Positions 1-64,000 of a DNA stretch of 64,000 nt are shown here, piece after piece. This stretch comes from Camelus ferus (lineage: Eukaryota). Below the pieces are notes generated by a model. That model was not told the DNA's origin. It ran no database searches and worked only from the letters and a program-made list of their open reading frames with translations. Both the position numbers and the translations under genes were made by a program. Location: the NCBI RefSeq assembly GCF_009834535.1, contig NC_045732.1, forward strand, positions 43,338,001 to 43,402,000, in the 5' to 3' direction. How positions within the stretch are numbered: the first letter of the stretch is position 1; every line of letters begins with the position of its first letter.

Positions 1-126
1 GTTTTTAGAATTTTTGTGGGGGAGATAATTAGGTTCATTTATTTTTAATGGAGGTATTGGGGGTTGAACCCAGGACCTTGTGCATACTAAGCATGCACTC
101 TACCGCTTGAGCTATACCCTCCCCCA
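1..126 (-). mobile_element. tRNA-Ala(AGC)-derived SINE (vic-1-like)
   Basis: Reverse complement gives GGGTATAGCTCAAGCGGTAGAG...GGGTTCAACCCC (A/B boxes) plus the family AT-rich tail. Confidence 0.85.
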
Positions 127-414
127 CGTACCACCATTGTGTTCTGCTAACAGATCCTACTTATTTTCTAGTTTCACTGGTCCAGAGATGAAGAGGAATG
201 TGGCCTCGGGGTAGATCATCCCCCGAGTCTCACTTATATCTGATTTAGATGGTTTAGATGATGAGATTTGAAATGTTTGAGCTGATGATATTAAAGTCAG
301 ATTTTTGAACTTGAGCTGATGTTGTAAGGGATTGGAATTACGGGAGTGTTGGGATGAGGTGCATGTGTTTTTCACATAGAATGGATGTATATCTTTGGGC
401 GCCAAAAGGTATAC

Positions 415-892
415 TGTTGTAGGCTGAATGATGCCTCCACCAAAGATATGCACACCTTAATTCCTGGAACCTTTGAATGTACCTTAGATGGAACAAAAAA
501 GAAAAGAAAAAAGAGGACTTTGTGGTTTGCAGATGTGATTAAGGTAAGCACTTTGAGATGGGGAGATTATCCTAGATTATCCAGGGGACTCTAATTGTAA
601 CCACAGTGGCCTTATAAGAGGAAGGTGAAAGGCAGATTTGACAGAAAAGAAGGCAATATGACCATCAAGCAGAGATTGTACTGAGGAGGCCACAAGCCAA
701 GGAATGCTGACAGCCACTAAAAGAGGAATAGGCAGCAAACTGATTCTCCCCTAGAACCTCTGGAGGGAGCATGACCTTGCTGGCACCTTTATTTTGGTCT
801 TCTGGCCCCCAGAACTGAGAGAATAAATTTCTTATGTTATAAGCCACTGAACTTGTGGTAATTCATCACAGTAGCCACAGGAAGCTAATGCA
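415..892 (+). mobile_element. MaLR solo LTR (MLT1-type)
   Basis: TG...CA termini, with GAGATTATCCT and AGAATAAATTTC..TAAGCCAC motifs typical of MLT1. A further MLT1-like piece lies at ~240-400. Confidence 0.75.
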
Positions 893-1510
893 GATGGCTT
901 GGGGGTAGATTTGGGGGTTATTGGAGGGATTTAGGGGTATGTTTAGGGATTATTGAGGGCAGTTTGAGAGTGTAATTAGGGGCATTGAAAAGCGGGTGCA
1001 GTTGGAGTCATCAAAGGGAAAACTGAGATGGGGTTGGGGGCTCACTGGAGGGTGATTTGGAGGTGTAGTTGGAAGTTCTTGGAGGGTGGTTTGGGTGGTA
1101 TGGTTGGAGAAAATTGGAAGATGTTTTGTGNNNNNNNNNNNNNNNNNNNNNNNNNNNNNNNNNNNNNNNNNNNNNNNNNNNNNNNNNNNNNNNNNNNNNN
1201 NNNNNNNNNNNNNNNNNNNNNNNNNNNNNNNNNNNNNNNNNNNNNNNNNNNNNNNNNNNNNNATCCCCTGGTGTGGGACCCTTGGATATGGAGGGCCGAC
1301 TGTAATTTAAGACAAGGTTGGGTATAACTGTCATTGAAGAGTGGTTTGGAGGTATAGTTTGGGGCTGTAGCTATGGGACCAAGGGAAGGTAGTAAAAGGG
1401 TATTTAGAAGCATAGCTGGGGGCTCTTGAAAAGGAAATTTTGGGGGTGAGGTTTGTAATTGTTAGAGAGTAGTTTGGGGTTAGAGTTGGGCATCATCCCT
1501 GCCCCCATAA

Positions 1511-1582
1511 CAGAGACACTGGTGATTGAACCCAGGACCTCGTGCACACCAAACATGTGCTCTACCACTGAGCTATACTCCC
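1511..1582 (-). mobile_element. tRNA-Ala-derived SINE, diverged
   Basis: Same A/B-box body on -. Confidence 0.75.
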
Positions 1583-1890
1583 CACCCACCAAGTTGGGCA
1601 TCATTGAACTGGCACTTGGGGATATTTTTAGGAGTTAGAGGGCAGTTTGAGGGTAGAGTAGGGTCTGTTGGAAGGAGGATTCGGGGTGAAGGTGAGAACC
1701 TGGTGGAAAGTTTAGTGATGAAGTTTCAGGATCGATAGCATGGTTTTGGGATATAATTGAAGGCTGATGGGTATAGTCTGGGATGCAGTTTGGGGGCCTG
1801 TTTTGAGGTCTGGATGTCAGATGGATATTACGAGTTGTAGTTGAGGAGTTATTAGTGGGTGATTTGGGGGAGCAGTTAAAGATCATTGGA

Positions 1891-2248
1891 TGGAATACTA
1901 TTCTAAGCAATAAAAGAAACAAACTCCTGATACATGCTACAACATGACTGAACCTCAAAAAATATGCTAAATGAAAAAACCCATATATTGCATTTATATG
2001 AAATGTCCAGAAAAGGCAAATCTATAGAGATCGAAATTAGATTAGTGGTTGCCTGGGACTGGGACTGGGAACAGGGATTAAATGTATTTGGGCATGAGGG
2101 ATCTCATAAGAATGATGCAAATGCTCTAAAACTGGATAGTGGTGATTGTTGCACACTTTGGTAACTTTACTAAAATAATTGAATTGCATGCATAAAATGA
2201 GTGACTTTTATGATATGTAAATTGTGCCTCGATTAAGTTGTTTTAAAA
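1891..2248 (+). mobile_element. Old L1 3' end (L1M-type)
   Basis: TGGAATACTATT...GATTAGTGGTTGCC...A-tail; perfect 13-bp TSD AAAGATCATTGGA at 1878-1890 and 2249-2261. Confidence 0.85.
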
Positions 2249-3099
2249 AAAGATCATTGGAGGATGCTTTGTAATATGTTAGGGTCACTGAGGAATGATT
2301 TGGAGTGTGGGTAAGAGTCATTAGAGGGTTTGAAGTACACATCTTGGGCCATTGGTGTACAATTTGCAGGTTCAGTTGGGTAACTACAGAAAGAAAGTTA
2401 GCGATTATTTGGAGGTGTTGTTGAGGACTGTTGGAGAGTGTTTTGCGGCTGGAGTTTGGATCTGTGGAATGTGGTTTGGAGGTGGAGAGGATGTTGGAGG
2501 GTAGTTTTAAGCACAGTTGGGGAATCTCCCCTGGAGTAGTTGGCAGTATATGGGATAGTGATAGGGGCTGTTGGAAGGTTGTTTTGCTGGGTGTGGGGTT
2601 GGTCAGTGAAAGGTTTGGTGGGAGGGGGGCAGGTTCATAGAATATGGTTTGGAGTTAGAGCAGGTGACTGCTAGAATTGATTTGGGGTGCAAGTGGAGGC
2701 AACGCCAAAGGTAGCTGAGGATATTTGGGGTATTGTTGGGGGCTTTTGGATTGCCATTTGGGGATCAATAATGCATTGTTAGGAGGGTACATAGAGAATG
2801 GTTTAGGGTCAATGGGTGCATATTGGGGTTAGATGAAAAGTTATTTGGAAGGGCTCTTTGGAGGTTAATGGTTTCAGGGCTGATTGCAGATGGTTTAGGG
2901 AAACAACTTGGGGGTAGTGGAGGGTAACTTATTCGGACAGCTTGGTTGTCCATGGAAGACGGCTTGCGGGTACTGCTTGGGATCAATGGAAAATGTTTTG
3001 GGGATACAATGTGGGGGATGATGGAGTGTGGTTTGGGGTGCACTTGGGGCACAGAGGGTAGTTGGGGGAATTTTGGGGTGTGGTGACGGCTGATAGAAG

Positions 3100-3850
3100 G
3101 CAGTTTGGGGTACTGCTCGGATGTTCGTGGCGGGGTGATTTGGGGTGAGGGGCGCAAGTCTGATCACTGAGGGGGCGTGGTCTCGGTAAAGAAGAGCTCC
3201 TCGGCCTTCGAGAAAGCGTGTGCGCACGCGCTCTGAGCTGGTTCGCTCCTGGCGCTCCCAGGGCAGGGAAATCGAAGACCCGAACTGGCGCCTGCGCACT
3301 TGGTCTCCGCCGCTGCTGTGGTCTCGCGCCCCGCCCCCCGTCTCCCCCCGCCCCTCCAGGCTCGCGCTCAGCGGCGGAGGTGGCGGTGCCGCCTGGAGCG
3401 GACAGACCCGAGTTGAAGGTGGGGGGGGCCGGGGTCCACCTCCCGCCGCCGAGCGGGCGCCCCTCTTCCACCCTGCCTGTGCCCCCCGTCTGGCCCCCAC
3501 GGCTAACAGTCGCGCGGCCGAACGCGGCCCACAGGCGGGGCGCGGAAGGGGAGTAGGCAAGAGCCCGGGGACGAGCCGGGGGCAGCGAGGGACGGGCGCG
3601 CCCACCACCCCTACCGGCCTGCATCGACCCCGCCTACGCCGCTGGGCGAGGACCCTCGGTGAGTAATGCCCGCCTGGGGTTGGAAGGGAGGAGACGGGGC
3701 GGGGTGAAGGCCCGGAAACGCCGACCAGGGATGTACCTGCGCGCGCACCCGCGACCTCTGACCCTGTGGTCTCCCTCTCGACCCCTGCCTGACCTGAGTA
3801 CATCTTTCTTTAATCTCGGACCCCGGACCCCAGGACGTCTGGTCTGACCC
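3100..3850 (+). promoter_or_regulatory. CCDC120: CpG-island promoter and non-coding first exon of CCDC120
   Basis: CpG-dense, GC-box-rich stretch. Donor-like CG|GTGAGT after 3658. It is the only CpG island upstream of the CCDC120 coding exons in the window. Confidence 0.7.
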
Positions 3851-6082
3851 CTAACCCAACCATATTCTGGCGTGATGTGATTCTCAAACCCCGTTTTGCA
3901 CCCTCTAAATCCAGTCCTGACCCCAAACCCCGTACAGTTCTGTTCTTAGGATCCTTGACCTGACCCCAGATGCTTGCCTGACCCTGTTCTATCTCTGAAG
4001 CTCATCTTGCCTTGTCTTGAGCACCCGTTTCGGTCCTGTTTCTAAACTCTTGTCCAGTCCCTGAACCCCTTCCTATCCCCCTAACCCCAGTCTGATCCAG
4101 GTTGCCTTGATTCCTGACCTCTGACTTCTGTATTTTCTCCCCACCCTGTACTATCTCACCGGTCCCCCTCCTGATTCCTGAACTCCATCTTGGCTTACCA
4201 GCTTTAGACTGTCCCTCTTGTCGCCTGCCGTGCCCCTGCCCCTAACCTATGCTGTTTTCCCTTGTCTTCTGTCCCACCACTGTCCTTGTTCCTGTCTTCA
4301 TTCTGTCCCGGTCTTTTCCTGTTCCTTACCTCCATCTTGAACCTGCCCTTTTCCCTATCCCCTTCTTTGACCGCTGTCTTGGCCTGTCCCCCGTCATGTC
4401 TCCTGACTACTGTTTTATACTGACCCTGTTCCCTGCCCTGCTCTTTTGTCCCCTACTGTCCCCTACTTTTTCTCTGGCCCTTGTCCTGAGCCTCACTCCA
4501 TCCCATCCCCTGGCCAGTGTCCTGGCTCCTTCTCTGTCTTGCCTCCTGACCTCCATGCTGCAATGACTCTGATTCTGTTTTGTTCCCTGTACTCCTTCCT
4601 GTCTTGTCCCTTCATCCTGTCCCTACCCCAGGCCCCTGTTCTACCCTGTACCATGCCCCTCCATGCTGTTCAGATTTCCCTCCTTTGTAACACCCACTTT
4701 CCATCTCTGAGCCCAGAAGGAAAGGGGCCCCATTGTACCCTGCATTTGAACTTGGAGGTTCCCATGATCTCTGAAATTCATCCCAAATGCTTCTCTTAGC
4801 ATGAACAAGAGCAAGCAGCCTTATGGGCCCTGCGCAGCAGAGGGAGTTTTCACATGTGATTCCCCCACCCCCCACCCCCACCCAGTGAGCTCACACAGGG
4901 CTTGCATTTCTCTCCCTGTCCCAGGAGGGCCTGGAACTGGTCCTATGCCCCCCACCCTCCCCAAGTGTGAAAGAACACCCTGAATTATTCAGTGAATCTC
5001 TGGGAGCCTGTGAGGTCCGGGTCATGTTTCCAGCCTTGCTAGGTTGGGGGCTGTCCATGTAAGAGTGGGGGACTCAGGGGTATGTGTGAAACTTCTAGGA
5101 CATCTTACCCCTATCTGCTAGTCTTGGCACTAGGTGCAGTGATCCCTGTTTTCCTGGCCTGAAAAAAGTCCATTCTAGGCCAGAGGGTTCAGGGCTTGGT
5201 AGGGGTAGGAGTGGGGTGGGAGTTTATCCCCTTTCTCAGCAATAAGCAATACAAATCTTGGTGCTAAGTCCATCCCACCTCTGTGGGGCAGGTCTGTTGT
5301 TGGGGGGCTATCACTGTTAGAATCAGGCCCATCCAGTGGTGACAATAACAACCACAAGAAAAATAAGAAAAATACGGAGTTCTTTCACTATCTGAATCTC
5401 CTTGAGTTTGAGGACAGACAGGGAGAATTTGGATGGTGAGGAGGTAACATGTCATTCAATTATGTTTTGTTCCTGTGTTTCTCATTGAGAGTAGTGAGAG
5501 TTGGAATAACGAGATACCAGACCTATCTCATTTATCCAAAGCCTTTATCCAGACCTCTTCATAACAACACAAGCATCCCACACTGTCCCAGTATATTTGG
5601 TACCCAAGTTCTGAAAGGGAGAGTTTGGATAGTTCAGGCAGTGAAAGATATTAAGTTATTTGGGGGTATATTTTGTTTTTGCATTTTACAGAGTGAGTAG
5701 GGAGAGTTCAGATAATGAGGGATAATGGCTCTAACTCAAAAATGTATTCAAATCTATTCATTTCCCTGTGCTCCAGTGGCAAGAGTTGGGATTAATAAGG
5801 GTATCATGTTGTAGAAATGTACTTGGTTCCTGTATTTTGCCTGGTGAGTAAGGAAAGCTCAGAGAGTGACGGATATACCAGTCCTATCTCATAAATATAT
5901 CCAAATCCATTCAGTTGCTGTATTTGGATAGTGAGAGTTTGGACAATTCTTCTGAATAGATTTGGTTCCTGTATTTTTGGTTTTGAGTAGGGAGGGGTTG
6001 GATAATGAGGGAAAACAGCTCTGTTTCAAGTATGTCTAGGCAGCAAGTAGGGAGGGTTTCAAGGCTGAGAGATGCCACCTTT

Positions 6083-6122
6083 GTCTGTCTGTCTGTCTCT
6101 TCCCCTCTGTGTGTGTGTGCGT
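6083..6122 (+). repeat. (TGTC)n/(TG)n microsatellite
   Basis: Direct reading. Confidence 0.8.
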
Positions 6123-6184
6123 GATTAATCCTGACTTTGGACTGAGAGGAGTACTTGTGATTATGTATGACAGCCAATACATAC

Positions 6185-6385
6185 TGAGCACTCAGCTAGG
6201 GCCAGGCACTGTCCCAAGTGAGCTTTAAATGTCTTAGTTCATGTCACGCTCACCACCCTCCTGGGAGGCATATACTACCCCCATTTTATAGATGAGGACG
6301 TTGAGGTACAGAGAGGTTAAGTGATGTTTCCAAGCAGTCACACAGCCACTAAGCGGCAGAGCTGTGTTGAATCCCAGACCCACCA
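6185..6385. mobile_element. MIR SINE (other MIRs at ~10610-10770, 14390-14740, 24100-24250, 24440-24660, 45950-46120, 56510-56700)
   Basis: CCCATTTTATAGATGAGG..GAGGTACAGAGAGGTTAAGTGA core. Confidence 0.75.
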
Positions 6386-9300
6386 CTTGTTAGCCCTACA
6401 GGAGGCCACAGGAGGCTCAGGTCCCCACTGGGGAGGGGCTTAGAGGTGGCCGTCCTCCAGGGTATTAAAAGTTGTGGACTAGGGCAGTGATGTGTGTGGG
6501 TGACTCTGCCCCACCTATCTGCCTGGCCCAAGAGGCCCGGTTACCTGCTGTTCCCTCCTTCCTCTTGAACCAGCCCACCTCTGCATGAGTTTGTGATTGT
6601 AGTTACTAACGGTCGTTAATAACGTGGTGTGAGTTTCCTTGCACTTTGAGATGTCTTCCAAAGTTACTTTGGCCTCTGTTGGCTCTGTTAGTACTGTTTA
6701 CCAGTTTTACAGTTGAGGAAACCTCAGCCTTGAGACTCAGTTGACATTGCTGGCCAGATACCCTTTCCCTCTTGGCTCTAATTTTATAAACACCCCTCTT
6801 CCCAACGTCCTTGGTGTCCCTTAAGAGATGAGCGAGGCCATGGCTGAGAAGACACTCCCCACCAACCCCCAGCTGCCCACCTCGTGGCTGCTGCCTCCAC
6901 CAGCCGCAGGCAGTGAGAGGAGGGAGAAGGAGGGTGATGAAAGGGGCCTTTGTGTCCCATGCAGGAAATCTCACACCCAGGAAGAAAGGTGGGCAGGGTG
7001 GCAGGAGGCCTCAATAGCACATACACTGGGCGTTGCTTGTACAGAGCAAGTTCCTCTCCAGGCTTGGCCCCCCTGCCAAGTGGTGAGGGAGCTTTCCTTA
7101 CTCTGTGCTTTCGCATCATGTGTGGGCTGCCGGGGCCTGGGTTGGGCTCGGGCCCTGAGGTCACAGAGCAGATGGTCCCAAATGGAGCGCAGGATGTGTG
7201 GTGTGTGTTGGGGCCGGCCCAGAGCCCAGGTGGTGGTGTGGGGGAAGCAGGACCTCGTAGAGGCTCAGAGTCCTTCATTTCCTTGACTCTTGGCCAGAAA
7301 TGTCCCAGGAGCATAGGGAGAGGACTGGGAGAGCCTCAGCCTGGATGTGAAGAAGCATGAGCCCCCGTGCCCACTCCTCCTGCCTTGCAGGGATTGCCTC
7401 TGTCAGCCTGCAACCCAGGACCCAGCCCCCCCGAATTCTGATTCTACCTGCTCTTATGCCTCTCTGGTCAGAATCGGGCCTCTTCACCTCTGCAAGCCCC
7501 AGCTTTCATCTCTACAAGCTGGCTATGAGGAGCTGGGGCCGTGCCACCCTCCCAGGTTTGTAGGGGTCAGGAGGGATTAAATCGCCTGTGTGTGTCTTCC
7601 GTTCGCTGAGATGATTTCTTCTGGAGCTGCAGAAGGTGGTAGGGTCTTGAGACATGTTCTCCTTAGAAAAGGTAACCTCATATGTTCCATCTTGGGGAAC
7701 TTCTACCCCAGTGAGGGTAGGATTTGCCCTAAGACCTTCTCCCACCCCTTCCTTGCCCTGGGAGGAAAGGGTAGGGGCCTCAGAAATGTGATGAGTGTTG
7801 CCAAGAGACACACACCCAATGAACACCCAAGGCCTCCTGTGTGCCTAACAACTCCCCAGACCTCCATCCCTCAGCCCCCAAGTAGTTCCCTTGGGTGGCC
7901 AGGGTCTGATCTGGGCGCTTGGGCAGCACCAGAGGCAGCCGCTGCTCCCATGACCCTTAGCCCTTCTTCGTCTGTCCTCTTCTAGGTGTCTGGCAGGGAG
8001 GGGGGAGGTCAGGCTCTCTTCTTGGCCTTGCTGGACACCCTGAGGGGACCAGGCCCCAAGACTGCCCCTAAGGGTGGCCTGAGCCCTGGTGGCAGGCAGG
8101 CAAGGGTTAAAAGGTATGGGCCGGCCCAGTCCCTGGCCAGGTAGGCTGGGCCATCGCCTAGTGGGAGGCGGCCTAGGCATCCGCCACTGTGCTCACCCCT
8201 GCTCACTGCCACTATCAGCCGGAGCAGGGCCTTGTCGAGACGACTATTTTTTTTTTTTTGAGGTACCTGAGGCCACTCCACAGCACCTCTCTGGCATTGG
8301 TGAGCACCTGGGAACAGTGGGCCCAGGGCGAGGGGTGTGGGGAGAGCAGTATGGGGTGTACTGAAGTTCCCTGTAGGAGAGACCCAGGTCTGTGCGAGAG
8401 GCACGGCAAGGAAGGAGGGCCTGAGTAGAGGGGCGAAGCCCAAAATGTCCAGTTTCCTTTCCTGGCACGAGGCCGATCCCTTGCCGGAAGTGGACAAGGG
8501 GAAGGGATGGGGGAGAAGAGAAGCCAGAGTCCTCCTTCTCCACTCCCCTACTTCCTCTCCCCCTTTCTCCCCTGCAGGGGTACCTCATGCCCTCCTTCAA
8601 CCCGGGGCCCAGCCCCCTAGGAAAGCCCCCCATACTGGGCTCTTGAGAAACTACATCCGGCACCTGCCTGCCCCCCATCTGTTCCCCTGGAGTGGGGACG
8701 GAGGGGCTCTAGGGCAGTGTGGGGAACAGTGCCAGACACTGGGAGTTTGTATTTGCTCTGAAGGTGGCAAGATGTGGAAATGGGGGTCCACTGAGGTGTT
8801 GGGGTGCCACCCAGGTGAGGTGTCTCGGTTGTAAACAGTCATTACAGCCAGGAATTTCTTTCTGGGCTGTGGTGTCAGAAGGGCAGACCTGAAAAACCTG
8901 CTGGGCCCGCCTCTGGGTGTGGGGGGGTGCCCTCTGCAGCTCTCTTGCTGCAGCCCATCCTGGGACAGGACGGGGACACAGGGTCACCGGTGGGGAGACC
9001 CATGGGCTGGTGTAGGGGTGCATTGTGGAGGGGACTGCTGGGATCCCCCTTCTCACCATCTTTGGGTGGGGACCGGGTGGCCCCAGGCCCCCAGGCAAAT
9101 GTGCAGAGGGTAGGCGAGCAGAGGCAGAGGCTTAAGAGCGGGTGTGGGGGTGTGGGGCGTTGACCCTGTGTCTAGCCTGCCCGATGACCCCATGACTCAG
9201 GCCCTAGCTATGTCCCCGAGGTCAGGCTGACAGGGTGGAGTCGGGGTTCCTGTCTGGACCCCATGTGGACTTCCAGGATGCCATGAGCTCCCAGGGAAGG

Positions 9301-10825
9301 AAGGCTCAGAGCAGCCTAGTGTGGGATGTGGGACTGATCCTGGTGAATGGGCCCATTGGGGAGGAGTTGAGGTTCCTGTCGGGGTGGAGGAAGGTTTAGG
9401 GGGGCCCTGGGAGAGTTCCTCAAACCCAGATTGGGGCTGGGGAAGAAAGAACCCCAGGAGCTGAGGGTCAGAGGAGGCTAAGCTAGGACCTCAAGGAAAC
9501 CCTGCCATGCTGGGCAGTGTCAGCTCTTGGAGGGTGGGCATGTGAGCCCCTCTGCCGAGCACATGCTGTTGCCTGCATGTTCAGAAGGGCTTTAGGGATG
9601 GACCCTGCCCCTGATGTTGGGGACAGGGAACCCCTGCCTTGTGGGAAGGCTACAGACCCAATGGGGCAAGTGGGAGGACTGCTGATACCAGTGGTACCCT
9701 GTTAATAGCTTGGCCACATCCCCCAATATACAGATGGGGAAGGGGCTTGAACTCACGCTACCTCAGCTGCCTAGGTCTTCTCCACACCTGGCCACCATGT
9801 CATGACAAGCCGGGGATTTCGAGGTTGGTGGGGATGGGACCTCTGTGGCCTCATGAGATCCTCCCAATCGCCTGCCACCGAGGTCAGGCCAGGTGGTGGG
9901 AGGTGATGTCACCTGGCTTCCCAGCTGGGGACTGAGCAGGATGTGGGAGGGAAGGAGCAAACTCCAGAGGAAGGGACGAGGGCAGGACTGGCGGCCAGCC
10001 AAAGCAGGCTCCACCGCCAGCCAGGGCGTCTGGGGGCAGAGAAGGAGGCAGGAGGCAGTCAGCTTGTTATCTGCAACTGCGGACTTTGCCGTTTTCAGTC
10101 CCAGTAGGGTGACTTCCCCTTGCTGGATGCAGGACACGCTAGGGTGCGGGGAGGGACCGGAGGGGTCCTGAGGCCAGGAGAACACTCTCCCTGCCACACC
10201 AGGGACGCAGGATGGTGTTAGGACAAGTAGTGACCCACAGACCACAGTCATTCTTTTGTTCACCCAGCAGACATTCACTGAGCACTTGCTGTGTACACAG
10301 AAGTGTTCCGCGTGCCAGAGAAAAAGACTGATGAGAAAAGGACAGATACGTTTTCTGGCCTCCTAAATGTACAAGAGAGGCACAGTCTCTTGTTGGACAG
10401 CAGTTGTGAGGGGACATAATGCAGGGACCCACCTCTGGAAGTGACATCGAAGTCCCAGGGTGTGAGTGAGCGCCAGGGGCTGGAGTGGTGAGACGTGAAG
10501 AGAGGGCCCTGGACAGCAGCCACAGCTTGTGCAAAGTCTGGAGGCCTGCTGAGCTGTGAGCTTATGAGGAATTGGTGGGGTTCAGCACCTCTAGTAAGGG
10601 AGAGTGTTGGACCCTCAGCTGTGGGCAGGTGATTTCCTTTCTCTGTGTCTTACTCTCTTCGTCTCTAAAATGGGGTTATAATAATCACAGAACTGGCATC
10701 ATAGGGTGGTTGTGAAGATTAAACGTGGCATAGGAGTTACCTATTCCAGTAGTTACCTATACCTTAATAAATGCCCACCGTTCTTATCGTTGGTTGAATC
10801 CATGCCATTCATTTTCCCTTCCTAG

Positions 10826-10868
10826 GCAAGACTGCTGACTGTGGCCCATGGGCCTCTGAGGAGGCGTT
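10826..10868 (+). other. CCDC120: Candidate upstream exon of CCDC120
   Basis: Pyrimidine tract plus CCTAG| acceptor and TT|GTAAGT donor; 43 nt. The next candidate acceptor is TCCTCAG| at 11069. Confidence 0.5.
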
Positions 10869-11133
10869 GTAAGTCCGCCCGGCTCCCCACTTGCTGTGCT
10901 CCCACTCAATGGGAAGGGAACCAAGGTACCAGGGCCTTGACATTGACACAGATTCTGAGAGGGCAGACCAAGCAGGTGGGTGGGGCCAGGGTACCCCTCA
11001 TTTGCAGCTGGGGTGTGGGAACCTGGGTCTGGGTGGAGATTGGGGGATCAGGGGATGTGCTTCCTCAGTGGCTCCCGTGCATCACTGCCAGGCCTTGCCC
11101 AGCCATCAGCCACGGCCTCTTGACAGCACCAGG

Positions 11134-14100
11134 ATGGAAGTCAAAGGTCAGCTGATCAGCTCTCCCACCTTCAATGCCTCAGGTCGGTGTTGGGTTCCCT
11201 CTCCTGCTGCCTCCTCCCCAGCTCTGAGTCACCTCCTGTCCGCTTGGGAAGGGTTGGTCCCTGGCCCCACCGCTGCTCCAGGTTGCCCCAGTTGTGCCCC
11301 TGATCTTTGTTCCCTCTGTGTCCAGCTGCCCTGTTTGGAGAGGCTGCCCCCCAAGTGAAGTCAGAGCGGCTCCGGGGGCTGCTTGACCGGCAGCGGGCCC
11401 TGCAGGAGGCCCTGAGTCTGAAACTTCAGGAGCTACGAAAAGTGTGTCTCCAGGAGGCGGTGAGGGCCTGATCCTAAGGGTGTTGGTGTTGGGGTGAGGA
11501 GCCGGGGCGAGGTAGGCAATCAGGTGGTGATCACTGAGCCACTTGTCTGAGCTGTAGATTCTCCAAAGCTCAGCTCAGATGTCTTAGAATCAACAAAATA
11601 TGGTAATATTTTACCACAACCCCCTGTCAATAATTTAGAATCCAAAAAACCTCAAAAAAACAAACAAACAAAAAACCCTCACATAAGTTATTTCCAAAAC
11701 TTGGCAGTGAAACCTGATCTGAACTGACATAAGGTGATTTATAGTTTCGCTTTACCCCTCTTGCTGTGACTGTCCACACAGTTTGCCAGAAATAATAATG
11801 CAGTTCAGAGCATGCAGCCCAGGCCTCAAAGAGTGTCATATAATATGTAGTATAAAGATGGTGTCACCTGTATGAAAAATGAAGAAATTCCGGATTCCGA
11901 AGCAGGTCTCCCTGCTTCCCATGCCCACTGCCCCAGGGATTTGGGCCAACGAGGGGCTGAGAGTCTGTTCCATACACCCGCCCAGTGGAGTACTGGGAGG
12001 AGGAAGAGAACAGGTGTGGATGCCGAGTAGGGCTGGGGTCCTAGTAGGACTTCTGTAGATTCAGGCTGCTTTGCCACATCCTCCCCAACTAATCCTGTAG
12101 TCTCTGACATATGCCTTCGTCCACCCAGGAGCTGACTGGCCAACTGCCCCCAGAGTGCCCACTGGAGCCTGGGGAACGGCCCCAGTTGGTCCGCCGGCGG
12201 CCCCCTGCAGCCCGAGCCTACCCTCCACCACACACCAACCCAGCACACCACTCCTTGTGTCCCGCTGAGGTGAGCAGATGGGCACACAGAGCAAGATGGG
12301 GGTGGGACAGGTACAGGGGAGGAGGAGCCGGGAGGAAGCAGAGGGCAGGCTGTGTCCAGGGGAAGGAGAGGCTAAGGGAAAAAGGCACCGAGCTTGAGGG
12401 AGATGGGTTCCAGGACTGAGAGAGAGGATGCTGGTCCCTAACTGTCAGGATCGGCTTTTCACCCTTGCTCCCCCACCCCCCACCCCAAGATGCATAGGCT
12501 CAGCCCGAATCAACCCAGGCCCTGCCTCCAGTGCATCCTGGCTTTGCCACCACCTGCTTCCTATGCTTGACCATTTCTAACATTTTGGTCCCACTCGGGT
12601 GGGCCCCGCAGGAGCTGGCGCTTGAGGCCCTGGAGCGCGAGGTGTCAGTGCAGCAGCAGATTACGGCAGCTGCCCGCCGCCTGGCCTTGGCCCCCGAGCT
12701 GAATGCCGAGCAGCGCCGGCGTCGGCGCCAGGTCCAGGCAGATGCGCTGCGGAGGCTGCATGAGCTGGAGGAGCAGCTCGGGGATGTCCGGGCCCGCCTG
12801 GGCCTCCCGGTGCTCCCGCCGCTCCAGCCCCTGCCACTGTCCACCGGCGCAGTTATCACTGCCCAGGGAGTCTGCCTGGGCACACGCCTCACTCAGCTCA
12901 GCCAAGGTGAGCCAGGCCCTGTCACCCCACCAGTGAAAGCCGGAGGGTGGGCATGGTAGGGGTGGGGTGTGTGAGCAGCCAGTGAAAAGTGGGAGGGAGG
13001 TGGAACTTAAGGAATTATGATTAACTGACTCTCGGGCAAGGGTGGGGCCACTGGGAATAGGCATCAGGGAAGTGAGAGATCAAGCCCCTGGTGATCTTAG
13101 ATTTAGATAAAGGTGGATTCTTGGGAAGCAAAGGGGGTGGGGAGGAGACTGCCCAGTGGTGTAAGGGGATGGCACCCAGGCTTTGTATTGATAGGCCCGG
13201 TTCTCCCCCTTCTCACCTGTAGAGGACGTAGTTCTGCACTCAGAGAGCAGCTCCCTCTCAGAGTCTGGGGCCAGCCATGATAACGGTGAGGACCTGTCTC
13301 TCCCAAATCTGCCCATCCTTTGATGCTCAGCCCTCACCTTCCCTCTTCAGCTCTTTTGAGCCATGCCCCATCCTCCTGTGGAACCCCCATCTTCTTTGCT
13401 TCACCCTATCCTGCCCCATCAGCCCCAGTTCTCACCTCATCCTTCAGCTCCTCCTCAGCCTGTCCCGCCCTCTGCCCCCCACCCCCCGCCTCCCTAGTCC
13501 CCACCCTTTGCTTTGCCTGCAACCCTTCGGGTACCCTCTCATTGACTTCTCCCCTACTTTCTCCATTCCACCCAGAGGAGCCCCGTGGCTGCTTCCCTCT
13601 GGCTGAGCGCCCCTCACCACCCAAAGCCTGGGACCAGCTGCGGGCAGTATCTGGGGGCAGCCCTGAGCGGCGAACCCCATGGAAAGCACCCCCGTCGGAT
13701 CTTTATGGGGATCTGAAGAGCCGGCGGAACTCTGTGGCCAGCCCCACCAGGTGAGGGTGAGCCCCTGCCCTCCTTCCCCAGGAGCCAGGAGTGGAGCCTA
13801 AGCCTGGGCTGGCAGGGGGGCCCACTGGTGGTTACAGTCTCTAACCTGGACCCCCACCTGGNNNNNNNNNNNNNNNNNNNNNNNNNNNNNNNNNNNNNNN
13901 NNNNNNNNNNNNNNNNNNNNNNNNNNNNNNNNNNNNNNNNNNNNNNNNNNNNNNNNNNNNNNNNNNNNNNNNNNNNNNNNNNNNNNNNNNNNNGAGGGTG
14001 AGTTTGAGGACCAGAGGAGGGAACTAGTAGCTCTAACTGGGGGTGTCAGGGAGAGCATTATCAAAGGGTGTGGGGCATGAGAGCCTGAGCTTTGAGTCTA

Positions 14101-16211
14101 TCAGTTTTGTTCTGATTTTCTTTGTAGCTTGTATGAAAAAGCAAGAATTTTATTTCTGTTTCAGAGCTTTTGTTCATAATGCATCTTATTGCATGCTAAA
14201 GAAACAGAAGTAAAAGATTTTTTGGAATATGCAATATATGTATATGTGTGATATCACATTATAAATAAAAAATTTTAATTGACCAAAAAAGAAAAGAAAA
14301 GAAAGGCTGGGCTTTGAAAGGTGAATAGGAGCTGTCTTGGTAGAGAAGAAGGGAAGGGGGTATGGATTTTGGGGAGAAGCACCAAAGTTTGAGTCTGGGC
14401 TTTTCTGTGCACTTTGGCAAGTCATCTCCCTTCTCTGAATCTTTGTCTCCTCATTTGTGAAATGAGCATCATAATATTTGGGGAAGACACTGTAGGTGTA
14501 GTAAGTTCTGGTTAACGTGTACTGAGTACCTACCATCTGCTAGGAGTCAGTGCTTTCCTTGGTATCGGACTTATTTAATTATCACAAGATCCCGATGAGG
14601 AAGGTGCTATTGTTATTCCCATTTTAGAGATGAGGAAACTGAGGCACAGAGAGGTTAAGTAACATGTTAGTAAACTGAAGACCTGGTGTTTGAACCCAGG
14701 TTTGACTCAAGAGTCCGTGCTTTTAACCACTGTACTCTACCACTGCTTAAACAGATAACGTACCTCCTTTTTCCAGGCCGTGAATACAACAAAGTCCCCA
14801 TCCCTGTGGCACTTGCATTCTGTGAATAGAGGCTATTGGGATGATAGTTTGGGGTGGTTCATACCCATGATGGGACAGAGAGTTCCAGAAGGGTCTTGAA
14901 TTCCTGGCCTCATCGTGGAGCAGGCAGGGAGCCCGAAGAAGCACCTTAGCAGGGGATGAGGGGTCAGATGTGTTAGGAAGAGCCCTCTGCCCTCCCCTGC
15001 TAGCATTTCCTCTCCAGCCCTAAGCACACTTCCATCTCTCTTGGAGTCCCAGGCACCCCCATTTTCAACCCCTCTGCCCCCTAGTCCAGGGCAGAACCTC
15101 TGCCGCCCTTTACATACCACTCCCCAACACCTTTATACACACAGCTTCTAATCCTGGGCCCATTTGGAGGTGTGGAAGTGAAGGCTCAGAAAGAGGCAGG
15201 GTAGGGAGGGCACTTATCCCATCTGCCTGATATTTCTGACCTGTCTCCTTTCACCCCCACCTCTGTGCCCCCAGACCCGAAGGCCTCCATTCTCGCCAGT
15301 GGTCCGGCAGCCAGGACTCCCAGATGGGCTTCCCCCGGGCTGACCCTGTCTCCGACCGCGCCTCCCTCTTCGCTGCTCGCACCCGCCGCAGCAATAGCTC
15401 CGAGGCCCTGCTGGTGGACCGGGCGGCTGGTGGGGGAGCTGGCTCCCCACCTGCGCCTCTGGTGCCCCCTGCCGCTGGGCCCCCGGTCTGCAAGAGCAGT
15501 GAGGTGCTGTACGAGCGCCCGCAACCCACCCCTGCCTTCTCCTCCCGTACAGCTGGCCCCCCAGACCCTCCCCGGGCTGCCCGGCCTAGCTCAGCCGCCC
15601 CCGCCTCTCGCGGGGCCCCCCGCCTCCCACCTGTGTGCGGGGACTTCCTCTTGGACTATTCCCTGGACCGGGGCCTGCCCCGCGGTGGCGGCGGGACCGG
15701 CTGGGGGGAGCTGCTGCCCACAGCCGAGGTCCCAGGACCCCTCTCCCGCCGGGATGGGCTCCTCGCCATGCTCCCAGGCCCACCACCTGTGTACGCAGCT
15801 GACGGCAGCAGCCCCCTTCTCCGCAGCAAGGACCCCCACAGCCGTGCCGCCCGCACCAAGCCCTGTGGCCTGCCCCTGGAGGCTGCCGAGGGTCCGGAGG
15901 TGCATCCCAACCCCCTGCTGTGGATGCCCCCTCCCGCCCGTCTTCCCCCGGCTGCTGAGCGCAGCGGCCACAAGAACCTGGCCCTGGAGGGGCTGCGGGA
16001 CTGGTACATCCGGAACTCGGGACTGGCCGCGGGGCCCCAGCGCCGGCCTGTGCTCCCCGCCATGGGCCCGCAGCACCCACCCTTCCTCCATGCTCGCTGC
16101 TATGAGGTGGGCCAGGCGCTGTACGGGGCCCCCAGCCAGGCGCCGCTCCCACACTCAAGGAGTTTCACGGCGCCCCCTGTCTCCGGCAGGTATGGGGGGT
16201 GCTTTTACTGA
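11134..16211 (+). CDS. CCDC120: Coiled-coil domain-containing protein 120 (multi-exon; isoform ending ...SGRYGGCFY)
   Basis: Exons with GT/AG and consistent phase: 11134-11182 (MEVKGQLISSPTFNAS), 11326-11459, 12129-12269 (ELTGQLPPECPLEPGE), 12612-12906, 13223-13285, 13576-13750, one exon presumably inside N-gap 13862-13993, and 15275-16211 (TGA). The visible 1794 nt plus a 99-nt gap exon would give 630 aa, matching the human length as I recall it. Confidence 0.96.
14096..14301 (+). mobile_element. Short poly(A)-tailed retro-insertion (probable mRNA 3' UTR fragment)
   Basis: AT-rich island with AATAAA at 14264-14269, an A/GAAAA tail and a 13/16-identical flanking direct repeat (14080-14095; 14302-14317). 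Confidence 0.6.
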
Positions 16212-16688
16212 CGGGTAGGGGTCTCTTGAGGCAGTTAGTCAAGGTGTCCAGGCCACGGGGGCCGCTGGTCATGATCGCAAATGACATGGACCACAGGAGA
16301 ACTAGCCGCAGCCTTGGCCTGGGGACACGGGGCCCTGCCTGACCCGCATTAGTCCGTGGGGTCTCCGCGGAGGGGTGTCTTGGGCCCTGGTAGGAGCAGT
16401 TCTTCACCACGCTATGTTAGGATTTTAGCATTTGAACAACCAGTGCATGTCAGCTGAAAATGAGCCTTGAAACCAGGGTGCTGGGAGGAAGGGACGTCCT
16501 ATGGCCCTCGCCTGTCTCTTCCTACTTTCACCGTGTCCCCTGCTCGTGAGCCTAAAGGTGCTGTCCTGTGCCTGCCTCCACCTCTTTAACGAGCCTCTTT
16601 TCCTCTCTCTTTCTGTGTCTTGTCCGTCTTTTCCTCTCTCCTCTGTCTTCCTACCCTGTCCTCCGGATTCCTGCTACCCCTTCCAAAG

Positions 16689-16803
16689 ATACTACGCGGA
16701 CTTCCTGTACCCCCCGGAGCTGAGCGCTCGTTTAAGTGACCTGACGCTAGAGGGGGAGCAGTCCTCTGGTTCTGACCCCCAGACCCCGGGGACACTGGTC
16801 TGA
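16689..16803 (+). CDS. CCDC120: Alternative terminal coding exon of CCDC120 (R-YYADFLYPPELSARLSDLTLEGEQSSGSDPQTPGTLV*)
   Basis: Internal donor CAG|GTATGG after 16189 (phase 2) joins acceptor AAAG|A at 16689 in frame; TGA ends at 16803. The peptide matches an alternative human CCDC120 C-terminus as I recall it. Confidence 0.8.
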
Positions 16804-17800
16804 CCCCTTCTGAAATGCCCCTTCTTGGCCTGGGCATGACTCCAGTCTGGGGAGCACACAGCTGACCTCGCTGAGCCCTGGGGTGTGGTTGCTCTTGGTC
16901 CTGGGGGGCACCAACCTGATCTTCCAAGGTCCCTGGCTCCCCATGGGCCCACGAAGGTGTCTGACACCCTGCCTCTCCTCTTGTACTGTTCTGGGGACTG
17001 GGGGTCCTCAGCCAGCTTAAAAGAGGGGATGATGTCATGGGGACTCCAAGCCCCTTCCTCCATTTCTGTTTACAGTTGTGATTTAGGTATTCACTGTCTT
17101 CCCCCAACACTAGACGTTTTATAAAAAGAGAAACTGTGATCTCGTCCTGGTTGGGTTCATTCCTGTCCCCGTGCCCAGCCTGTTCCATTCAGGAACCCTC
17201 TCCACAAAATGGACCATATAGGGTCTCGGGGCCATTTGGGGCAGCCAGGAGACTCTGGTGTGAACAGAACTTCCTGCCACCCCTTACCGGGGCAGTTTTT
17301 CTTGGGGAGGTGGGCTCTCTGCCCACATTTGATAGGACTGAAGTCTGGTGGTGGGGGACTTGGATTCATTTCGCCACCCCCCAGGGGTGCCTGCAGGAAC
17401 CCCAGTCCCTGTCTGCCTGTCTGTGCCCACTGCCTCTGCCTGGCCCAGCCTTTAGCGGCAGCCTCTGCCCCAACTACCCCCAATCTGCAGGAGGGCCAAC
17501 AGGCAGAGCCGCTGGGTGTGTTGTGTCCTGGGATGCTGCGGTGGTGGAACTTGGCATCTGGTAGATGCCAATGAAATCCTCAGGTGACGTCTGGCCACAG
17601 GCTACGTCACGTCTTCCTTGGTTTTCCTTCCACCCACCACTTTTTAAACAAATCCACACAAGCTGTGTTTTCTATGATACCTGTCTGTGACTTTCTGGAG
17701 CTGGGGGTTCCCCTACCCCCTTTACCTGGTGTTAAACTTTTCTTTTTGTACCAATGGATCTGGGCCCAAGACACTACCCACACTGGAAGGGGATTTCTAT

Positions 17801-17806
17801 AATAAA
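17801..17806 (+). terminator. Polyadenylation signal, CCDC120
   Basis: AATAAA downstream of both stop codons, followed by T/GT-rich sequence. Confidence 0.6.
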
Positions 17807-18117
17807 TGTGTAAACTGAACCCATGCATTGCTTCCCTATCTGCTTTGCCTTGGGGGCCCACATCTTCAGCTAAGACCAATGTATTTTTATCAGAAAAAAA
17901 AATACATAGCACCGTGGAACCAGCCTGTGATAATGTCATCCACTTTGGTTTTACTTGCTTTGTGATGTGAGGCAACTTCTTTGCCTGTGCTGATTTCCTA
18001 GCCAACTCTCAACAAGCGTCCTTAGTAATACGAATGATGACAGGAAACGCTAAGTGCCTTTAACTACCTTGTATGTTAATGCTGCCCTAAAGGTAACAGT
18101 CAAGACAAGAACTGGGG

Positions 18118-18213
18118 AGGGGGTGTGGTTTAATAGCTCAGTGGTAGGACATGTGATCTGCATGCATGAGGTCCTAGGTTCAATCCCCAGTACCGCCATT
18201 AAAAAAAAAAAAA
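18118..18213 (+). mobile_element. tRNA-Ala-derived SINE between the CCDC120 and PRAF2 3' ends
   Basis: TAGCTCAGTGG...GGTTCAATCCCCAGTACC followed by an A-run. Confidence 0.85.
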
Positions 18214-18343
18214 AGGAACTGAGTTCAGCCCACAGATTTAACAGAGTCAGAAAGTCTAGCAGAACTGAAAAGCAGGTCACTTCTGGCCATTGAAACAGAC
18301 TTTACCCAGGAGGCCCAAATTGGCATTGAGCAATGCAACAGCC

Positions 18344-18349
18344 TTTATT
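18344..18349 (-). terminator. Polyadenylation signal, PRAF2
   Basis: TTTATT on + (AATAAA on -), ~660 bp past the PRAF2 stop. Confidence 0.6.
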
Positions 18350-19002
18350 GTTGCAGCAACACTGATAATATTTGCTCCATTCCTGGTCAGGGCTACCCCC
18401 ACCCCACCCCATTCCCACCCCTTGGTCCTTGCCACTGTGGAACTTTGTGGCGGGAGGAGTGGCAGAATCCCTAAGAGCTGGAAGAAGGCAAGTGGGACTG
18501 GTGAGTGTTGGGGTTAACTGGGACCAAGGGTCCAACAGGATCAGGATACTTGAATTCTCTACCCAGATGGGGACTGGGAACACTTGGATCCTGGGTTCAA
18601 GATTTGGCAATGCCTTGACCTGGGTTCAAAGCTGGGGTGGGGTCTAGAAAAGCCTTGGTCCAGGGTTCAATATTTGAGAATGCCTTGGTCCCAGTCCCCA
18701 GCTTTGGGGCTGAGCACGGGAGACAGGTGGGTCCCAGACTGGAGTCAGGGGAGTGTTTCTGGGTGCAGAGTTTGAGGTTGGCCTCAATGCTCTGGTCTCT
18801 AAGCCCCAGTTTTAGGCTGGATGTGTCTCTGGGTCCCAAGTTAAGGGCTGGAAAGACTGGTTCCCTAAGATGGGGGGCTGGGTATGAGGGGAATATCCCA
18901 GTCTGGGACCTGGGGGAAGGGCTGCGAAAGGTCTCTGGGTCCTGGATGCGGGCCGGGGTGGGGGGTGGCATTCTCCATGTCTTGGGTACAGATCCTAGGC
19001 CT

Positions 19003-21123
19003 CTAGGATCCAGCCTCCTGCTCTTGTCCCAGCGCCTCCAGTAGCAGCCCCATTGGCGTTCGCTTGAGACCAATGCTCTCGATCTTGTTCTCAATCTTGT
19101 TCTTGAGGTTGCGCAGGCGCAGTGATGCGTGCACCAGGATCACTGTGGGCAATACGAGAGGTGTGGGGTCAGTGGGAATGGAACATCAGCCTTTAGCTAA
19201 CCGGGGCCCACAGAAGGGAACTGGAGTCAGTGGCTAGGACGCCTCTGAATCCTAAAAGTGACGGAGGAATGCGCTTCGCAACAGGGGCGTGGCTGTGAGG
19301 TGTCGCACGGTAACGGGGACGTGGCCAGTGGAAGGCACTTCAGACCAGCCGTGACGCCCAGAAAGGCGGTAGTAAAGAGGGGCGTTCCCAGAGGGGAGGA
19401 GGGAGCAAAGCCAAGGAAGGCTCTTTGTAAAGAAGGTGAGGCCACGCCCGCCGGGTGTCCTAGCCCCTTCTCAGCGCAGGAATCAGAGTAGGGCGGGCCT
19501 GGCGCCGAGCGCAATTGTTGGCCGTTTTCCCGGCTATCTCAGGGTGTGGAGACTCACGAAGCACTGGCCCGGCGATGCTGAGGAGGAAGGTGCAAGCGCC
19601 GCCCACGGCCCAGAGAACGAGGAGGCCGACAGCAAGCACTGCGGCCAGGCAGGCGGCTGGGTGGCTGCGACGGCAGCGGCGCACGGCTGCGCGAGTCTCA
19701 GCCGCCCACACCAGCACGCCAAGTGCCACCGCCACCACCAGTGCGCTTAGGAGGGTGTGCAGCGGGCGCATGTACCTGCGGGGACAATGGAACTAAGCTA
19801 GCCGGGCAGGCGGGAAGAGGGCCGCCCGGCCTCCAAGCCTCCCAGACCACCGTCCACCGATCCCGGGCCCCAAGAGCTTTGGTTCCCCACACTTAACCCC
19901 ACGCCCGCTCCGGATCCTCCAACCGGGCAAATACTCCCGCCAGCCCTGTCTCTAACGGGTCCACCCTCCAGGACCTCCAATTCCTAGGCGCTCTGGGCTC
20001 CCCTCTGCAGACCCTCATTTCTTTGTCAATCTTGCAGTCCCATCTTCCTGAAATCTCCTGCTTCAGGCCCTCTCATCCGCTAGGCCCCTGGGCTCCCAGT
20101 CTTCCCTGCTCTTTCCTTCTGACCATACCCCCACAGGGCCCATTCCAGCCCGCCTCCCTCATCCCAACCTTCCCCCAAACCCACCCTTTACAGAGGCCAG
20201 GCCCTTGAAAATTCCTCTTCCAGGCCTTCCATCTCCATACATTTCCCTCTCCCCAGGCCCAGTCATAAGACCCCTTTTCCAGACTTCCTCCCCTTCAAAT
20301 TCCCCCTCCAGGTTCCCATTTCCCAATAGAATCTAACCTCCATTGCTAGAACCCTTTCCAGGCTTTCAGTCTCACTCTTATCTTCCAATCCTGCCCAAGT
20401 CCCTCCTCCACGTTCTCCATCTCTCCCTGGTCTCAGGATTTCCATCCCGGGGTCCTCCCTCTTGGCTCAAGTTCCCCAACATGTACCTGTTCCTAGAGCA
20501 TTCCAATTATAGCCAGGCTCCTCTCTAAGCCCCGATCCTCCACAAGTCCACCCTTCAACTTGACCACGTCCCTGTCCCTGCCCTAAATCCTCCAGGGCCT
20601 CCTTAATCTGGCCCCATCACCCCTCAGGCACACTCATGTCCCACTTTCTGGCCCTCCCTATCTTCAAGTCCACCTCCCAGCGCAGTTTCCCCTTCAGTTC
20701 CACCCTCTTCTCCATTCTCCCCCGGTCTTCCCTCCAGACCCTCTATCCCCATCAGCCCCCCTCAGCTAGGCTCTATCCCGCCCCAGTCCCTTCTTATAAA
20801 CAGGTTCCACTTCCTTCAAGTTCTCCCTCCCATGACCCTTAGATTTTCCATCCCTACCGAATTCGCCCTTCCAGGCTTAGCATCCCCCTCAAAATCCAGC
20901 AGGCGTCCCCGGCCAACTGGCGCCTCCCTCCCTCCCTCCCTCACCCGGCCAGAGCGAGACCGAGGCCGAAGCAGATAAGGTAGTTGGTTTGGTAGTAGAG
21001 GAGGTTGTTGATGACGCGGTGGCACCATCGCTGCGGGTCGCAGGGATCCGGGGCCGCCAGCCGCGCCGACCCCAGAATGAAGTCGTCCAAGGCGCGTAAC
21101 GGTGGCAGCCGCACCTCCGACAT
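19003..21123 (-). CDS. PRAF2: PRA1 family protein 2 (JM4), 178 aa
   Basis: Exons 21123-20945 ([15 protein letters not shown]...[10 protein letters not shown]), 19775-19558 and 19142-19003 (...[11 protein letters not shown]). 179+218+140=537 nt, canonical splice sites. Confidence 0.97.
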
Positions 21124-21129
21124 CCTGCC

Positions 21130-21450
21130 GGTCGATGTAGCTGGACCAGCCAGAGGAGCGGAGGGACTACAACACCCGTTCCACCCTGCGCCACCGCGGA
21201 GCACACCGGGAAGTGGAGTTTGAGCTGTGCCACCGCTATCCCAGGGACCTAGTGGACTGCGCAGGTGCAACAATGCACATGACCGGAAATACAGTGCAAA
21301 CACCACGCCGGAACTGTAAAGTAGCAGGGGCTGCCGGGAAATTACGTCTTCGCCGCGAGGCGAGGCGTTCCCATCCACCCCCAGACGGGGGCGCCACAGG
21401 GCACGGTTCTGGGCGGTGCTGGCGGCTCAAGCACACTGTAGCCACACATT
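21130..21450 (-). promoter_or_regulatory. PRAF2: PRAF2 CpG-island promoter
   Basis: CpG-rich. ACTACAACACCC (ZNF143-like) at 21166-21177 and several CCGGAA/CGGGAA ETS-like cores directly upstream of the ATG. Confidence 0.65.
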
Positions 21451-21617
21451 AAAGGACATGCAGAGGCTGTCTGAGAAGGACCCGAGCATGATCCCACTTC
21501 TTTCCCGTCAGGGTCCAAGAGGGTCACGCCTTTCCTGGAAACTCCTGCAGCGCCTTTTCACTGCAACTCCTCCGGGCCCCACTCCCGAGGTCCAGCCAAA
21601 AATACTATTAAGGGCCT

Positions 21618-21623
21618 TTTATT
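21618..21623 (-). terminator. Polyadenylation signal, WDR45
   Basis: TTTATT on +, ~335 bp past the WDR45 stop. Confidence 0.6.
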
Positions 21624-21954
21624 CATATTCGTCACATCAGAGATCGTCTCTTTCCGGGAAGTTTTTAAATCCCCACAGGTTGGATTAGGGCACCCCTTCT
21701 GGGTCCCTAGCAGTCGTCTCTAGGCTGGGAGCCCCAGGGGGTCAGCTGCCTCTATGAGTTCCTGGCCTGGCCCTGTGGGCACACAGTCATCAAGAAGTGC
21801 TTGGAAGAAATGAGCTGTTTAGGCGTTGCTCTTAAGAGTGGAAAGTGGACACCTGCTCCATTGCTTGCAGGCTGGTGGCTTCCACAGCACTCCCACCCCA
21901 TACAAAGGCTTTGCAATCTGCCACTACAGGTCCCTAGTACAACCCACAGGGTCC

Positions 21955-25278
<3,324 letters not shown>

Positions 25279-26699
25279 GGTCCAGGATTGCTTCCCTGGA
25301 CACAAATTGGGGTAGGGTTGGGAAGAGTCCTGGGGTCTGTTTTCTGAGTCCTAGAACTCCTGTCCCCAACTGATTTCTTCTTCCTCCTCCCACTCTGCTA
25401 TCCAACCCCAGGAGAACTGCAAAGAAGACAAAACCAGGGGGAGAACCCTGGGGTCTCCGCTCTAAGCTCCCAAGACCCCAAAGAGCATGGCCAGGAACAT
25501 CCTCATTTTCTCATACTTGGTTGACCCCAGCTCTCTGGGCCTATCCTGACCTGGCCCGGCCCCCCTCCTTAACCCCTAGTCCTGACTGACTGCTCATCAG
25601 GAAATAATGGGGTAGGGGCTATCCCAGTGATATCTATTCTGTATCCCCAGCCAATCCTGGCCCCAAGTGCCTGACATTGCCTGGAACCACTCCCTACCCA
25701 CTTCTCATCTTCACACCTGAACCTAGCACCTAACTCTGCCTCTCAGTAAATGGGGAAAGGGGGTTAGGACATCTACCTTTTCCTGCATCTCCCTGACCTG
25801 GCCCTGACACCTGCTACGGTTGGTGCACCACCCAAAGGAACTCCCCTCCTCATGTCCTTCAACCCCAACCTATTCTACCACTCCAGAGCCCTCCCACACC
25901 TTTCTTCCTCACAGGCTTCCCCAAACACTTTCAGGATCCTATTCCTACCTCCGGAGGACTCCTCATGACATGCTAACTTCTGCCCAACCACGGCCAACTT
26001 GGACATTCCCCCAGATCCCCTTATGACCTAAAGACCCTCCTACCTCAGGATTCCCTTATAACTCCAAATTCCTTTCCATGCGTGCATTCTGCTGTCCCTG
26101 ACTCTGACAATGGGTGGGCTTGGACCTACCCCCAGTAACTGCATCCCCCTAAGATTCCTCCTCCAGACCCTCTATCCTCTCCCCAAGACCCTGCCCCAGG
26201 TCACCTTTACTTCCTCAAGATCCTTGCCCAGGATACAGACTTCCCCAATCCCCTACCTGGGACAACTCAACCACCCCCCAAGTCGCCTGCCCTGGAGCCC
26301 CCAAACTCCCTTCAAACCTTCATCTCCCCCAAAACTTTGCCCGGGCACACCCTTTCCATCCTCCAAACCTCCTTTCCCCTCTGTACCACTTCCACTGGAC
26401 CTCCTCGTCCCCCAGAGACCCATTCTTTGGACAGCCCCACCTTCCAAGATCCCTTTTTTTTGGGATCCGCCCCCATTCCAAAGACCTGTTCCACCCAAGA
26501 ACCCTGCCCCGGGATGCCTCACACACCGCTCCCCCCCTTACGTCCAAGACCACGCTCATTATACACCTTCCAACGCCAGCACCTACTCAAGAGCCCTGTC
26601 CTAGATACCCAGATACCTAGATATCCACCATACACCAAGACACCCTGCTCAAAAGACCCCTCCCTCCCTACCCCAGACCCCAACCAGTTCTGGGACTAT

Positions 26700-27150
26700 G
26701 TCCCAGGTCCCTGCCGCCTGCACTGACCTGACCTCGGCGTGTCCCCAATCCTGGCCCCAGCTCTCGGTGCCGCCTGCGGCCCGGTTTTCTGACCTCCCGG
26801 GCCTTGACGCCCGGCTCCGGTGTTTACATCAGTCCTCACTTCCGGGGGAGGGAGTCTGTGACCGGAAATGGCTCACCCTGGCCGGAAAACACGGCCGCGG
26901 TCCTTCTAGCCCAGCTTCTGGGTTGTTGGAGGAAAGCGAGCGACCGTGACGTCTTCGCAGGAGGGCGCGGGGAGCGGGGGACGCTCCGGAAGGGCATGAC
27001 TGAGGGAACCAAGGACGAGTGGGCGAGAGACAGCCTTCCCCTTGCTGAGCGGAAAAGGGAGGGCCGAGAATTCCTCAACTCGGTCCTGTTCGGAGAGCTA
27101 GAGGCGTTACCTTCTGGGCTAACAAGACTTGGACCTCCGAGGTGGGCTAG
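26700..27150 (-). promoter_or_regulatory. WDR45: WDR45 CpG promoter / non-coding exon 1
   Basis: CpG-rich, with ETS cores (CACTTCCGG, CCGGAAAT) and GTGACGTC (CRE-like). Donor-like GAG|GTCAGG on - at about 26733. Confidence 0.65.
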
Positions 27151-27389
27151 AAGGGCCACCCCTAGTAGCTATTTATAATCTTCCCAGATTTCTAGGTAGG
27201 GGTGACCAGGGAGCCTTGAGGCGGGGGCGAGCCTGGAGACCTTCAAAGCGAAGTCTCTCCCTTTAGCCAGGGGAAGACATGATAGGAGTCCCCACCCAGC
27301 CCCGCCATGTTTTAGTTACAAAATGAATAATGTTTTTTGATGGCAAGAGGTATCTAGAGATTCACTGTGGGGGACGGGGAAGATCCCAA

Positions 27390-29330
27390 TTATGTACACA
27401 GTGGAAATATTTTTAATTCAGCTTTTAAATTTTGAGATGTGGATTCACATGTAGATTTAAGATATAATGCAGAGAAAATCCCATGTACTTTAATGCTTCC
27501 CCCTAAAGGTAACATGTTGTATGGTAAAATATTACACTGAGAATATTGACATTGGTACAACCCACCTATCCTTTTTCCCAAGTATTGTTTTGATGCTTTA
27601 AAAAGTTATTAATATATAATGGACATCTGTTTAACTCATTCTTTTTTATTGATTCCCGGTATTCCGTGGAATAAATGCAGAAATGTTCAGCTGTTCCCCT
27701 ACTGATGGCCATTTGGGTCGTTTCATGTACTGTGTTGTCAAAATCCGTGGACATATTTACTTGTGGATTTTGGTCCCATATACTGCCCTAGGCGTGACTC
27801 CGTTGCTATGCTCCTCAGCAAAGCCACTCCTCTCGTTTCCTTCAGTCTCTACTTCCTCACATCCCAGAGCATATTTAACTTAATTCAGTTTGGCTTCTGT
27901 CGCTCCCATGTCTCTGAGACTGCTCTTAACCAGATCACTGATGAATAATAATCTTCCCAAATCAGCAGTCATTTCTCTACCCTTTCCTGTGACCACCCAG
28001 CATTATTCCACAGTTTCTTGCTCTCATTCTCTTGGTTTCCTCCTATATCTCTGGCTACTCCTCCACCTATCATTCTTCTTCATCATAGGTTATTACAAGA
28101 TATTGAATATAGGTTCCCTGTGCAATACAGTAGGTCACTGTTGTTTATTTTATATGTAATAGTCTGTATCTGCTAATCCCAGAGTCCTAATTTGTCCTTC
28201 CCCCTCCCCTTTTCCCCTTTGGTAACCATAGTTTGTTTTCTATGTCTGTAAGTCTGTTTCTGTTTTGTAAACAAGTTCATTTATATCATTTTTTTAGATT
28301 CCACATGTAAGTGATATCATATGATACTTGTCTCTGTCTTACTTCACTTAGTATGATAATCTCTAGGTCCATCCCAAATTGAATTTTAAACATGAAAAAT
28401 ACATCGGATGGATTAATAACTAAACATTGCAGACGAAAAACATTAATGACTTGATGTCATAGCAATAGAAACTAAAGAAAATGAAACAGAGGAAAAAGAT
28501 TCCGAAAAAATAAAGAGTATAAGCGAGCTGTGGGACAATTTCACATGGCCTAACACGCAGGGAAATAAAATCCCCAAAGGAGAGGAGGGGGGATAGAAAA
28601 AGTACGTGAAGAAATAAAGTCCTAAACTTTCCAAAATTAATGAAACATATAACTTCACAAATCCAAAAAGTTCATTGAATACCAGCACAAGATGAAAAAT
28701 ACACAAAGGCATATTGTAATAAAATTGCTCCAAACTAATGATACAGAGAAGATCTTTTTTGTTTGTTTTTTTCTTCCAGTTTTATTGAGATATAATCAAC
28801 TTACAACACTGTATAAGTTTAAGGTGTATGGGTTAGTGATTTGACTTACATACATCCTGAAATGATTATCACAATAAGTTTAGTGAAGATCCATCATCTC
28901 AAATAGATACAAAAAGGGGGGAAGGTATAGCTCAGTGGTAGAGTGTGTGCTTAGCATGTACGAGGTCCTGGGTTCAATCCCCAAAACCTCCACTTAAAAA
29001 AATAAACATAATTACCCCCCCAAAAAAACCCCACAAACAGATACAAAATTAAAGAAATAGCATTTTTTCCTTGTGATGAGAACTCTTAGAATTTACTCTC
29101 AACTTTTATATATAACATACAGCAGTGTTAGTTATATTTATCATGCTGTACATTACACCCCTGGCACTTATTTATGTTATACCTGGAAATTTGTACCTTT
29201 TGACTGCCTTCATCCAATTCCCCCTCCCCGAAACCCCCACCTCTGGTCAAACACAAATCTGATCTCTTTTTCTATGAGTTTGTTTGTTGGCTTTTGACGT
29301 GTAATTGACCTTCAATACTGTGTAAGTCCC
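27390..29330 (-). mobile_element. Cluster of L1 3' fragments with an L2 piece
   Basis: Recognisable L1 3' UTR motifs (e.g. TAGATTCCACATGTAAGTGATATCAT); ~28380-28740 is ORF1-region-like on +. Confidence 0.65.
28916..29034 (+). mobile_element. tRNA-Ala-derived SINE nested in an L1 3' fragment
   Basis: Full body plus tail; TSD AAATAGATACAAAA (28901-28914) / AAACAGATACAAAA (29035-29048). Confidence 0.88.
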
Positions 29331-30208
29331 TGGTGCTGTGAAAACTTCTGTTTATAGAAGTACCACCCCACCCTCATCACCACAATGGGGAGATTTACCT
29401 CACCTTTTTTCCTGGAGCAAACAGGATTTAACATCTTATTTGAATTAAGATGGGTTTCTAAGTTTTTAAATTCTTTTTAATTTGCTTTTTAAGCCAGTGG
29501 TCTGGTTATTTACTTAATGCTGTATATTAATAGGCCAGTCAGAGAATGAAGAATGAGGCACATGCCTGTCATACAAAGTTGTTCTGAGGAAGGGTGTCAG
29601 AATCAAAAAGGACCAAGTTCTAATGACCAAGTAACCAGCTGAAGAAATCCAAACTTGGAATTGTGGGAATGAGTTGTAAGTATCCACATCTCAGTCAGAA
29701 TCTTTCTCAAAACATAAATCTTGAAGCCCAAAACAACGCTACTCAGACCCAGGTGGGCCAATTATAGTATTAGAATTTCTTCTAGGAACATTTCACCTTT
29801 TGTGGATGTGACTCAATGAATCAATCTTTCTCTAATGCATCCTGGAAAATGGATTGTTTGTGGATTGAGAAATAGTTGAAGTTTTGCTCTGATGTTTTGA
29901 AAGGTAGCATCCTAATCTTCATTAAACAACTAATTATTGAACATTCATTCATTCAGTTACCCAACATTTACCGAGTGCCTGCAACACACCAGGCACGCTG
30001 TACTAAGTGTTGGGGAACAGAACAGTAAACAGAACAATATCCTTGTCCTTGGAGGAGAAAGGTGATGAATGAATATATATTATATATGAAATAAAATGGA
30101 CTAGGAGGTAGGAAGAGTTGGGATAAAGGGAGGGGTTGCGATTTTATTGGTCAGATTTTAATGGTCAGAAAAAACTGTGATAAGGTGACATTGGAGCAGA
30201 AACCTGAA

Positions 30209-30322
30209 GAGGGGGTATGCATGAGGTCTGGGTTCAATCCCCAGTACCTCCATTAAAAAAATAAATGAATAAACATAATTACTCCCTCCACCAAAACAAA
30301 CAAACAAACAAATAAACAAAAA
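30209..30322 (+). mobile_element. tRNA-Ala-derived SINE, internally deleted, in L2
   Basis: GGGGGTAT joins directly to GCATGAGGTCTGGGTTCAATCC, so the A box is missing; the tail is present. Confidence 0.75.
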
Positions 30323-30487
30323 ACCCTGAAGGGAGTGAGGGAATGAGCCTCGTGGAAATTTGGGGGAAAAGCATTCTGGGTAGAAGGAAGAGCCAGGATA
30401 TCAATGCAGCTTCTCAGGTGAGTCACAGAGGTATGGAGTGTGGGCAGATTATGCAGGGTCTTGTAGGCCATTTAAAATGCTTTGGCT

Positions 30488-30605
30488 TGGGGGTGGGGAG
30501 GGTGTGTCGGTGTATCTCAGGGGTAGAGCACGTGCTTAGCATGCAGGAGGCCCTGGGTTCAGTCCCCAATATCTCCAATAATTTTTTAAAAATAAATAAA
30601 ATAAA
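30488..30605 (+). mobile_element. tRNA-Ala-derived SINE
   Basis: GTAGAGCACGTGCTTAGCATGCAGGAGGCCCTGGGTTCAGTCCCC plus A-rich tail. Confidence 0.8.
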
Positions 30606-30917
30606 ATGCTTTGGCTCCCATTCTGAGTGAGATAGGAAGCCATATGGAGGGTTTGGAGCAGAGGAGACATGACCAGTCTCGCCTTTCCAAAAAAACAAAA
30701 AACAAAAAAACACTGGCTTCTATGTGTAGACCAAGAGGGGAGCAGGGAAAGGGGAAGCAAGGAGGGCAGTTAGGAGGCTATTTGCAGTAAATTAGGCAAT
30801 AGTTTTCGGTGCCTTGGACACTGGGCAGTGGAAGAGATAAGATGTCTTCTGGAATTATTTTGAAGGTGGAGCTGAAGGGATATATTGATGGGTTGGATAT
30901 AGGGTGTGAGGAGGATA

Positions 30918-31035
30918 GACTCTGAAGGTTTTAATTAAGTTGAGAGTCAGCTTGTAGGAGCAGATTAAGAAAGGAATGACTCTGAAGGTTTTAATTAAGT
31001 TGAGAGTCAGCTGGAGGAGCAGATTAAGAAAGGAA
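30918..31035 (+). repeat. 60-bp tandem duplication
   Basis: GACTCTGAAGGTTTTAATTAAGTTGAGAGTCAGC...AGATTAAGAAAGGAA twice, near identical. Confidence 0.9.
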
Positions 31036-31407
31036 ACTGGGAATTTTGTATTGGTTTTGTAAAGTCTGAAATGCTTATGAAATACCATATAGAGATGTTG
31101 TGTAGGTGATTGGATATGACTGAAGATTAGGAGTGAGGTACAGGCTGAAGATGACAAATTCAGGAGGCATCAGACTCAAAGTCATTTAAAGCCATAAGAC
31201 TAGAGGAGATCACCTAGGCAGTGAATGTAGATGAGGAGGTTAGAGGCCTAAGCCCTGGGGCATTCCAAGGTACAAAGGTCAGGGGAAAGAGGAGGAACTG
31301 GCGAAACAAAACTGAGTAGGAGCAGCCAGTGAGGCAGGAGCAGAACCAAGAGATTTCTGGAAGTCAAGTGAAAAAGCATTTCAAGAAGGGAGTCAAATAA
31401 GGTCCTA

Positions 31408-31575
31408 CCGTAGAGCACAGGGAACTATATTCAATATCTTGTAATAGCCTACAATAAAAAAGAATATGAAAATCAATATATATGTGTATGTATAACTGAA
31501 TCACTATGCTGTACATCAGAAATTGACACGACACTGTAAACCGACTATACTTCAATAAATAAATAAATAAAATTT
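31408..31575 (+). mobile_element. Short artiodactyl-type L1 3' end
   Basis: AGCACAGGGAACTATATTCAATATCTTG...CTATACTTCAATAAA. Similar copies lie at 37629-37785 (+), 41095-41297 (+), 43125-43218 (+) and 32452-32580 (-). Confidence 0.8.
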
Positions 31576-34030
31576 TTTTAAATTTTAAAAAGAAGGAAAC
31601 CAAATGTTTTTTTGTTGCTGAGAGGGAAAGATGAAGAGTACGCATTATATGCAGGCACTGGGTACGCAGATGAACCAGAATTCCAGGCACATAGTAGATA
31701 TTCATGTACTTTTAATTGTAATAAANNNNNNNNNNNNNNNNNNNNNNNNNNNNNNNNNNNNNNNNNNNNNNNNNNNNNNNNNNNNNNNNNNNNNNNNNNN
31801 NNNNNNNNNNNNNNNNNNNNNNNNNNNNNNNNNNNNNNNNNNNNNNNNNNNNNNNNNNNNNNNNNNNNNNNNNNNNNNNNNNNNNNNNNNNNNNNNNNNN
31901 NNNNNNNNNNNNNNNNNNNNNNNNNNNNNNNNNNNNNNNNNNNNNNNNNNNNNNNNNNNNNNNNNNNNNNNNNNNNNNNNNNNNNNNNNNNNNNNNNNNN
32001 NNNNNNNNNNNNNNNNNNNNNNNNNNNNNNNNNNNNNNNNNNNNNNNNNNNNNNNNNNNNNNNNNNNNNNNNNNNNNNNNNNNNNNNNNNNNTCGTATGA
32101 ATATACCACATTTTGCATATCAGTTCATTCCTCGATGGCCACTTGGATTTTTTCCACCTTTTGGCTATTAAGAATAATGCTGTTATGAACATGGGTGTGC
32201 AAAATCTCTTTGATGCTGTGCTTTTAATTCTTTTGGATATTTTTCCAAAAGTGAAATTGTCAAATCATATGGTAATTCTGTTTTTTTAATTTTGGGGNNN
32301 NNNNNNNNNNNNNNNNNNNNNNNNNNNNNNNNNNNNNNNNNNNNNNNNNNNNNNNNNNNNNNNNNNNNNNNNNNNNNNNNNNNNNNNNNNNNNNNNNNNN
32401 NNNNNNNNNNNNNNNNNNNNNNNNNNNNNNNNNNNNNNNNNNNNNNNNNNNATTCTTTTTTTTTTTATTTTATTGAAATATAGTTGATTTACAATGTTGT
32501 ATTACTTTCTGGTGTACAGCAAAGTGATTCAGTTATATATATATGTACACATATATTCTTTTTAATATTCTTTTCCATTATGAAACTGAATTAGAAATCA
32601 ATAAAAGCAAAGTTTCTGGAAAATCTCCAAATATTTGGAAACTAACTAAATAACACACTTCAAAATAATTCAAGGATCAAAAAAGTCACAATGGAAATTA
32701 GAAAACACTTTGTCCTGAATGAAAATGAAAACTCAAAATATTAGTATTTGTGGAATGCCACTAAAGCAGTATTTCAGGGTGAATTTATCACATTAAATGC
32801 CTATATTACAAAAGTAGAGAGGACTAAATAAGAAAGGTCTAAAATCGATTACATCAACTTCCATCATAAGAAACTAGAAAAAGAAGGACAAAGTAAACCT
32901 AGGATAAGCAGATGAAATAAAAAAATAAAGATCAAAGTGGAAATCAATGAAAATACAAAACAGAAAAACAATGGAGAATATTATGAAGCCAAAAGCTGTT
33001 TTATTGAGATAAATAAAACTGATAAACATGAAGACAAAAGGAAAAAAAAAAGGGAGAAGACATAACTTACCAATATCAGGAATGAGAGAGAAGACATCAC
33101 TACAGATACTAAAAAGGATAAAGGAATATTATGAATAACTTTATGCCAATAAGTTCCACAACTTTGTTGAAATGTATAAATTCCTTCAAAGACACAAATT
33201 ACTAAAGCTCATTCAAGAAGAAATAGTTGGCAGGAGCTGGGGAGAGGAAATAATGGGGAGTAATTGTTTAATGGGTACAGAATTTCAATCCTGCAAAATN
33301 NNNNNNNNNNNNNNNNNNNNNNNNNNNNNNNNNNNNNNNNNNNNNNNNNNNNNNNNNNNNNNNNNNNNNNNNNNNNNNNNNNNNNNNNNNNNNNNNNNNN
33401 NNNNNNNNNNNNNNNNNNNNNNNNNNNNNNNNNNNNNTTAAGTCTTCTTTAATTTCCTTCATCAATGGTTTATAGTTTTCTGTGTATAATTCTTTCACCT
33501 CCTTGGTTAGATTTATTCCCAGGTATTTTATTACTTTGGGTGCTATTTTAAAGGGGATTGTTTCTTTAATTTCTTTTTCTGTTGATTCATCACTAGTGTA
33601 AAGAAACGCAACTGATTTTTGAACGTTAATTTTGTAACCTGCTACCTTGCTGAATTCTTCAATTAGTTCAAGTAGTTTTTGTGTGGACCTTTTAGGGGTT
33701 TCTATATATAGTAACATGTCATTGGCATATAGTGNNNNNNNNNNNNNNNNNNNNNNNNNNNNNNNNNNNNNNNNNNNNNNNNNNNNNNNNNNNNNNNNNN
33801 NNNNNNNNNNNNNNNNNNNNNNNNNNNNNNNNNNNNNNNNNNNNNNNNNNNNNNNNNNNNNNNNNNNNNNNNNNNNNNNTTTGAGTTTTTCACTGTTGAG
33901 TACTATGCTGGCTGTAGGTTTGTCATATATAGCTTTTATTATGTTGATATATGTTCCCTCTATACCCACTTTGATGAGAGTTTTTTTTTATCATAAATGG
34001 GTGTTGAATTTTATCAAATGCTTTTTCTGC

Positions 34031-34082
34031 ATCTATTGAGATGATCTATTGAGATGATCTATTGAGATGATCTATTGAGATG
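34031..34082 (+). repeat. 13-bp unit x4 (ATCTATTGAGATG)
   Basis: Four perfect copies at the end of the inverted L1 piece. Confidence 0.9.
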
Positions 34083-35849
34083 GTTTTTGTCCTTTCTCTT
34101 GTTGATGTGGTTTATTACATTGATTGATTTGCATGTGTAGAACCACCCTTGTGTCCCACCCACTTGATCATGATTTATAATCTTTTTTATGTGCTGTTTG
34201 ATTCTATTTGCTAATATTTTGGTGAGGATTTTTGCATTGTTAAGATGGTAAGCTTTATGTATGTGTATTTACCACAATTTAAAAAAAGAAATAGAAACCT
34301 GAGTAGCCCTATATCTAGTAAAGAAATTAACTTTATAGTTAAAATTCTTCCTACAAAGAAAACTCCAGGCCCAGATGTTGTCAGTGGTGAATTCTAGCAA
34401 GCATTTAAGATGAAAATAATCTCAACTCTACCTAAATTCTTGCAAAAATTTGAATAATTCCCAGCCCATTCTATTGGACCAGCATTACTCTGATACCAAA
34501 ACCAGATAGATATTACAGAAAGAGAAAATAAAGACCAATATCCCTTGGGAACATAGATACAAAAATTCTAAACATAATTTTAGCAAATTGATTCCAACAA
34601 TGTATTAAAAGGATAATACATCATGACCATGTGGAGTTTATCCCAGGAATGCAGGGTTGCTTTACCATTCAAAAATTAATCAGTGCAATTTCCCATACTA
34701 ACAAACAACAAAAGGGAACAACATGTGATCACCTCAAGAGATGCAGAAAAGGAAGATGATAAAATTAAGCATGATTTCCTGATAAAACTCTCAGGAAAGT
34801 AGGAATAGAAAATAACTTTGTCAATGTGATAAAGAACATCTGTGTAACAGGTGTATTAAAAACACTCATTGCCACTCATTATGAAGGAAATGCAAGTGAA
34901 AGCCACAATGAAATATCACCTCACACCTGTCAAGATGACTGTTATCAAGAAACCNNNNNNNNNNNNNNNNNNNNNNNNNNNNNNNNNNNNNNNNNNNNNN
35001 NNNNNNNNNNNNNNNNNNNNNNNNNNNNNNNNNNNNNNNNNNNNNNNNNNNNNNNNNNNNNNNNNNNNNNNNNNNNNNNNNNNNNNNNNNNNNNNNNNNN
35101 NNNNNNNNNNNNNNNNNNNNNNNNNNNNNNNNNNNNNNNNNNNNNNNNNNATAAACACTCCTATGTTCATTTCAGTACTATTCACAATAGCTAAGACATG
35201 GAAACAACCTAAATGTCCACTGACAGAAGAATGGATAAAGAAAATGTAGTATGCATATATAATGGAATACTATTTGCCCTAAAAGGAAGGAAATACTGCC
35301 ATACGTGACAGCATGAATGGACCTCAAAGACATTTTGCTAATTGAAATAAGCAGGACACAGAAAGACGAGTACTGCATGATTCCACTTTTATGAGGTGTC
35401 TTTAAAAAGTCAAATTCTTAAAATCAAAAAGTAGAATGGTGGTTAACAGGGGCTGGGGGAGAGGGAAGTGGGGAGTTATTAATCAACAGGTATTAAGGTT
35501 CAGTAAACTCTAGAGATTTGCTATACAACGTTATACCTATAGTCAACAATAATGTGTACTTAAAATTTGTTAAGAGCATAGATCTCATGTTGAGTGTTCT
35601 TACCACAATAAGATTAAAAAATAAAACTCCTTGAAAGAAAAAAAAAGATACATGGATTGGCTAAAATGTTTTGGAAGCCTTCTCTATTTTGCACTAACAG
35701 ACATGAGAGTCTAGTTGTGACTATGGCCTTGGTCCTTAGAGGTATTGCCCAAGGTTTGACCCTGAAACAGACCTACCTCTGCCATTTTCTTTGGAAGAGC
35801 AGTTCATAACTGGTGTTCACCTCATCAGCCCCTGGGGGGTTCATTATAA

Positions 35850-35980
35850 CAGAGTGCTGGTTACCACCCTCAGAATTTCAAATTCATTAGGTCCAGGAGG
35901 GCCCTGAGAGTTTGCATTTCTACTGTTTCCAGGTGATGCTGATGCTGCTGGTCTGGGATCCATACTTTGAGAGTCACTGG
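35850..35980. mobile_element. MER5-like DNA transposon remnant
   Basis: TTTGCATTTCTA...CCAGGTGATGCTGATGCTGCTGG...ACTTTGAGAGTCACTG signature. Confidence 0.65.
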
Positions 35981-37821
35981 TGACCTGATACTACAAAGTA
36001 ATAGAACCCTTCCCCTGGAGTGTAACCTCCTCAAGGGAACCCTTGATTCAAGGTATGGCCAGAGTTCCTAGAAGGACAAGAAGCTGGGATTTTGCTGAAT
36101 TTACAAATGGGTTTATGATTAGCATGTGTTGAACCTGCTTGGTAATAAATATTTGTTTAATAAATTACAAGTATGTTGGAGAGGGAAAAAAATGCTACAG
36201 TTAAAATTGTACTTAATGGCTGGTGAAAGACTGAATGCTTTCCCCCTAAAATCAGGAATAAGACAGATATCTACTCTCACCACTGCTATTTTATATTGTG
36301 CTGAAGATTCTAGTCAGTGCGGAAAAGGCAAGAAGAAATAAAAGGCATCTGGGTTGGAAAGAAAGAAAGAAACATGTCTTTATTTGAAGAAACATGATTA
36401 TCTAATAGAAAAACCAATGGAATCTATTTTAAAAAAGCTAATAAAATTGTTAGTTTAGCAAGGTTACAGGATACAAGAGCAATGTACAAATATCAATTGT
36501 ATTTCTATATATTAGCAATGAAAAATTAGAAATTTAAATTTAAAAATATGTCCAATAATATCAGGAAATATGAAATACTCAGGGAGAAATCTGACAAAAG
36601 ATTTATCTTTTTTTTCTCTGCAAAAGAGAAAGAAACTCTGCAAAAGACCAACAAAGTTTCAGGGCTAATCCTGATTTCAAGAATCATTATAAAGCTACAG
36701 TTATTATTAAAACATACAGATAGATATACAGATAGACAAATATATCAATAGAACAGAATAGATCCATAAATCAATCCATACATATGTGGACAACTGATTT
36801 TTTTCTTTTCATTGTGGTGGATAACTGATTTTTGAAAAAGGCACGAAGCAATGCAGTGGAGGAAGGACAGTCTTTTCAACAAATGTTGCTGGAACAGTTG
36901 GATATCCGTACTTAAAAGAATGAGCCTGTCTCCATACCTCCCACCATACACAAAAATTAATTCAAAATGAATCAAAAATCTAAACATAAAATCTAAAACT
37001 CTAAAACTTCTAGAAAACCTTTGTGATCTGGGATTAGGCACAGATTTCTTAGATGTGACATCAAAAGGACAATCCAAAAAGAACTAAAAAATCTGACTTC
37101 ATCAAAATTGAGTATTTCTGCTTTTCGAAAGACATTGTTAAGAGAATGAAAAGACAAGCCACAGACTGGGAGAAAATACTTGCAAATCATGTATCTGATA
37201 AAGTATCTATACCCAGAATATGTAAAGAATTGCTTTTTAAAAACAATCTACTAATAGAATATGGCAAAGCAAAAGGGGTGATGGAGCTCTAATTTTCATA
37301 AAGATTCTTAAAGTGCTTTTTAAAAGAATCAGCCTTCTTTTTTAAAAGCAGTTTTAGATTCATAGCAAAATTGAGTGGAAAATATATCCTTGCCCCCACC
37401 TCCATGCACATCTTCCCCCACTATTGGCATCCCGCACCACCAGTGGTACATTTGTTACAATCAATGAACCTACACTCATTGACAACAGCATATCATTGTC
37501 ATTTAAAGTCCATAGTTTACATTAGGGTTCATGCTTAGTGTTGCATCCTATGGGTTTTTACAAATGTATAATGACATATATCCACTATTAGAGTCACATA
37601 CAAAATAGTTTCATAAGCAAGTTCATATTGTATAGCACAGGGAACTATATTCAATATCTTGCAGTAATTTATGGTGAAAAAGAATATGAGAACGAATATA
37701 TGTATGTTCATGTCTGACTGAAGCATTATGCTGTACACCAGAAATTGACACAACATTGTAAACTGACTATACTTCAATTAAAAATATATACATATACACA
37801 CAGAAAAAACAAAAAGAAAAC

Positions 37822-37918
37822 AAAAAATTTCATTTTTTTAAATGTAGGTACTGGAGATTGAACTCAGGGCCTCATGCCTGCTAAGAAGGTGTTCTACCTC
37901 TGACCTATTCCCACCCCC
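37822..37918 (-). mobile_element. tRNA-Ala-derived SINE, diverged
   Basis: T-run followed by the reverse-complement body. Confidence 0.75.
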
Positions 37919-39079
37919 TACAAAATAGTTTCATTGTTGTAAAATCCTCTGTTCTCTGCCTTTTCGTCCCTCCATCAACCTCTAACTCCTGGCAACCACT
38001 TTTAACTGTCNNNNNNNNNNNNNNNNNNNNNNNNNNNNNNNNNNNNNNNNNNNNNNNNNNNNNNNNNNNNNNNNNNNNNNNNNNNNNNNNNNNNNNNNNN
38101 NNNNNNNNNNNNNNNNNNNNNNNNNNNNNNNNNNNNNNNNNNNNNNNNNNNNNNNNNNNNNNNNNNNNNNNNNNNNNNNNNNNNNNNNNNNNNNNNNNNN
38201 NNNNNNNNNNNNNNNNNNNNNNNNNNNNNNNNNNNNNNNNNNNNNNNNNNNNNNNNNNNNNNNNNNNNNNNNNNNNNNNNNNNNNNNNNNNNNNNNNNNN
38301 NNNNNNNNNNNNNNNNNNNNNNNNNNNNNNNNNNNNNNNNNNNNNNNNNNNNNNNNNNNNNNNNNNNNNNNNNNNNNNNNNNNNNNNNNNNNNNNNNNNN
38401 NNNNNNNNNNNNNNNNNNNNNNNNNNNNNNNNNNNNNNNNNNNNNNNNNNNNNNNNNNNNNNNNNNNNNNNNNNNNNTTTGCCATTGTCATAGTGTGTAG
38501 TGGTATCTCGTTGTTTTAATTTGCAGTTCCCTAATGACTTAAAGAACTTTTGAAGATAAGGATGGGATGAGGTTATGAGGAAAATCAGTACAACCAAAAG
38601 ATTAGTGAGCAAAGTTGTGGCATTTCGTCCTCTTGTGAGATGCCGTGGGGAAACCGGATACATTTAGTGCCTCTTCTCTGTAGCTGGTGGTGTCTGGTGA
38701 TCTTCAGGTGATAACTCTTCCAGGTAAGCGGTGAAAGATCAGGGGTACGTGGACGTCAGGTGCTGAGGATCCCTCTGAGACCTGGGAAGGAAGTTGCTTC
38801 CCAAGTTTGAGGAAGGTACCCCACTGGCACTGATGGAGAAGTAAGCCTTCCAGGAAGTTCCAGCAGCCCCACTGGAAGAAATCAGTTCTGGACAGTGGAA
38901 ATCAGCCAGACCGACCAAGGCACTTGAAGCGCAGGTGTATTTAGTGTGGCTGTGTAGGGGTGGGGGAAGTGGGGCATCAGTCTTTGGCAGTGGCTGCATG
39001 GAGGCTTCTTAGGATTCTCACTTCTGTCAGAACAGTGAGAGTGGCCCTTGAAGCACCACAGTACCTCTCGGACCCGACC

Positions 39080-39610
39080 TCCTAGCTCCCCTCTCTTTCA
39101 TTTACTCCCATACAGCCACACTGGCCTCACTATTCCTCAAACACACCAGCAATGGTGCCACCACAGGGCCTTTGCATTGTTCCCCCACCTGGACCATTTT
39201 TCAGATAGTGCATGACTCTCCCTTACTTCCTTCGTATCTTGGCTCAAATGTCACCTTTTCAGTAAAACTTTCCTATGAATACTGCCCATTCTGGATCCCC
39301 TTTACCCTGCTGTACTTCCTCCTGCCCTCCCCCCGCATGGTTCTTAGCACCTTCTAACATACTGGATAATTTACTTCTTTTGCTTATTGCTTATTATCTC
39401 CCAGACCCACTGGAATATCAGCTCCACAAGGGCATGGATCTTTGTCCTGTTCATGGTTTTATCTCAAGTAGCTAGAAAATCATGCCTGGCATCAAGTAGG
39501 GACTCAATAATTGTTGAATGAATGATGTATGCTTTACTGTATCCCTAGCCTGCAGAACAGTACTTGGCATACAGTAGGGGCTCCAGAGATCCTTGCTGAA
39601 TGAATTGGAA
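39080..39610 (-). mobile_element. L2 3' fragment
   Basis: CTCAATAATTGTTGAATGAATGA terminus and TTCCTCAAACACACCAG motif. Confidence 0.65.
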
Positions 39611-40631
39611 CCATAGGGGCACCTGGTGAGGACGCAGTCCCCCTCACGTAGCTTTCCAAGTTGTTGGACACTTCACCTCACTGTGTGATGCTACAAACAT
39701 GGGAGTTAAAAGGCCCCAGTGTGGGAATGGAGGGGAGCATCCTCCAGCTGAGGAAGGAATGTCAGAAATGAGAGCCTACCTGTATATACCCGCCATCAAG
39801 CTCAGCCCCAGGCAGTAGTCCCCATCACCCAAATAATTCACTTCTCTCTGAAAGGCAAAGAAAGAAGCTGCTTCTCGAGTCTGACGCCACAAATTCCTGG
39901 CTCAGTGTCTGGATAGTTTTTTAAACAGAGGCAGCACCCTGCCAGGGAAGCTTCTGGAGACTTGGCAGAAGAGGCAGATGCTTTTGCACCCACATCTTGC
40001 TCAGTCCCTGTGATGTGGAAGAAGCCAGTCTGGATAAACTGTATGGGTCATGGTCCTCGGCTTGTGAGCGGTCCATGGAGAATTCATGGGCTCACAAAAG
40101 CTGTTGCTGCAGTAACCGTTGCCCAAGGGGTAACAGCCGAGAAAGCTGCGCAGACTCAAAGGGTCTTTAGGACCAAGTCTTTGTGCACAATGAACAAAGC
40201 GCAGATTGGGAAAGCCTCCTGATGCTGTCTACATTTTCCAGAACTTAAGGAGCTCTGTTCTCAAACTGAGGGATCAGGAGGGATCCTCTCTGAGGAAACA
40301 CAAAAAAATCTGATCATCTGCTCTGGGGGACCAGGCGTTCTGCCATGGGCTAGGCGTTCTGGACACCGGGCCGTATTCAAGAACTTCAGGTCCCATTTCC
40401 AAAGGCAGGCTCGGGAGAAACATTAACTCTAGGAGATTGGAATCTGATGCAAGATCTATTTTAAGTGTCATGGCACATGGAGGAGATGGAGGGATTGTCT
40501 GAAACTGCCAGGTGATGCCACGTTGCAGGGCAGACCCAGAGGGACAATGCCTTTCCCTAGAGAGCTTTATATCATTCTCAAGGGCACTACCAAGAAATTT
40601 ATTATGATTTGGAGAAAGGAGGAGGCCTTCT

Positions 40632-40975
40632 TTTTTTTTATAGAGGTATAGTCAGTTTACAATGTTGTGTCAATTCCTGGTGTACAGCACAATGTCATAC
40701 ATGGATATACATATATTCATTTTCATATTCTTTTTCACTTAAGCTACTACAAGATATTGAACATAGTTCCCTGCGCTATACAGTATAAACTTATTTATCT
40801 ATTTTATATATACCATATATATAAAATATCTGCAAATCTTGAACTCCTAGTTTATTCCTTCCCACCCCACTCCCTGGCCTTTTTTTTTTTTTTTTAAATG
40901 CAGGTACTGTGGACTGAACCCAGGACTTCATGCATGCTAAGCACACACTCTACCACTGAGCTAATACCCAACCCT
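40632..40975 (-). mobile_element. Composite SINE (40880-40975) + L1 3' end (40632-40879) within one TSD pair
   Basis: Perfect 15-bp direct repeat AGGAGGAGGCCTTCT at 40617-40631 and 40976-40990. Confidence 0.85.
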
Positions 40976-41177
40976 AGGAGGAGGCCTTCTTGACTAGGCT
41001 TCACACATGACAGCGCAGGAAACTGACTCCTGGACGTGCCAAACTGGGAACCTCTAGAACTCCCAACCTTTCCCAAGATTAAAAATACAACTCAGCTTAC
41101 TGTATAGCACAGGGAGCTATACAATATCTTGTAATAACCTATAATGGAAAAGAATCTGAAAAAGAAGAGATTTACAT

Positions 41178-41230
41178 ATGTGTGTATATATATGTACATA
41201 TATATATACACGTGTATATATATATATATA
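41178..41230 (+). repeat. (TA)n-rich microsatellite inside an L1 3' end
   Basis: Direct reading. Confidence 0.8.
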
Positions 41231-42396
41231 TGGAACTGAATCACTTTGCTGTACTCCTGAAACACTGTAAATCAACTATACTTAAATTAAAAAAAATACA
41301 CATCAGCCTGCAGTTCCAGGGCAGTGTGTGCAGTCACAATGATGACTTAAGAACTGGAGGAACTGGGGGCGTTGGGGTGGGAATTTGTTCTCCAGTGTCG
41401 GCCTTAACAACCCTTTTTGGCTAATCTTGAAAACAGGTGAGTTCTGGAATTAATTAGGGACAATCAAAAAAAGTAAATCAGTCTGTGCCAGTGTCCCTCA
41501 TATGGGGGTTACTACGCTGGAAGGTTTTCTAATCATTCCTTGCCTTACTGGGTATACGGCCATTGGTCTGGCCAACTCATTGTTTTTCTATACCTTGCTT
41601 ATTTTGGCTCAAAACAGCAGTCTGCCTCAGCTTAGCAGGGACGGCAGCTCATGTCATCCTGTACAAGAACTATTCAAATTCTCCAGTGCTGTGCCATGTT
41701 CTGAAGTGTCAGTTTATACCAGAGGCCTAGATCTAACTCAAATACAGCTAATTACATCAACGACTTAGTGATGAAGGATGAGTTAGAAACAGTTGTGCCT
41801 AAAACTCTGACTTCCTTTGATTTTTTTTTCTTCCTTTGTTGATTTTTTATCTTAGGCCACTGAGTAGGAAAAAGGATTCTCTGACAATAACCTTTTTGAG
41901 AATCCAGTTACCTGAAGCAACCAGGGAAATTCTACCCGAGACAGACAAAACTTTTTTACTTTCAAGCCAAAGTTTTGGGACTAAAATGGGGGCCCCGAGG
42001 TTAACTGGGTCCTCTGGAAAGTAGTGCTAACACATCCCCTTGGTGGGTAGAAGCCTCCCTTCTTCTTGACCCCTGTCACAGGCTCAAGATAATCTCTGGG
42101 CATCTGCTCTGGACCAAGAGTAAGAGCAGAGCCTGCTAGATTCTTGCTCAGGAAGTTGTCCAGGGATGTGGCCTTCCAGACTTCATAGTACCTGCTGGGG
42201 ACAGATTTCATAACTTCTGGACTCCAACAGTGAGTGTGGGAGCGAATGGATCCTTCCGCTTGGCTAGCTGCCCAAGCAAGGCAGTGGGGCTGAAAAATGG
42301 AATAGTTCCCACCTCAATCAGCCTGGCTCCCGCCTCCTCTCACAGCGCAGCACACCACTTACGATCTCTTCGTTTTACTTGGTATTTGAAATGGTT

Positions 42397-42402
42397 TTTA
42401 TT
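42397..42402 (-). terminator. Polyadenylation signal, GPKOW
   Basis: TTTATT on +, ~200 bp past the stop. Confidence 0.55.
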
Positions 42403-42596
42403 ATACACTAACTTCTGGTAAATATTGGTTTGCTTCTAGCCTCCCTTCTGGTCCATCCAGCTTGTGCCCTGACCCTGTCCCAGGGCTGCGCTGCAAAGTG
42501 GAGGGCAGAACAACAACCTCCCCACCTTCGTGAAGGCAGTCTCTCCACACCGTGCAGGACTGGTAACAGCCTGGGGGATGGGAGTGTGTCCACAGG

Positions 42597-45500
42597 TCAG
42601 TCTTCATCCGAGTCGCTGGGGCCCACGTACTGGCAGACAGCATCATAGTGAAGCTTTACCACCTCATTCTCTCTCCGCAGCTGCACCAGAGCCCGGCTCC
42701 GCTCTCTGTCCCAGTCCAGCAGACGGCCCACCTAGAGTAGGGGCGGGAGGAATCAGCAAGGCCAATGCAGACCCTGGGACATTCCCTGTGTGCCCCTACC
42801 CCCCATTCCCAGGTCTGGGACTCACCCTTCCAGCCTGTGGCCCCAGCACCACCATCACCCGGTTGCCCTCGACCTTAGGGATCAGGGTCTCCAGCATGTC
42901 TTCCCTCAGGCCTGCAGACAAGGAGAGGGGAGTGAGGCCCCCAGCAAGGGCAGCCCAGCCAGGGTCCTATCAGAAGGGCCTCTCCTGTGTTCCCTGGAGC
43001 TACTCTGTACCTGCTAACAGATGGGAGTTCCCCACATCCATTTCACGGATGAGGAAACCTAACGAGTGGTTCCTGGGAATAGTTGTAATAAAGAGAGCAC
43101 TTATATATGATGATGATGGCTGGGGGTGATAACAGAACAGATTTACATACATATATAACTGAATCACTTTGCTGTACACCTGAAACATTGTAAATCAACT
43201 ATACTTAAATTAAAAGAAAAATACACCTCAGACACCATTTATCATAGGCATGCTGTATGCCCTGCCCTGCACACAGAGCACACATCCCTACAAGGCACCA
43301 GTCACAGAGGGGGAGAAACAGGTGTTAACTGTGCAGATGGAGAAAGTGGGGCTCAGATACTCACCATCACAGAAGTGTCTGACATTCTGTTAGAGGATGC
43401 TGGGCGTTGCAAAAAACCCACCCTCCCAGCCTTTGCCTGGGCCAGGTTCTTGGCCTATGACAGCCTTCTTGATCAGCGTCCAGGATGACAACCCAGTGGC
43501 CATCCCTCAGACTCACCTTCCAGGACCTGGCCTTCATCTGTCCGACACACACAAGTATCTGGGCTCAGGACATCTTCAATTGTCATCTGGGGAGAGGGTC
43601 AGGGGATATGAGAATGTCAGAGAGCTAAGGAGGCCCAGTCCCTGGGGGAGGAAGCAGACGCAGGTGCGGGGTTCCCACCTTGGTGTTGTAATACTGGCCA
43701 CCCTTGTGCAGCTTGTCCACAAACCGCACGCGCAGGTCCCTGTGCAACCAGTGCTGACTCCTGGGGGCTGCTTTCTCACTCTTGGCTGCAGGCCCATCCT
43801 GTCTGTAGAGAGGGGCCGACAGGAGGCTTAGCTCTTTATCAGAGGCACGTTCTGGGCACACCACCTTCACCAATATTGTGAAACCCACCCATAATGCTAC
43901 TCCTAGTTCCTTCCAGGCAAGTGCCTTGCCCTGGGGACGCTTTCTCTGACTGGAGCCTCACCATGGTCTTCCCCCTACCCCCATCCCAGATGCCCAGGGT
44001 CCCACCGGTCTGGAAGGTGTTTCCGCTTCCTCTCTGAGTCCTCCTGCCGGCCGTGGAGGTCCTGATTCCGAAGAGCCTTTCGTGATGAGGCTGTTCCGTT
44101 CTGTTGCCCTGAGGTTTTGCTCACCTGGCCTGTTCAAGGGGGTGTGGGGAGAACCAGAAAAGAGCCTCGGTATCTCACCCTCTTTCCTTCCAGGCCACAC
44201 CCCAGCCTCAGACCACCTTCCATCTGCCAAAATGCCCCCTCTTACCATCAAGCTTTTGCCTGGGCTATTAGAACACTCTCCCCTTCCTCTCAACCATCTC
44301 GGCCTCTGTCAGGAAGCCTTCCTCAACCATCCCAGCCAGTCCTGACAGTGCTTACCTGAGCCAACCACCTAGTATGGGCTAGGGAGTCCTGGAGAGCTGA
44401 CAGCACCCATCTCCCATGAGCCAAACTGGCCCATCCTACCGATATGCCTAAAATGCCTTCCTCCCCATCACCATCTAGTCCTAGCTGCTCTCACTCCCTA
44501 GCAAGAGAGGTTCACCACCCCAAATAAAGACCTCCCAAGGGTAGGGAATGGTTTCCACATCTGTTTCTCCCGCCTCAGAAAAAGGCTAAAGAGTTACTAG
44601 ATCAATCTTTTTTCAATTAAATGGAATATACCACTTATGTTCATTCTCACTTCTTAACTGTGACCAGAAATCACCCTTGCCAGCAGTCCATTGTTCCACC
44701 CCTCTGCGGATCTAACCTCTGCCCCCAAGATAGGCCCTACCACCCCCAGGAATGCTTCTACAATTTCCCCAGCTAGGTAAGAGGCTCACTCACTGAGATC
44801 CAAGGAGTTCTTGTCAAACTCCTGCTGGGAGACAGGCCGCAGGCAGTACTCACTAACAGTCACCATGCGGCTCCCTGCGGCCAGACGGACCATGGCTCGA
44901 ACATTGTCAGGATCGAGGCCTTCCACCTAAAGTATTGTGGGGAAGAAGGGAGGCAGGGGTTGAGTGAACTTGACCCACAGTCCTAAAACCAAACTGTCTG
45001 TCCCTACCTCTGATAGGCCTCACCCCTGTGTCTCCCCCAGCAGACCGTGGGGCTTGGATCTATTTTAAGTATCTAATAATCCTCAGGGACTTGTGGCATA
45101 AGGATTCTCTCCCTTTTAGTTGAAGCTGAGGCTCAAGACAGGCCCAACAAATAGTCTTGAGTTACTGAATGAGGCGGTGGGCCAGGAAGGCCTGAAAGAC
45201 AAAGACTTCCAGCTTTCCTACCCAAGACCCAATTCTTCTGCCCTCTGACCCTCACATCAATCTTCCCTGCTGCCTGTCTCGGGCTCCAGGCACATCCTGG
45301 TTGCTTACTTTCCCATAGAGGCCACGGTGAGGGCCAGAAAGAACCACCACAGCTCCTCCAGGCACCAGTCCTTGAGGCTGGTCTTCCTTATCCTTCTCTT
45401 GCTCATCTGGCCTTGGCAGCCGGTGGGGGCCCGTGGGGGCCAGGGCCTGGACCTCAGTCAGGTTGGCGCCCAGCCCTAACCCCTTGGGCCTCAGTGCATT

Positions 45501-48500
45501 GACACGAGGCTTCACCACTCTGCAGGGAACACAGGATATGGGCTTGTTGTGGGGGATGCATCTGTCTTCAAGGCCCCGTTCCCCACCCCTACCCCCAACC
45601 ACTGCCCGAATCCCACCCTATCAATATGTTCAAGAATATCCTTGCCAAACTCATATTAGGACAGAAATGGCAATTTCATTTGGTTTAACCTAATAACATG
45701 TTGTGCATACCCTCTATTACACAGTATCTCTAGTAGGATCTGAGGCAGGTTCCAATAACCAAATATACTAATATTTCCACAGGGGAAACCATATGACTAT
45801 TCACCAAGCAGAAGAAACAGGACATAAAATACTCAGTGTCAATTCAGGTTACACTTGACTACCAATTGTTTTATGGAAAAAAAAAAGTTTGGTTTTCAGA
45901 TTTTTGGGGAGTTTAAAACTGTGGAAGAAGGGCTCGTAAGCCCATGTGATAACAATAGCAAATATATAGTATGTGCTTATCTGGGGCCAGGGCTTACTGT
46001 AAAGTGCTTAATGTGCATCATTTCACTTAACTGTCACAACAGACTTGGGAAGTCAGTACTGTTATTATCCCCATTTTTCAGCTGAGAAGGCTGATGCCCA
46101 GACAGGCAATCTTTACATAAATGAGATCTTGTTAGGTTATGGGGTTTTGAAGGGCAAAAGGAGGTTGAACAGTAGTGGAAGGGGCTACTGAAATACTTAG
46201 GGTGGAAATGCGTCCTCTCCCTGCCTGGATGGTTCTGGGTGGGTGGTAACCATGCAGGTCTTGTTCCCTGGCCCATCTGCTGTCCCCTTGCCCCTACCCT
46301 ACAACTCACTGATTGAAGGTGCGGCCAATGCCCTCGCCAGGTTTCCAGCCCATGCCCCGCAGCATAGCCAGCCCGTAGGCCTCCACAGGGACTGCCTCGT
46401 AATCAGCCTCCTCTGGCACCTATGAGTTTAGGCACAGAAAGGATGGTCAGGTTTGGCTTACAGTGGGCCCTCTGAAGTGTGCTCGCTATCACACATGGGG
46501 TGACCCTTGAGGCTTCTTTCCCAGTCAACTCAAGGGTGAGTTTTGATTTCCTCTTGCTATCCCTCACTTTACTCCTCCACATTCAGTCCTTTGACAAATA
46601 TTTATAAAGGATTCATTCTGTGCCAGCTACTGTTCTAGGTGCTGGGGATAAAGCAGTGAACGATAGAGACAAAAACTCATGCCCTTATGTGGCTTTCATT
46701 CTAGTTGTGGAGACATCACAAATAAAATACATAAAACAGTATGTCAGATAGTGATATGGTATGTGAAGAAAAATAAAGCAGGTTAAGGGGATGCAGAGGG
46801 ATGGCGAAGGGAATGTTACTGAGTTGACATCTGAGCAGAGACCAAAAGATGACAGAGGGAGCTCTGAGGATATAAGAAGAAAGAGCACTCCAGAGAGGAC
46901 AGTAAGAGCAAAGGCCCTGAGGCAGGACAAGATCTATGTATGAAGAGCATCATGAAAGTCAATCTGATTGAAACAGATATGGAGGCTGAGGAGAGCTGGG
47001 CAGAAGCCACAATAGGATGGCAGCCAAAAGGGGACCAGAGAGGAAGTTACTGCATTAGTCCAGATGAGAAATGCTGGTGGCTCAGACCAGAGTGGTGTAG
47101 AGGTGATGGTGAGAAGTCGTCTGACTCTGGATATATTTTGAAAAAGGAGATGACAGGATTTTGCTGACAGATTGTACACAGGGTATGAAATAAAAGGCGT
47201 CAAGGGTGACCCTAAGGTTTTTAGGCTAAGTGAGAGGAAGATGGATGGAACTGTAATCAACTGAGGTGTGGAAGGCTACAAGAGGAGGGAAAATGAGAGA
47301 AAGGAGGCCAAAGCTGGAACAGGACAGAGAGTGAAGGTCTTTTTTTTTTAAGATGAAAAAAACCAGAGGATGTCTGAAGGCCAATGAGAACAGTTCAGTC
47401 AAAAGAGAGAGTGGTTTGGGGCCATAGGAGAACTAGGAACCAAGGAAGCATTGCAAAAAAAAAATTGTGAGTAAAGAGTGAAAAGTAGGGTCCATGGGTA
47501 TGAAAAACAGACTTGGTTACTTCTGTGGACACACCCCTCACTTCTCGTGTTATCACCTCCCATCATCAGTCCTTCAATTCTTTATATTTGTTGCAAACAC
47601 ACCACAAGTTGCCTCACTGATGGACACACACCACACCTGCTCCCATGCCATTTCCTGCCACCATGCCAGTGTTTGGGTCATCACTGCCATTAGGAGCATT
47701 CACCCTGCTCTGCCATCTCTCACTAAACCCTCTCTGTCCTTCCTGACCTCACTCCTACTGCTCTGGCCTGAGCCTCCATCCTCTCTAGCCTGGACTGCTG
47801 GTCTCCTTGCCTCCACCTTTGCTCACTAGTTCTGCTCATAGCAGCCAGAAAGAGCCTGTCAAATCATAAGTCTTGTCCCTTCTCTGCTCAGAGCCCTCCC
47901 ATGGCTCTCATCTCACTCAGAGTAAAAGCCAAAGTCCTCACTGTGGCTGACTTCTGACTTCATCAACTACCCATACCCCTCACTCCAGCTCCACTGGTCT
48001 CCCTGGTGTTCCTCAAACACTCCAGGCAGAGTCTACTCTCAGGATTTCTCCATTTCCTGTTCCCTCTGCTCCTCGTCTCATTCAGATAATCCCAGAATCC
48101 GAGTACTTGTTCACTTGTTAATGCTTCCAAAAATGATGAAAGGAGGAAGGGAGAGGCAGCAGGCCTCTAGTACACACACAGACTTTTCCTTCTGTGTTCA
48201 GGGAGGCCGGCCTGGCCAACAGGGTAATGAGAGACTGGGGAAGGAGGGAGGCAAGGGGCCAGCTNNNNNNNNNNNNNNNNNNNNNNNNNNNNNNNNNNNN
48301 NNNNNNNNNNNNNNNNNNNNNNNNNNNNNNNNNNNNNNNNNNNNNNNNNNNNNNNNNNNNNNNNNNNNNNNNNNNNNNNNNNNNNNNNNNNNNNNNNNNN
48401 NNNNGGGAGGGAGCAATGAGGTCCCACCCTATCCTTCCGCTTTCCTCCCCTTCTTCCTTCACTAGGGCAAGGCAAAGGAGGGAGCACTCACCCTCAATGA

Positions 48501-49603
48501 GTTCCTTCACAGCTTGGGACAGCATTCCATCCGCCAAGACCTCAGGATGTATGGATGGTCCAGGGGCCTGGGTGGGTGGCTGCCTGCGATGGCCATTCTG
48601 GATCAAAGGGATGACAAGTTCCTTGGGGGCTTCTGAGGGCTTCACACTGATGTGGACACAGAGGGGTGAAGTTGGGGAAGCAGCACGATCAGTGGGTTCT
48701 GAGCCATACCCCTTCATTCAGGGGAAAAACACAAGAGCCAAACTCACCCTCAGCCCCAAGTCACTCAACCCCTCCCTTCTTCTGTCTGGCTCTCCTGTTA
48801 GGTCGCTGGTGAGGCTTTCTTTGGATTCTCTGCCCCACCCTCAACTTAAATATCAATGCTTCTGAGGAACCGGTCTCAGTTCTGGACCCTCTATTCACCC
48901 CAAGACCCACTTCCATGGTTTCCACAATGACCTACAAATCACCATCTTCAGCCTGGACTCTTTCCCCAGCTCCAGGCTCCACACCAGCCTCCTGGATGGT
49001 TGATTCTCTTCTGGAAGTCCCTGTATCAGGCTCTCCTTTCCCAATTAAGCTGATGGGGGTCTCCTCCAACCTGAATCTGCCGCTCCATCCCGCTTGCCAT
49101 ATTGGACAAGCCCCACCGCTTTAGCTGGGACACTAGGAGTCCTGTCATTCTCCCCTCTTTCCCTTTTTCAGAACGCAGGCTCCTCAGGGCCCCCCAAGCC
49201 CTAAAGACACTCCCTTTCAGGATTATATCCTCTCCTTTCAACCCCTAGGGTCAACAGGTCCAATTTCCGCCCCCCTCTCCTACTAACTCCCGCCTTCTCG
49301 CTTCCACGAAATTTCCTCACGCAGTGCTTTAGGCTTTACAGGCCACTGTCACCAAGACAATCAACTCTGATTCCACTCTCCCGCAGGCACCCACTGCACT
49401 GGTTTCCAACGGACGAAAGACCCAGCGCTTCACCTCTGTAGCTCTCTCCCTTCCACGGTCTTCAAGAAATCCTTATCCTCCGGAGCCGCACCCGCGCCGT
49501 CTCCCGCCAGCCGAATCCGGGCAGATACTCGACTGAAGCTGAATGAAATTGGGACACTGGAGGCTCTCGCCGGCCGCAATATACCATCTTCAGCGTCCGC
49601 CAT
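42597..49603 (-). CDS. GPKOW: G-patch domain and KOW motifs-containing protein (splicing factor, Spp2 homolog)
   Basis: Exons 49603-49434 (MADAEDG...), 48646-48492, [exon 3 in N-gap 48265-48404], 46419-46310 (G-patch [18 protein letters not shown]), 45519-45309, 44926-44794, 44129-44006, 43802-43679, 43586-43517, 42911-42826 and 42731-42597 (TGA). Phases are consistent. Confidence 0.96.
46560..48130. mobile_element. L2 fragments in GPKOW intron 3
   Basis: CATTCAGTCC..TTTGACAAATATTT, GAGAAATGCTGGTGGCTCAGACCAG and related L2 motifs. Confidence 0.65.
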
Positions 49604-49830
49604 CTTGCCCCTCTTCCCAGGCCGGAGCGCTGCTTGATGGGAAGTTTAGTTTGTTCTCACTTTTCCGGGGGGCGGACCACGAGCGCTAGAACTACTTTAC
49701 CCGTGAAACACTGCGGCACTGGTGGTCAAAGGCTAAGGGGCCATAGGAAGTAATTGCCGCTCTTTTTACGTCACAGGAGAGCGTGGCGCCAAGCATACCG
49801 GGAAATGTAGTTCTTGGAGGAGGTAGGCTT
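49595..49830 (-). promoter_or_regulatory. GPKOW: GPKOW promoter
   Basis: YY1-like CCGCCATCTT overlapping the ATG (49597-49606), GGGAAATGTAGT (reverse complement ACTACATTTCCC, ZNF143/THAP11 motif) at 49800-49811, and TTACGTCA CRE-like site. Confidence 0.65.
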
Positions 49831-50048
49831 GATAGAAGGTGGGTTCGTTCTTGCCAAGTATTGATTCCTTCCTGTAGGCGTTTACTGTGTGCTCGTTATT
49901 CTGCCCTACTGGTGTGGGAAGTGTAGGTAACAAAAGTCATTAAGAGAAACATCTGTGAGTGCCAGTTGTGTACGATAATAAAAAATAGACATGTAAATGG
50001 TGCCTACACGTGACAGATTTAATACTGGACAAATTCTGGATTCAGATA

Positions 50049-50253
50049 CAGTTGATCCTTGAATAACATGGTTTGAACTGCAAGGGGCCACTTATATGTG
50101 GGTATCTGTCACTAACTACCTCCTACAGTACTGCATGATGCAAGATTGGTTGAATCCAAGGATGTGGAACATGGAGGGGAGACTAAAGTTATATGGGGAT
50201 TTTAGACTGCACTGGGTCGCTGCCCTAACCCCCCTTTGTTCAAGGGTCAACTG
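50049..50253. mobile_element. Tigger-family MITE (Tc1/mariner)
   Basis: TIRs CAGTTGATCCTTGAA (50049) and TTCAAGGGTCAACTG (ends 50253), flanked by TA on both sides. Confidence 0.85.
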
Positions 50254-50999
50254 TATTAATAAAATAGAGGGGCCTCCTCTCTAGAGGCTCCTACTCCAGC
50301 GGGGATCAATGACACTTAAATGGATATTAAAACAAAAACAAAAACAAAAGCAAAAACAATTCCTACCAACTTTAAATATGTCGTGAGAGCCAGGTCCTAA
50401 GGCTTCAGAAGATTAATGAGATAGACTCCTCTTGTGTAGGACCTTAAGAGACTGATACTTAAATAGTCATAAGAAAGAATACTACAAATCTGCTAAAAAT
50501 TCTTCCCAAGGAAATCATCGAAGATGTGCAAAAAAAATTTATACAAGATTCATCAGAGTATTATTTATTGTAGCAAAAGCTTGAAGACCACTTAAATGAA
50601 CAACATTAGGGGATGGGCTAAATGAGTTATAGCACATGGCTTGAATGGAGCAAATATACTAGAGCCTTTAAATGTGAAAGTATACATATAATTAAATGAA
50701 ATGGGACATAGTAACAATGTTTGGAAAGCAGAATAGTACAGTGGCTCAGAGGATGGTCTTGAAAACAGGAAGTCCAATATTCGCAACGTTCACCTACTGC
50801 AATAACCCTCTCTGTGTCACCTCCTAGAGGAATATTCTAGGATAACCCCAGCCGCCTCGAATCGCCGCCGAGCCCCGCCCTCCCAACTCACGCCCATGGG
50901 CCCCACCCAGCGGAGTAACTAGCAATCCCGGGCCCGCCACCTCAGAACCCAGCGCCACTCCGGCCACGCCCTCCAGGAGGCCCAGCCCCCATCACGCAC

Positions 51000-51851
51000 C
51001 CTCCTTGGGGCGCAGGCGCAATGAAACGCCGGCCCTGCGAACCAGCGCCGCCACGTCGGCCGCGGCTCGGGCCGCCAGGGGGCGCGCGTCCAGCCGCGCC
51101 AGGAGCTGCCGGGCGCTGGGGCCCGCGGGCGGGGAAAGGCCGCGGCCTGCGCGAGTGAAAAGAACAGATCAGCGCCCACCCTGAGCCTCAGCGAGCCACC
51201 ACACCCCCGACGATCGAAGACCTAGTATGCCCCTCAAGATCCCCGGGGACCGAGACCACGCCCTCCGTAGTTCCAGAGGTCGCCGACTGTCCCTCTCACC
51301 TCCCGCGATCCCCGACCATCGCGGGTGTGCCCGTGGACCCCCCGCCTGGCCCCACGATATCCCTGGAGATAGCTGTTTAACCTCAGTACTCCTGGACACC
51401 TCCGAACACCCCGCAAATACCTCTGGAGGTCTCCGACTGCCCCCTTGTAACCCCGGACTACAAACTCTCCTCCCCAATATGGAGAGGGACCTAGATTTCC
51501 CCCAGATGTCCCGACAGAACACGGTCTGCCCCCCACCCCAGTGGCCGCGGCACCCCCGAGTCCCATTCCAGATATCCTAGGCAACCCTGACGGCCCACGT
51601 GGCCCCAGAGTGCCCCCTCCACACATCCCCAGAGGCCCCCGCCTCACCCCCCAAAATGCACCACAGACCCTGAGTGCCCAGGTGTCCCCAGTGACCCGGG
51701 CAGACCCCTCTGACACATCTCCCCCGAGATTCCCGAGAGCCCCCGGGTCTGGTGCGCTGCCCCGCAGCGCGGGTGTGGGTGCGGGTGCAGGTAGGGGGCC
51801 TCGAGCCCAGCCCCGGTCGCTGGGCCCCTGCCCTCTACGGCCGCCGCCCGC

Positions 51852-51882
<31 letters not shown>

Positions 51883-52044
51883 TTGGGCGCCAGGGCTGCT
51901 TTGTTTACCACCTGTCGGAAGGAAAAGGTGAGGAGCAGACAGGCGGGGCGAGGGCTGGCAGGGACGCGCCCGCTCCCTCCCCCCCGCCCCGTACCTCCTC
52001 TGCTCCGCCTAGGGTCCGCGGCGCCCCCCCGCAAGCCGCTCCAT
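51000..52044 (-). pseudogene. MAGIX: Truncated 5' copy of MAGIX (exons 1-2 only)
   Basis: Exon 1 52044-51995 (ME..GGAADPRRSRG, with a +1 in a C7/G7 run). Exon 2 51146-51000, 147 nt, GRGLSPPAGPSARQLLARLDARPLAARAAADVAALVRRAGVSLRLRPKE with AG/GT, recognisably MAGIX exon 2. No exon 3 follows; the GC-rich intron ends near 50850. Confidence 0.75.
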
Positions 52045-52733
52045 GACCAGGAGTCGGCGGGGTGGACGCACGGCCGCCAGCGACGCGTTTGGAGCGCCCG
52101 GGCGCGCTCACCTGGCGGCCCGCCCGGGCCTGGACGCGGCTGAGGCCGGCCGGTCCCGTGCCCGGCGCCCCGACCAGCGCCGTGACCTACCTGGCGGCCG
52201 GCAAGGAGGCCAGGCTGTGGGAGCCAGCGCGAGCGCTTGGCCTCGCTCTGTCTCAGGCGCTGCCTCTGTTTCCCAGGACCGTGGGAAACCTCTTTCCACC
52301 CAGGGGATGTTGTTACTCCTCTGGTGAGAAGGGGAAGTCGAGGCCCAGACAAGTTAAGGGCCCCACCTGAGCTCTGACAACTACCAAGGGGATCCAGAAC
52401 CCGAACCCAAGTTTACCACGGTGTTCTGCCGCCTCCAACAGAGGTTTGCACAGCCTAGGCACTCAGTAACTTTGCAGTGAATGCTTGCCTCAGCTGGTCC
52501 CTACTGGGGAACTGGAAGAGTGTGGTGGGCTGGGGAGGGTGGCGCCCTTGGAGCCTTTGGGGTCCATGGGAGGCTTGGAGGCCCTGAGCAGGATAAGGTT
52601 TGGGGACTCAAAAAGTAGGGAGGGGCAGGCCCCCTGGAGAAGGAGGGGCGGTAGGGGCCTGGACTTGAGGAGGCTTTGAAGGCACGTTGGTGGGAGGGGA
52701 CGCCAGCCAGTGAGAGGTGAGAAATGAGGTCCT
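51709..52733 (-). repeat. Inverted repeat, left arm (MAGIX promoter/exon 1/part of intron 1)
   Basis: Manual reverse-complement alignment to 53993-55016: identical from ~52261 to ~52727, with one mismatch at the inner boundary. The remaining differences are 1-2 nt indels or swaps in the most GC-rich part. Confidence 0.93.
51852..51881 (+). repeat. (CCG)10 in MAGIX intron 1, left arm (mirror at ~54841-54885)
   Basis: Direct count. Confidence 0.9.
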
Positions 52734-53992
52734 TTCTAGGTTTGAAAAGGGGTGGGGTATCCGGAGCTGAAGGCCCAAGTGGGAGAGTGATTTGCACAGT
52801 GCTACTATAGTGGAAGGACGAATGGGGTGCAGTGAGAGAAGGTCTGTGGCCACCATTTTGTGGAGGAAGAAACTGAGGGCAGGAGGGGCTCAGGGCCCCA
52901 TAGCCAGCCAACAATAGCCCTGGATTTGGCAGCTTACTCCGCACACTTCCTTGGTCCAGTTCCTGTTCCACTATGGGCTGTAGATGCACTGTGTCCTGAC
53001 ATCCATTCTGGCTGGGTGGACAGCCTCTCTCATCCACTTCGCAGGGTCCCAGTGTTGTGGTAGGTGAAAGGGCTGATTGTTCTCTGCTTTCATTCCTCCT
53101 GCAATCTCATGCCCCTCCCATCTCTGACCTGACCTTGTCTGAAGAGGGGCACACTGGACCTCCTTCCCTCCTCTGCCTTGTTCTCGTGGTGACTACATGG
53201 GGTTTTCACAGATCCCCAAATAGGCCCTCTGTTATTCTCACCTCCCTGCCTTTGCCCATGCTGTTCCTCTCCCTGGGAGGCCTTTTCCGACATTTGTCCA
53301 CCACTGCATGTTATCAAGGCCCAGTTCAAAGACTCCAATCGTCCATTCTTCTCTTTCTGAAACAAAGAAAGAACACATGTTCATATGCAGATGGTGTATG
53401 TTTGACTATGAAGAATTGTAAACCAAAGTGCTTCTGTCTGTGGGGAAGAGTCCAGGCTGATTTATTTTCCTAAGTCTTCCCAAGAAAATTCGGTTGAGGA
53501 GAAAAACCAAGGCTGAGACCTAAGCATCCATGTCCTCTCCTCCATTAGGAAGCCTTGCCTCTCTCTCCTCTAGGGCCCAGTCCCCTCTCCCTCCCCCGGG
53601 GATGTCACCAATTATGCAGGGCAGTGCCGGTCACCGGGATCATTGGCCTCTGGTCGTCTGCCTGCCTGAACTGGGATCTGCTGTGTCCCTCTTGGCTATC
53701 CCTGGAAGTACAGCTGATGTGTGAGCTCCCAGGATCCCCAGGAGAAGATGCCCGCATCTGCCCACCTTCTCTTCGAAGAATCCAGGATGCTTGCTTTGTA
53801 TAATGCTATGTAAACTTCTTACCTATGGCTTGTGGAAGGAGAAATAAGCCAACACTGGCACAATTATTATTCCCTAATTTTATAAATTAGGAAACAGAGG
53901 CCCAGACAAGGTAACTTACTCTCTGCCTGGCTCTGTTCTTATTGAGACTTCGCGCACTGAAGATGGAAATGTCAGCTTCTAATCTGGCGTTC

Positions 53993-55016
53993 AGGACTTC
54001 ATTTCTCACCTCTCACTGGCTGGCGTCCCCTCCCACCAACGTGCCTTCAAAGCCTCCTCAAGTCCAGGCCCCTACCGCCCCTCCTTCTCCAGGGGGCCTG
54101 CCCCTCCCTACTTTTTGAGTCCCCAAACCTTATCCTGCTCAGGGCCTCCAAGCCTCCCATGGACCCCAAAGGCTCCAAGGGCGCCACCCTCCCCAGCCCA
54201 CCACACTCTTCCAGTTCCCCAGTAGGGACCAGCTGAGGCAAGCATTCACTGCAAAGTTACTGAGTGCCTAGGCTGTGCAAACCTCTGTTGGAGGCGGCAG
54301 AACACCGTGGTAAACTTGGGTTCGGGTTCTGGATCCCCTTGGTAGTTGTCAGAGCTCAGGTGGGGCCCTTAACTTGTCTGGGCCTCGACTTCCCCTTCTC
54401 ACCAGAGGAGTAACAACATCCCCTGGGTGGAAAGAGGTTTCCCACGGTCCTGGGAAACAGAGGCAGGCGCTGAGACAGAGCGAGGCCAAGCGCTCGCGCT
54501 GGCTCCCACAGCCTGCCTCCTTGCCGGCCGCAGGTAGGTCACGGCGCTGGTCGGGGCGCCGGGCACGGGACCGGCCGGCCTCAGCCGCGTCCGGCCGGGC
54601 GGGCCGACCAGGTGAGCGCGGCCCGGGCGCTCCAAACGCGTCGCTGCGGCCGTGCGTCCACCCCAGCCGACTCCTGGTCATGGATGGCGCTTGCGGGGGG
54701 CGCCGCGGACCCTAGGCGGAGCAGAGGAGGTACGGGCGGGGGGGAGGGAGCGGGCGCGTCCCTGCCAGCCCTCGCCCCGCCTGTCTGCTCCTCACCTTTT
54801 CCTTCCGACAGGTGGTAAACAAAGCAGCCCTGGCGCCCAAGCGGCGGCGGCGGCCGGCGGCGGCGGCGGCGGGCGGGCGGCGGCCGTAGAGGGCAGGGGC
54901 CCAGCGACCGGGGCTGGGCTCGAGGCCCCCTACCTGCACCCGCACCCACACCCGCGCCTGAGCGGGCAGCGCACCAGACCCGGGGGCTCTCGGGAATCTC
55001 GGGGAGATGTTTCAGA
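53993..55016 (+). repeat. Inverted repeat, right arm (ends at N-gap)
   Basis: Reverse complement of 51709-52733; homology continues up to the first N at 55017. Confidence 0.93.
54680..54729 (+). CDS. MAGIX: MAGIX exon 1 in syntenic orientation (rest of gene not visible; 100-N gap follows intron 1)
   Basis: ATG at 54680/54684, (M)ALAGGAADPRRSRG|GTACGG donor; same strand as PLP2, as in human. Confidence 0.55.
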
Positions 55017-55116
55017 NNNNNNNNNNNNNNNNNNNNNNNNNNNNNNNNNNNNNNNNNNNNNNNNNNNNNNNNNNNNNNNNNNNNNNNNNNNNNNNNNNNN
55101 NNNNNNNNNNNNNNNN
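55017..55116. other. Assembly gap of exactly 100 N (likely unknown size)
   Basis: 4+60+36 N counted; the three exon-associated gaps have irregular lengths (132, 156 and 140 N). Confidence 0.9.
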
Positions 55117-55299
55117 CTCGCCGAGAGTGTTAAATAATGTACCTTACACGCACTGTTTTCTAAAATCCAAAATATTCGGAATTCTGGAAACGTACTGGAG
55201 TTTAACCCTGGCCTTGGCCGTATTTACAACTAAGGAAACTGAGGCATTCCCCCTCCAAAGCGAAATCCCCACGGTTCTGAGTTGAGGCAGCCCCAGGCG

Positions 55300-55647
55300 C
55301 GTTTGTATTCTAAAAGCGTGAAAGATCTCTCCATTGCAACACATGGCACGCAGAACTGCCAAGCCTCAGAGGCTGGCGGTCCCGGAGATAGAGCGCCCTG
55401 GGGGGCTGTGCGCCGGGCGGGGAGTATCCTAGGCGGGCGGGGCGAGGGGGCTTCCGGGGCGGCAGCCACCTGGCCCGGCCTGCTTCGGCCCCGCCCGCTT
55501 CTACTCCGCGCGGTGATTCACTCCCTCCTTCGCCCCGGGGCCCCCTTCCCGGCCAGACGGCGGGCAAGACTGCTGGGTGTGCAGCGTCCTCGAACGCACG
55601 AGCAAGCGAGCAGATCCTCTGCGCCCCTACGGGCTCCGGTCCACGCC
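55300..55647 (+). promoter_or_regulatory. PLP2: PLP2 CpG-island promoter / 5' UTR
   Basis: CpG-rich with GGGCGG boxes immediately upstream of the Kozak GCCATGG. Confidence 0.65.
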
Positions 55648-58022
55648 ATGGCGGATTCCGAGCGCCTCTCGGCCCCCGGCTGCTGGGCCGCCTGCACCAA
55701 CTTCTCGCGCACCCGAAAGGGGATTCTCCTGTTTTCTGAGATTGTGAGCGTCCCGGGACAGGCGGGTGGGCAGAGGTGGGTGGGGTGGCTGGACCACGCG
55801 GATCCGGACAGCCCCAGGGGAGGCAGGCGCGTGGTGAGGGGCTCTGCGCCGTGGGGCGCGGGGTGGGTAGATTGGTGGCGGAGGCCCGAAACCAGGGGCG
55901 CAGGGCGGGTCAGTGAAGTTTGAAGGTGGTTGGGAGCTGCTGACCCACGGGGTGAGACAAGAGGCCCATAGGGCATTTGCGGGGCCCCGTGGAGGGATAC
56001 CCGGTGGACTCATCCAAGGGGTCCCCACGGGCTGGGAGGTGGAGGAGGGTCTCCCGTGACAGGGCGTGGTGCGGCCTGGGCACTGGCGGGCGGGCTGGCA
56101 GAGCGCCCAGGGGCGGGACCTCTTGGGGTGGGGCCCCGCGCGCTAGTCCCGTAGGGCAGGGCGATCCGCCCTTCCCAAGTTCTTCCTCGCCCTTCTGTGG
56201 TGGGGCGGGAGGTGTTTAGATATTTGGGCCGCTTGGAAACCTCGGCTTATCGCCCCTCTCAAAGTGGGCGCCGTTTTTGAGTCACTTGTAAAAGGGGTGC
56301 GGCGCCTTTAACTGAGCCCTGCCCCTTCGGTGTGACACTCACCGCTTCTCAAAGGGGTTGCCGGGGGAACCGCACGTCCCGCCCCGTCAAAAGCCCTGAA
56401 GCTGGTGCTGGCAGTGCTTACAAAAAACACCTGAAGGCACCACTCTCCGAAGGCTGCCACTATTCCAGAAGGGAAAAGGGGAGAAACTGATGCGCACAAC
56501 CCTATCCCTTACTAGTTGGGTGACCCTGGACAAATCACTTAATGTCTGTCTCTGTGCCTCCCTTTTCTCATCTATAAGATAAAGACGCTACTAATAGTAC
56601 ACAGCTCATTAGGTTGTTGTGATGACTGAACGAATTAATACTTGTACAACTCTTAGAACAATATGTGGAATACAGTGTGCACACAATAACTGTTTAGCTA
56701 TTATTATTTGCCATCTTCCCAGTCCTGGTAGGCATCTGAGTCTGAAACTCCCAATTTAAACCAATCTTCTCCGCCCTGGGAGTTGATGGAGGTCCCCTTT
56801 CACGTGTCATTCTTCCAGATACTGTGCCTGGTGATTCTGATCTGCTTCGGTGCCTCAGCATCAGAATACTCTTTCCTGTCTGTGATTGAGATGATCTTTG
56901 CTGCCATCTTCTTTGTCGTCTACATGTGTGACCTGCACACCAAGATACTGATCATCAACTGGCCTTGGAGTGTGAGAAAGGGGCCACAATGGCCAGGCTA
57001 GGGAGGGGTCTGGGAAGGTGGTATTGTAGAGGGAATTCTGGATACTGACTTCTCTTTTCTCCCTGCACATCACAGGATTTCTTCAGAACCCTCATAGCAG
57101 TCATCCTCTACCTGATCACCTCCATTGTTGTGCTTGTTGAGAGAGGAAACAACTCCAAAATTGCCGCAGGGGTAAAGGCTGTAGAATCTGCTTCAAAGCA
57201 TAGAGAGAGGGGTTTGAGGATCCTGGGGCCATTTCTGCCTCTGCTTCTGCCAGGAAGTGTGTGACCTACAGTAGGTCACCTTTGTCCTCAGGGTCTGCAG
57301 GAAACTCTGACCCAGGCCCTGTTTTTTCTCCCCAAGTCGTATTTGGTGTAAAGGGGCATCCCTTGTCCAACATGGGGACCTTTGTGTGAAGCACAAAGAG
57401 GTGGCCCCTTTGTCATCACGCTAGACTACCATCTGCTAAAGCTTTGTCTCACTGTACAGTATGAATGGTTCCACCTATACGTGGGGCCACTGTGTGGCTG
57501 CACTGTGTTGAGAGGTACTAGGAAGAGGGAGGGTGGGGTACAGTTCAGTCTTCTGGCCTTTCCCTCGGGCTCTCTGGCTTCCCAACCTGGGGCTTTAGTC
57601 ACCACCCCTGTGTGGGGGCAGTCACTGGAGGTGGTGGATACCAGGAGGTAAGAGGTTGAGTAGGCTTATCAGCTTAATCCAACCCCTCTCATTCCCATCC
57701 CCATTCCAGGTACTGGGCCTAGTCGCCGCAGGCCTCTTTGGCTATGATGCCTACATTACCTTCCCCTTGCGGCAGCAAAGACATACAGCAGCCCCTACTG
57801 GTAAGTGTCTGTGTGTGGGAGGGGGTGTTGCTAAGAGGGCTGAGAAGGAAATGAGTCTTTCAAGGGCGTGAATGCCAACTCTGTCCCTTATTGGCACGTA
57901 AGACTTTATTGCCAAGAAGTATCTTAAGCTTCAGTAGTCTTATCTGTAAAATGGACATATGGATCCAGCCAATGCTTTCTCTCTTTTCCTCACTTGCAGA
58001 CCCTGCAGATGGTCCGGTGTAG
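55648..58022 (+). CDS. PLP2: Proteolipid protein 2 (MARVEL domain), 152 aa
   Basis: Exons 55648-55743 (MADSERLSAPGCWAACTNFSRTRKG), 56819-56971, 57076-57171, 57710-57800 and 58000-58022 (...PADGPV TAG); 459 nt. Confidence 0.97.
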
Positions 58023-58382
58023 GTGAACTCCGTTTCTCTCAGCAACCTGCAAAGAACACCTCCATCGAAATAATTCCTCCCCTCCCCTACAATACTCCCA
58101 GCCAACTCCCAGCCCTCTATTGAGGTAAAAGTGCCTTTATCGGGAGATTTTGTCTTCTAGCCTGCCATTCAACCCTCCTGGGTGTGGCCACGTTTACGGG
58201 TGTGCCTAGGTCCCCCTTTCTTCTGCAGCATCCAAACCGAGACTCCAGTTCTGCCTGGACTATGCCCCCACCCCAGCTACAAAAGGAAGGTGCCTTGGAT
58301 TTCAGACTCCAGGCCCCAGGTTGTGATCCACTCCAAATAACCTCAGCGTGTGTGTGGGTGGGGGTGGTTCTGTGGAGGAGTA

Positions 58383-58388
58383 AATAAA
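58383..58388 (+). terminator. Polyadenylation signal, PLP2
   Basis: AATAAA ~360 bp past the stop. Confidence 0.65.
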
Positions 58389-58673
58389 TAGTAAGTAGAT
58401 TGTTAGAACATATGATGACAAATAAATTAATGCTTTGATCAAATGTAGATAAATCTCAAGCATCAGGGTTGGGGGAAATTGGGGAGGGAGGGGACAGCTG
58501 GAACAAGGAGGTAAAGAAGCCAGGCCTGTTTTACAACACATATTAAATTACTTCAATAATACAAACAGACGAAGGAAGGAGGAAGGAAGGGGATCTATGA
58601 CTTAAGTTGAGGGTTGGGTCATCGCCGACACTGATTTGAGAATGGATCCTCCCCCCCCATCACTGCCTCTCCT

Positions 58674-61600
58674 TCAAGCCAAGATGCAATTCTTGTCTTT
58701 GGCCTGGCGAGGCATCCCTGGGCGGGAGTTCCGGGCGAGCTGTGGAGATGGGGAGTTGGCGGGCTCAGTTGCAGTGTTTTGCACCGCTGGCATGAGCCTG
58801 CACAGGTGCGGGGGCACCGGGATGCGTTCCCCTAGGAAGAAGCCGTCGTCCTCTGAGGACTCAGAACTGGAGCTGGACGGCGAGCTAGAGCAAGATCCTG
58901 AGTCAGACCCTGATCCCAAGTCACACTGATGGTGGCGACGTCTGCCAGAGTGGCGGCGGTGATGGTGGTGGTGATGGTGGTGGTGGTGGCGGTGGCGACG
59001 ACGACGGGTGGGGCCCCTGGGCGGGGGACTGCGCGGCCTGCGGCGCTGGGCTGGGGGGGCACTCAGGGTCCGCCGCGGGCCTCCCTCAGACACCAGAGGG
59101 TCACGGAAGCTGACGCGCGGGGTGCTCTGGCGACCAAAGGCATCATCTTCTGGGCGCGGGTCCGGCTGGCCGGGAGGCCCCGGGGTTGGCTCCGGGACAC
59201 TGCGGAGCCCCAGCTCTGGCATGGAGTGGCGGTGGGGGGCCCCTCTCAGAAAGCAGGTAGGCTCCTTGGGGCCTGAAGCTGGAAAGAAGGAGATGGAGCA
59301 ACTCCCTGTTATCTCCCTCCCCTCCACCTCCGCCCAGAGGAGGCCTTGGAATGGCCTTCTCTCTTCTTTCCCCCATAAGGACTGGGAAAGTGGGGGCAGG
59401 CGTCGGAGAGGGGCAGCGAGGTGGGGGTCTGGGAAATATAAGGCCTGGGGCATGCTCTGGGTGGAGAACGAGGTTGAAGGCCCGAGAAGCAGGACTGGAT
59501 CGGTGTATGGGGTGTGGCTGGGGTGGGCGTGGCTTCTGGTGAGAAGGGCGTGGCAAAGGTGGGCGGACAATGTTGGGATAAAGTGGGGGGCGGGCCTTGG
59601 GCGGAGGGAGAGGAGTCAAGGGTTTGGAGGAAAGGAGGCGGAACTTGGGCTCAAATAGGGACTAGCTGAGGTAGGGGAAGAGCGCTGTACAGTGGGGCGG
59701 AACCAGAGTTCACGTGGGGATGTAGTTTGGGATGGAGACTTGGCCCGGAATGGTTTGGGGACGGAACAAGGGCTGAGACGGGGACGGGGCCAGGGATGCT
59801 ACAGTTTGATGGCCTGGGCCTGAGTCAAGGGGAGGGGCCAGGGTTGAGGCGGGGGCGGGGACACGGAGTGGCTGGGCGTGGGTCGAGTGTTAGCTCACCA
59901 GGCGCTGGCTCGGTGCTGGTGCCTTTGGTGGAGGTGTCGGACGCTCCCTCCGCAGCAGAGAAAGAGGCTGTGGAGGCTGCAAGAGGTGTAGAGACCGTGC
60001 CCGCGCTCCAGCTGCGGCGGCCAGGCCCCGGAGCCTTGGGCTCAGACCCCAGGCTGCAGGCTCGAGAGCAGAAGATTAGGCCACGGCGTGGCAAGAAGGG
60101 GCGACCCAGGAGGGCTCGCCCACAGCGACTACAGCAGAAGCAGCGGTCTGAGGCGTGCCAGTGCTGCCCCTCATAAGCCATCTGGCCCTGGTCTAGGCCT
60201 GTAGGGATGAACACGATGGGGAAAACTGAGGCGGAGTCCTCAGGTATATCCCTACTCCTCCTGAATGGGGGCCCTTCTTGAAAAGAGACAGGGAATCTGA
60301 GGCAGGGTACCCAGAGATGCCCTCTCCCCCCACCTCTCAAGAATGGGGCCCTCATCCCAGGGATCCTCATCCTCCTTTCCTGGAAACGGGCTGATAAATG
60401 TCTCCTCCTCTGCTTCCCTTTCTTTACCAGGGTGGCCCCTCCCAGAGTAGGGGTGGGCATTGGAGTCAAAGATGTGAGTCAGCTTAGACATTAAGAAGTG
60501 GCTTCAGGTGGAAGAAGAGTGGAAGGTGGACCTGAAGAAGAGGGCTGGGTGGTGGTGGCAGGGCTTAGAAGGTAGGATGTGGCCTTGGTGGGAAGGGAGT
60601 GGGGCTTAGAAGGTAGGGTCTGGCTTAGAAGGTAGGGTTTACCTATGTTGATGGAGGAGAATCTTGGAGAATAGGGCATGGCTTAGAGTAGAGGCTAAAC
60701 TGAGAGTGTAGGAGGGTCTCCCTGGGAAGCTAGGAATTAGAGGACACTCTGGAGGTGGGCCTAGATGTGCAGTGGTGCCTAGTGTTTTGTAGGTGAGGTT
60801 TAGAAAGTATGGCATAATGGGAGACATTGGTGATGGGATTACAGTTAAGGATATAGGGTTATGGCGCTGGGGCTAGACTTAAAGTACAGGGTATAATGGG
60901 GGATGAGGCCTGGAAGGCAGGAGGAACACTGGGGGTGGGGCTGTGGCCCAGCTGTCTATCTTTCCCCGTCCAGTCCCACATTCACCCACCAATGTGCTCT
61001 CCACAGCCATCACAATACTCCGCGTGGCGGGCCTCGTAGCAGGCGCAGCAGTGGGGGCGGCTCTGACGCATAACATAGCGCTGCCCTCCTAGGGATGCTT
61101 CACACTCAAAGCAGCAGAAGTGACCCATGTGCCAGTGTCGGCCCTCAGCCTCCGTGCACTCAGGGGAGAAGATGATCTGGGGGGCACAGGCCATCTGTGA
61201 CTGTCAGAAGGGGGTGCCCCTGGCCCTGTGCACCCTCCGTTCTCACCCGTGGACAGAGAGGCACAAACCTCGTCACAGGCTTGGCAGCGTGGGCGCAGGC
61301 GCTCGGCATGGTGGCGACCACAGTAGACCTTGCCAGCATGGTAGAAGTAGATGAGGTCCACCAGCAACTCCCGGCACGTGGAGCATACAAAGCACTGTGG
61401 GTGCCAGCAGGCACCCAGGCCCGCACGGCTGGCAAACACGGCAATGTCCCCACCTCCAATCTGCTTCCCGCACTGCCAAATGACAGAGGGATATCGTCCC
61501 CATCACCAGGATGGTCAGACAGATGGGGTCAGCCGAGATGTGTCACACTTGGGCCTTCCTATGGCCTTTGTTACTGGCCCCATCCAGGGGTTAACTTTGA

Positions 61601-62947
61601 GACAGGCCCATGCCTACATGGCTGGGCTTGGGGGTGAGAGAAGGCACCTTAGAGATTGACCCTGCCCTGGGAGAAACCATACAGACAGGCCAGGCCCAGT
61701 GGAGGGACCTTAGTGACGGGTCTCACCTAACGGTAAGATCTAAGTTCAGCCTTCTCCCATGGGTAGGGGAGCGGCTTAGAGACAAATTCCACCCATCACT
61801 GGGCTTTAGAGACAGGCCCTGCCACTGTGGGTTGGTTCTTAAGGATAAGTCTCAATCACAGAGGATCAGAGAGACAGCCCATGCCCCATGTTAATTGCAT
61901 GGAGGAGAGGAAACTAATAGAGAAGATCCATGAGGGCCTCCTTACAGACAGACGGTACTAACAGTGGGATCTGAGGACAGATTTCCATCCATCAGTCCAC
62001 CAGTTTGTAGACTCACTGGAGACAGAACTCACTGGCCTGGCAGGCCTTAGAAATGGTCCCTCTTTAACAGTAGAATGTAAAGAAAAAGGGGGGAGGGTAT
62101 AGCTCAGTGGTAGAATGCATGCTTAGTATGCACGAGGTCCTGGGCTCAATCCCCAGTACCTCCACTAAAAAAAAAACGTAAGGAAAAGACCCCGCCCTCC
62201 AGAGGGGACACTAGACAGATCACTAGGGCTTAAGTGGCAGGCCTCATCTTCCCAGGGCCTGGGAGATGGGCCCTGCACCTCAGGGCTTGGAGCAAAGGCA
62301 CTGCCCACTCACTGAGGCCCTCCCTCCATGTCTCACCTCCTCACAGATGGCTCCAGTGATGGTCACCGGGAAGATGCGGACGGTGCCACGCCCCAGATTC
62401 TCCCGCTTCCGCTGCTGGCTGAAGGCTCTGAGCTCTTTCTTCTCCTCCTCTTCCAGTGCCGTGCAGTACTGTGCCTGGAGTAGTGGGGGTCTTCCAGGCT
62501 CCTCCCCTGATGCCTGCCCCGCCCCGACCTTCTTCCAGATTCCATCCAGGCTCAAAGAATTTATTTCTAGGCCTTTGTATAGGTGGTGCTTCCTGCCTGC
62601 AATACTCACCCCTTACCCCTCTTTTTTTTTTTTTTTTTTTTTTACCCCTTACCTCTTCTCCCAAGGCCCAACTGTGGTTTTGCCAAAGAGTGTCCCCTGA
62701 TTGCCCCTGCCTGTCCAGGCATGTCACTTCAGATCAGCTCACCTTTCCTCCTCTGACCCTACCCATTCCTTTCCAGCGGCTAAGCATTTGTCTAGGCTGT
62801 GCCCCCAATCTGACATGTCTTCTCTCTCCTCACCTCACTGTCGTGTGGGGGCAGCTGGTGTAGCAGCTGCTTGATCCTGTATTTCTCCCCGGGACTGTTG
62901 ACATAGGGGACCTTGTCCTCTGGGAGGCAGCTGAAAAACTGGTATAC
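58674..62947 (-). CDS. PRICKLE3: Prickle planar cell polarity protein 3 (LMO6), 5'-partial
   Basis: Exons 62947-62834 and 62474-62337 (PET domain), 61472-61269, 61176-60990 and 60198-59899 (LIM domains), and 59278-58674 (His-rich, ends KDKNCILA*, a CAAX motif). The first exons lie beyond the window. Confidence 0.96.
62088..62177 (+). mobile_element. tRNA-Ala-derived SINE in a PRICKLE3 intron
   Basis: 72-nt tRNA-like body 62093-62164, A-tail, degenerate TSD (AATGTAAAGAAAA / AACGTAAGGAAAA). Confidence 0.88.
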
Positions 62948-63169
62948 CTGGGAGGACATGGGGGGTGGGAGAAAACAATTGAAACAGGGTGAGTTGGGTT
63001 GCAGTGGGATGATGGGGCCTTACTGTTCTGAGAAAATTAAAGTCAGCAGGAGGGAACTTCTACTGACCCCCTCCATCCTTCCTTCCTACAGGCCAGGTCA
63101 TTTCTGCCACCTCCCCAATATGCTGAGAGGTCCATCTTGTCTTGACCCCACTTTTCCCTTCAGCTGCCA

Positions 63170-64000
63170 CTCCAATTGTTAATTTCCCTTTACAGCAAAC
63201 TTCCTCAAGAGTTGTGTGCATTTGCTGTCTCCACTTCCTCTCCTCCCATTCTCTCTAGACCCCACTCTGGTCAGGCTTCCCGGCTCCCTCGTCCCTGCCC
63301 CTCTTCCAAAGCTGTTCCTTTCAGTCATCAATGTCATCTATATCATTCAACTTGGTGTTCAGGTCTTGATCTTCATCCAATTTGACCCATTAGTAGCACT
63401 GGACACAGCTGATCACTCCATCCTGGAAACCCTCTGTTCCTTTAGCTTCCAGAACACCACACACTCCTGGATTTGTTTCCTCCTACCTTATTGGCTGCTC
63501 TTTCTCTGTCCCATTTTTGGTTCCTCCTCAACTAGCCGACCCCTAAATGTGGGAGGATCCTCAGGCTCAATCCTTGGTCCTCTTGCCTCTTGTCTACCTT
63601 CACTCCCCTTGGGACTCACATCCAACCTCATGGCTATAAATATCATCTTGTGGCTAATGGCTCACAAATGCATACCTCCAGCCCTGGGACCTCTTCCATG
63701 AGTTCCAGACAACATGACCACTCAGATGTCCAACAGGCATCTCCAACTCCAGATGACCAAAACCGGACTTATGCCTTGGCCTGCCCCATATCAATCAACC
63801 CATTCATCCTTGAGGCCATCTTTGACTCTTCTCTCACACCCACAAACAAATCCTCTCAGTTCTACCTTCGAAATATAACCAGAATATGACCACCGCTCAC
63901 TACTTCCACTGCCAGCACCATCGTCAGTCACCTAGACTACTGCAGTAGCCTCCCCCTCACTGATCCCCTGCTTCTGCCCTCACTCCTACAGCTCATTCTA
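63170..64000 (-). mobile_element. L2 fragment in a PRICKLE3 intron
   Basis: GCTGATCACTCCATCCTGGAAAC and TTTGACTCTTCTCTC..TCTCAGTTCTACCTTC motifs. Confidence 0.7.

What the first reader, a model, noticed from the sequence alone, without database searches (positions are those of the whole stretch)
50850..55116. Back-to-back inverted duplication of the MAGIX promoter/5' exons around a potentially invertible 1.26 kb spacer
Seen: 51709-52733 is the reverse complement of 53993-55016. There is no N between 48405 and 55016, so both arms and the unique spacer (52734-53992) lie on one contig. About 470 bp of the less GC-extreme part are identical; differences cluster as 1-2 nt indels or swaps in GC-compression-prone sequence. 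The right arm stops only because the gap starts, so the true arm may extend to ~50850 (about 1.9 kb, including exon 2). Established: inverted repeats such as those flanking FLNA-EMD on X are homogenised by gene conversion and mediate recurrent inversion of the enclosed segment. Inference: recombination between these arms would flip the spacer, i.e. the upstream regulatory DNA of MAGIX, without touching coding sequence. That would be a polymorphic promoter-orientation switch. I cannot tell whether this is lineage-specific or an old eutherian repeat already catalogued.
Basis: partly seen in the sequence, partly recalled or inferred. Interest (0 to 1): 0.8.

Follow-up and report, generated by a model that had tools for sequence, protein, structure and literature searches.

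The report
Ancient X-linked palindrome at MAGIX
The inverted duplication of the MAGIX promoter and first exons is real: it is one copy of a small X-chromosome palindrome shared by camels, whales, deer, cattle, horses, carnivores and squirrels, whose two arms are kept nearly identical within each species and whose middle piece has flipped in some lineages.

Summary
Window 51709-52733 is the reverse complement of 53993-55016 (1012 of 1034 columns identical) around a unique 1259-nt spacer.

It is not an assembly fold-back. The same palindrome lies between GPKOW and MAGIX in blue whale, fallow deer, cattle/yak, donkey, grey seal, panda and, partly decayed, a squirrel. Its arms hold the MAGIX CpG island, ATG exon and exon 2.

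Arms are 99-100% identical within species but 66-83% identical to the window. The two arms pair by species in a tree, which indicates gene conversion. Whale and squirrel share the outer breakpoint within 2 nt, which points to one origin before the rodent/laurasiatherian split.

The whole spacer is inverted in seal versus panda and donkey, and in cattle versus deer.

- The left copy is a truncated copy facing GPKOW.
- The real MAGIX starts in the right arm and runs into the 100-N gap, which hides about 6 kb, including every exon from exon 2 on.
- The promoters sit in the arms, so they do not flip.

Most arm differences in this window are private scrambles of the gap-adjacent arm, probably consensus errors. 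I found no paper describing this palindrome.

The parts
50783..51708 (-). Outer part of the GPKOW-side (left) copy: start of MAGIX intron 2, a copy of exon 2 (coding 51001-51144, acceptor cag|GC at about 51147, donor G|gtgcgt just 3' of 51001), and intron 1. Its partner in the right arm is hidden in the gap.
   Evidence: tblastn of whale MAGIX P0069 matches residues 14-65 at 51156-51001, and no other exon anywhere in the window. This stretch is collinear with the arms of whale, deer, donkey, seal and pig down to 50783 in every species.
51709..52733 (-). Left arm as visible in the window. It holds the CpG-island core 51709-52260 (GC 0.77, CpG observed/expected 0.88), a (GCC)n run at about 51838-51879, and a copy of the MAGIX ATG exon (ATG 52044-52042, donor after 51995).
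   Evidence: At 23 of 28 differing columns this arm agrees with six other species.
52734..53992 (.). Spacer, 1259 nt, unique. Nearly all of it (from 52874 on) corresponds to 'segment A', the first 1131 nt of the whale spacer next to the whale left arm; its first 140 nt are arm sequence in whale. Its first ~417 nt are still part of both arms in donkey, seal and panda.
   Evidence: Window 50783-53999 is collinear with whale L007 2629-5794. In pig, 50783-53437 is one collinear block directly upstream of MAGIX.
53993..55016 (+). Right (MAGIX-side) arm, visible part: the promoter CpG island and ATG exon (about 54680-54732) of the true MAGIX gene, pointing into the gap. Its sequence is of low quality.
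   Evidence: It aligns forward to the MAGIX 5' end of every other species. It carries the private indels and base swaps and has the longer terminal branch, 0.010 against 0.0015.
55017..55116 (.). 100-N gap of unknown size. It hides about 6 kb: the rest of the right arm (intron 1, exon 2), all remaining MAGIX exons and about 3 kb of MAGIX-PLP2 intergenic DNA.
   Evidence: Flank-to-flank distances in seven species are 6.0-7.6 kb. No PDZ or later MAGIX exon is in the window.
49436..49603 (-). GPKOW coding exon 1 (context). It lies 1.2 kb downstream of the left copy on the same strand. The 49801-50782 stretch between them is AT-rich and looks LINE-like by eye.
55648..55743 (+). PLP2 exon 1 coding part (context). 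It shows that the window's + strand follows the GPKOW(-) / MAGIX(+) / PLP2(+) / PRICKLE3(-) order seen in the other mammals.

Best explanation
This is the camelid copy of an old X-linked mini-palindrome that lies between GPKOW and MAGIX.

Origin. Before rodents and laurasiatherians split, a segment of about 2.5-3 kb was duplicated in inverted orientation upstream of MAGIX, on the GPKOW side. The segment held the MAGIX upstream region, CpG-island promoter, ATG exon, intron 1, exon 2 and about 0.6 kb of intron 2.

Maintenance. Since then, intrachromosomal gene conversion has kept the two arms almost identical within each species while they diverged between species. This is inferred from the tree and the identities.

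Inversion and erosion. Crossing-over between the arms has inverted the intervening spacer at least once and probably twice: on the seal lineage after its split from panda, and on the cattle lineage after its split from deer. Deletions at the centre have shortened the spacer and eroded the inner arm ends. In this genome the spacer is down to 1.26 kb. Relative to whale, about 3.5 kb is absent, including about 140 nt of the inner end of the right arm.

Gene content here. The right arm is the working MAGIX 5' end, and the gene body is unassembled under the 100-N gap. The left arm is a truncated copy whose promoter and two exons point at GPKOW.

Arm differences. The 2% difference between the arms in this window is mostly consensus error in the GC-rich contig end next to the gap.
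For: The repeat itself.

Orthologous palindromes, all at the same place and in the same orientation:
- Whale L007: arms 2251-4655 / 9175-11578, 100% identical, spacer 4519 nt.
- Deer L008: arms 342-3284 / 8727-11458, 99% over the inner ~2.4 kb and 89% in the outermost 338 nt, spacer 5442 nt.
- Donkey L009: arms up to 1764 / 9092-10855, 100%, spacer 7327 nt.
- Seal L010: 419 nt visible, 100%, spacer 8426 nt (for deer, donkey and seal).
- Cattle and yak: 100%, spacer 895 nt.
- Panda.
- Squirrel: outer part 91-98% identical, inner part decayed.
- The loci read from whale, deer, donkey, seal, squirrel and cattle contain no N.

Concerted evolution: the two arms pair by species with 100/100 support in window, whale and donkey, 98/96 in deer, and 91/92 in squirrel. 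The tree otherwise equals the species tree.

Single origin: homology of the squirrel left copy ends at whale 11576, and the whale arm ends at 11578.

Inversions: seal versus panda, 6822 nt in 11 reversed blocks against 193 nt forward. Donkey versus seal, 3658 nt in 8 blocks, all reversed. Donkey versus panda, all forward. Cattle versus deer, 901 nt at 92.8%, reversed.

Gene orientation and the missing gene body.

Error pattern: at 23 of 28 differing columns the left arm agrees with six other species, and the right-arm changes are private indels or swaps of adjacent bases.

Camelid MAGIX proteins of 331 and 273 aa are listed in public annotation, so the gene exists in camelids (table; the sequences were not read).
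Against: - No second assembly or reads of this species were examined, so the exact spacer length and the 53992|53993 junction could still be an assembly collapse.
- Within 10 kb upstream of MAGIX no second copy was seen in dugong or sloth. The age beyond Boreoeutheria is therefore open.
- The pig locus was too short upstream to show its left arm.
- Segment A changing sides (GPKOW side in window, whale and seal; MAGIX side in donkey, panda and pig) can be explained without inversion, by loss of one copy of a former arm segment. The cattle state can also be reached by arm extension plus deletion. Only the seal inversion is unambiguous.
- Gene conversion is inferred from sequence patterns, not observed.
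Confidence: 0.88

Rival explanations
1. Assembly artefact: a fold-back or false duplication created when a GC-rich contig end next to a gap was assembled twice in opposite orientations. Only one MAGIX 5' copy would exist in the animal.
For: The right arm abuts a 100-N gap. The arm differences are indel- and swap-type and private to that arm. This was my leading idea.
Against: The same inverted copy, at the same place, in the same orientation and with similar extent, is present in eight other species. These include gap-free stretches of chromosome-level assemblies and two independent Bos assemblies. The left copy is joined without any N to GPKOW on one side and to conserved upstream DNA on the other.
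Confidence: 0.03
2. Independent, lineage-specific inverted duplications of the MAGIX 5' end arose in each species. This would explain why arms pair by species without any gene conversion.
For: A tree in which paralogues pair by species is also what recent independent duplications would give.
Against: It would need at least eight separate duplications, each landing on the GPKOW side in inverted orientation. The outer breakpoint of the squirrel left copy coincides with the whale arm end within 2 nt. The inner boundaries form a nested series at window-equivalent positions of about 53150, 52873 and 52733.
Confidence: 0.04
3. The palindrome is real, but the very short spacer in this window is an assembly collapse. 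The animal would then carry a whale-like spacer of several kb, and the 53992|53993 junction would be false.
For: Relative to whale, about 3.5 kb is missing exactly between segment A and the low-quality right arm. The right arm is error-rich. Draft assemblies often drop sequence near repeats.
Against: The contig is continuous across the junction. Spacer lengths vary naturally from 895 nt (cattle) to 8426 nt (seal). Deletions centred on the spacer are a described feature of X palindromes (PMC8327919). A 5-nt AGGAC match sits at the junction, as read.
Confidence: 0.15

Closest known systems
FLNA-EMD inverted repeats at Xq28 (Caceres et al. [quoted passage not shown]
   Same: These are X-linked inverted repeats flanking a unique segment, homogenised within species, with the enclosed segment found in both orientations across eutherian lineages (as summarised in PMC8327919; HsInv0389 is listed in PMC3961182).
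   Different: There the arms are about 11 kb and the inverted segment of about 47 kb holds two whole genes. According to PMC8327919, the repeat sequence is not orthologous in all species. Here the arms are 1-3 kb and orthologous in all species examined (the MAGIX 5' end), with an outer breakpoint shared between whale and squirrel, the two species compared. The spacer holds no gene, and each arm carries a promoter plus two exons.
Large primate X-chromosome palindromes P1-P26 (Jackson et al. 2021, PMC8327919)
   Same: Arm-to-arm identity is above 99%, attributed to gene conversion. Structural change is concentrated at the spacer and inner arms. The palindromes are conserved between species.
   Different: That catalogue required arms above 8 kb, which usually carry whole testis-biased gene families, and conservation was shown across primates. 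This palindrome falls below that size cut-off, carries only the 5' end of one gene, and is shared across at least four mammalian orders plus a rodent.
False duplications next to gaps in draft assemblies
   Same: One copy ends at a gap and is indel-rich.
   Different: The duplicate is reproduced in independent high-quality assemblies of other species, so the duplication itself is biological. Only the sequence errors in the right arm are an assembly matter.

Membership tests
Sex-chromosome palindrome in the sense of Jackson et al. 2021 | Inverted repeat arms longer than 8 kb | tested here: not met
   The visible arm is 1.0 kb in the window, and about 1.95 kb counting the left copy to 50783. Whale arms are 2.4 kb and deer arms 2.9 kb.
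Sex-chromosome palindrome in the sense of Jackson et al. 2021 | Arm-to-arm identity above 99% | tested here: inconclusive
   The raw figure in the window is 97.9%, but 23 of 28 differing columns are private to the gap-adjacent arm and look like errors. Whale is 100%, donkey has 1 mismatch in 943 nt, and deer is about 99%.
Sex-chromosome palindrome in the sense of Jackson et al. 2021 | Spacer shorter than 500 kb | tested here: met
   1259 nt here, and 895-8426 nt in the other species.
Inverted-repeat-mediated recurrent inversion (FLNA-EMD type) | Unique segment flanked by inverted repeats that evolve in concert | tested here: met
   The two arms pair by species with 100/100 support in three species, 98/96 in deer and 91/92 in squirrel.
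Inverted-repeat-mediated recurrent inversion (FLNA-EMD type) | The enclosed segment occurs in both orientations in a pattern that needs more than one event on the species tree | tested here: met
   Seal is reversed against panda, donkey, whale, deer and squirrel. Cattle is reversed against deer and whale. The cattle case has an alternative path without inversion, so 'more than one event' is probable rather than certain.
Inverted-repeat-mediated recurrent inversion (FLNA-EMD type) | Both orientations segregate within a species | not testable with these tools
   Only one haplotype of this species is available. Cattle and yak have the same orientation.
Assembly false duplication | The second copy is absent from independent assemblies and related species | tested here: not met
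   The second copy is present in whale, deer, cattle, yak, donkey, seal, panda and squirrel.

The most novel reading that the evidence does not exclude
The GPKOW-side arm may not be a passive copy. It would be a second MAGIX-type CpG-island promoter with two spliceable exons that feeds transcripts into GPKOW, which lies 1.2 kb downstream on the same strand. Selection on this shared promoter pair, and not gene conversion alone, would then explain why a palindrome of only 2-3 kb has survived since before the rodent/laurasiatherian split. Two hints: the longest annotated GPKOW products of blue whale (504 aa) and donkey (524 aa) begin inside the left arm. In whale the start is exactly at the mirror image of the MAGIX ATG (position 3829, mirroring 10001).
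Probability: 0.25. Interest if true: 0.75.

Novelty: new member of a known kind. Interest (0 to 1): 0.6.

Why it matters
Deeply conserved sex-chromosome palindromes are rare. [quoted passage not shown]

Here the arms are orthologous in every species examined. The outer breakpoint is shared between a whale and a squirrel. The locus also shows, in one place, the inner-arm erosion, a partly decayed state (squirrel) and clean whole-spacer inversions between fairly close species (seal versus panda). That makes it a compact natural system, small enough for PCR, for measuring gene conversion, arm decay and inversion rate.

For annotation of this genome there are two practical points:
- MAGIX is not lost or inverted in the camel; it is hidden under a gap of about 6 kb written as 100 N.
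- The minus-strand 'MAGIX exons' next to GPKOW belong to the truncated arm copy.

Tried and rejected
- My first reading (60% artefact) was dropped once the orthologues showed the same palindrome.
- Look-ups of cattle P0121 and pig P0047 MAGIX proteins found no locus, because only the longest product of a gene is on record. The pig left arm therefore could not be examined; locus L004 has only 1.3 kb upstream.
- Locus L002 (a Bos assembly) has N over positions 1-2988 and was uninformative.
- Dugong and sloth show a single copy within the 10 kb available. This is inconclusive, because spacers reach 8.4 kb elsewhere.
- Rfam found no RNA family in 49000-56500.
- Literature searches for MAGIX or GPKOW with palindrome, inversion or inverted repeat found nothing relevant. 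The chrX inversions of PMC3961182 lie elsewhere.
- Notes near this window in the scan's own index: none.
- An in-frame MAGIX-exon to GPKOW-exon-2 splice did not work by my hand reading of phases (MAGIX donors phase 1, GPKOW exon 2 acceptor phase 2). The whale and donkey long GPKOW models must therefore use another junction. I could not see it, because the GPKOW exons lie outside those loci.
- I did not fetch camelid (P0067, P0092) or human loci, in keeping with the operators' note on N stretches.
Full report
**1. The observation**

The repeat finder and a gapped local alignment confirm that 51709-52733 is the reverse complement of 53993-55016. Of 1034 columns, 1012 are identical, with 3 substitutions and 19 one-base gap columns. 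All indels fall in the GC-extreme part (51721-52259), and 52260-52727 is identical. The 1259-nt spacer 52734-53992 is unique. No N lies between 48405 and 55016. A 1-kb match of this quality is far beyond chance.

**2. Gene map**

Six-frame reading places the genes as follows:
- GPKOW is on the minus strand: exon 1 at 49436-49603, exon 2 around 48574-48645, and the G-patch and KOW exons further left.
- PLP2 is on the plus strand, with its ATG at 55648.
- PRICKLE3 is on the minus strand from 58677.

The only MAGIX coding matches are a copy of exon 2 at 51001-51144 on the minus strand (residues 14-65 of whale MAGIX) and the short ATG exon inside each arm (52044-51995 on the minus strand, about 54680-54732 on the plus strand). 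No PDZ exon exists anywhere in the 64 kb.

In cattle, yak, pig, whale, deer, donkey, seal, panda, squirrel, dugong and sloth the order is MAGIX(+), PLP2(+), PRICKLE3(-). GPKOW(-) lies on the other side of MAGIX in whale and donkey, the two loci that reach it. The right arm, which points into the gap toward PLP2, is therefore the true MAGIX 5' end. The left copy is a truncated duplicate that faces GPKOW.

**3. The gap**

The two flanks are not continuous. Position 55010 aligns to the MAGIX CpG island, and 55117 onward aligns to sequence about 0.5 kb upstream of PLP2 exon 1. In other species these two points lie 6.0-7.6 kb apart (whale 6065, deer 5981, cattle 6098, donkey 6359, seal 6385, pig 7619). 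The 100 N therefore stand for roughly 6 kb: the rest of the right arm and all MAGIX exons from exon 2 on. I estimated the size only and read no letters for the gap.

**4. Real or artefact**

At I favoured an artefact, because the copy abuts a gap and the differences look like errors. The orthologous loci overturned that reading. All of the following carry an inverted copy of the MAGIX 5' end on the GPKOW side:
- Blue whale: arms 2251-4655 / 9175-11578, 100% identical, spacer 4519 nt.
- Fallow deer: 342-3284 / 8727-11458, 99% over the inner ~2.4 kb and 89% in the outermost 338 nt, spacer 5442 nt.
- Donkey: up to 1764 / 9092-10855, 100%, spacer 7327 nt; the arm is cut by the end of the locus.
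- Grey seal: 100%, spacer 8426 nt.
- Cattle and yak: 100%, spacer 895 nt.
- Giant panda.
- A ground squirrel: outer part 91-98% identical, inner part decayed to about 67%.

Window 50783-53999 is collinear with the whale left arm plus the first 1.1 kb of the whale spacer, and the window's right arm is collinear with the whale right arm.

**5. Concerted evolution and a single origin**

I built a maximum-likelihood tree of the 1-kb arm segment from 15 sequences. It pairs the two arms of each species with 100/100 support in window, whale and donkey, 98/96 in deer and 91/92 in squirrel. Otherwise it reproduces the species tree.

The window branches at the base of Cetartiodactyla, which is the position of camelids.

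Arms are 99-100% identical within species. The arm copies of other species are 72-83% identical to the window, and the decayed squirrel left copy 66%.

Independent duplications are unlikely. Homology of the squirrel left copy ends at whale position 11576, and the whale arm ends at 11578. I infer one duplication before the rodent/laurasiatherian split, followed by continuing gene conversion. Dugong and sloth show no second copy within the 10 kb available, which is inconclusive.

**6. Spacer history**

Pairwise spacer alignments give two orientation classes for the core spacer:
- Whale, deer, donkey, panda and squirrel share one orientation.
- Seal and cattle have the other.

The key comparisons are:
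- Seal versus panda: 6822 nt in 11 reversed collinear blocks, against 193 nt forward.
- Donkey versus seal: 8 blocks, all reversed.
- Donkey versus panda: all forward.
- Cattle versus deer: 901 nt at 92.8%, reversed.

On the accepted species tree this needs one inversion on the seal lineage and probably a second on the cattle lineage. The cattle state could also arise by arm extension plus deletion.

The window's spacer consists almost entirely of 'segment A'. This segment sits on the GPKOW side in window, whale and seal, and on the MAGIX side in donkey, panda and pig. Its first ~417 nt are still within both arms in donkey, seal and panda. Segment A therefore looks like a former arm segment that different lineages kept on different sides.

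The inner arm boundary has moved outward in steps, at window-equivalent positions of about 53150 (donkey, seal, panda), 52873 (whale) and 52733 (window). Relative to whale, the window lacks about 3.5 kb: the core spacer plus about 140 nt of the inner end of the right arm. One central deletion explains this. Central deletions are a described feature of X palindromes (PMC8327919).

**7. The arm differences in this window**

I aligned both arms with six other species. At 23 of 28 differing columns the left arm agrees with the others. The right arm has private one-base indels or swapped neighbouring bases at positions that are invariant elsewhere. Its terminal branch is about seven times longer. 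This is the signature of a poor consensus at a GC-rich contig end, not of divergence. True arm identity is probably at least 99.5%.

One exception is a run of 7 G in the left arm at about 52030, where the other species and the right arm have 6. Read literally, both arm copies of the ATG exon reach a TAG after 11 codons. I cannot tell whether this is a homopolymer error or a real change.

**8. How it works**

Shown:
- The structure itself.
- Its orthology across species.
- Arm pairing by species.
- Orientation differences of the spacer.

Inferred:
- Gene conversion as the homogenising process.
- Crossing-over between the arms as the cause of the inversions.
- A central deletion in the camelid lineage.

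Because the CpG-island promoters (GC 0.77, CpG observed/expected 0.88) lie inside the arms, a flip does not change promoter orientation. It only changes which arm segment A adjoins.

A possible function for the left arm is an upstream alternative promoter for GPKOW. The longest GPKOW products annotated in whale (504 aa) and donkey (524 aa) start inside the left arm. In whale the start is exactly at the mirror of the MAGIX ATG. This is a hint from computed gene models only.

**9. Comparison with what is known**

The closest parallels are the FLNA-EMD inverted repeats and the large primate X palindromes (PMC8327919; PMC3961182). This palindrome is smaller than the 8-kb cut-off of that catalogue. 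I found no paper that links MAGIX or GPKOW with a palindrome or an inversion.

I file it as a new member of a known kind. It is notable for its depth of conservation with orthologous arms.

Noticed in passing
window 52044-51995 (-) and about 54680-54732 (+): Read literally, both arm copies of the MAGIX ATG exon hit a TAG after 11 codons. The left arm has a run of 7 G where six other species have 6. The right arm has 6 G plus an extra T and swapped bases, so the net length is the same. This is either a homopolymer or consensus error, or a real +1 change in the camel exon 1.
   Followed up: partly
L007 1-3829 (-) and L009 1-1114 (-): The longest annotated GPKOW products of blue whale (504 aa) and donkey (524 aa) begin inside the left palindrome arm. 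In whale the start is exactly at the mirror of the MAGIX start codon. This suggests chimeric 5' exons for GPKOW.
   Followed up: partly
window 49801-50782: An AT-rich stretch (GC 0.39) between the GPKOW promoter and the left copy looks like LINE and other repeat fragments by eye. Homology of the left copy to every other species stops at 50783, which is 378 nt short of the whale arm's outer end. The left arm is therefore truncated here.
   Followed up: partly
window 51838-51879 and 54841-54884: A (GCC)n/(CGG)n triplet run of about 10 units lies in intron 1 of the MAGIX 5' region, in both arms.
   Followed up: no
L012 2779-5908 and 9763-11724: The squirrel palindrome is half decayed. The exon-2 side of the arms is still 91-98% identical, but the promoter side of the left copy has diverged (about 67% between arms, GC 0.48 against 0.63).
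   Followed up: partly
L003 449-766 and 2422-2784: Ruminant SINE-like (Bov-tA type, by eye) insertions lie in and next to the cattle arms. One lies inside the arm, so it is present in both copies at 100% identity. This shows that insertions spread between arms.
   Followed up: no
window 55017-55116 against the other ten gaps: Only this gap is exactly 100 N; the others are 132-467 N. An earlier first-stage note on the same chromosome reports another palindrome arm hidden under a 100-N gap. In this assembly, 100-N gaps may often mark unresolved inverted repeats.
   Followed up: no
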